Under the pieces are notes generated by a model that saw only the letters and a list, made by a program, of their open reading frames with translations, was not told the DNA's origin and did no database searches. This document shows, in pieces, positions 1-37,171 of a stretch of DNA of 37,171 nt. This DNA comes from Streptosporangiaceae bacterium (lineage in GTDB: Bacteria > Actinomycetota > Actinomycetes > Streptosporangiales > Streptosporangiaceae). The position numbers and the translations under genes were made by a program. Each line of letters opens with the position of its first letter. Position 1 is the first letter of the stretch. Location: the NCBI GenBank assembly GCA_036393895.1, contig DASWGE010000178.1:1-37171 (forward strand). Reading direction: 5' to 3'.

Positions 1-285
1 TACCACCCGCCGGACCGGCTCCAGAACCTGATCCGCGCCCGGCAGCGGACCTGCTCCTTCCCCGGATGCCGGCGCCCCGCCACCCGCTGCGACCTGGACC
101 ACACCCTCGCCTACGACCAGGGCGGCCGCACCTGCGAGTGCAATTTGTCGCCTTTGTGCCGACGGCACCACCGCACCAAACAGGCCGCCGGCTGGACGCT
201 AACCCAGCCCGAACCCGGCGTCCTGATCTGGGCCACCCCGCACGGCCGCACCTACACCGTCACCCCAGACCCCTACCTCGTCTAA
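1..285 (+). CDS. HNH endonuclease, DUF222/13E12-repeat type, C-terminal part (5' end outside window)
   Basis: Frame 1 is open from base 1 to TAA at 283-285. The translation is YHPPDRLQNLIRARQRTCSFPGCRRPATRCDLDHTLAYDQGGRTCECNLSPLCRRHHRTKQAAGWT..., which contains the CxxC / D-H / N / CxxHH HNH signature typical of actinobacterial DUF222 proteins. Confidence 0.8.
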   Translation, partial: YHPPDRLQNLIRARQRTCSFPGCRRPATRCDLDHTLAYDQGGRTCECNLSPLCRRHHRTKQAAGWTLTQPEPGVLIWATPHGRTYTVTPDPYLV

Positions 286-377
286 CCAGAAGTTTCGCCG
301 ACCAGCGCCTTCAGCGCGCCGAAACTCGCAGCTACGGGTGTCCTCTTGAGTATGGAAGCTCTTCTGAGCCCAGCCAA

Positions 378-490
378 CTGCGGTAGGGCCGGACCGGGTC
401 GCCAAGCGGCTGGAGTTCTCTGGCAGTCGGCGTCGGAATGCCCCGCGCGAGCCCACAGCCTTTCCTGACCCCGAGGTCGGCGGTCGGCCA
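378..490 (-). pseudogene. Internal fragment of a HhH-GPD DNA glycosylase paralog (no start, own frame ends shortly after)
   Basis: The 113 bp align without gaps to 4485-4597 inside the intact glycosylase gene, with 10 mismatches by hand count (about 91% identity). The minus-strand translation WPTADLGVRKGCGLARGIPTPTARELQPLGDPVRPYRS matches WPTGDLGVRKGFGLAWGIPTPTAKELQPLGDPFRPYRS. Homology stops sharply on both sides. Confidence 0.6.
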
Positions 491-554
491 TCCGCGAGCC
501 CGTTCCTTGGCCTCTGGGCACGGCGCGTCCCGGCTGGTGCCGGGCTGCAGCTGC

Positions 555-1193
555 TCAGGAGCCCAGGTAGCGCAGAACGGCCAGCACCCGGCGGTTGTCG
601 TTCTCCGACGGTGGCAGACCTAGCTTGCCGAAAATGCTGGCCACGTGCTTCTCCACCGCCCCCGTAGACAGGACGAGCGCCCTGCTGATGCCCGCGTTCG
701 ACCGACCCTCCGCCATCAGGGTAAGGACCTCGCGCTCGCGCGGTGTTAGCGCGGCTACGCCCGGCTGCCTTGCTGCTAGCAGTTGGCTGACGACCTCGGG
801 ATCGAGCGCAGTCCCGCCGGCACTTACGCGGGCTAGGGCGTCGGCGAACTCGGCCACGTCGGCGACCCTGTCCTTCAGCAGGTAACCCACGCCGGCGGCG
901 CCGCCTGCCAGCAGCTCAGACGCGTACCTGGTCTCGATGTACTGCGAGAACACCAGCACTCCGGTGCCCGGATACCGGTCCCGCAATTCCAGCGCCGCCC
1001 GCAGTCCCTCATCGGTGTAGGTCGGCGGCATCCGGACGTCTACCACCGCGACGTCGGGACGATGCTGGGCCACCGCGGCAAGCAGCGCCTCACCATCGGC
1101 GACGGCGGCGCAGACCTCATGGCCGCGTTCGGTGAGCAGCCGGGTCAGGCCCTCCCGCATCATGGCCGCATCTTCGGCGATAACCACCCGCAT
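555..1193 (-). CDS. LuxR/NarL-family two-component response regulator
   Basis: Receiver domain MRVVIAEDAAMMREGL...DVAVVDVRMPP plus a C-terminal LuxR HTH LTPREREVLTLMAEGRSNAGIS. ATG at 1193 is preceded by GAGGA. An alternative GTG at 1205 overlaps the kinase stop (GTGA). Confidence 0.9.
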   Translation of the reverse strand: MRVVIAEDAAMMREGLTRLLTERGHEVCAAVADGEALLAAVAQHRPDVAVVDVRMPPTYTDEGLRAALELRDRYPGTGVLVFSQYIETRYASELLAGGAAGVGYLLKDRVADVAEFADALARVSAGGTALDPEVVSQLLAARQPGVAALTPREREVLTLMAEGRSNAGISRALVLSTGAVEKHVASIFGKLGLPPSENDNRRVLAVLRYLGS

Positions 1194-1201
1194 GTGCGTC
1201 C

Positions 1202-2590
1202 TCACACACGCAGCGGTAGGTCGACGCAGATCCGGGTCGGGCCGCCGGGCGGACTGCTGATCTCCATGTGACCGTCAACTATGCGGATGCGCTGCGCGAG
1301 TCCGGCCAGGCCGGTTCCGTGCGGGTCGGCGCCACCGGCGCCGTCGTCGCTGACCGTGAGGCGCAGCGTCGAATCCCGCTGCGCGGCCTCGAGCATGATC
1401 GTCTCTGCGCGGCTGTGCTTCACCGCGTTGGCTAGCAGCTCGGCAGCGCAGAAGTAACCGATCGACTCGATCGCCGCCGAGGGGCGCCTGGCAATGCTGG
1501 TCGTCAGCTTGACCGGAACCGCGCTGCCCGCGACCAGCGTGGCCAGTGCGTCGGTCAGGCCGTTGTCGAGCACAGGCGGGTGAATGCCCTTGGCCAGCTC
1601 ACGGAGCTCGCCGAGCGCATCCTTGGCGCCCTGGTGGGCTGCGTCGACGAGCTCGCGGACCGCCGCAAGATCGGAAGGGTCACCGTCGGCGCCGAGTTTC
1701 TCCCTGGCCATGCCGAGGTTCATCGCCAGCGTTGCCAACCGGATCTGTGCACCGTCGTGCAGGTTGCGCTCTACCTGGCGGAGAACCGCGGCGGAATCGT
1801 TGACCGCCAGCGCCCGGGTCCGCTCCAGGTCACGCACCCGCTGCGCCAGCGTCCGCGGCCCGAGCAGGACGCGGATGAGCCAGCGGTCCACCCAGACGAC
1901 TGCCCGGGTGACCCAGGGGGCGGCCAGCACCATGCCGACGCCCGCGGCGAAGGCGGCGAACGTACCGGGGAAGGTGGCGACCCGGAAGGTGCCAGAGCCG
2001 AACAGACCGAAGGGCGTAAAGACAGGAACCGGACTCAGGTGTGTGCCCGGCGGGTGGTTGCGCATCAATCCCCACCAGAACGGATAGGTCAGGTCGGCGA
2101 TCCCGGCAGCCCACCAGGCGACGGCATAGAACTCGAACACGGCGACCGGGAACTTCAGCAACAGATAGACCGTCGCCCTCCAGCCAGGACCGTCGCGGAA
2201 CCTGGCTGCGAGCCAGCCTTGTTTCCCGGGCCGAGCGGGCAGTCCGTGGCGCGTGCGCAGCGGCGGCGGCTCGCTGATCCGCTCGGCGAGAAGCCAGGCT
2301 GCCAGCCAGCGGATAACGCCGCCCAGCGGCCGGGCGGCGGCGAGCGCCAAAATGAGCAACAGCAGCACGAGGACCGGGGCCCAGATCGCGGTCCATGCGG
2401 CGGAATCCGGGGTGGGCCCTGCCGCGGTCGCAATGGCGAGGGCACCCCCGAACGCGATGCCCAGGAAGCCGAACCCGATCGGCGCGCCAGCCAGCGCGAA
2501 TAGCGCCTCCCGGCGGGCTCGGCCAGTGACCGGGGCGACAAGCGCCGCACGCGCGATCACCCGCACCCTCGCGACACCGGCCTGGTCCAT
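1202..2590 (-). CDS. Sensor histidine kinase (HisKA_3 / HATPase_c) with polytopic N-terminal sensor region
   Basis: 462-aa ORF. H-box NLHDGAQIRLATLAMNL, N-box AELLANAVKHS and G-box VSDDGAGGAD. There are several hydrophobic segments in the N-terminal half. GGGAGAC sits upstream of the ATG. Confidence 0.9.
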   Translation of the reverse strand: MDQAGVARVRVIARAALVAPVTGRARREALFALAGAPIGFGFLGIAFGGALAIATAAGPTPDSAAWTAIWAPVLVLLLLILALAAARPLGGVIRWLAAWLLAERISEPPPLRTRHGLPARPGKQGWLAARFRDGPGWRATVYLLLKFPVAVFEFYAVAWWAAGIADLTYPFWWGLMRNHPPGTHLSPVPVFTPFGLFGSGTFRVATFPGTFAAFAAGVGMVLAAPWVTRAVVWVDRWLIRVLLGPRTLAQRVRDLERTRALAVNDSAAVLRQVERNLHDGAQIRLATLAMNLGMAREKLGADGDPSDLAAVRELVDAAHQGAKDALGELRELAKGIHPPVLDNGLTDALATLVAGSAVPVKLTTSIARRPSAAIESIGYFCAAELLANAVKHSRAETIMLEAAQRDSTLRLTVSDDGAGGADPHGTGLAGLAQRIRIVDGHMEISSPPGGPTRICVDLPLRV

Positions 2591-2625
2591 GCCGACAGTC
2601 TCCCAGTGGGTCCGGTTAATGCTGA

Positions 2626-3441
2626 TCAGGCATCACGTCTGGACAGGAGCCACCCGCCTACGCCAAGAGCCACGGCGGCGTACAGGCACAGCACGCCGAG
2701 TCCCGCCCACGCCGACAGGAAGTGCGGGCAGCTGGCGGCACCCGGGCCGCAGGTTTCCGGCTTGGTCGTGGCGAGAGAATTCGCGATGATCGAGATCGGC
2801 AGGTAGGCGATCGCCCCGTGGGCCAGCGCGCCGATGAGCTGCGCCAGGATCCACACGCCGCCGACCAGCACGCCGATGGCCGCGGCGGTGTGCCGGACCA
2901 TGGCGCCCAGGCCCAGGCCAAGCAGCCCAATCAGGCTGAAGCTCGCCCCGGACAGGACCACTGCCCGCAGCACACCAGGTTGCGACAGCGTGGGCGCCGC
3001 TATGCCGCCCCGGAGGGCGGCACCGCCCGCGATGAACGCGATGAACGATGCGGCCTCCCCCAGGGCCAGCGTTACGCCGCCGAATACTGCTGCCTTGGCG
3101 GCCAGCACCAGCGGCCGGTTCGGGACCGCGGCCAGGGTGGCGCGGATCAGCCCGGAGGTGTATTCGCTCGTCGTGATCATCACCCCGAGCACGCCGGTGA
3201 GCAGCAGTCCGGGGATCACGCCGGCCAGGGCGTTGTTGGTCAAATCGCCGGACGCGTTTTTGGTGTTGAGCCCGATGACGATCGCCATGGCGATGGCCCC
3301 GGCAACGGTGATGGCCAGCGTCCACCACGTAGACCGCAGGGTCCGGAGCTTGATCCATTCCATCGCGGCCACCTGCAGGAACCGGTAGTGCACGCGCGAG
3401 GCCGGATTGCTTCCGGCCACAGAGGCTGGAGCGGCGGTCAT
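2626..3441 (-). CDS. ABC-2 type transporter permease
   Basis: 271-aa ORF that is strongly hydrophobic with about 6 predicted TM segments. Its ATG overlaps the stop of the upstream ATPase gene (ATGA at 3438-3441). Confidence 0.8.
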   Translation of the reverse strand: MTAAPASVAGSNPASRVHYRFLQVAAMEWIKLRTLRSTWWTLAITVAGAIAMAIVIGLNTKNASGDLTNNALAGVIPGLLLTGVLGVMITTSEYTSGLIRATLAAVPNRPLVLAAKAAVFGGVTLALGEAASFIAFIAGGAALRGGIAAPTLSQPGVLRAVVLSGASFSLIGLLGLGLGAMVRHTAAAIGVLVGGVWILAQLIGALAHGAIAYLPISIIANSLATTKPETCGPGAASCPHFLSAWAGLGVLCLYAAVALGVGGWLLSRRDA

Positions 3442-4202
3442 GACGTCCTGCCTGAGGCGCGGTTCTCGTTTCGTTCCTCAGCCCGGTCTTTGGCCCGGAA
3501 GTCGGCAGTGCCTGAGGTCAGTTCCAGGAACGCGTCCTCCAGCGAGGCGGACCCGGTCGACAGCTCAGCGACGGTGGTATCGGCGAGCAGGCGCCCGCCA
3601 CCGATGATAATCAGCCGGTCGGCGGTGAGCGCCATCTCGCTGATCAGGTGGCTCGAGACGAACACGGTCCTGCCTTCGGCGGCCAGCGATCGCATCAGGG
3701 TCCTGATCCAGCGGATTCCCTCCGGGTCGAGGCCGTTGACCGTCTCGTCGAACAGCAGCACCGGCGGATCGCCCAGCAGCGCCGATGCGATGCCGAGGCG
3801 CTGGGCCATGCCTAGGGAGAAGTTGCCGGCCCGGCGGGCCGCAGCGCTCGTGAGTCCGACGATGCCCAGGACCTCGTCGACTCTTGCTGCCGGGATCTTG
3901 TTGCTCGCGGCAAGCGCCGCCAGGTGGGCGCGGGCCGAGCGGCCCGGATGGAAAGCCTTGGCCTCGAGCAGCGCTCCGACCTCGCGCAGCGGCCAGCCAA
4001 GCTCGCCGTAACGGCGTCCGCCGATCACGGCTGAGCCGCGGTCCGGGTGGTCAAGGCCGAGGATCATCCGCATCGTCGTCGACTTGCCTGAGCCGTTCGG
4101 GCCCAGGAACCCGGTCACGCTACCGGGTCGGAGGCCGAAGCTCAGCGCATCCACTGCCAGAACTCTGCCGTAGCGCTTTGTCAGCCCGCGGACCTCGATC
4201 AC
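3438..4202 (-). CDS. ABC transporter ATP-binding protein
   Basis: Walker A GPNGSGKST, signature-like FSLGMAQRL and Walker B VLLFDE. GTG at 4202 is preceded by GGGAGGG with a 5-nt spacer. The maximal ORF extends to ATG at 4241. Confidence 0.9.
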   Translation of the reverse strand: MIEVRGLTKRYGRVLAVDALSFGLRPGSVTGFLGPNGSGKSTTMRMILGLDHPDRGSAVIGGRRYGELGWPLREVGALLEAKAFHPGRSARAHLAALAASNKIPAARVDEVLGIVGLTSAAARRAGNFSLGMAQRLGIASALLGDPPVLLFDETVNGLDPEGIRWIRTLMRSLAAEGRTVFVSSHLISEMALTADRLIIIGGGRLLADTTVAELSTGSASLEDAFLELTSGTADFRAKDRAEERNENRASGRTS

Positions 4203-4411
4203 GAGTCCCTCCCGGAAGCGCGGATGCTGCCCGGTGCGCATTTCGTTAGCTTCAGGTTGTCTGCCATGCCATCCACGCTAGGAATCAGTCGGCCCGCCAG
4301 GAACGTGGCAAGCACCCCTCTTCACACGGGGGTTTTCCTCCGGTGCGCGGCCACGGTTGGAAGATGCCGCTGCCAGGTCCGGGCGATGCTGCTGATCTGT
4401 CGTTGGCTGGA

Positions 4412-5080
4412 TCAGCGGGTGAGGGCGCTCTGCCCCGCGCCTGCGTAGAGCTCCGCTGCGCGCCAGCAGTACCAGGCCGCGACGCTGCGGTAGGGCCGGA
4501 ACGGGTCGCCAAGCGGCTGGAGCTCTTTAGCGGTCGGCGTCGGAATGCCCCACGCGAGCCCGAAGCCTTTCCTGACCCCGAGGTCGCCCGTCGGCCAGAC
4601 GTCCAGGCGCCGGAGCCGGAAGAGCAGGAACATATCCGCCGTCCACTGCCCGATTCCGCGGACGGACGAAAGCCTCACTGCGATCTCTTCGTCGCTCAGC
4701 CCTCGCAGCCGGCGCGGGTCAAGCACGACCGTCCCGTCGAGCACCTTGGTTGCCAGATCGCGCAAGGAGGCGACCTTGGCCGCGGACAGACCAACGGAAC
4801 GTAGCGTTTCGTCGGAGAGCGGCAGCAGCCGTTCTGGCGTCACCTCACCGCTCATGGCCGCGATCAGGCGGCCGTGAATCGCAGCAGCTGCCGCGCCGGC
4901 CAGCTGCTGGTACACGATCGCGCGGACTAGGGCGGCGAAATGCCCTTCGGTGAGCGCCTGCAGGCGCGGCGGACCTGCCTGCTCAATCAGACGGCGCAGC
5001 ACGGGATCCCGCTCAGCCAGGATCGCGGCGGCCGCCGGGTAGCCGCGGACCGGCCGATCGCCTGCTGGCTGACTGGGCAT
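4412..5080 (-). CDS. DNA-3-methyladenine glycosylase II-like (short HhH-GPD family) base-excision repair enzyme
   Basis: HhH motif VRGIGQWTADMFLLF followed by the catalytic-Asp region DVWPTGDLGVRKG. ATG at 5080 gives about 222 aa. The longer ORF to 5215 would overlap the upstream gene. Confidence 0.8.
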   Translation of the reverse strand: MPSQPAGDRPVRGYPAAAAILAERDPVLRRLIEQAGPPRLQALTEGHFAALVRAIVYQQLAGAAAAAIHGRLIAAMSGEVTPERLLPLSDETLRSVGLSAAKVASLRDLATKVLDGTVVLDPRRLRGLSDEEIAVRLSSVRGIGQWTADMFLLFRLRRLDVWPTGDLGVRKGFGLAWGIPTPTAKELQPLGDPFRPYRSVAAWYCWRAAELYAGAGQSALTR

Positions 5081-5177
5081 GAGCTTGATCCTATTTCCTC
5101 GCGCGATCGCGCTACCGCGGTTGGCCTGGCGAGCGGTGGTCGCGCCGACGAATGCGGCGGCGTTGGACGCCTGCTGT

Positions 5178-6530
5178 TCAATCCTGAAAGCCGCTGACTT
5201 CCTCTTCTGACCCACTCACCGCGCTGTCGGTCAGATCCTGGCGCGCAGGATCATCCTCGCGCGGATCAGCGCTGCTTTCGAGTGCGGTGTCCTCCCGGTA
5301 ATCGGTGGCAATGTCGATGACCTGAGTTTGCGGAAGGAACGAAGGGTCGAGCCGCACCAAGTCCCATTCGTTGATCCAGGACCGCACATATTGCCGCATC
5401 CGGGTGGCCCCAAGCCGTTCCAGGCCAGCTACGTCTGGCGGTGACCAGCCGAATGCGTCGCCGTGCAGCTTCTTGAGCGACCCGTATGCGCGGTCAAGCT
5501 CGTCATTGTCCGGCGGCTCGAGCAGGAGCATGTCGTGCTCGATGTGGCGCATGCCCGCCTCAGCGAGCCCCGCCGTGACATCCCACTCAGGTGACTCCTT
5601 GGCTCGGAGTCGTGCCGGGATCTGGTTGCGATCGTCCTTGCCCGTCAGAACGGCGGCTTCGAAGTCATCTGTCATCGCAAATACCGTGACCAGCGGCAAC
5701 CCTGAGCCGCCCTCCCGGCCGGCCAGCCACCTGGCCAGTTCGGCATACGAACGTCCTCGTTGCAGCAGTGAATAGCGGCCGATCAGCTCGACCTCGTCGA
5801 AGAAGATAACCCAGCCCTTGTGCCCGGCCGCTCGCAGCAGGCGGGCAGCGAATGAGAACCGCTGGCGCGCGAGTTCGCGCGCGGTCACCGGCGCAAAGTT
5901 AAAAAGGCCCGCCGCCCCGACCGACCGGAGCGCGCGGCGCAGGTCGGTCATTCGCAGCGGCTCGCCGCCCCAGAACCGGACGAGGGCGTCGACCGTCTCA
6001 TCGCTGCCTGGCACATCGCCACCGCGAAGCCGCTCGTGGCAGAGCAGGGTGGCCGGAAATCGCTCGTCGAGTCCGCTCACCGGAGAATTCACCCAGCGGC
6101 TCAGCTCGGCATAACGCGGCGTATCGGGGTCCAGCGCAGCGGCGGATTCGGTCAGTACTCCGTGCGCGCGTCCCGGGTCCACGGCCGTCTGAGTGGCGGC
6201 TCGGAATACCTTCACTGGATCGTGAAGCGGCGTCTCCTTGCTGATAACGACCGTGCTCACCACAAAGCCCGATGTCATGGCCAGGTGGCCCAGGTGGGTC
6301 AGAAGGTGACTCTTTCCTGAGCCAAACCCGCCGCCCAGCAGGAGTCCCGGTGACTCAGATCCAAGCCTCGCTGGCTCACTCGCGCGTTCTAGAAGGGCCG
6401 TGAACCGATCCTCGGTCGCCGGCTGGCCAGAGCCGAGCACCGCGACGGCGTCCCAGCTTGGCACGCCCGACCGGAGCGCCTCAACAGCCCGGCGCCTGGC
6501 GATTAGTTCCTGGCTCATCGGCCCGCTCAT
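5178..6530 (-). CDS. BrxD-like (DUF2791-type) P-loop NTPase with acidic C-terminal tail
   Basis: 450-aa ORF. The N-terminus RRRAVEALRSGVPSWDAVAVLGSGQ is followed by Walker A GGGFGSGKSH and Walker B WVIFFDEVE. The tail is ...ESSADPREDDPARQDLTDSAVSGSEEEVSGFQD. The start overlaps the upstream stop (ATGA). The family assignment is from memory of DUF2791/BrxD sequence features and is not searched. Confidence 0.7.
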   Translation of the reverse strand: MSGPMSQELIARRRAVEALRSGVPSWDAVAVLGSGQPATEDRFTALLERASEPARLGSESPGLLLGGGFGSGKSHLLTHLGHLAMTSGFVVSTVVISKETPLHDPVKVFRAATQTAVDPGRAHGVLTESAAALDPDTPRYAELSRWVNSPVSGLDERFPATLLCHERLRGGDVPGSDETVDALVRFWGGEPLRMTDLRRALRSVGAAGLFNFAPVTARELARQRFSFAARLLRAAGHKGWVIFFDEVELIGRYSLLQRGRSYAELARWLAGREGGSGLPLVTVFAMTDDFEAAVLTGKDDRNQIPARLRAKESPEWDVTAGLAEAGMRHIEHDMLLLEPPDNDELDRAYGSLKKLHGDAFGWSPPDVAGLERLGATRMRQYVRSWINEWDLVRLDPSFLPQTQVIDIATDYREDTALESSADPREDDPARQDLTDSAVSGSEEEVSGFQD

Positions 6531-7546
6531 GCGATCGCTTCCAACCGGACCTCGAGCCGTATCAGGGCGGCGAAGGGATTGGCGCGCCGCCGGTCACGAA
6601 CTTCATCGGCGACCCTGAGCTGCAGCGCCGAGTAGGCGGGCAGGCCCCGGGACTCATCGGTCATCAGTTCGGGCGGGATCACCGCTACGACGAGGACACC
6701 TCGCAGTTCGTCGGTGGAATCGATGAACTGGCGCAGCACCTCGTAGGCATCGAGGACCGCGGCCTTTGAGTAGTAGAAGCCATCCCTGGCTTCCGCGGGC
6801 GGGCGCCGTGCTACAGCGAGCCGGCCGTAGTCGAGGTGCAGAACCAGGCCGCCTTGACCAGCCGCCAGGAGCAAGGCCGCGGTGGACAGGAGCATGGCCC
6901 TGGCGTTGTGCCGGCCGATACGGGTGTAGATGAGCGCGGATCGCAGCGCCGCGATAGATCGCAGTTCGCCGCGTAGCCAGCCGAGCACGGCCTCGTGCTC
7001 GGCCGTGTCGACGTCCCCTGCTCCTAGCTGCGCCTGTGCAATGCGCAGCATCGCGCGGCCCATCTCGGCCGTGATCGCAGGATCGTCCAGCAACCTGCGC
7101 TCAAGCAGCCGGCGGACGCTGCGGTAAAGCTCGCGGGCGTCCACGTCATGACGACGGGCGACCTCTGCCACCACCAGCGGAGCGCCGGGCGGGACGGGGA
7201 AAGCCGCGTGCTCATACGCAGCGCGCACATGAGCGGCCGCCAGCCCGTGCCAGTCGACCGCCCTGGACACGGCGAAGAAGATCTGGTCGACCATGTGGAC
7301 GCGGGCTGAGTCGGCCGAGATGCTGACCCAGAGGCTGGCGTGGTCGGCCGCAGCCGCTGCCAGCGCTGACTCGAGCCGGTCGGCAGCCTGGCTATCGCCC
7401 ACCACTGCTACCTTGACCGCTGCGCCGCCGGCCGACACGTAACGTGCCAGGTACTCGCGAGCGAGGAATTCGGCGTAGTCATCGACCTTCAAAATGCCTC
7501 CGCCCAGCACGCCACTCGGCGCCATGAGCTGGCCCGAACTAGTCAT
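6527..7546 (-). CDS. Hypothetical protein, probable degenerate (Walker-A-less) ATPase-fold partner of the downstream P-loop protein
   Basis: 339-aa ORF with ATGA overlaps at both ends. The strand-loop AVKVAVVGDSQAADR sits where a P-loop would be, with no GK[ST]. There is a hydrophobic strand plus Asp, GGLVLHLDYG (Walker-B-like), and later GVLVVAVIPPELMTDE, which parallels LPLVTVFAMTDDFE in the neighbour. Paralogy is inferred. Confidence 0.6.
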   Translation of the reverse strand: MTSSGQLMAPSGVLGGGILKVDDYAEFLAREYLARYVSAGGAAVKVAVVGDSQAADRLESALAAAAADHASLWVSISADSARVHMVDQIFFAVSRAVDWHGLAAAHVRAAYEHAAFPVPPGAPLVVAEVARRHDVDARELYRSVRRLLERRLLDDPAITAEMGRAMLRIAQAQLGAGDVDTAEHEAVLGWLRGELRSIAALRSALIYTRIGRHNARAMLLSTAALLLAAGQGGLVLHLDYGRLAVARRPPAEARDGFYYSKAAVLDAYEVLRQFIDSTDELRGVLVVAVIPPELMTDESRGLPAYSALQLRVADEVRDRRRANPFAALIRLEVRLEAIA

Positions 7547-8331
7547 TGCGGCACCGGTGCTGTGAACGACACACCCCAGTAGCGTTGCTGCTGGCCCGTC
7601 CGGGCAACGGTGGTGAGCACCCCGGCGGTCCGGGTACCGCTGCTGGCATGCCAGCGCAACGCCCTTCCGGCCTTGGTCACCCGCTCGCTGCTTTGATCGA
7701 GCAGATAGAGGTCGCGCGCGAACTCGGGGCGGGTGTACTCCTTTCCCTGTCCTGGTAGCAAGGTCAGCACGGACCAGATGTCCACAAGGCGCACTACGGC
7801 ATCCGGCTTCTTCCCGGTCCGGGCAACCACCAGCTCGTAGCCGGTTGCCAGGCTCTCCAGGAACTGCGCGGAACGGAACTTGGGCGGTCGCTGCTGTCCG
7901 GCTGACAGCAGCCCGATCAGCGCCGATGGACGCAGCCGCCGCTCCCGCTTTCGATCGATCTCGACCAGCGCGTCGGCCGGCACGACACGCACGATCGACG
8001 GATAGCAGAGCAGCCGTTCGTCCTCCTCGAACATCGCCAGACCTCGATCGGCAGCGAGCGCCAGCAGTTCCTTGGCATATTCTCCAGAGCCGAGGTACGC
8101 GGACTCGTCGAGGTCGAACGAGGCCCGCACGTCCTGCACCGTGAAGGACATTTCGTTAGCAAGCTCGGCGGCCGCGCCAAGCGCGCGCCGCAGTTCCCGT
8201 ACCTCGCCGCCCTCAGCGGCTGCTTTGGCCTTGCGGAGCTCCCTGGTCAGAACGCCGGCCGACTTGAGCGCAGCCGCCGCCCCATCGGCTGTGCCGCTTA
8301 GCGCTGATTCGAACCTGCCCGCAGACTCCAC
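7543..8331 (-). CDS. Hypothetical protein, Ala/Arg-rich helical N-terminus plus unrecognised C-terminal domain (first gene of the three-gene cassette)
   Basis: The ORF is open to 8631, but that extension overlaps the divergent methyltransferase gene. An in-frame GTG at 8331 is preceded by GAAGGAG with a 5-nt spacer. Sequence: VESAGRFESALSGTADGAAAALKSAGVLTRELRKAKAAAEGGEVRELRRALGAAAELANE... ...RYWGVSFTAPVPQ. I recognise no motif. Confidence 0.6.
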   Translation of the reverse strand: MESAGRFESALSGTADGAAAALKSAGVLTRELRKAKAAAEGGEVRELRRALGAAAELANEMSFTVQDVRASFDLDESAYLGSGEYAKELLALAADRGLAMFEEDERLLCYPSIVRVVPADALVEIDRKRERRLRPSALIGLLSAGQQRPPKFRSAQFLESLATGYELVVARTGKKPDAVVRLVDIWSVLTLLPGQGKEYTRPEFARDLYLLDQSSERVTKAGRALRWHASSGTRTAGVLTTVARTGQQQRYWGVSFTAPVPQ

Positions 8332-8384
8332 TCTGGCTCCTTCAAACCGCCCGGATGACACTCTAACGTTGGCCACAGACGACG

Positions 8385-8398
8385 CCGATTCAAATCGG
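8385..8398. promoter_or_regulatory. 14-bp palindrome CCGATTcaAATCGG in the divergent intergenic region (possible operator)
   Basis: Perfect 6+6 inverted repeat in an unusually AT-rich patch about 55 nt upstream of the proposed cassette start. Related TTCGAA/TTCAAA cores occur at 8306-8314 and 8341-8346. Confidence 0.2.
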
Positions 8399-8535
8399 GC
8401 GCCAGCACAGCAACCTATCGCCGGAACCGCCACGGCTCCCGGTTTCCGGCCAGGTTCGGAAGCGCTGCACCGCAACACCCGTCGCCGTCCCTTCAGGGCA
8501 TCTGGCCCATCAATCGGACCGGTAGTCTGCTGCGC

Positions 8536-9258
8536 ATGGACCAGCCTGCTGACACGAATGCGGCCATCTGGCAATCCAAACAGACCGCCCAGACCTGGGC
8601 CGCGGAGGCGGCAGCACGCGAGCGGAATCATGCGGCGCAGTGGCAGTTCATGGCCGATCTGCTTCCTTTCGGGGAACAGGACGCGTTCACGTTCGCCGAT
8701 CTAGGCGCGGGGACAGGGAATCTATCGCGCGCGATCCTCAGCAGGCACCCGCACAGCACGGCGATACTGGCCGACTTCTCCGACCAGATGATCGGGGCCG
8801 GCGAGCGCGAAATGCAGCCGTTCCGCGGGCGCTACCGCTACGTCGAATTCGACCTGTCGACGGGCCAATGGCCCGCGGAGATTCCGGCCCGGGTCGATGC
8901 GGTCGTGACCTCACTGTGCGTCCACCATCTGCCCGATGAGCGTAAGCAGGGCCTGTTCAGCGAGATCTTCGAGCACCTTGTCCCGGGCGGCTGGTCGCTC
9001 AACTACGACCCGGTGCGCCCCGAGGATCTCGTAGTTGCCGCGGTGTGGCAGCGGGTGGGCGATTACTACGATCCCGAGACGGCGCGCAGGCGGCTGCATC
9101 CGACGCCGGAGGAGCGGGCCCGGCATCAGAACCACGTACGGTACATGATCCCGCTGACCCAGCAGCTGGCGTACCTCCAGGCGGCCGGATTCCAGGGCAT
9201 CGATATCTACTGGAAGCGGCTTGAGTGGGTCATTTACGGCGGGCGCCGACCGGACTAA
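8536..9258 (+). CDS. Class I SAM-dependent methyltransferase (small-molecule type)
   Basis: 240-aa ORF with motif I FADLGAGTGNLS, an acidic post-I residue (LADFS) and VVTSLCVHHLPD. No (D/N/S)PP(Y/F/W) DNA-methyltransferase motif is seen. Confidence 0.85.
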   Translation: MDQPADTNAAIWQSKQTAQTWAAEAAARERNHAAQWQFMADLLPFGEQDAFTFADLGAGTGNLSRAILSRHPHSTAILADFSDQMIGAGEREMQPFRGRYRYVEFDLSTGQWPAEIPARVDAVVTSLCVHHLPDERKQGLFSEIFEHLVPGGWSLNYDPVRPEDLVVAAVWQRVGDYYDPETARRRLHPTPEERARHQNHVRYMIPLTQQLAYLQAAGFQGIDIYWKRLEWVIYGGRRPD

Positions 9259-9286
9259 CGCCGCGCCCTGAAACACGAAGCCCGCT

Positions 9287-10555
9287 CTAGACTTTGCGTC
9301 TCGTAGTCGCCTCGGTGAGCAGACGGAGATCGATAGCGTGTTCCGGTGAAGCGAACGGAGAGCCTGGCGCACTGACATCGAAGCGACCGCTGTCCGGCAC
9401 GTAATCGCGGCCGCGGGCGATGACGCGCCGGAGCTTTCCTAGCGCCGAGATGTCGGTTCCCGGGTCGCCGTCCACGACGATGAGGTCGGCGTCGTATCCG
9501 GGTGCGAGGCGGCCGGTGATGGTATCGAGGCCGAGCGCCGCCGCGGCCTCTGTGGTAGCCATCGCGAGCACCTCCGCTGCCTGGAAACCCAGCGTCACCA
9601 GGTATTCCAGCCCGCCGACGTACTGGTGGTGCGGCGTGTTGTCGATGCCCGCGTCCGTGCCCGCGATGAGTCGCACGCCCATCTCGTGCATCGCCTTAAG
9701 ATGCTGGCCGACACGGATGCCGGTCAGTTGCGCGACGTAGGGGGCGTTCACGCTGGTTGTCGGGCAGACGAAGATGCCGCTCTCCGCGATCTCCGCGGCG
9801 AGCGGCTCGCTGAAGAGCCGCTCGTTGGTCTCGGTGACGAACGAGCAATGCTCAAGCGTGGTCACGCCGGCTTTGACCGCCCGGTGGATGCCCTCGATGC
9901 CGTGGGCGTGCGCGGCGACCGGCTTGTCGACTCGCCTCGCCTCATCGACGACCACCGCCAGCTGCTCGCAACTGAACTGGGCGTACCAGGGTGCCGATCC
10001 CGGCGTCATGAACCCGCCGGTCGACATGACCTTGATCAGGTCCGCGCCCCGCTTGTGGTGGGTCCGAACCATGCGCCGGAGGTCATCCTCACTGTCAGCT
10101 TCGCCGCCCATGAACCAGCAGTGCCCGCCGGTGACGGTGATCGGGCGGGTCGCGACGACCAGCCGTGGCCCGCGGGCCAGGCCCGCAGCGATCGCATCAC
10201 GAACGACCACGTCCAGATAGGCTCGCGCGCCGAGGTCCCGTGCTGTCGTGACGCCCACGCCGAGCAGATCACGGGCGTTATGCAGCATCAGGACGAGTTG
10301 CTGCTCGTCGGTCTCGCTGCGCATCCGCGCGGCCGGCTGGGGGCCGCCGTCGAATCCGAGATGGACGTGGCAGTCGATCAGGCCCGGCGTGATGGTTGAG
10401 CCTGGATAGTCAGTCCGTGGCAGCCGCGCGAACTCCGCCGGCAGCATAGCGGCGCAGCCGACCCAGTCCACGGTGGTGTCGCCGACCACGACCGCGCCGT
10501 CGGTCACCGTCGCGTCACCGGTCATGACGCGCCGCGCGGTGAGCACCTCTGCCAT
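9287..10555 (-). CDS. Amidohydrolase-family metallo-hydrolase
   Basis: Motifs PGLIDCHVHLGFDG, AAHAHG and AGTDAG. ATG at 10555 is preceded by GAGGTGG. The maximal ORF runs to 10618. Confidence 0.85.
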   Translation of the reverse strand: MAEVLTARRVMTGDATVTDGAVVVGDTTVDWVGCAAMLPAEFARLPRTDYPGSTITPGLIDCHVHLGFDGGPQPAARMRSETDEQQLVLMLHNARDLLGVGVTTARDLGARAYLDVVVRDAIAAGLARGPRLVVATRPITVTGGHCWFMGGEADSEDDLRRMVRTHHKRGADLIKVMSTGGFMTPGSAPWYAQFSCEQLAVVVDEARRVDKPVAAHAHGIEGIHRAVKAGVTTLEHCSFVTETNERLFSEPLAAEIAESGIFVCPTTSVNAPYVAQLTGIRVGQHLKAMHEMGVRLIAGTDAGIDNTPHHQYVGGLEYLVTLGFQAAEVLAMATTEAAAALGLDTITGRLAPGYDADLIVVDGDPGTDISALGKLRRVIARGRDYVPDSGRFDVSAPGSPFASPEHAIDLRLLTEATTRRKV

Positions 10556-10719
10556 GCCACCACCTCGCCTCGGCCAGCCCGCAGAGCGCGAACGGCAGCG
10601 TTGGCGACGGGAATCCACGCTATGGGAGCGCCGGAAACACCGTCAAGGCCGCGGATCATGACCAATGCCGATTGCCGGGCGGGGATGGTGCAGGTGATCA
10701 GGTACAGCCGGTGCAGGAT

Positions 10720-11898
10720 ATGGGGGTGGGAAGTCTCAGAGACGCGATCGACGGTACAACTGCCGAGATGCTCCGCGCCCGACAGAGCGTCAAATGGACA
10801 ACTCCGGGTCCGGGCGGATTCGGCGCGGCAATTGCGGAGATGGACTTCGGCGCCGCCCCGCCGGTCATCGACGCGCTGGAACGGCTGTCAGAGGACGCGG
10901 CGTTCGGCTACCTGCCGCCGCATCTTTCTGAGGAACTCGCCGTGGTGTGCGCGGAGTTCGAGCTGCGCCGCTTCGGATGGGAGCTTGACCCGGCGGTGAT
11001 CCACCCGGTTCCTGACGTGATCAAAGCTCTGGAGATCGCCATCACGCATTTCTCGCGCCCGGACTCGCCTGTCATATTGCCGACGCCCGCTTACATGCCG
11101 TTTCTCATCGTGCCTGGCCTGCTCGGCCGCGAGATCATCCAGGTGCAGATGCGCAACGACGGAGGGTTCTTCACCCTCGACCTCGACGCGATCGAGGACG
11201 CCTTTCGCGCCGGAGGGCATCTGGTCGTCTTCTGCAACCCTTACAATCCGCTCGGGCGCGTCTTCACTCGCGACGAGATGATGCAGCTTACTGAGGTGGT
11301 CGACCGGCACGGCGGCCGCGTTTTCGCTGACGAAGTCCACGCGCCGCTCGTCTATCCGGGGCAGCGACACATCCCGTACGCGTCGACCTCTGACGCTGCC
11401 GCATCACACACGCTGACCTCAACGTCCGCCTCCAAAGCGTGGAACCTGCCGGGTCTCAAGTGCGCAGTTGTGATCCTCAGCAACGAGCCGGACAAGCAGC
11501 ACTGGGAGGAAATGGGAGTCTTCGCATCGCACGGTGCGAGCAATCCCGGCGTGGTCGCCAACATCGCGGCATTCCGGCATGGCGAGCCGTGGCTGGACGA
11601 AGTCCTCGCTTATCTCGACGAGAGTCGTCAGCTGCTCGGCGGCCTGCTCAGCCGAAAACTTCCGACGGTGCGCTACCGACCGCCCGACGGCACCTATCTG
11701 GCCTGGCTGGACTGTACGGCGCTGGATCTCGCCGAGTCGCCCGGCGTACTCGTGACTGACCGGGCGCGCGTCAGTGTCGTGGACGGGCCAGCCTTCGGCG
11801 CCGGCGGCGCAGGGTCGTTCCGGTTCAACTTCGCGACGCCGCAACCGCTCCTCACCGAGATGATCGAGCGGATCGCCGCCGTCCTAAACACCGGGTAG
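10720..11898 (+). CDS. PatB/MalY-type PLP-dependent aminotransferase / C-S lyase
   Basis: LRARQSVKWT lies near the N-terminus, with the PLP-lysine context TSASKAWNLPGLKCA and FCNPYNPLGRVF. The start is ambiguous: 10672 for the maximal ORF, or 10720. Confidence 0.8.
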   Translation: MGVGSLRDAIDGTTAEMLRARQSVKWTTPGPGGFGAAIAEMDFGAAPPVIDALERLSEDAAFGYLPPHLSEELAVVCAEFELRRFGWELDPAVIHPVPDVIKALEIAITHFSRPDSPVILPTPAYMPFLIVPGLLGREIIQVQMRNDGGFFTLDLDAIEDAFRAGGHLVVFCNPYNPLGRVFTRDEMMQLTEVVDRHGGRVFADEVHAPLVYPGQRHIPYASTSDAAASHTLTSTSASKAWNLPGLKCAVVILSNEPDKQHWEEMGVFASHGASNPGVVANIAAFRHGEPWLDEVLAYLDESRQLLGGLLSRKLPTVRYRPPDGTYLAWLDCTALDLAESPGVLVTDRARVSVVDGPAFGAGGAGSFRFNFATPQPLLTEMIERIAAVLNTG

Positions 11899-11930
11899 GA
11901 CCATCACCATGCGCTATACCCGGTTGACTT

Positions 11931-12638
11931 TCAAGCCAGCTCGGATGCGGCGGCGCCGATGAGGCCACAACCGCTGGTCAGCGGCGGCGCGGAAGGCACG
12001 GCCGAGTCCTCGTATCCGATCAGTCCGTAGCGCATGGCGGTCATCAAAACTTGGGCGCGGTTGGCCGCACCGAGCTTGTCGTAGAGCCGCGCAACGTAGG
12101 TCTTGGCGGTCGACTGGCTGATGTACATCGCGAGCGCGATGGCTGGGATCGACAGCCCGTCCCTCAGGTACCGCAGGACCTCGGCCTCTCTCGGGCTGAG
12201 CGCCAGCCGGTCCCTGATCGTGCGCCGCCTGGTGATCGCCACGGCCAAGCCCGAGGCCGTGAACGACGATGCGGCTACCGCGGCGTGCCTGATCGCGGCG
12301 AGCACTTCCTCGACGGGAGCGGTCTTCGCCACGAACGCGGATACGCCGGTCTCCATCGCGCGGAACAGCACATCGTCCTCACCCCGCGAGGTGAGCATGA
12401 CAATCCCCAGGTCGACGTAGAGATCGCGGAAGATCCTCGCGAGTCGCATGCCGTCGCCATCGGGCAGCGTCGCGTCGATGGTGACGACATCGGGGCCAGA
12501 CTGGGCGATCGTCTCGGGTGCCAGGCCGGCAAAGCCGCACTCAGCCACGATCTCGATGTCAGCATGCTCCGCGACTAGCTGGCGCAGGCCGTACCTGGTG
12601 AGTGTATGGCCGTCCACTATGGCCAGGCGTATCGTCAT
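11931..12638 (-). CDS. Orphan LuxR/NarL-family response regulator
   Basis: Receiver MTIRLAIVDGHTLTRYGL...DVVTIDATLPDGDG and HTH LSPREAEVLRYLRDGLSIPAIA. There is no adjacent kinase. The maximal ORF starts at 12662. Confidence 0.85.
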   Translation of the reverse strand: MTIRLAIVDGHTLTRYGLRQLVAEHADIEIVAECGFAGLAPETIAQSGPDVVTIDATLPDGDGMRLARIFRDLYVDLGIVMLTSRGEDDVLFRAMETGVSAFVAKTAPVEEVLAAIRHAAVAASSFTASGLAVAITRRRTIRDRLALSPREAEVLRYLRDGLSIPAIALAMYISQSTAKTYVARLYDKLGAANRAQVLMTAMRYGLIGYEDSAVPSAPPLTSGCGLIGAAASELA

Positions 12639-12827
12639 CGCGAACCCCCCCAGGCTCTGCATTATGGTGCGTCAGCGGAGCCCCTTGTGCTTGCGCGGCA
12701 ACCTGGACGCGACTCACCTGGGATGTTTCTGACGTGGCATCACGAACTAGACGTGGTGCCCTTGTGGCTAGTTGGCACAGCCTTTGCATTGTTGTCGTTC
12801 TGTGATGAGAGGTTGCTCGCTCGTTCA

Positions 12828-13541
12828 CTAGCGGCCGGTGAGGACCGCGAGAAACGCCCCGGCGAGCATGTAGGGCCCGAAGCTGATCATGGCGCGCCTG
12901 GAGATCCTCCGGCTGGTGAGCAGGACGAGCCCGACGGCGGCAGCTGTCACGAAGCCGAGGCTCGCCCCGGCGAGCAGCGTTCCCCAGCCAAGCCAGCCGA
13001 GCAGCAAGCCGATCAACCCGGCCAGCTTGATATCCCCGCCGCCCAGCTGGCTGGCGCTCAGCAGGCCGAGCACCAGGTACGCGGCGCCGAGCGCCAGTCC
13101 GCCAAGCAGCGCCCTGGCGAATCCCGGCCAGGCGTCATCGGCTGCCGCGGCCAGCGCCAGCAGGACGATCATCCCCGGATAGGCCGGCAGCGTCAGCCGG
13201 TCGGGAAGCCGCTGCACGGCGACGTCGACCTGCGCGAGCGCCACGCCAAGTATGGCGAGGAAGGCGGCCGCACCAAGGGCTGGCTGGAAGCCGATCCTTG
13301 CGGCCAGGAGTGCCAGAACGGCCGCTGTCACCACTTCGATCGCCATCGGCGCGCCAATCCAGGATCCGCAGTGCCAGCACCGGATCGCTGGGCGCCGCGG
13401 CAGCGCGGCCGCGCACTCCCGGCAGGTCATCTCCTCCGGCTCGCCGCTCGGCACGGACATCCTGGCTACCTGGCCGCGCAGCACCGTGCCGGCCGGCAGG
13501 CCGACGGCCGCGCTCGTCGCAACCGAGATCACGTCCATCAT
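12828..13541 (-). CDS. A24-family type IV prepilin (Flp) peptidase
   Basis: 237-aa polytopic ORF. It has an N-terminal CRECAAALPRRPAIRCWHCGS (CxxC-x12-CxxC) and the catalytic Asp contexts LPDRLTLP and GGGDIKLAG. It is divergent from the flp genes. Confidence 0.85.
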   Translation of the reverse strand: MMDVISVATSAAVGLPAGTVLRGQVARMSVPSGEPEEMTCRECAAALPRRPAIRCWHCGSWIGAPMAIEVVTAAVLALLAARIGFQPALGAAAFLAILGVALAQVDVAVQRLPDRLTLPAYPGMIVLLALAAAADDAWPGFARALLGGLALGAAYLVLGLLSASQLGGGDIKLAGLIGLLLGWLGWGTLLAGASLGFVTAAAVGLVLLTSRRISRRAMISFGPYMLAGAFLAVLTGR

Positions 13542-13782
13542 TTACGCCTCGCAGCGCCGGGGGATCTGCTAGAAGTTCGATTAACGGTCCCAGGCGACCT
13601 CTGTCCTTCGCTGGCCCTTGTCATCCGTTTGAATGACGTGTCGGCCGATAAGACGAACTTGTCCGCTCGTTATCCGGAAGTCACTTTCGGTCATGATCAA
13701 ACCTATACGCTGCGCGGTACTAGGCGGCACGGTGCCGTCCAGAAGGCGTGGATCGCTCGCCGGCCTGTCGAAGGAGTTCCGA

Positions 13783-13965
13783 ATGCTGAAGCACCTGGTG
13801 TCACTCAACAACCGTCTCGCTCAGCTCCGCAGCGACGACCGCGGAGTGACCTCGGTCGAGTACGGCCTCATGGTCGCCTTGATCGCGGTCGCGATCATCG
13901 GGTCGGTCATTGCGCTCGGCGGAAAGCTGAACACCCTGTTCACCGACGTCGCCAACGCGATCTGA
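13783..13965 (+). CDS. flp: Flp-family type IVb pilin 1
   Basis: 60 aa: MLKHLVSLNNRLAQLRSDDRG/VTSVEYGLMVALIAVAIIG... This is the Flp processing motif (G/xxxxEY plus a hydrophobic stretch). GAAGGAG lies 6 nt upstream of the ATG. Confidence 0.9.
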   Translation: MLKHLVSLNNRLAQLRSDDRGVTSVEYGLMVALIAVAIIGSVIALGGKLNTLFTDVANAI

Positions 13966-13980
13966 CCAATAGCTCTCAGG

Positions 13981-14010
13981 GGAGCGAGGCGGGTTCATTC
14001 GCCTCGCTCC
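13981..14010 (+). terminator. Perfect stem-loop between the two flp genes (attenuator/stabiliser or partial terminator)
   Basis: GGAGCGAGGCG-ggttcatt-CGCCTCGCTCC forms an 11-bp GC-rich stem starting 16 nt after the flp1 stop. There is no clear U-tract. Confidence 0.5.
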
Positions 14011-14047
14011 GCTTGCTGCCACACAACTCGCTCCGCCTGCTGCCACA
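14003..14047 (+). repeat. Two 21-bp direct repeats (CTCGCTCCGCyTGCTGCCACA) with a 24-bp period upstream of flp2
   Basis: 14003-14023 and 14027-14047 differ at one base. The first copy overlaps the 3' arm of the hairpin. Confidence 0.6.
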
Positions 14048-14062
14048 AAAAGGAGGATTCCG

Positions 14063-14248
14063 ATGCTCGCTGTCTTCGCGTCGGCGCGGCGGATTCTGGG
14101 CCGTCTGCGGGTCCTGGATGAGCGAGGCGTCACCTCCGCGGAGTATGCGCTGATGGCGACGCTCATCGCTGTCGTGATCAGCGGCGCGGTGGCCGTATTC
14201 GGGTTGAGCGTTAACAACTTGTTCAGCGGGATCGCCGGGGCATTCTGA
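14063..14248 (+). CDS. flp: Flp-family type IVb pilin 2
   Basis: 61 aa: ...LDERG/VTSAEYALMATLIAVVISG... AAAGGAGGA lies upstream of the ATG. Confidence 0.9.
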   Translation: MLAVFASARRILGRLRVLDERGVTSAEYALMATLIAVVISGAVAVFGLSVNNLFSGIAGAF

Positions 14249-14325
14249 ATGTCGAACATCGGACCGTGCGACGGCCGGCCTGCACCGCTCGCACGGTTGC
14301 CGGAGTTGGAAGGGGGTTGGCGAGG

Positions 14326-14739
14326 ATGAGTCGGCGACTGTTCGGTTTGCCCGATCGGGGGGCTGCTGCCGTGGAGTTCGCGATCATGCTCCCGCTGCTG
14401 CTGCTGATCATCTTCGGCATCATCGACTTCGGCCGGGCACTCAACGCCCAGGTCACGATCACCCAGGCGGCCCGCGAAGGGGCCAGGCTCACGGCCCTCA
14501 ATCAGCCGAACGTGGTGAGCCGTACCCAGGCAGCGGCGACCGGGCTCAGCGGCGTAGGCGTGACCGTGGCCGCATCCTGCCCAGCCGGCTCTGGGCCGAC
14601 CGCCAACGCCGACGTCCAGGTCAGCTACTCCTTCAACTTCATCACGCCAATTGGCGCGATCGCCAAATTGTTCGGCGGGTCGGGACTCGGGTCCACGCTC
14701 ACGCTCACCGCCGAGGGAGTCATGCCATGCGAAACCTGA
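14326..14739 (+). CDS. tadE: TadE-like pseudopilin/minor pilin
   Basis: TadE N-terminal signature GAAAVEFAIMLPLLLLIIFGIIDFGR. ATG at 14326. The maximal ORF starts with GTG at 14266. Confidence 0.8.
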   Translation: MSRRLFGLPDRGAAAVEFAIMLPLLLLIIFGIIDFGRALNAQVTITQAAREGARLTALNQPNVVSRTQAAATGLSGVGVTVAASCPAGSGPTANADVQVSYSFNFITPIGAIAKLFGGSGLGSTLTLTAEGVMPCET

Positions 14740-15845
14740 TGCGAGGCCTGCCCCGTCCGATGCTCCGCCTGCTCGGCCGCGACGACCGGGGCGCTGTCGG
14801 CGTGCTCGTGGCGATACTAGTAGGCGGTGGCGTGCTGCTCGGGTTGGGTGCCCTGGTCGTCGATGTCGGGCAGTTGTACTCCGAGCGGGCTCAGCTTCAG
14901 AACGGCGCCGACGCGGGCGCGCTGGCCGTGGCCAAGAGCTGCGCGGAGGGCAGTTGCGCGTCGGGGGCCGCCACGCTGTACGCGAACGAGAATTCCGCTG
15001 ACGGTGTTTCCGCTGTCAACCTGGTCTGCGGTTCGGGCGCCCTCGGTGCTTGCCCTGCCAGCACCGGTAAGATCTACGACTGCCCGTCGGCGCCGAAGGC
15101 CGGCACGAACTACGCGGACGTACATACGTCCACGCTGACGACGAGCGGCTCGACTCTGCTGCCGCCATCGCTGGCCCGGACACTGCTCGGCATGAGCAAT
15201 TACAAGGGTTCCACTGTCTATGCCTGTGCCCAGGCATCCTGGGGGCCGCCGCTGGCGTCGAGCGGCCTCGCGCTGACAATCTCGGCGTGCGAGTGGGACG
15301 CGGCGACGCAGAACGGGACGGTTTTCGCCCCTCCGCCGCCGTACCCGCCCAACCCCCTTCCTTCGCCGTCCCTCGACCGCCAACTCAAGCTGCACACCAC
15401 CTCAACCGTAGGCGGCTGCCCGACCGAGCCATCCGGCGCGGACGGACCAGGCCTGTTCGGCTGGACCAGCGATCCGACCAACAGCTGCCTCACGCCGATC
15501 ATCAACGGCCAGTTCGGCGGCAGTACGGGTACGAGCATCTCGCAGCCCTGCAAGACGGTAATCAGCGCCGATCAGCAGAACAAGACCCTGATCTTCATGC
15601 CGATCTACGTGTTGGTGCAGAACCCCGGTAACAACGCCGTCTATACCCTGAAGGGCTTCGCCGCATTCGTGATCACCGGATACCAATTGCCAGGTTTCAA
15701 CGCCCACGACTGGCTCAACCGGGCCAACGACTGCACGGGCTCCGACAAGTGCATCGAGGGCTACTTCACCCAGGGGCTTGTCCCGAATCCTGGAACCATC
15801 GGCGGCCCGAACCTCGGTGCCGACATCATCGCGCTGACCGGCTGA
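14727..15845 (+). CDS. TadG-like (Tad_N / TadE-G-like) pilus-associated protein with large Cys- and Pro-containing C-terminal domain
   Basis: N-terminus DDRGAVGVLVAILVGGGVLLGLGALVVDVGQLYSERAQLQNGADAGALA. 372 aa. Overlaps tadE by 13 nt. Confidence 0.7.
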   Translation: MRNLMRGLPRPMLRLLGRDDRGAVGVLVAILVGGGVLLGLGALVVDVGQLYSERAQLQNGADAGALAVAKSCAEGSCASGAATLYANENSADGVSAVNLVCGSGALGACPASTGKIYDCPSAPKAGTNYADVHTSTLTTSGSTLLPPSLARTLLGMSNYKGSTVYACAQASWGPPLASSGLALTISACEWDAATQNGTVFAPPPPYPPNPLPSPSLDRQLKLHTTSTVGGCPTEPSGADGPGLFGWTSDPTNSCLTPIINGQFGGSTGTSISQPCKTVISADQQNKTLIFMPIYVLVQNPGNNAVYTLKGFAAFVITGYQLPGFNAHDWLNRANDCTGSDKCIEGYFTQGLVPNPGTIGGPNLGADIIALTG

Positions 15846-15897
15846 CCTTGGGCACGGGAATCGCGGAGCAGAGCACGCGCGGAAGCGGAGAAGAGTC

Positions 15898-16689
15898 TTG
15901 ACACGTCGCATCCTGACAGTCGTCCTGGCGATCGTCCTGGCCGTGATCGGCACCGGAGCCGTCCTGCTTTACGTCAAGGGAGCGGATCAGCGAGCCATCG
16001 CCGGCCAGAAGGCCGTCAGCGTCTTGGTGGCCGCGCAGCAGGTTCCGGCTGGCACCACCGCCGGTACCGCCCTCAGCGAAGGGCTGCTGAGCCGGCAGAA
16101 GCTGCCCGCCGCCTCGGTGCCCTCTGACGCGGTCCGTTCAGTCACACCGCAGCTGACCGGCCTGGTGCTGAGCGCTGATCTCCCGTCGGGCCAGCTTTTG
16201 CTGCGACCGATGCTGGTGACGGCCGTTGCCGCCCGCAGCGGTCTGCCGATCCCTTCCGGCAAGGTGGCGCTGAGCCTGCAGTTCTGCCTTGCCAGGGACG
16301 TCGCGGGTTATGTCCAGGCAGGCTCTGAGGTGGCGGTGTTCAATACCTCCGGCACAGGCACGCCCGGCAGTGCCACAAACTGCGCGGGAATCAGCGCCCA
16401 GAAGGGCGTAAAAGGCCTTCATACGAGGCTGGTGCTGCCCAAGGTTCAGGTGCTGGCGGTCGGGCCAGCGCCGACTTCGACGGCCAGCGGCACCGGGGCC
16501 ACGAGCACGGCGTTCTCGCAGAACAGCTCGTCAACACAGTCTTCCAGCACCACGATCATGCTGGTCACGGTGGCCGTCAACCAGTTCCAGGCCGAGCAAC
16601 TGATCCACCTCGATGAGAACCAGGTGCCCTACCTCGCGCTGGTGACGCCTTCCTCGGGGGTCAAGGCCGACGTCCAGTTCCAGCCATAA
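15898..16689 (+). CDS. cpaB: CpaB/RcpC-family Flp pilus assembly protein
   Basis: TTG start preceded by GGAAGCGGAG. There is a single N-terminal TM segment ILTVVLAIVLAVIGTGAVLLYV, then a SAF-like segment VSVLVAAQQVPAGT. Confidence 0.8.
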   Translation: MTRRILTVVLAIVLAVIGTGAVLLYVKGADQRAIAGQKAVSVLVAAQQVPAGTTAGTALSEGLLSRQKLPAASVPSDAVRSVTPQLTGLVLSADLPSGQLLLRPMLVTAVAARSGLPIPSGKVALSLQFCLARDVAGYVQAGSEVAVFNTSGTGTPGSATNCAGISAQKGVKGLHTRLVLPKVQVLAVGPAPTSTASGTGATSTAFSQNSSSTQSSSTTIMLVTVAVNQFQAEQLIHLDENQVPYLALVTPSSGVKADVQFQP

Positions 16690-16715
16690 GCCCGTCCGTT
16701 AGGGAAACGATAACC

Positions 16716-17891
16716 ATGCCCATCCTGTGCGAGCCAAAGGCTTCCGCAAGGGACCTGGTCATTTCCATCGGCGGGAACGTGCGTGCCGCGGACACGTTGC
16801 ACGCAGCGGCCCAGATGCTCGAGAACGATCCGGGCGAGACACTGCTCGTGATCGGCCCCGACACCCCGGTCGGCGAGGCGCTGACGTTCGCCTCGACGCT
16901 CAGGCTGATCCGGCCGGCCGTCGGCGTAATCCTGGCCAGGGAGTATGTCGACGTCAACCTGCTCACCCAGGCGCTTCGCTCCGGTGTCAGGGAGGTGGTG
17001 CAGGCAGGCGATGCCGCAGCCCTCAACGCCGCGTGCCAGCGGTCTTATGAAGTGTCCATGCGACTGCTCAGCACGACGCCGCAGCCCGAGCCGCCGCACG
17101 GCAGGGATGGCCAGATCATCACGGTTTTCGCCGCGAAGGGCGGCTGCGGGAAGACCACCTTCGCGATCAACCTTGGCGTGGCGCTGGCCAGGAACATCGA
17201 CCGGCGGGTGTGCGTCGTGGACCTCGACCTCGCGTTCGGAGACGTAGCGATCAGCGTGCAGCTTGACCCAGCTAAGACCATTGTCGACGCGCTGCCCATG
17301 GCCGGCCACCTGGACGAGACGGGTACGTCATCGCTGCTGACCCGCTACCAGCCCAACCTCGAGATGCTGCTCGCGCCGACCACGCCGGGAGACGCGGAAA
17401 AGATACCGCCGTCGCTGGTCGGCGAACTCCTCGGTGTGCTTCGCACGATCTTCGACTACGTGGTGGTCGACACGCCCGCGCAATTCAGCGAGCACGTCCT
17501 CACCGCCATGGATAACTCGGCGCATCACGCGCTGCTCACCACGCCCGACGTGCCCGCGCTGAAGAACCTGAGGATCACGCTCGACATGCTCGACCTGCTT
17601 TCCTATCCGCGGCAGATCCGCTCGGTCGTGCTGAACCGCTCGGACTCCAAGGTGGGGCTGAGCCTGGAGGACGTCGAGCGCGTAGTCAGGTGGCCGATCG
17701 CCGCTTACATTCCTTCCAGCCGCGATGTACCCATCTCGATCAACAAAGGCACGCCGCTGACGGTCGCGAACCCAGGTCATCCCGCCAGCCAGGCAATCGC
17801 GCGGTTCGCCCAGCTGCGACTGCTTGGGCCGGCCGGAGCAGACGACGGTGGCCGATCAGGTCGCTCACGCGGTCGGAGGCGGTCGGCATGA
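16716..17891 (+). CDS. tadZ: TadZ/CpaE-like ParA/MinD-family ATPase with degenerate N-terminal receiver-like domain
   Basis: Deviant Walker A FAAKGGCGKTT and VVDLDLAFGD. The N-terminal roughly 120 aa resemble a receiver fold. Confidence 0.8.
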   Translation: MPILCEPKASARDLVISIGGNVRAADTLHAAAQMLENDPGETLLVIGPDTPVGEALTFASTLRLIRPAVGVILAREYVDVNLLTQALRSGVREVVQAGDAAALNAACQRSYEVSMRLLSTTPQPEPPHGRDGQIITVFAAKGGCGKTTFAINLGVALARNIDRRVCVVDLDLAFGDVAISVQLDPAKTIVDALPMAGHLDETGTSSLLTRYQPNLEMLLAPTTPGDAEKIPPSLVGELLGVLRTIFDYVVVDTPAQFSEHVLTAMDNSAHHALLTTPDVPALKNLRITLDMLDLLSYPRQIRSVVLNRSDSKVGLSLEDVERVVRWPIAAYIPSSRDVPISINKGTPLTVANPGHPASQAIARFAQLRLLGPAGADDGGRSGRSRGRRRSA

Positions 17892-19285
17892 GCCTGTCAG
17901 ACCGGCTGGCGCAGCGGGTGACGCCCACGGTGGTCTCCACCGAGAAGCGGGGAGGCGCCCACCGGCTGCTGATCGAACCGCCGCGCCGACCCGGCCGGCA
18001 GGTCGACCCGTTCGCGGCCGTCAAGCGCAATGTCCACGAGGGACTGCTAGAAGTGCTCGGGCCGAAGCTCTATGACGTCCAGCTCGACCAGAAAGAGCTC
18101 GAGCTTCAGGTCACCCAGACGCTTCAGGCGGTGCTGCAGCGCGACGAAACGCCACTGACCATTGCCGATCGGTCGAGGGTCGCTCAGGAGGTCGCTGACG
18201 AGATACTCGGACACGGGCCGCTCGAGCCGTACCTGCGCGATCCTGGCATCTCCGAGATCATGGTGAACGGGCACGACCAGATCTACGTGGAGCGCGACGG
18301 CCGCCTGTATCCAGTGGCCGCCGCTTTCATGGACGAGAACCATCTGCGCCGCGTCATCGACAAGATCGTCGCGAGAGTGGGCAGGCGGGTCGACGAATCG
18401 AGCCCGATGGTCGATGCCCGCCTTCCGGACGGCAGTCGCGTCAACGCCGTGGTGCCGCCCATCGCGCTCGATGGCTCGCTCCTTACTGTCCGTAAGTTCG
18501 CCGCTGACCCGTTTACCGTGGCCGACCTTATCTCGTTCGGGACTATGAGTCCGCAGGTTGCCGACCTCCTGGAAGCCTGCGTGCGCGGTCGGCTGAACAT
18601 CGTGATCGGCGGCGGCACCGGTTCGGGCAAGACGACCACGCTCAACGTGCTCTCTGCGTTCGTGCCGCACGATGAGCGGATCGTGACCATCGAGGACGCC
18701 GCCGAACTGCAACTGCGCCAGGAGCACGTGCTCCGGCTGGAGTCGCGGCCGCCGAGCCTGGAGGGCACCGCCCAGGTGACGATCCGCGACCTGGTGCGGA
18801 ACTCGCTACGGATGAGGCCGGATCGCATCATCATCGGCGAGATCAGGGACGGTGCCGCCCTCGACATGCTGCAGGCGATGAACACCGGCCACGACGGCTC
18901 GATCACCACGCTGCACTCGAACTCGCCGCGGGATTCGCTGGCCCGCCTGGAGACCATGGTCCTCATGGCGGAGATGGACCTGCCGCAGCGGGCGATCAGG
19001 GAGCAGATGACCTCGGCCATCGACCTGATCGTCCATCAGACAAGGCTCAAGGACGGGACGAGGCGGATCACCCACATCACAGAGGTCGAGGGCATGGAAG
19101 GCGACGTGATCACGCTGCTCGACGTGTTCGTGTTCGACTTCAGGGCGGGTGTGGACCAAGACGGACGGTTCCTGGGCAGCCTCCGTCCGACCGGGCTTCG
19201 GCCCCGATTCATCGAGACGCTCGCCGATCGCGGAGTCACCCTCTCCCCGGCGATCGTGGGCGGCGGCGAAGGATTCGCTCGGTGA
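17888..19285 (+). CDS. tadA: TadA/CpaF secretion ATPase
   Basis: Walker A GGGTGSGKTT, RIIIGEIRDGAA and His box GHDGSITTLHSNS. The ATG overlaps the tadZ stop (ATGA). The maximal ORF from 17690 overlaps tadZ. Confidence 0.9.
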   Translation: MSLSDRLAQRVTPTVVSTEKRGGAHRLLIEPPRRPGRQVDPFAAVKRNVHEGLLEVLGPKLYDVQLDQKELELQVTQTLQAVLQRDETPLTIADRSRVAQEVADEILGHGPLEPYLRDPGISEIMVNGHDQIYVERDGRLYPVAAAFMDENHLRRVIDKIVARVGRRVDESSPMVDARLPDGSRVNAVVPPIALDGSLLTVRKFAADPFTVADLISFGTMSPQVADLLEACVRGRLNIVIGGGTGSGKTTTLNVLSAFVPHDERIVTIEDAAELQLRQEHVLRLESRPPSLEGTAQVTIRDLVRNSLRMRPDRIIIGEIRDGAALDMLQAMNTGHDGSITTLHSNSPRDSLARLETMVLMAEMDLPQRAIREQMTSAIDLIVHQTRLKDGTRRITHITEVEGMEGDVITLLDVFVFDFRAGVDQDGRFLGSLRPTGLRPRFIETLADRGVTLSPAIVGGGEGFAR

Positions 19286-20910
19286 GCGGGCGAAGGACCG
19301 TGGCCCGATCCTGGGCGGTGCTGGTGATCGCGGTGCTGCTCTCGCTGCTGGCTGTCCCGTCCGGCACGGCCGCCGCGCATGCCGGAGACAGGTCAAGGAT
19401 CGTCGTCATCTTGCTCGACACGAACATCTCCCCGGCGACGACGCAGATGTCCGACGAACGGAACGCCGAGGCCGCTTATGTGCGCGCTCTTCCTGCCGAC
19501 GTAGAGGTCGGGCTGATCGTGTTCAATGACACCTGGCGGACCGTGCTCCAGCCCACGTCAAACCGCACTAGGCTGTCCGCCGCGGTGGCCGCGGCCAAGC
19601 CGCATGGGGCCAGCTCCAACGGTCTGGCGGGCGCGCTGGCGGGCGGGGTGGCGATGGTCGACCGGCTGGGTGCCGCGTCCACCAGCCGCCTCCTGGTGCT
19701 CACTGACGGCGAGCACATGAGACAGCCTCGCCTGGCCGTGGCGATCCCGGTGGACGCGATCACCTGGCACTACGACGGCGACGACTTCGTCAACGTCGTG
19801 CACCGGGTAGTGGCGGCGAGCGGAGGTCACGTCACGGCTCCCGGTAAGTCCGGAGGGCTCGTCAAGTTCATCCCGCCCAAGCCGCATCCAACTAGCCGCC
19901 CGGCTCCGGTGCGGCGGCTGCATTGGCAGCTGTCCAGGACCCTGATCGACGTGCTGGCCGTCGTCTTCGTCGCGGTGCTGGCGCTGGTGCTGCTCTTCCT
20001 CAGGTCGCTGCGGCGGGGAGATCGGCGCCCGCAGCTCGCCAGCCAGATTGAGCGATACGGCCCGATGGGGGCATCGAGCGGACCCAGCCACGCCCCGGAA
20101 CGTGCGGGGACAGTAGCGCGAGCCGCAGTCGGACTCATGACGCAGGTGCTGAGATCCCGGAACAGCGAGCCGAAACTCGCGCTGCGGCTCGACCGCGCTG
20201 CGATAGCCAGGGCCCCGGCCGAGTGGGCGCTGCTTGGCGTGTGCGTGAGCGCCGGGCTCGCGGCGGTATTCACGGTGCTGCTCGGCAGCGCCGTGCTCGG
20301 CCTCCTCGTCGGCATCGTGACCGGCTGGCTAGCCATGCGGCTTACCCTCAGCGTCAAGATCAGCAAGAGGCGCGCTGCGTTCGACGAGCAGCTGCCGAAC
20401 GTGCTTCAGCTTGTCGCTGGATCGCTCCAGACCGGCTTTTCCCTGGCCCAGGCGCTGGACGGGGTCGTCAGGGAGGGTGCTCAGCCAGCAGCCGGCGAGT
20501 TCGCGCGCGCGCTGGCGGAGACCCGACTCGGCGTCGACCTCGACGTGGCCCTCGACGGGGTAGCGGACCGGCTGGACTCTGGCGACCTGCGCTGGGTCAT
20601 CATGGCGGTCAGGATTCAGCGCGAGACCGGCGGGAACCTGGCCGAGGTGCTGCGCAACACGGTGGCCACGATGCGGGAGCGGGCATTCCTGCGCCGTCAG
20701 ATGCGAACGCTCAGCGCTGAGGGTCGGCTGTCGGCTTACATCTTGTTCGCGCTCCCCATCGTGGTCGGCGGCTGGCTGTTCTACTCGAATCCGAGCTACA
20801 TGCGGCCGCTCTACACGACCGTCATCGGCGTGTGCATGCTCGTGACCGCGGCCGTGCTCTTCGTCGTCGGGGCGATCTGGATGCGCAACCTCATCAACAT
20901 CAAGGTGTGA
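19282..20910 (+). CDS. tadB: Fusion protein: signal peptide + vWA-like domain + TadB (T2SS-F family) membrane platform
   Basis: GTG overlaps the tadA stop (GTGA). The N-terminus is VLVIAVLLSLLAVPSGTAAAHA. vWA-like strands are RIVVILLDTNISP and SRLLVLTDGE. The C-terminal half has LPNVLQLVAGSLQTGFSLAQALDGV ... RIQRETGGNLAEVL plus TM segments. Confidence 0.8.
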   Translation: MSGRRTVARSWAVLVIAVLLSLLAVPSGTAAAHAGDRSRIVVILLDTNISPATTQMSDERNAEAAYVRALPADVEVGLIVFNDTWRTVLQPTSNRTRLSAAVAAAKPHGASSNGLAGALAGGVAMVDRLGAASTSRLLVLTDGEHMRQPRLAVAIPVDAITWHYDGDDFVNVVHRVVAASGGHVTAPGKSGGLVKFIPPKPHPTSRPAPVRRLHWQLSRTLIDVLAVVFVAVLALVLLFLRSLRRGDRRPQLASQIERYGPMGASSGPSHAPERAGTVARAAVGLMTQVLRSRNSEPKLALRLDRAAIARAPAEWALLGVCVSAGLAAVFTVLLGSAVLGLLVGIVTGWLAMRLTLSVKISKRRAAFDEQLPNVLQLVAGSLQTGFSLAQALDGVVREGAQPAAGEFARALAETRLGVDLDVALDGVADRLDSGDLRWVIMAVRIQRETGGNLAEVLRNTVATMRERAFLRRQMRTLSAEGRLSAYILFALPIVVGGWLFYSNPSYMRPLYTTVIGVCMLVTAAVLFVVGAIWMRNLINIKV

Positions 20911-20922
20911 GAGGCTGGTTCA

Positions 20923-21831
20923 TTGCTGCCCATCATCGGTGCTGCCACCTTCGGTGCAGGGATCCTGCTCCTCGTGTATGGCTTGCTCGCAGCAGATTCG
21001 AAGAAGCGAGGCGTCGCCGCAGCGCTTACCTCGATCGAGCAGCACTACCGTCACAGCGCAGTGGTCTCGGAGCGCACAGAGCAGTCCGGCGAGCCGACAA
21101 GGCTGCCGACCTGGGCGCGGACCCTGGCGCTGCGGCTGTCGCCATCTGGCGTGTCGGGCAGCCTGCAGCGGCGTCTGGACCTGGCGGGAAACCCGGCCAG
21201 TTGGGCGGCTGACCGGATCCTCGCCATGAAGGGTCTCGGGCTGATCGTCGGCGCCGCGCTCGGAGTGCTGTTCGGTTTTCACAGTCCGGCGCTAGCGATC
21301 GTGTACGCGGCGATCGGCGCTGTCTGCCTGTTTTTCCTGCCCGACGTGCTGCTCTACAACATGGGCATCAAGCGACAGGAAGCGATCTTGTCCGGTCTCC
21401 CCGATGCTCTGGACATGCTGACAGTGTGTGTCGAGGCAGGCCTCGGTTTCGACAGCGCCCTCGCCCAGGTTGCCCGCAACACGCATGGTCCGCTCGCCGA
21501 GGAGTTCGCGCGCGCACTACAGGAGATGCAGATCGGCCTGTCGCGAGTTCAGGCACTGCGCGCGATGGCCGACCGGACTACCGTGACCGAGTTGCGCGCG
21601 TTCGTCTCCTCGCTCGTTCAGGCCAGCGAACTCGGCGTTCCTGTCGCTCGTGTGCTGCGTGAGCAGACGGCGGAGATGCGGGTCAGGCGTCGCCAGCGAG
21701 CCGAGGAGAAGGCGCAGAAAGTGCCAGTCAAGATCATGTTCCCCGTCGTCACCTGCCTGTTCCCGGCACTGCTCGTGGTGATCGTCGGCCCAGGGGTGAT
21801 CTCGATCGCCCGGTCTCTGTTCCACCTGTAG
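20923..21831 (+). CDS. tadC: TadC (T2SS-F family) membrane platform protein
   Basis: LPDALDMLTVCVEAGLGFDSALAQV... with flanking TM segments. TTG start with GAGAGG upstream. Confidence 0.85.
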   Translation: MLPIIGAATFGAGILLLVYGLLAADSKKRGVAAALTSIEQHYRHSAVVSERTEQSGEPTRLPTWARTLALRLSPSGVSGSLQRRLDLAGNPASWAADRILAMKGLGLIVGAALGVLFGFHSPALAIVYAAIGAVCLFFLPDVLLYNMGIKRQEAILSGLPDALDMLTVCVEAGLGFDSALAQVARNTHGPLAEEFARALQEMQIGLSRVQALRAMADRTTVTELRAFVSSLVQASELGVPVARVLREQTAEMRVRRRQRAEEKAQKVPVKIMFPVVTCLFPALLVVIVGPGVISIARSLFHL

Positions 21832-21837
21832 CCCGGC

Positions 21838-22497
21838 GTGACCAGCATTTCGAGCCGCAGGAATCTCGATGTCGGCCGCTTGGTGATGGTGCCGGCCGCC
21901 GTCCTGATGCTGATCGTCGACGTGCACGCGCAGGTCGCTGGGACGACGGTCGCCGCCTCAAGCGCCGGTGAAGTCCTGCGAGGCTTCAGCGCCTTCCTCG
22001 TCTGCGCCTTCTACGCGCTGATCGTCTGGTGCTACCTGCGCCGCGGCCCAGCGGTCTCGACGAGCAAATCGGTCACTGCATCCGCGGTTGCGGTGCTGGC
22101 GACCTTGACACCGTTCGTCTTCCCGCTGCTCGGCGGCAATGGCCAGGGAACCGCCGGGCAACTGGCCGCCGACGTGCTGCTGGTGGCCGGCACGAGCTGG
22201 TCGGTCTGGTCGCTGCGTTTCCTCGGACGTAACCTCTCAGTAATCGCGCAGGCGCGCGGGGTCGCCGACCGGGGTCCGTATCGGCTCGTGCGGCATCCGC
22301 TCTACAGCGGGGAGATTATCTCCTCATTGGGGCTCGCCGTGGCGGTCGGCTCGGTCCCCGCGTTCGCGGTCTGGCTGGCCCTGATCGCGATGCAGGTCTA
22401 CCGCGCTGTCCGGGAAGAGCAGGTGCTGGTCCAGGCCCTGCCCCAGTACCGGGACTACCGTGCCTGCACGGCCGCCTTGCTGCCGGGTGTCTTCTAG
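21838..22497 (+). CDS. Isoprenylcysteine carboxyl methyltransferase (ICMT)/phospholipid methyltransferase-family membrane protein
   Basis: Polytopic ORF with the C-terminal signature GPYRLVRHPLYSGEIISSLGLAV...REEQ. The start (GTG at 21838) is uncertain. Confidence 0.7.
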   Translation: MTSISSRRNLDVGRLVMVPAAVLMLIVDVHAQVAGTTVAASSAGEVLRGFSAFLVCAFYALIVWCYLRRGPAVSTSKSVTASAVAVLATLTPFVFPLLGGNGQGTAGQLAADVLLVAGTSWSVWSLRFLGRNLSVIAQARGVADRGPYRLVRHPLYSGEIISSLGLAVAVGSVPAFAVWLALIAMQVYRAVREEQVLVQALPQYRDYRACTAALLPGVF

Positions 22498-22622
22498 CCG
22501 CCCTCAGCAGCGAGGGGCACTGCGATCAGTCCTGCGTACTTCGGTTGCGGCATTTTCTCGATCGTGTCCTACGACAACTTCTTTCTCGGCAGCGTGACAG
22601 TGGCCGACGCGCTGACCGGCGG

Positions 22623-22850
22623 GCGCCGGCAACTGATGCTGCCGCCTCGCCTGTCCCATTCACCAATGAGCAGCGAGGTGATCAGGAAACCGGACAGCAC
22701 GAAGAAGATGCTACGCGGGTTAAGTATCCGCCAGCGCTGGCCGTTCCATAGCTCGGTCAGCGAGAAGGAGTTGCCCTGAACGCTGGTGAAATAGAACCCG
22801 GTCGCCAGGCATTCGGTAGAACTAGCGCACGAGACATCGGTCAGCCCGCC
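22623..22850 (-). pseudogene. Mosaic of two gene relics: one propeller-blade repeat fused in frame to an acyltransferase-3 N-terminal fragment
   Basis: The minus-strand translation LTDVSCASSTECLATGFYFTSVQGNSFSLTELWNGQRWRI matches the blade pattern of the 23263-25431 protein (VS...xAxG...LxExW[DN]GxxW). It is followed directly by IFFVLSGFLITSLLIGEWDRRGGSISCRR, which resembles the FFVLSGFLIT motif of acyltransferase family 3. There is no credible start or full-length context. Confidence 0.45.
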
Positions 22851-22894
22851 GGAGAAGAACTGCGCAGGGTGCTGAATCGTGACCACCCGCCAGG

Positions 22895-23122
22895 TTGCGC
22901 CGTGGCCTGCTGGCGCAGTACTTGAGCAATCGGAATGCCCAGCTCGGCGGACTGAATCATGGCGGACACAAAGGCGCGCAGCTCAGGCACCGAAGTGCGG
23001 TCGCCCATCGCCCGCAGTGCCTCGCTCCGTGACTTCCCGATCTGCATCTCCTGCAGCACGCGTGCGAACTCAGCGGCCAGCGGCCCATGACTGCAGCGCG
23101 CGACCTGCGCGACCGCGGCGTA
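22895..23122 (-). pseudogene. Inverted partial copy of tadC (central cytoplasmic domain only)
   Basis: The minus-strand translation AAVAQVARCSHGPLAAEFARVLQEMQIGKSRSEALRAMGDRTSVPELRAFVSAMIQSAELGIPIAQVLRQQ aligns to TadC residues about 178-252 (21454-21678). Identity is 50/75 by hand. It lacks the TM segments and both termini. Confidence 0.7.
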
Positions 23123-23262
23123 GCACGATCCGGCCGATGTCCGTTCAGCGACAGTGCCCGGAAAGTTCACCGCGCAGGGGGTTACCGGTTTGCCGAGAGT
23201 CCGTAGCGTCGAGCGACGTACGTTCTACGTTCCCCCGGACCAGCTCGCGGAAGGCTGATTTG

Positions 23263-25431
23263 ATGGCCTCACGCGTACGCACCCTGCTCGCGCTTGCCGC
23301 CGCCGTTTCGTGGACGCTGACCGGCGTCTCCATGGCCAGCGCGTCATCCCGACCAGCTACAGGCGGCCACTACCAGCACATCTTCGTCATTGTCATGGAG
23401 AACCATAGCTACACGGACGTCATAGGGAATCCCGCCACGCCAAACCTCAACGCGCTGGCGAAAAAGTACGGCATCGCAACCAACTACTTCGCCGTCACGC
23501 ATCCGAGCGAGCCGAATTACGTCGCACTGCTCGGGGGCAGACCCTTGACGGTGCAGAACGACAACGCCTATTACGTGAACAAGGTCGCAGCGCCGAGCCT
23601 GATCAGCGAGCTTGACCATAGCCACGTGAGCTGGAAGGCCTACCTTCAGTCGCTCCCGCACGCCGGATACGAGGGAATCTGCTACCCGGCGAACTGCAAT
23701 GGCGCGCCAGACAAGGACCCGCTCTACGTCTCCAAGCACGACGGGATCCAGAACTACACGACGTCACTGAACACCAGAGATTGGTCCCGCCAGGTGCCGG
23801 TCGACCAGCTCAGCCGCGACCTGCGCACAGGCAACGTGCCGGCCTTCAGCTGGGTAATCCCCGACGAGTGCCATGACCAGCACGGCGACCCGCCGAACTG
23901 CATCGACTCGGGCAGCACGGGTGGCAAGGACCCGCAGGACCAGCGCCTGCTGACGATCGGCGACCGGTACCTTGGCCACCTCGTCTCGCAGATCACCCAC
24001 GCCGGTTTCTGGGCCAAGGGCAACAACGCCATCGACATCGTCTACGACGAGGGCGACAACAATGTCGGCGGCGGCGGAAGGGTCGCCAACATCGTGGTGA
24101 CGAGCCACGGTCCGCGGCACTTCAAGGACGCGGCCCACTACAGCCACTACTCGCTGCTCCTGACTCTCCAGCAGAACTTCGGGGTGGCCTGCCTGCAGCA
24201 CAGCTGCGACGCGGGGGTCAAGCCGCTGAAGCCACTGTTCGCCGTCACCGGGTCGACCGCTTCGGCATTCACCCCGCTGCATGAGCCGTCGATCGCCACC
24301 CCGACGCCGGCGCCGACAGAGCCCGTCAAGTTCACGACCGACACCTCGTCAAGCGGCGGATGGACCGTGCAGCGCGCGCCGACGCTCGGGACCAATGACA
24401 ATACCTACGGCGCGGTCGCCGCGGTTTCTGCGCACGACGTGTGGGTGGCCGGGAATTTCCTGCCCGACACCTCCACCAGTAACCAGGACGCCACCCTGGC
24501 GACGGCGGCGCATTCCGACGGCTCGAAGTGGCAGCAAACACCGGTGCCCGACTCCGGGCCGAACTACAACACGCTGTTCGGCGTCGCTGCCACGCCCGGC
24601 AGGGCTTGGGCGGTCGGTGTCGCGCTGAACAAGCGCTACCAGACTCACAGCCTGGTAGAAGCCTGGAATGGCTCTGCCTGGCGCATCAGCTCGACACCGA
24701 AGCTGAATACCACGCAAGACATCTTGTTCTCGGCGACCGCCGTCTCGCCCAAGGACGTCTGGGCAGTCGGCGAGCAGCAGCTGCGGAATGGAGTCTTCCA
24801 TACGCTGGTCGAGCACTGGGACGGGTCCAGCTGGTCGGTCATTCGCAGCCAGAACCCCGGTTCCTCCGGCGACCATCTGTGGGGCGTCGCGCAGGCGGGC
24901 CCGGACAACATCTGGGCTGTCGGCCAGCGCAACGGCGGGCACAGCGACGCTCCGCTAGTCGAACACTGGGACGGCAAGCACTGGACGGTGGTCAATGTCC
25001 CCACCGCCGGCCTGACCGACGGCCTGCTGCAGTCCGTTGCGGTCAGTGGCGGCGAGGTTTGGGCAGCCGGCCAGAGCGATGACGCTGCCCACCAGGCCCG
25101 TCCGCTGGTCGAGCACCTCCACAACGGCGTCTGGACCGCACAGCTCCTCAGCGGCGTGGGAACCGGGTTCTCCAACGTCACTGGCGTCAGCATCAGTCAC
25201 GGGACGGCGTGGATCGTCGGTTCCGCGTACGACGGGACGAGCGGTGACCAGCTGACCGTGGTCGCGGAGCACACCATGGGTGGCTGGCACCAGGTCCCGG
25301 CTCCCAACCCTGGTACCGGTGACAAGGTCCTCGGCGCAATCTCGGCGGCCGGAAACGCGGTCTGGGCCGTCGGCTTCTTCAAGACAGACACCGGCCGCAG
25401 CCCGATGATCGAGTCGCACATGTCGAATTAG
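23263..25431 (+). CDS. Secreted phosphoesterase-family (PLC/AcpA-like) enzyme fused to a C-terminal 7-bladed beta-propeller-like repeat domain
   Basis: Signal peptide MASRVRTLLALAAAVSWTLTGVSMASA. Phosphoesterase motifs are HIFVIVMENHSY, THPSEPNYVALLGG and IPDECHDQHG. Seven repeats of the type VWAVG...LVEHWDGxxW follow from about 24355. The ORF is open from 22879, but that extension crosses the relic region. Confidence 0.8.
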   Translation: MASRVRTLLALAAAVSWTLTGVSMASASSRPATGGHYQHIFVIVMENHSYTDVIGNPATPNLNALAKKYGIATNYFAVTHPSEPNYVALLGGRPLTVQNDNAYYVNKVAAPSLISELDHSHVSWKAYLQSLPHAGYEGICYPANCNGAPDKDPLYVSKHDGIQNYTTSLNTRDWSRQVPVDQLSRDLRTGNVPAFSWVIPDECHDQHGDPPNCIDSGSTGGKDPQDQRLLTIGDRYLGHLVSQITHAGFWAKGNNAIDIVYDEGDNNVGGGGRVANIVVTSHGPRHFKDAAHYSHYSLLLTLQQNFGVACLQHSCDAGVKPLKPLFAVTGSTASAFTPLHEPSIATPTPAPTEPVKFTTDTSSSGGWTVQRAPTLGTNDNTYGAVAAVSAHDVWVAGNFLPDTSTSNQDATLATAAHSDGSKWQQTPVPDSGPNYNTLFGVAATPGRAWAVGVALNKRYQTHSLVEAWNGSAWRISSTPKLNTTQDILFSATAVSPKDVWAVGEQQLRNGVFHTLVEHWDGSSWSVIRSQNPGSSGDHLWGVAQAGPDNIWAVGQRNGGHSDAPLVEHWDGKHWTVVNVPTAGLTDGLLQSVAVSGGEVWAAGQSDDAAHQARPLVEHLHNGVWTAQLLSGVGTGFSNVTGVSISHGTAWIVGSAYDGTSGDQLTVVAEHTMGGWHQVPAPNPGTGDKVLGAISAAGNAVWAVGFFKTDTGRSPMIESHMSN

Positions 25432-25447
25432 GCCATAGAGACGCAGG

Positions 25448-25486
25448 CGGGCCGGGACTGTCAGCACCTCACAGTCCCGGCCCGCC
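25448..25486 (+). terminator. Perfect 15-bp GC-rich hairpin downstream of the phosphoesterase gene
   Basis: GCGGGCCGGGACTGT-cagcacctc-ACAGTCCCGGCCCGC begins 17 nt after the TAG. There is no U-tract, which is common in high-GC actinobacteria. Confidence 0.6.
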
Positions 25487-25698
25487 CAAGGACGAGCTCA
25501 TGCTGGACGCGGCACAGTACGCTGAGCGCTCATCGGCAAATCCCGCTGGTGAAGTCCAGTCGTCGGTTACCCGGGAGTCCAGGTGCCCGGTCACGACATA
25601 GAACCGCAGGTGGCCTGGCAGAGTCATGCCCAATACCGTGCGGGGGTTAGGTAAAGTGACGAGGTAGCGGCACGGGCCGTGGCAGGACGGAGGACGGC

Positions 25699-25980
25699 GT
25701 GTACGGATACACCCCCGACAAGGAGGACTACCTTAAGCGGCTGCGCAGGATCGAGGGCCAGGTCCGCGGGCTGCAGCGGATGGTCGAGGATGAGAAGTAC
25801 TGCATCGACATCTTGACCCAGGTGTCGGCGGCCACCAGGGCGCTGCAGTCGGTGGCGCTTGGCCTGATGGAAGACCATCTTGGCCACTGCGTCGCGCAGG
25901 CCACCGCCGAGGGCGGCGACGTCGCGGCCGCGAAGGTCCGGGAGGCATCCGACGCGATCGCCAGGCTTGTGCGGTCCTGA
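25699..25980 (+). CDS. csoR: CsoR/RcnR-family metal-sensing transcriptional repressor (Cu-type C-H-C ligand set)
   Basis: YLKRLRRIEGQVRGLQRMVEDEKYCIDILTQ...EDHLGHC. GTG start preceded by GGAGGA. Confidence 0.9.
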   Translation: MYGYTPDKEDYLKRLRRIEGQVRGLQRMVEDEKYCIDILTQVSAATRALQSVALGLMEDHLGHCVAQATAEGGDVAAAKVREASDAIARLVRS

Positions 25981-26126
25981 CAGGTCCTGACACCCGGTAG
26001 ACCGCCAGTCGCCAAAGTGCCAGAATTCACGGAACGGTTGTTGAGCCGGCCAATCCGCGCTGGCTTCAATCCGGCTCGAGGTTGCCAGTCTCGCGGCCGC
26101 CAGGTGCCGGGGAGGTGGGTGGGATC

Positions 26127-26375
26127 ATGACTGGCGAGCGGTTTAGTGCCACTCCCGAGCTCGGGAGCGCCATGGTCGAGTCGTGCTGGATGTGCGGCAT
26201 CCGGGTGCGAGTCGATCAGCTGGTCGCTGACGGCGGTAGCGCATGCCCCGATGTTCGCTGGTACTGCCGTGACATGCGGGGATGCGCCCAGCGCTGGACA
26301 CTGCGGCGGCAGAGGGGCGAGCTCGCGGTTGCCCCCGCGAGGCCCTCGATGACGCACAGGAGGATTGCCGGCTGA
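26127..26375 (+). CDS. Small Cys-rich hypothetical protein (possible zinc ribbon)
   Basis: 82 aa with CWMC...x17...C..x7..C..x5..C. The ATG is preceded by GGGAGGTGGGTGGG. Coding status is inferred from the RBS and ORF only. Confidence 0.5.
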   Translation: MTGERFSATPELGSAMVESCWMCGIRVRVDQLVADGGSACPDVRWYCRDMRGCAQRWTLRRQRGELAVAPARPSMTHRRIAG

Positions 26376-26567
26376 TCAGGGCTTCGGTCAGCCGGCGTTC
26401 TCCTCCCCGCGGCAGTTCCGAGCCCCAATCCTGCTGACGTAAACTTTCGCACCTGCTCAACCGTCCCATTACTGAGCTTTGCGCACTGTCGCCGGACACG
26501 CGACGCCTGGTGTCCGCTGACGTGGATGGAGTGGGCATAGCACCGGCGGCTAGGAGGCGAAGTAGGC

Positions 26568-27917
26568 GTGTCCCCGGCCGGGGTTGGCGTCCCCCCGATC
26601 GAGGACGCTCGGCCTCGGCGGGCGCGGCACCGGCCAGGTAGCGAACGCGCGAGGGCCATTGCGCCAGGCGGCGTCGTCGCGGCCCTCCTCCTAGTCCTGC
26701 TACCGGGATCGGTTCTCCTCTACCGGCCTGCGTGGAGCCTGGTCTACGTCGCGTGGATGCTTCCCCTTGCCGAACTGGCGCTGTTGCTGGCCGGACAGCT
26801 CCATTACCGGTTGAGGTACCGGGAGGCGCCTGGCAGGTTCCGCCAACTGGTCATCCAGATCACCACGACGGGCGCTGAGCCCCGCCGGGTCAACGAGATC
26901 ATCGGCCAGATCCGCGGCTATGACCTCACGATGGATTACCAGGTCTGGGTGGTGACCGAGCCAGGCCAGCCGACCGACTACCCGCTAGCAGATAACCTGC
27001 TCGTGGTCCCGGCTAGCTTCGAGGTGACCGCACGCAACAAAGCTCGGGCGCTTGAGTACTCAAGGCTCGCCCGAAGCGCGATAGGCCTTGACGGCGATGA
27101 CATCAAGGTGCTCTTTATCGACGATGACGTGAGCCTCACCCAGAGTTACATCGAGCGGGCGTTCGCGGCCGACTATGACGTTTCCCAGGGCGTGATCACG
27201 CCGAGGACCGCCTACAGCCTGCGCCCATTCGGCCATTTCGCCGTCAGCCACGCCGACGATTTCCGCACCCATTCCTGCCTGGTCTACTGTTCAGTCTTCC
27301 AGGGCATCCTCGGCCGCCCGCTGCACGTGCACGGCGAAGGCCTCGCCGTGACCGGCCGCGCGGAGCGACTCATCACCTGGGACTATCCGCTCGTGGCCTC
27401 GGAGGACCTCGCCTTCGGGCAACGGGCTCGCCGTCACGGCCTCCGCTGGGGCTGGTTCCACGAGTACGCCGAAGTGACCTCACCGTGGTCGCTGCGAGAT
27501 TTCCTGATCCAGCGGAACCGGTGGATCTGGGGCGACATTCACGCGATCAGGCACCGCACGGTGCTACCGCTCAGCGGAGCGTTGCTCGTGTCTGCCAAGT
27601 ACGTGGCAGGCGTCGTCGGCCTCGCTTGCTCGGTAGCCGGGCTCTACCTGCGGGCTACCGGGCGGGTCCCGCCGACCTCGCCAATTCTCAACTACGCCAA
27701 GCTGTCGGTGCTCTGCTGGACCGCGGTGTTCTTCGCCTGCGGCTGGATCGGTGCAAGCTCGGCTCACGCGGGCCGCGATGGCGACTCGCGCCTGCTGAGC
27801 GGCGTTGTCGCGGTCATCATGCTGCCGGTCAGCGCCGCCCTGACGTTCGCAGCGATGGTGATCTCGCTCGCGGAGGGTGATCCGCGAACGTTCCGCACCA
27901 TCAGGAAGACCAGATGA
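26568..27917 (+). CDS. Membrane-embedded family-2 glycosyltransferase, synthase-like (D, DxD, ED, QxxRW pattern)
   Basis: Motifs LFIDDDVSL, VASEDLAFG and LIQRNRWIWG, with N-terminal and C-terminal TM segments. GTG start with AGGAGG upstream. Confidence 0.85.
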   Translation: MSPAGVGVPPIEDARPRRARHRPGSERARAIAPGGVVAALLLVLLPGSVLLYRPAWSLVYVAWMLPLAELALLLAGQLHYRLRYREAPGRFRQLVIQITTTGAEPRRVNEIIGQIRGYDLTMDYQVWVVTEPGQPTDYPLADNLLVVPASFEVTARNKARALEYSRLARSAIGLDGDDIKVLFIDDDVSLTQSYIERAFAADYDVSQGVITPRTAYSLRPFGHFAVSHADDFRTHSCLVYCSVFQGILGRPLHVHGEGLAVTGRAERLITWDYPLVASEDLAFGQRARRHGLRWGWFHEYAEVTSPWSLRDFLIQRNRWIWGDIHAIRHRTVLPLSGALLVSAKYVAGVVGLACSVAGLYLRATGRVPPTSPILNYAKLSVLCWTAVFFACGWIGASSAHAGRDGDSRLLSGVVAVIMLPVSAALTFAAMVISLAEGDPRTFRTIRKTR

Positions 27918-28951
27918 AGAAGATCTTGCTCGGCGCGCTGGCCGTCATCGTGGTCGTGGCCGGCTGCGCAGCCGCCGCGCACCTCAAGGCGCTCCAACCG
28001 CGGGCAATCCCCGCATCGCCGCCGCTGACCATTCCGGAGACCGTGGCGATTCGCCAGCCGGCCTTCCAGCGCGGCATTGACGTCGACGCCTACACCTATC
28101 CGCGGCACGACTTCTCTGCGGCCGCCGCCGCCGTAGTCGCCTACGCTCGGAGCCTGAACGCCAATTCCCTTTCGATCTCCTTCCCGTTCTTCATGAGCGG
28201 CCGGTACTCCTCGCGCGTCTTCGCAAGCTCGCGGACCCCCACGCCGACCGAACTCGCGCTGTTCATCATCGATGCCGAGCGGGCTGGCCTCTACGTGTCG
28301 CTCCGGCCGCTGCTGAGCGAGGCCAACATCGGGAACTCCCGGGTGATCTGGAAACCAGCCAACCCGGCTGCCTGGTTCGCCAGCTACCGGCGCTTTCTGA
28401 CGCCCTACGCCCGGATGGCGGAGGCCAACAAGGTCGGGGAGTTCATCGTCGGCGCCGAGTTCGCCAGGTTCGGCGAGTCTCCGCGCTGGAACCGCCTCGA
28501 CCGTGCGCTGGCGAAGGTCTTCCACGGTCAACTGGCCTATTCCAACAACGACACGAGGGGCCTGTCGCGGCGGAGCGGCGGCCGGGCCGCAGTCAAGACC
28601 ATCGACGCCTACCATCCCATCCACCCGCCGTTCCTGCGCGGCTGGAAGTCCTTCGACCGGCACTTGCCCGCGCACACGGTCCTGACTGAGGTCAGCATCG
28701 CCGCCCTCGACGGCGCGTGGCGGCAGCCGTGGGTGCACCGGTCGCAGGCAGCGCGATTCAACCCGCTGGTACAGGCTAGGTGGTTTACGGCCGCCTGCCA
28801 CGCCGCCATCGCCACCGGGCTGAACGGCATCTACTTCTGGGCCCTGCCGCTCAGCACCCGGTTCCCGCGTCCCACGCCGGCCACGCCTGGCGCCTGGGCT
28901 CATTCTCCTGGTTCAGCCGCTATAGCTCGCTGCTTCGGAAACGCTCAGTGA
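27914..28951 (+). CDS. Lipoprotein, possible glycoside-hydrolase-like (TIM-barrel) protein
   Basis: Lipobox MKKILLGALAVIVVVAGC. ATGA overlap with the GT2 stop. The function is guessed only from context and segments such as EFIVGAEF. Confidence 0.6.
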   Translation: MKKILLGALAVIVVVAGCAAAAHLKALQPRAIPASPPLTIPETVAIRQPAFQRGIDVDAYTYPRHDFSAAAAAVVAYARSLNANSLSISFPFFMSGRYSSRVFASSRTPTPTELALFIIDAERAGLYVSLRPLLSEANIGNSRVIWKPANPAAWFASYRRFLTPYARMAEANKVGEFIVGAEFARFGESPRWNRLDRALAKVFHGQLAYSNNDTRGLSRRSGGRAAVKTIDAYHPIHPPFLRGWKSFDRHLPAHTVLTEVSIAALDGAWRQPWVHRSQAARFNPLVQARWFTAACHAAIATGLNGIYFWALPLSTRFPRPTPATPGAWAHSPGSAAIARCFGNAQ

Positions 28952-30579
28952 TCACCGTAGCCGTCGACCGGCGCGCCGCGCCGACCGTAGCTGCCGCGCG
29001 CCCCCGTTGGCTGTACTTGCTGCCGCTGGCGGTGATCCTCGTGGCACAGGCGCTGCTGTCGGCCAAGCTGATCGCGGGCACCTATGCCTCCGGCGACGAG
29101 GGACGGTATATCTACGCTGGCCATCAGCTGATCTATGAGATCTGGCATGGCGGCGGAAGTCCGTATTACGAAACCTATTTCTCCGGCGCGCCAGTCATCT
29201 ATCCGGTGCTTGCCGCGATCGCAGACTCCGTCGGCGGCCTCGTGGCCGCGTGCCTCATGAGCACGGTCTTCATGGTCGTAGCCACGATCATGCTGTTCGT
29301 GGTATCCAGGGATCTGTTCGGATACTGGTCAGGGATACTCGCCGCTGGCCTCTTCGCCGGGCTTGGGCTCACACAGGATCTCGGCGCGCTGGCGACCTAC
29401 GACGCGATGTCCCTGATGCTGATCTCCATCGCTGCCTACTGCGCCGTCCGGACGGGCAAGTCACTGCACGAGCCGCTGCGTGACTCACGAGGCGAGCCCA
29501 CGAGATGGCTGCTGACGATTCCTGTGCTCTTGTTCCTGGCCAATGCGACGAAGTACATGACGCTCATCTTCGATCCGGTCGTGATCGGGCTCGCGGCGCT
29601 GCAGGTCAGCGGCTGGAAAGCGATGGTAAAGCGGATCACCGCGCTGGGCCTGGCTACGCTGACGCTCGACTCGCTGTTCCTATTCCTCGCGGGCGGTGCC
29701 TACCTGCACGGGCTCTTGTTCTCCACGCTTGCCCGCAAGAGCGGATCTTCGGCGGTGTTCGCCGCGGTCAGGGTGGCAAGTCCCGTCATTCTTGCCGACA
29801 CGTGGATCTGGGTCGGCCCGGTCGTCGCGGCCGCGCTCACCGCACTGGCGATCGCCGTGCTCGCGAGAAGCGACTCCAAAACGATCGCCACCATCGCGCT
29901 GCTGATCACCGCCGGGCTGATCGTCACCGTGGAGGGCCTGCACCTCCACACGGTGGAGTCGATGCGCAAGCACGACGACTTCTCTGCGTGGTTCGCGTGC
30001 GCCGCGACCGGCTCGATAGCGGCGCGCCTTCATGGGCGACGGCTCATGTCCCGGATAGCACCGGTCGTGATCGGCTGCGCGGTGGTCGCCTCCGGCGTGC
30101 ACTACAGTCAGACGGCCAGGTCGACCTACGAGGCCGGGGGTTCGCGCACCACGCTGCAGATCGCCAGTGAACTTCGGCCCTACCTGGGGCTGCCTAACGG
30201 TCGATACCTGATCGGCGGGCTGGCCAACGAGCAGCTGGTATTCATCGACGGCATCGGCCTGCACTGGTATCAGCTCGCGGATGACCTATATATCAAGTAT
30301 CCGGTCCCCGGCCGCGGCGGAGACTCGCACGGGCGGGTTCTGGGACCCGCGTGCTTCCGCCTCCGGCCCGGGTGCATGTACCTGGAAGGCGTCGCCGGGT
30401 ACCGGGCGGCCATCCGTGCCCACTGGTTCGATCTCATCTCCATGTGGGGAGGCCACGGGATCAGGCAGGACGCCCAGATCGAGCGGGTGGTCGAACACAC
30501 GCCAGGCTACGTGCTGATCGCGATCGTCGCCGGCGCACCGACCTGGATCTACGCTCCCGCTTATCGTCATCTGACATGA
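28948..30579 (+). CDS. Polytopic membrane protein, GT-C (ArnT/PMT-like) glycosyltransferase candidate
   Basis: GTG overlaps the lipoprotein stop (GTGA). The first TM segment WLYLLPLAVILVAQALL is followed by a loop ASGDEGRYIYAG, the Asp-Glu motif position typical of GT-C enzymes. There are at least 10 hydrophobic segments and a soluble C-terminal domain. The maximal ORF from 28780 overlaps the upstream gene. Confidence 0.6.
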   Translation: MITVAVDRRAAPTVAAARPRWLYLLPLAVILVAQALLSAKLIAGTYASGDEGRYIYAGHQLIYEIWHGGGSPYYETYFSGAPVIYPVLAAIADSVGGLVAACLMSTVFMVVATIMLFVVSRDLFGYWSGILAAGLFAGLGLTQDLGALATYDAMSLMLISIAAYCAVRTGKSLHEPLRDSRGEPTRWLLTIPVLLFLANATKYMTLIFDPVVIGLAALQVSGWKAMVKRITALGLATLTLDSLFLFLAGGAYLHGLLFSTLARKSGSSAVFAAVRVASPVILADTWIWVGPVVAAALTALAIAVLARSDSKTIATIALLITAGLIVTVEGLHLHTVESMRKHDDFSAWFACAATGSIAARLHGRRLMSRIAPVVIGCAVVASGVHYSQTARSTYEAGGSRTTLQIASELRPYLGLPNGRYLIGGLANEQLVFIDGIGLHWYQLADDLYIKYPVPGRGGDSHGRVLGPACFRLRPGCMYLEGVAGYRAAIRAHWFDLISMWGGHGIRQDAQIERVVEHTPGYVLIAIVAGAPTWIYAPAYRHLT

Positions 30580-30611
30580 CCAGGAAGGGTGCGATTGCGG
30601 TAGCGCGAGCT

Positions 30612-30899
30612 TTAGGCGCCGGCCGTTTCGAAATGGCTGAGAATCCGGCGCGCATAGTAGGACTCCCACGGCTCGCCTGGCTGTTCTGCAGTGAACTGCC
30701 GGTCGAGGCTGACCAGCAGGTAGATCAGTTCGCTGCGGACCGGCTTGACGGTCAGCACATCAGGCAGTTCGGACAAGTTGATGAGCCACCACGCGTACCA
30801 GCTAGCCCAGTCATCGTCTGCGCCGTCCACGATCCGGAACACACGGTGGTGCGTCTCAGATGCCTCGTGCAGTAGTTTGCTTATCTGTTCCGCGGTCAT
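30612..30899 (-). CDS. Conserved-looking hypothetical protein (95 aa)
   Basis: The ATG is preceded by GGGGAG. Sequence: MTAEQISKLLHEASETHHRVFRIVDGADDDWASWYAWWL... It lies 28 nt downstream of the SDR gene on the same strand. Confidence 0.55.
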   Translation of the reverse strand: MTAEQISKLLHEASETHHRVFRIVDGADDDWASWYAWWLINLSELPDVLTVKPVRSELIYLLVSLDRQFTAEQPGEPWESYYARRILSHFETAGA

Positions 30900-30927
30900 G
30901 ACGTCTCCCCTCGCCTTGGCTGCTTGG

Positions 30928-31698
30928 TCAGTAAGCCATCCATCCCCCGTCGACCATCAGGTTTATCCCGCTGATATAGCTGGCCTCGTCCGATGCCAGG
31001 AACGCGACCGCAGCCGCGACATCACCGGGCTCGCCCAGGCGCGCGAACGGGGTGCGCGACCGCACGTAAGCGGCGGAGGTCGGGTCGGCGGCTAGGTCTC
31101 CGGGCGCGCCGGTGAGGATCTTGCCCGGGGCGACCGCATTGCAGATGATCCCGTCGCGTCCGTGCTCGACCGCGATCTGCCTGGTCATCTGGACCAGGCC
31201 GCCCTTGCTGACCGCGTAAGTGAAGTGACCCGGCACGCCGACCATTCCATGCTGCGAGGTGATATTGATGATGCGGCCGCGCACCTCGCCCCGCGGCTCC
31301 TGGGCCAGCATCTGGCGGACCGCGGCCTGGCACAGCATGAACGGCCCGCGCAGGTTGACCGCGATCATCGCGTCCCAGTCGGAGTCCAGGGTGTCCAGAA
31401 GGGGCTTGGAGTGTGGTCCCGCCAGCACAGCGTCGTTGACCAGCACGTCGAGGCGGCCGTAGCGGCTGGCCGCCAGCGCGACCAGGCGCTCGCAGTCCGC
31501 TCTGGACGACACGTCTGACTGGATGAACTCACACTTGCCGCCCTGCCTGCCGATTTCCTCGTCCGTGGGCTCGCCGCCGGTCAGCGGGTCGCGGCGGACG
31601 TCCGCCAGCACGACAGGGAAGCCGTCGGCGGCCAGCCTCAGCGCTATCGCCTTGCCGATTCCCGAGGATGACCCGGTGACAATCGCGGAGCCGGTCAC
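30928..31698 (-). CDS. SDR-family oxidoreductase (FabG/glucose dehydrogenase-like)
   Basis: Cofactor motif TGSSSGIGKAIA and catalytic YAVSKGG. 256 aa. Confidence 0.9.
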   Translation of the reverse strand: MTGSAIVTGSSSGIGKAIALRLAADGFPVVLADVRRDPLTGGEPTDEEIGRQGGKCEFIQSDVSSRADCERLVALAASRYGRLDVLVNDAVLAGPHSKPLLDTLDSDWDAMIAVNLRGPFMLCQAAVRQMLAQEPRGEVRGRIINITSQHGMVGVPGHFTYAVSKGGLVQMTRQIAVEHGRDGIICNAVAPGKILTGAPGDLAADPTSAAYVRSRTPFARLGEPGDVAAAVAFLASDEASYISGINLMVDGGWMAY

Positions 31699-31732
31699 CC
31701 GCGCATTGTCGCAGCCAGTGCCGCCGCGGCGC

Positions 31733-32710
31733 TCACGCGAACTCCAGCAGGATCTTCCCGGCCTTGCCCGGGAGCGCCAGGTAGTCGAACGCGGCGGCGG
31801 CCTCCGCTGCAGGGAACACGCGGTCGATTGCGGGGAGCGCCCGGCCAGCGGCGAGCAGCGGCACCACCGACCTGGCGAAGGCCTGCACCGCCGCAGCTTT
31901 CTCCTCCAGCGGGCGGGCGCGCAGCACCGTGCCGCGCAGGCTGGCCCGCTTGGCCATCAGCCGGCGAAGGGAGATGGCTGCCTGTTCGCCGGTGCCGGTG
32001 CCGGCGGCGGTGCCGACGCTAGCGATCCGCCCTTTCAGCGCGAGGACGTCGAAGTCGAGATCGATATTCGGCGGCCCGACTAGCTCGAGAATGACGTCCG
32101 CGCCGCCCAGGGCGGCGAGGCTCTCGGCGGCGCTGTCAGGGGTGACAACGATCGCCCCTTCGGCCGCGAGCGCACGGGCAGAATCTGGTGACCTGACATG
32201 GGCGACGACCCGGGCGCCCGCCGCGAGCCCGAGCCTGGCGCCTGCGGAGCCGACCGCGCCGTTCGCGCCGTTGACCAACAGCACCTCACCTAGCTGGAGG
32301 CCGGACTGGGTGAACACCGCGTCGTGCGCGGTGATGTATGCCTCGGGCACCGCCGCCGCGACATCGTCGGCGAGGTTGTCGGGAATCGCCGCAACGTGCC
32401 GCTCATGTACGACCACCCGGTCGGCGAGCCCGCCGCCGCCCACGATGCCGAACACCCGGTCGCCGACTCGCCAGGTCAGGACGCCTTCCCCAACGGCAGC
32501 TACGACGCCGGCCACTTCAAGGCCGGGGATGTCTTGCGGCGCGCCCGCCGGCGGCGGGTAATTGCCCTGCCGCTGCGCTACGTCGGCCCAGTTCACGCCC
32601 GCGAACCGGGCCGCCACGACAATCTCGTGCGAGCCAGGAACGGGGTCAGGGCGTTCGGCCAGGCTGACTACCTCGTTGCCGCCAATGCCCTTAAAAGTCA
32701 CAGCCCTCAC
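31733..32710 (-). CDS. NADPH:quinone oxidoreductase / zinc-type alcohol dehydrogenase superfamily (MDR)
   Basis: GTG at 32710 is preceded by AGGAGG. Sequence: VRAVTFKGIGGNEVVSLAERPDPVPGSHEIVV..., with LVNGANGAVGS as the nucleotide-binding motif. The maximal ORF to 33043 overlaps the divergent gene. Confidence 0.85.
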   Translation of the reverse strand: MRAVTFKGIGGNEVVSLAERPDPVPGSHEIVVAARFAGVNWADVAQRQGNYPPPAGAPQDIPGLEVAGVVAAVGEGVLTWRVGDRVFGIVGGGGLADRVVVHERHVAAIPDNLADDVAAAVPEAYITAHDAVFTQSGLQLGEVLLVNGANGAVGSAGARLGLAAGARVVAHVRSPDSARALAAEGAIVVTPDSAAESLAALGGADVILELVGPPNIDLDFDVLALKGRIASVGTAAGTGTGEQAAISLRRLMAKRASLRGTVLRARPLEEKAAAVQAFARSVVPLLAAGRALPAIDRVFPAAEAAAAFDYLALPGKAGKILLEFA

Positions 32711-32845
32711 GTTTGACCTCCTGTCGTGCCAGCATAGGAGTGCCGCGTTTGCGGTATCAACCGGGCTATTAGTTCGGTAAAGGCGCAAGGGGGGCCATCC
32801 CTGCCGGCGGCGCCGTCGATAGGCTGGCGAGATGGGGATGTCGCC

Positions 32846-34159
32846 ATGAGCGCAGTCGCGCGCTGGGCACGGGAGAACCCCAGGTCGGCGGCGCTCAGCG
32901 AACGGGCACGCTGCCTGCTGCCGGGCGGAGTGACTCACGACGTCCGGCTGGCCGCGCCGTTTCCGCTGGCGGTGGCGCGGGCAGAAGGAGCGCGCAAGTG
33001 GGATGTCGACGGCCACGAACTCGTCTGCTACGTCATGGGCCACGGGTCACTGCTGCTTGGGCACAGTCATCCCGACGTGGTCTCGGCCGTAACGGCCCAG
33101 GCCAGCCGGTCGTTCCATCCGGGCGCCTGTCATGAACTGGAGAGCGCGTGGGCCGAACTTGTGATCCGGCTTGTCCCGTCCGCGCAGCGGGTGCGCTTCA
33201 CCTCGAGCGGGACTGAGGCGTCGCTGCTGGCGCTCCGTCTGGCCAGGGCGGCTACCGGCAGGAACAGGATCGTGAAATTGTCCGGGCATTTCCACGGCTG
33301 GCACGACCAGGTGGCCGTGGGCTCTGATCCGCCCTTCGACCAGCCCGACACGGCGGGGCTTCCCGGTGCGATCACCGGCTCGGCTGCCGTCATTCCCGCG
33401 GACCCCGACGTGCTCGCCAGCGAGCTCAGCGACCGCGACGTCGCCGCCGTGATCCTGGAACCGACGGGAGCGGCCTGGGGCACTGCACCGCTTCCTGACG
33501 GGTTTCTCGCCGCGGCACGGCGCCTTGCGGACCAGGCCGGAACGCTGCTCGTGTACGACGAGGTGGTCTCGGGCTTCCGCTGGGCACCAGGCGGTGTCCA
33601 GGAGATCACCGGGGTGCATCCGGACCTCACCGTGCTCGGCAAGGTCCTGGCCGGCGGCATGCCTGGCGGTGCCGTCTGCGGCCGGGCCGACCTGATGAGC
33701 TATCTGGCGGGCCCTGAGGCCGGCCCGCGGCGGGTGGCACATCCGGGCACGCACAACGCGCACCCGCTATCGGCCGCGGCAGGCGTCGCAACGCTGGAAG
33801 TCGCCGCGTCGGGTGAGCGCCAGGCGGCCGCGGACCGCCTGGCCGGATTGCTGCGCGAGGAGCTCACCGCCGTGTTCCGGCGATCCGGGGTGGCCGGCTG
33901 CGCCTACGGCGAGAGCTCGACCTTCCATCTGATGTTCGGGCACGGCGATGCCCCCGGCGGTCTTGACCCAGCCACGCTGAAGACCGGCGTACCCGGCTGG
34001 CTGTCGCCGGCCCTGCACTGCGCCATGCTCAACGAGGGAGTGCACTTGTTCCACGGGTCGGGCTTCCTCAGTATCGCGCACGGCGAGCGCGAGGCGGACC
34101 TCACCATCAGCGCGTTCACCGCCGCGTTGACCCAGTTGCAGGCGGAGGGCCTGATATGA
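32846..34159 (+). CDS. Class-III PLP aminotransferase (glutamate-1-semialdehyde aminomutase-like)
   Basis: Motifs GHSHPDV, YDEVVSGFR and the PLP-lysine context LTVLGKVLAGG. Confidence 0.85.
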   Translation: MSAVARWARENPRSAALSERARCLLPGGVTHDVRLAAPFPLAVARAEGARKWDVDGHELVCYVMGHGSLLLGHSHPDVVSAVTAQASRSFHPGACHELESAWAELVIRLVPSAQRVRFTSSGTEASLLALRLARAATGRNRIVKLSGHFHGWHDQVAVGSDPPFDQPDTAGLPGAITGSAAVIPADPDVLASELSDRDVAAVILEPTGAAWGTAPLPDGFLAAARRLADQAGTLLVYDEVVSGFRWAPGGVQEITGVHPDLTVLGKVLAGGMPGGAVCGRADLMSYLAGPEAGPRRVAHPGTHNAHPLSAAAGVATLEVAASGERQAAADRLAGLLREELTAVFRRSGVAGCAYGESSTFHLMFGHGDAPGGLDPATLKTGVPGWLSPALHCAMLNEGVHLFHGSGFLSIAHGEREADLTISAFTAALTQLQAEGLI

Positions 34160-35331
34160 CCAGCCTCGACATCGCCGGCGGCCGCGTGCTCGACCCGGGC
34201 CAGGGAATCGACGCGACGGCGACGGTCGGCGTCAGAGATGGCCTCATCACCGGCATCGAACCCGGCGCGCCGGGCATCGGCGAGCGGGAAGACGGCGAGG
34301 TGGTCGACGCTTCAGGATTGCTAGTGACGCCGGGCCTGGTTGACCTTCACACTCACCTGTTCACCGGCGTCTCGCACTACGGCGTGGAGCCAGACGTGCA
34401 CTGTCTCGGCCGGGGAGTAACAACCGCGGTCGACGCCGGCTCGGCCGGCGCCCAGACATTCCCGGCGCTGCGCCGGTATGTCATCGAGCCATCCGAGACC
34501 CGGATACTGGCGTTCCTGCACATCGCCGTCCAGGGCATGATCACCAACCTCGTTGGCGAGCTCGAAGACATCCGCTGGGCATCCCCACAGCAGGCGATCG
34601 CTCGTGCCCGCGAGCATGCCGACCTCATCGTCGGGATCAAGGTCAGGCTCGGCTATCAGATGGTCGGAAACGACCCTGCGCCCGCGCTCCGCCTGGCCCG
34701 AGAGGCCGCGGACGAACTCGGTCTCCCGCTCATGGTTCACGTTATCGACATGACGCCTGGCCTGGCTTGGCTGCTGCCTTACCTGCGCCGGGGTGACATC
34801 GTGACGCATTGCTTCCACGGCAATGAGGGCGGGATCCTCGACGATACCGGGAGGGTGCTGCCGGCCGCCCTGAGCGCGCGTGAGCGAGGCGTGCTCTTCG
34901 ATGTGGGCCACGGAATAGGCAGCTTCGCCTACCGGGTTGCGCGCAGCGCCATATCCCAGGGATTCGCGCCCGATACCATCTCCAGCGACCTGCACGCGCA
35001 TAACGTCGGCGGCCCCGTTTTCGATCAGGCGACCACGCTGTCCAAGCTGCTGCACGTCGGCATGGAACTGGGCGAGGTCATCAGGGCGGCCACGTCGACC
35101 CCGGCGCTCGCCGTCCGCCGGGCCGGCGCCATCGGAGCGCTGGCGCCGGGCCAGCCCGCTGACGTCTCGCTGCTGGAGTTGCGGGCCGGCCACTGGTCGC
35201 TGCCTGACGCGGCGGGCGAGACAGAGGTTGTCGAGCGGCTGCTCATCCCGAGGATGGTTGTCACTTCCGGTCTTGTCCGTGCCATCACGTCCCCGCTGGC
35301 AGACAGCCTGACCGCCTCGCCAGGTTCATGA
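34156..35331 (+). CDS. Amidohydrolase/deacetylase-family metallo-hydrolase
   Basis: Motifs PGLVDLHTHLF, MVHVID, HCFHG and ISSDLH. ATGA overlap with the upstream stop. Confidence 0.8.
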   Translation: MTSLDIAGGRVLDPGQGIDATATVGVRDGLITGIEPGAPGIGEREDGEVVDASGLLVTPGLVDLHTHLFTGVSHYGVEPDVHCLGRGVTTAVDAGSAGAQTFPALRRYVIEPSETRILAFLHIAVQGMITNLVGELEDIRWASPQQAIARAREHADLIVGIKVRLGYQMVGNDPAPALRLAREAADELGLPLMVHVIDMTPGLAWLLPYLRRGDIVTHCFHGNEGGILDDTGRVLPAALSARERGVLFDVGHGIGSFAYRVARSAISQGFAPDTISSDLHAHNVGGPVFDQATTLSKLLHVGMELGEVIRAATSTPALAVRRAGAIGALAPGQPADVSLLELRAGHWSLPDAAGETEVVERLLIPRMVVTSGLVRAITSPLADSLTASPGS

Positions 35332-36677
35332 ATATCTCCGCAGTCGCCGGCGGGACGGTGATCACGCGGGATGGACCCGTACGCGCGGACGTCCTCATCG
35401 CCGGCGGCAAGGTGGCGGCGGTCGGAGAGCACCCGGCCGGTGCCGGACGCCTGCTGGACGCATCCGGCTGCTGGGTGCTGCCCGGAGGAGTCGACCCGCA
35501 CTGTCATCTGATGGCCGGCGTAGGTCAGGCTACGTCCGCGGCGGCCCGCGGCGGAACTACCACGGCGCTATCGTTCACCAGCCCTGCGCCAGGTGAGGGC
35601 GCCCTGGAGTGCCTGCTGCGCAACCGCTCGGAAGTGGCAGGTGGCGGCGCCGCGATCGACCTCGGCCTGCACGCGGCGATCTACGATCCAGACCGCATCA
35701 GCCACGAGGATCTTGCCGCGATAAGGCAAGCCGGGGCGGCCGCCGTCAAGGTCTTTCTCGCCTATCCCGAACTCGGGATCATGTGCTCGACCAAGCGCCT
35801 GTACGAGATCATGTCAAGCGCCAGGGGGCTCGGCCTCCTTGTGCAAGTGCATTGCGAGAACGGGCCGCTTATCGAGGCTCTCGAAGCGGACGCGCTCGAG
35901 GACGAAACTGCTGATGCCGGCCCAGCCGGCCCCCGCATCTTCGCTGACACCCGGCCGCCTGAGGTGGAAGAGGAGGCAGTGGCCAGCACGCTCGCGGCCG
36001 CGTCGCTGGCGGGCGCACCCTGCTACCTCGTTCACCTGTCGACCGCTGGCGCGCTGGAACAGGTGCGCCTGGCGCGCAGAAGAGGACAGCCACCGGTCTT
36101 CGCCGAAACCTGCCTGCATCATCTGCTCCTCGACGAGCGTTGCTATAACGGCGACGAGGCGGCCAGATACCTGGTCGCGCCACCGCTGCGCGCGCGCCGT
36201 GATGTCGAAGCCCTGTGGCAAGGGGTAGCCGACGGGACAATCGACACCGTCGGATCTGACCATTGCCAGGCCAGGACCTTTACCGCCGGACGCCTTGCCG
36301 CGGCGGGCCACAGCTACGCATACGGGCTGGCCGGAATCGGCCCCAGGCTGCCGTTGCTGCTGTCCGCGGCGATAGCCCGCGACCTTCCTTCTGGCCGCAT
36401 TGTGCAGCTCGCCGCGGAGAATGCGGCCCGGGCTTTCGGCCATTACCCGAGGAAGGGCGCCCTGCTCGCCGGCTCCGACGCCGACATCGTGATCTTCGAT
36501 CCGGACAGCAAGACCGTGCTGCCAGGCGACGGCCTCGGCGACGGCACTGCGGACAGCGTGTACGCGGGCCAGACCGCGAGCGGCAGGATCCGGGACGTAC
36601 TGCTGCGCGGGCAATTGATCGTCTCCGGCGGAGAGCTTGTCGATCAGCACCCAGGCGGCCAGTTCCTCCCTGGCTGA
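35328..36677 (+). CDS. Cyclic amidohydrolase (D-hydantoinase/dihydropyrimidinase-like)
   Basis: Motifs GGVDPHCHL, VKVFLAY (carbamyl-Lys context), VHCENG, YLVHLST and GSDHC. ATGA overlap with the upstream stop. Confidence 0.85.
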   Translation: MNISAVAGGTVITRDGPVRADVLIAGGKVAAVGEHPAGAGRLLDASGCWVLPGGVDPHCHLMAGVGQATSAAARGGTTTALSFTSPAPGEGALECLLRNRSEVAGGGAAIDLGLHAAIYDPDRISHEDLAAIRQAGAAAVKVFLAYPELGIMCSTKRLYEIMSSARGLGLLVQVHCENGPLIEALEADALEDETADAGPAGPRIFADTRPPEVEEEAVASTLAAASLAGAPCYLVHLSTAGALEQVRLARRRGQPPVFAETCLHHLLLDERCYNGDEAARYLVAPPLRARRDVEALWQGVADGTIDTVGSDHCQARTFTAGRLAAAGHSYAYGLAGIGPRLPLLLSAAIARDLPSGRIVQLAAENAARAFGHYPRKGALLAGSDADIVIFDPDSKTVLPGDGLGDGTADSVYAGQTASGRIRDVLLRGQLIVSGGELVDQHPGGQFLPG

Positions 36678-36778
36678 GAGCCGACCCGATGGCCGATCCC
36701 CGGGCATGGCTAGACGTAGGTCTTGCCGGGCAACGCGGCATACGCCGTGCTCGGCAGGTCGCCGGCGAACCTGTCCGC

Positions 36779-37171
36779 TCAGCCCGGCGGGTAGGTAGCG
36801 GCCCAGAACTCGGCGATGTCGATCCTGCGCATGAAGGTGACCTCCGGCTGTCCGAGCGCGTACTCGATGAAGTCGCGCAGCGCCGAGGCGCGCCCGGGCT
36901 GGCCGCTCCAGCGGGAGTGCACGCCGACGGACATGAGCCGGCCGCCGAGGCCGCCCCTGCATTCCTCGAGCAGGTAATCCAGACTGAGCCTGAGGCTCTC
37001 GAAGAAATGCCGGGGTGATGCATAGGTCGGCGGGATCAGGTACCGCACGTCGTTATGCACCTTGGTATAAGGCACGACGAGGAACGGCCTGCCGAGAGTG
37101 GTGACGAAATACGGCAGCTCATCGTTGTTGGCGTCGGAGTCGTAAAGGAAGCCGCCGTCCTCGACGAGCAG
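36779..37171 (-). CDS. Polysaccharide-deacetylase-fold protein, PuuE-type allantoinase-like (5' end outside window)
   Basis: The frame is open to the window edge. Sequence: LLVEDGGFLYDSDANNDELPYFVTTLGRPFLVVPYTKVHNDVRY... RIDIAEFWAATYPPG. Confidence 0.75.
   Translation of the reverse strand: MLVEDGGFLYDSDANNDELPYFVTTLGRPFLVVPYTKVHNDVRYLIPPTYASPRHFFESLRLSLDYLLEECRGGLGGRLMSVGVHSRWSGQPGRASALRDFIEYALGQPEVTFMRRIDIAEFWAATYPPG

Follow-up and report, generated by a model that had tools for sequence, protein, structure and literature searches.

The ATPase BrxD is tightly paired with the SF2 helicase BrxHI, which it is proposed to load or activate, and it has been classified in the ORC/Cdc6-type AAA+ clade (PMC12839542). 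Shango, made up of the TerB protein SngA, the ATPase SngB and the helicase SngC, has been shown by experiment to protect against phage (PMC10250203). On the regulatory side, promoters of the PafBC (RecA-NDp) type follow the consensus tGTCgg(N10)tA(N3)T, in which the GTC is invariant (PMC8635444), and the mechanism of PafBC has also been described (PMC6789036; PMC8635444). We focus here on a locus in a Streptosporangiaceae bacterium that touches on all of these. It lies in a window of 37,171 nucleotides, the whole stretch of DNA analysed, and consists of three genes, g1, g2 and g3. A first reading made from the sequence only had proposed an undescribed conflict module at this position. The cassette is widespread and apparently undescribed: no published account of the trio was found in the literature searched, and PADLOC, Pfam and NCBIfam hold no model for g1.

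Anatomy of the cassette

The three genes lie on the minus strand, in the order g1 (7543..8331; 262 aa, GTG start), g2 (6527..7546; 339 aa, ATG start) and g3 (5178..6530; 450 aa, ATG start). They are joined by ATGA stop/start overlaps at 7543..7546 (g1/g2) and 6527..6530 (g2/g3), and all that the sequence-only reading said of this arrangement at sequence level holds. In the actinobacterial clade to which the window belongs, an NTGA overlap is found at 89 of 91 junctions between g2 and g3, and at 71 of 98 between g1 and g2. The longest open reading frame of g1 extends to 8631. We nevertheless place the true start at the GTG at 8331, since the ribosome-binding site GAAGGAG (8337..8343, minus strand) lies 5 nt upstream of this codon, homologues are 259–264 aa long, and GC3 drops from 0.78 within 7543-8331 to 0.60 in 8332-8631. 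The size of about 263 aa given earlier was thus right as an approximation, but the exact length is 262 aa.

First of all, g3 is by its motifs the sole catalytic subunit of the trio, a BrxC/BrxD/SngB-type AAA+-like P-loop ATPase. It passes the Pfam cutoff for PF10923 (56.3 bits against 22.2), which bears out its earlier assignment as DUF2791/BrxD-like, and in PADLOC it matches BrxD (E 1.7e-13) and SngB (E 1e-4). The Walker A motif GGGFGSGKSH (residues 66-75; 6306..6335, minus strand) is invariant at G67, F69, G70, G72, K73, S74 and H75 among 45 diverse orthologues, as is the Walker B motif VIFFDEVE (residues 241-248; 5787..5810, minus strand) at D245, E246 and E248. Over 116 orthologues, FGxGKSH, D245/E246/E248 and an N-terminal RRAxEALRxGVP are at least 90% conserved. 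The protein ends in an acidic, disordered tail (residues 401-450; 5181..5330, minus strand) that opens with a DY.ED..LE motif and has pLDDT below 50 over residues 403-450. The net charge of the tail is −4 or lower in 116/116 orthologues, with a median Asp/Glu content of 32–34%; tail and Walker motifs are all present as claimed. The AF2 model of g3 is of moderate confidence (pLDDT 74.9), and its best Foldseek matches, RdrA and the N-terminal region of BrxC, are weak (probability 0.99-1.0, E 0.014, TM 0.28-0.35).

Second, g2 is by homology a catalytically dead pseudo-ATPase of PF10923, paralogous to g3, whose P-loop has been lost family-wide. It likewise stands above the Pfam cutoff (51.8 bits against 22.2) and matches BrxD in PADLOC (E 2.2e-11), so the BrxD-like description applies to both proteins at the level of PF10923. 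At the P-loop position its translation reads VVGDSQAADR (residues 48-57; 7376..7405, minus strand), a stretch that is variable across the family, and no GK[ST] or Walker A is conserved anywhere in the 127 orthologues. LVLHLDYG (residues 234-241; 6824..6847, minus strand) is a remnant of the Walker B strand in which the Asp is kept and the Glu lost; LVLHLD aligns with VIFFDEVE of g3 in profile-profile comparison (hhalign, probability 83%, E 8.6e-6), and the pattern GL+..+D is conserved in orthologues. The earlier picture of a P-loop-less NTPase with these two stretches is thereby confirmed.

Third, g1 is a strongly conserved, non-enzymatic subunit of unrecognised fold. It has more than 1,300 homologues of 259–264 aa, forming 671 clusters at 50% identity, and each of g1, g2 and g3 is 70–80% identical between families. 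Searches of g1 against Pfam, PADLOC and NCBIfam gave no match, and it has no conserved catalytic residues. In the AF2 model (pLDDT 95.2), a helical hairpin at the N-terminus (residues 6-71) is followed by an alpha/beta domain (76-146) and by a C-terminal unit (154-257) of the order H-strand-H-H-strand-strand, which, read from this order of secondary structures only, looks like a winged helix. The Foldseek search proposed earlier has left the fold unplaced, with nothing below E 0.2 in PDB and BFVD and thus no solved or viral structural relative there. A PD-(D/E)xK nuclease was also considered for g1 and rejected, the candidate residues not being conserved. The anatomy described earlier is borne out: the cassette couples an active ATPase translationally to an inactive paralogue and a small adaptor.

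Relatives and genomic surroundings

None of the roughly 165 related loci departs from the order g1-g2-g3, which holds in each of the 80 genome loci and in every informative metagenome locus, and the trio is all that the loci have in common. In the g1 tree, the actinobacterial clade is cleanly split from a sister clade of other phyla, where the trio heads a five-gene operon. The back half of that operon encodes a protein of about 185 aa and then a ZorD-like SNF2-Mrr helicase-nuclease with the Pfam domains SNF2-rel_dom, Helicase_C and Mrr_cat, both its helicase and its nuclease being spanned by PADLOC ZorD models. The small gene and the SNF2-Mrr gene lie directly downstream of the trio in 18/18 true sister-clade loci for which 3 kb or more of downstream sequence is available; in the window's clade, the same test finds the small gene in 0/65 and a SNF2 helicase in 5/65. 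A SNF2 helicase adjoins the trio at no fewer than four separate places in the tree, and in one actinobacterial subclade a complete Shango SngABC operon stands divergent (head-to-head) from it. The suggested link to conflict systems is thus real though indirect. The further suggestion of a self-contained sensor/effector is not supported: no effector domain was found in the three proteins, and those relatives that have an effector carry it in two further genes that are missing from the window.

Flanking genes differ in every relative save two contigs that are 98–99% identical, and the trio is thus not a syntenic core operon. A location in defence islands, as had been envisaged, finds no support either: when 140 proteins encoded beside the trio at 37 actinobacterial loci were surveyed, most had metabolic functions, SNF2 helicases being the sole recurring defence-like neighbour. 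Around the trio in the window lie a two-component system and an ABC transporter, together with genes for a glycosylase, a small-molecule methyltransferase and an amidohydrolase. An HhH-GPD glycosylase follows 97 nt downstream of it, with no terminator between, and a 74% identical orthologue of this glycosylase adjoins the trio in L024; an ATP-dependent DNA ligase is divergent upstream of the trio in 4 loci. The HNH element remarked on in the same region comes down to a weak, sub-threshold match in a partial open reading frame (1-285), unconnected with the trio in any relative. The duplicated gene fragment exists in the form of a 113-nt direct repeat (378-490 and 4485-4597), which bounds a 4.1-kb block beside the trio, but this too has no tie to the trio in any relative.

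A candidate promoter and the possible role of the trio

Upstream of g1, the sequence and its relatives point to a candidate PafBC-type promoter, cGTCtg-N10-TAGAGT (8360..8381, minus strand), with the −26 element GTC at 8378-8380 and the −10 element TAGAGT at 8360-8365, both on the minus strand. The motif begins 50 nt before the GTG codon of g1, and its geometry and position (−50 to −55) recur in the closest relatives; about half of the actinobacterial lineages, this one included, have it at a fixed distance from g1. The core GTC-N12-TAnnnT is found in 48/101 upstream regions of the actinobacterial clade against 14/761 for other (neighbouring) genes (Fisher p 1e-37), counts that are phylogenetically non-independent; the N10 spacers nonetheless differ between loci. 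The strict form TGTCR-N11-TAnnnT is found in 29/101 against 3/761, with 0.1 expected from shuffles and 2 on the reverse complement. Positions that were not selected for also match the published lower-case consensus (T1 in 30/47, G6 in 34/47), alongside G15 in 43/47, and in the sister clade the motif is present in 1/46. The window copy itself fits the core only (GTC and −10), which occurs upstream of other genes at a chance rate of 1.8%, and its weight thus derives from the −50 position and from the relatives. Because the motif is so often upstream of the trio, the likely role moves towards a DNA-damage-induced function, and the window trio is probably DNA-damage inducible.

The reading that we favour, a tentative one to which we would give slightly less than an even chance, is that the trio is an AAA+ sensor/loader module, induced by DNA damage, which was exapted from a defence system of the helicase-nuclease kind and would serve either repair or damage-triggered immunity. 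PafBC, on sensing ssDNA, would switch the cassette on, and g1, g2 and g3 would form a single ATP-driven, DNA-directed complex. In this complex g2 and g3 may assemble as a hetero-oligomer in which g3 alone hydrolyses ATP, and the coiled coil and winged-helix-like domain of g1 may let it bind DNA or dimerise. The complex would sense the state of the DNA, whether damaged/single-stranded or foreign, and after recognition would load, recruit or license an SF2 helicase or nuclease, a partner presumably encoded elsewhere in this Streptosporangiaceae genome. We count in its support the gene order that is always kept, the paralogy, the five-gene operon of the sister clade, the PafBC motif and the chromosomal, non-mobile setting. 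DNA-repair neighbours at some loci (the HhH-GPD glycosylase and the ATP-dependent DNA ligase) and the repeated helicase partnership of the ATPase family are counted in favour as well. Counted against it is that all characterised PF10923 proteins that we found are phage-defence components. WYL-type regulators control BREX and CBASS, and damage induction also fits a defence role.

A serious competitor, though in our view an unlikely one, is that the trio alone is an anti-phage or anti-plasmid module, either with an effector activity of its own that goes unrecognised (for example by depleting ATP, by remodelling DNA or with g1 acting as a toxin) or as a guard or activator of an unlinked effector. 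A damage-responsive promoter would be compatible with this, PF10923 ATPases are known from BREX and Shango only, and the sister clade joins the same trio to a ZorD-like helicase-nuclease. One subclade stands head-to-head with a full Shango system; this adjacency, however, is a single monophyletic event in the tree. Toxin-antitoxin genes and transposases abound at some loci (L001, L086, L088), but the immediate flanks of the 37 actinobacterial loci are mainly metabolic, those of the window are the genes named above, and g1 was found in none of 72,556 plasmids and 50,697 phage records, nor in IMG/VR. The patchy distribution over actinobacterial families, flanks that are never syntenic and a GC3 slightly under that of neighbouring genes speak for this reading as well, and occasional frameshift decay (L005) is typical of accessory genes; against it, the 70–80% identity of g1 across families is unusually high for a defence gene. 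Finally, none of the three proteins was found to bear the mark of a nuclease, protease, NADase, pore or other effector, and the candidate PD-(D/E)xK residues of g1 are, as said, not conserved.

It is very improbable that the trio serves a transposon or integrative element as an AAA+ module for target selection or replication initiation. Such an origin is hinted at by a weak HTH_Tnp_1 match in g2 (residues 125-150, E 0.046), which accounts for the JGI name 'transposase-like protein' and lies far below threshold, by the transposases that flank the trio in L001 and by the 4.1-kb repeat-bounded block; yet this block adjoins the trio and does not enclose it, no transposase, integrase or relaxase recurs beside the trio, and the trio is missing from plasmids and viral contigs.

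Hardly credible, in turn, is the view that the trio is a fragment left behind by a BREX type 2 (Pgl) or Shango system, with g3 simply a BrxD or SngB. These two are indeed the best family matches of g3, PADLOC matches of the trio proteins are confined to BrxD, SngB and, weakly, BrxC, and NCBI labels the relatives 'BREX system ATP-binding domain-containing protein'. The reading is already contradicted by the scores, as g3 reaches 52.5 bits against the NCBIfam BrxD equivalog, whose cutoff is 350, and 19.5 bits against SngB, where true SngB scores 564.8; by these scores the ATPase of the trio is not BrxD proper. In the window we saw no pglX, pglZ, brxC, pglW, brxHI, sngA or sngC, and the Pfam scan of window ORFs brought up neither a BREX core gene nor a helicase, nuclease or DNA methyltransferase, in agreement with the earlier statement that a BREX context is lacking around the trio. 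The ATPase moreover keeps company with g1 and g2, conserved partners of its own, at over 160 loci. We give equally little credence to the view that the trio is what remains, decaying and without function, of a five-gene system that has lost its helicase-nuclease: the back half is absent throughout the actinobacterial clade and a few loci carry frameshifts (L005/L026, L021, L030, L046, L069, L079), but the large majority of some 110 actinobacterial loci have intact reading frames, the Walker motifs are invariant, all three proteins keep their high identity across families, the start/stop overlaps are kept and a promoter motif has been gained.

Comparison with known systems

The trio shares features with several described systems. 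BrxD, an accessory ATPase of BREX type 2, belongs to PF10923, is the best PADLOC and NCBIfam match of both g2 and g3, and is a stand-alone ATPase without DNA-binding domains; its pairing with BrxHI resembles the pairing of the trio's relatives with SNF2 helicases. The trio, on the other hand, scores 52 against 350 bits, has active and dead copies, always includes g1 and comes with no BREX core. The helicase of its relatives is SNF2-Mrr, not BrxHI, and actinobacterial copies often have a PafBC-type promoter. Shango similarly combines a BrxD-like PF10923 ATPase, SngB, with an SF2 helicase. Both g2 and g3 match SngB weakly, and SngABC is the head-to-head neighbour in one subclade. The trio, however, has no TerB protein or helicase and a similarity to SngB that is marginal (E 1e-4), whereas Shango has a single ATPase and nothing like g1. 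The fifth gene of the sister-clade operon has the architecture of ZorD (Zorya type I) and other SNF2-Mrr helicase-nucleases, a SNF2 helicase with a C-terminal Mrr nuclease, and PADLOC ZorD models span it from end to end. That gene is absent from the window, and in the sister clade its partners are the trio and the protein of about 185 aa, with no ZorA, ZorB or ZorC alongside.

With the PafBC regulon the trio shares the tGTCgg-N10-tAnnnT geometry and the GTC just upstream of its first gene. No PF10923 gene is reported in the regulon literature searched; the regulation of the trio is predicted from sequence, and the window copy is a core-only match. BrxC-BrxB of BREX type 1 (PDB 9zll, 9zn5) joins an active BrxC-family ATPase to an inactive partner of NTPase fold, and the N-terminal region of BrxC is among the two best structure matches of the g3 model and is the best PDB sequence match. 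These matches are weak (E 0.01-0.05), BrxC is about 1,200 aa long with extra domains, and BrxB is an inactive STAND protein and no paralogue of BrxC. ORC/Cdc6-type AAA+ assemblies, finally, serve as a working analogy, as they combine active and inactive subunits, winged-helix DNA-binding elements and helicase loading. ORC chains are weak Foldseek matches of the g3 model (E 0.27-0.8), and in the trio the winged-helix-like element would reside on a separate polypeptide, g1. By analogy, the pairing of an inactive g2 with an active g3 is comparable with BrxC and its inactive BrxB, and with ORC and its inactive subunits.

The three gene products

Between 5178 and 8331 the minus strand holds three open reading frames, namely g3 (5178-6530, 450 aa), g2 (6527-7546, 339 aa) and g1, which ends at 7543. 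Both the g1/g2 and the g2/g3 junctions are ATGA overlaps, confirming the coupling proposed in an earlier sequence-only reading, all of whose quoted motifs for the trio are also present. The longest open reading frame for g1 extends to 8631; the real start is the GTG at 8331, five bases past a GAAGGAG, homologues are 259-264 aa long, GC3 drops from 0.78 within g1 to 0.60 upstream of 8331, and a divergent methyltransferase gene begins at 8536. GC3 across the trio (window 5178-8331) is 0.75-0.79, with 0.82-0.86 in the two-component, ABC-transporter, methyltransferase and amidohydrolase genes on either side, 0.80 in the adjoining glycosylase gene and 0.785 in a nearby aminotransferase gene; this difference in composition points only mildly to a foreign origin.

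Both g3 (56.3 bits) and g2 (51.8 bits) score above the Pfam gathering threshold of PF10923 BrxC_BrxD (22.2 bits), and BrxD is the best PADLOC and NCBIfam match of each; with the BrxD equivalog model NCBIfam NF033438, whose cutoff is 350 bits, they reach 52.5 and 41.3 bits. On these profile scores, g3 and g2 are placed as members of the PF10923 family and not as BrxD orthologues. Walker A and Walker B are intact in g3, where G72, K73, S74, D245 and E246 are invariant, and the FGxGKSH of Walker A, the DExE of Walker B and an N-terminal RRAxEALRxGVP are at least 90% conserved across 116 orthologues; the earlier description of gene 3 as DUF2791/BrxD-like with intact Walker motifs is borne out by the HMM search. 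The acidic tail of g3 is disordered, and is acidic in every orthologue. The structure model of g3 has a pLDDT of 75, a confidence probably limited by its having drawn only on homologues at least 67% identical, and its nearest structures are RdrA and the N-terminal part of BrxC, with high Foldseek probabilities and weak E-values. g2 lacks GK[ST] and keeps the Walker B Asp alone, as expected of the P-loop NTPase layout without GK[ST] that had been read from its sequence, and no P-loop at all was found across 127 orthologues. Profile-profile alignment identifies g2 and g3 as paralogues, with LVLHLD of g2 falling on the Walker B of g3; g2 is a degenerate PF10923 member.

None of Pfam, PADLOC and NCBIfam gives a match to g1. 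The protein belongs to a large family, with over 1,300 close matches and 671 clusters at 50% identity. Its sequence is strongly conserved, and its AF2 model is confident (pLDDT 95), showing a helical hairpin, then a small alpha/beta domain and, at the C-terminus, a unit in which the order of elements, in the model, resembles a winged helix. The C-terminal domain could not be placed from sequence, and Foldseek agrees, returning nothing with E < 0.2 against PDB and BFVD; a PDB profile search gave coiled-coil noise against designed helical bundles only, and hhalign detected no relationship of g1 to g2 or g3. The top Foldseek match, MutH (E 0.46 over 62 columns), together with residues E88, D104, D126 and K128, prompted consideration of the alpha/beta domain as a PD-(D/E)xK nuclease. 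This was ruled out by the family alignment (A2), in which many members have G or N in place of D126 and a residue other than K at position 128, and because the possible site is not conserved we treat g1 as non-enzymatic.

Distribution and partner genes

The window is a contig of a Streptosporangiaceae metagenome-assembled genome, and the cassette is found well beyond it. A genome scan gave 162 species-level matches, of which 80 were retained, all Actinomycetota, and a metagenome scan gave about 500 more. Wherever a locus is long enough for gene order to be assessed, it runs g1-g2-g3, and the trio is the sole gene set common to the loci when all flanking proteins are clustered, an analysis using a crude GC3-based gene caller that mis-called g1 and served for nothing else. 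Frameshifts or gaps interrupt g2 or g3 in a few related loci (L005/L026 at 10001-13081, L021, L030, L046, L069 and L079), showing that the cassette occasionally decays.

The g1 tree contains two clades. The sister clade, spanning GC 0.36-0.75 and including one member of the Longimicrobiaceae, carries downstream of the trio a gene of about 185 aa belonging to no family and then a SNF2 + Helicase_C + Mrr_cat gene that ZorD models match over its full length; this five-gene arrangement, exemplified by L086 10001-15979, was found in all true members of the clade whose downstream sequence extends 3 kb or more (18/18 loci). In one such locus (L088) an inserted gene of guanylate-cyclase/PycC-like and AAA_16 type (12414-13778) separates g3 from the small gene. 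In the window's clade the small gene is found in 0/65 loci and a SNF2 helicase downstream in 5/65, and neither the small gene nor a SNF2 gene (the latter by tblastn) lies anywhere in the window's 37 kb, which holds the three-gene variant, with an HhH-GPD glycosylase gene downstream of g3. An 850-aa open reading frame at 22879-25431, considered as a possible SNF2 helicase, is a phosphoesterase.

Helicases do adjoin the trio elsewhere in Actinomycetota. An actinobacterial-type SNF2 helicase does so in eight loci, at no fewer than four separate positions in the tree; those at L001 (6294-9890) and L040 (13078-15921) show a weak SWIM zinc-finger match or a DUF3670 domain and, unlike the sister-clade partner, carry no Mrr nuclease. 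A complete Shango operon lies divergent from g1 in one monophyletic subclade of 11 loci (PADLOC E 5e-60 for SngA, 3.5e-170 for SngB and 3.6e-263 for SngC), to which genuine SngABC beside the trio is limited. A Shango label on L024 proved a false positive, the match being a 30%-identical Lhr-like helicase 2 kb off. Neither SNF2 nor Shango is present in about 42 loci that extend 4 kb or more to both sides.

Around the trio in the window lie a two-component system, an ABC transporter, the HhH-GPD glycosylase, a small-molecule methyltransferase, an amidohydrolase and an aminotransferase, with a Tad pilus locus and assorted enzymes farther off. The AlkA-like glycosylase gene (4412-5080, minus strand) probably starts at ATG 5080, 97 nt past the g3 stop; no terminator is predicted between the two, and on this arrangement the gene and the trio may share a transcript. 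In L024 an orthologue of 74% identity sits at 8191-8901, upstream of the trio and divergent from it, and more distant HhH-GPD genes occur near the trio in L034, L088 and L091. Divergent from g1 in L007-L010 and L013-type loci is an ATP-dependent DNA ligase gene (DNA_ligase_A_N/M/C; for example L009 8020-9807, minus strand), and the intergenic region shared with g1 there bears a PafBC-type motif.

The duplicated gene fragment mentioned in the sequence-only reading is a 113-nt direct repeat (378-490 and 4485-4597, 91% identical), whose second copy falls in the 3' part of the glycosylase gene; the pair looks like an insertion or duplication junction, and the 4.1 kb between the copies encodes a LuxR-type response regulator, a histidine kinase and an ABC permease and ATPase. 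Of the HNH element also mentioned there, what stands is a partial plus-strand open reading frame at the contig edge (1-285), about 5 kb from the trio, with a sub-threshold PF01844 match (E 0.0015, 19.1 bits against a cutoff of 21.4); no such frame was seen beside the trio in relatives. The Tad/Flp locus (about 12800-21831) looks complete, with prepilin peptidase, Flp pilin (13633-13965), TadE, TadG-like, RcpC/CpaB, ParA-like TadZ, CpaF ATPase and two TadB/C genes; a 515-aa plus-strand open reading frame at 12606-14153 is probably spurious, since it belongs to no family and overlaps the peptidase gene. A 218-nt inverted repeat (21456-21673 and 22900-23117, 73% complementary, arms 1.2 kb apart) reaches from the end of a TadC-like gene into the beginning of the gene for the phosphoesterase.

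A candidate PafBC-type promoter motif and the proposed role of the trio

Inspection for conserved elements revealed a recurring TGTCGG...TAGCGT pattern upstream of g1. In its strict form, TGTC[AG]-N11-TAnnnT on the sense strand, it occurs 50-96 nt before the start codon in 29/101 non-redundant actinobacterial upstream regions. Shuffled sequences would give 0.1 occurrences and the reverse complement gives 2, and the pattern is found in 1/46 regions of the sister clade and 3/761 regions upstream of other genes of the same loci. The core, GTC-N12-TAnnnT, is present in 48/101 g1 upstream regions versus 14/761 for other genes (Fisher p ~1e-37), and the unselected positions T1, G5/6 and G15 agree with the same consensus. 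The PafBC binding motif, tGTCgg(N10)tA(N3)T, joins a -26 element, in which GTC is invariant, to a SigA -10 element (PMC8635444), and is also named RecA-NDp (PMC6789036); PafBC itself is a WYL protein that senses ssDNA and activates about 150 DNA-damage genes. Judged by sequence, the motif upstream of g1 is this published motif. The candidate in the window, cGTCtg-N10-TAGAGT (8381-8360, minus strand), matches the core only, differing at two soft positions, and starts at -50, the position found in its closest relatives (-50 to -55). The motif is largely absent from helicase-linked subclades. The trio loci of three cultured carriers, Catenulispora pinisilvae NH11, Actinoplanes subtropicus NRRL B-24665 and Micromonospora sp. 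NPDC057141, are of this helicase-linked kind, and those checked for the core (L058, L077 and L078) do not contain it. Neither strict nor loose patterns of a LexA/SOS box occur in any of 106 regions upstream of g1, and no sigma-70 consensus promoter was found.

g1, g2 and g3 most likely form one complex, in which an active AAA+-like ATPase would be joined by its dead paralogue as a structural or regulatory partner and by a DNA-binding or dimerising adaptor. The complex would recognise a DNA state and load or license a helicase or nuclease, a role suggested because the family repeatedly partners SF2 helicases (BrxD-BrxHI, SngB-SngC, and SNF2-Mrr or SNF2 at trio loci). Actinomycetota have lost the linked effector, and many of their lineages carry the DNA-damage promoter motif. 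On the strength of the helicase partnerships, the loss of the effector and the promoter motif, we favour, tentatively and with somewhat less than even confidence, a DNA sensor/loader that is induced by damage and has its working partner encoded elsewhere. A fuller and more doubtful version makes the trio a previously unrecognised part of the DNA-damage response of actinobacteria, under PafBC control and built around g1 as a subunit of new fold. It would derive by exaptation from an undescribed five-gene helicase-nuclease system directed against phage, of which it would be the sensor/loader half. Alternatively, the trio could be a damage-triggered immune sensor that has lost its own effector.

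The stand-alone defence module of the sequence-only reading is a serious rival, held with lower confidence. Characterised relatives are all defence proteins, and damage-inducible immunity is plausible. The expectation that the trio would lie in defence islands did not hold: 140 immediate neighbours from 37 actinobacterial loci are mostly metabolic and show no enrichment in known defence genes. SNF2 helicases (5/140) are the commonest recurring neighbour, followed by DNA ligase (4) and three weak mad2/mad3 matches, and SNF2 helicases and the ATP-dependent DNA ligase are the only recurrent nucleic-acid enzymes. By inspection, toxin-antitoxin genes are plentiful in some sister-clade loci. A syntenic core operon, the outcome named earlier as contrary to a defence role, was not seen, the window's flanks being shared only with two near-identical contigs (98-99% identical). 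Poorly supported are a leftover of BREX or Shango (the PF10923 family is shared; none of pglX, pglZ, brxC/pglY, pglW and brxHI is among the window ORFs scanned, as had been noted for the BREX partners, none of them is among the top recurrent PADLOC families in the 140 flanking proteins, and neither a TerB protein nor a DEAD helicase is encoded in the window), a pseudogene remnant (a few loci carry frameshifts; the Walker residues of g3 are invariant) and a mobile-element function (no g1 was found on plasmid, phage or IMG/VR contigs).

Significance and relation to known systems

The cassette is widespread, well defined and open to direct testing, with a function that we infer. As a minimal three-protein form of the BREX/Shango ATPase machinery, it offers a natural pair of active and dead ATPases with a well-predicted partner of unrecognised fold, and its two natural forms, with and without the helicase-nuclease, make the sensing/loading step separable from the effector step. 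Through the PafBC-type promoter, a connection of a defence-type ATPase module with the DNA-damage response of actinobacteria can be tested at once. Protection against phage by the five-gene form would make that form a new defence system, and a repair role for the trio would make it a new repair factor in the phylum of Mycobacterium and Streptomyces; the exaptation reading, if true, would document immune machinery domesticated for genome maintenance. We found no published description of the trio or the five-gene form in the literature searched, and PADLOC v2.0.0, Pfam and NCBIfam hold no g1 model for either.

PF10923 ATPases (BrxC, BrxD and SngB) are central to BREX and Shango. With BrxD proper the trio shares the family, and differs in falling below the equivalog cutoff and lacking the BREX gene context. 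With Shango it shares the PF10923 ATPase, and differs in lacking the single operon of SngA (TerB_N/TerB_C), SngB and SngC, g3 matching SngB only at E 1e-4. Like BrxC-BrxB, it pairs an active with an inactive NTPase, and in logic it is akin to ORC-type loaders. We place the cassette among the helicase-associated BrxD/SngB-type ATPase modules, to which it contributes a subunit of new fold and, by prediction, a connection with the PafBC regulon.
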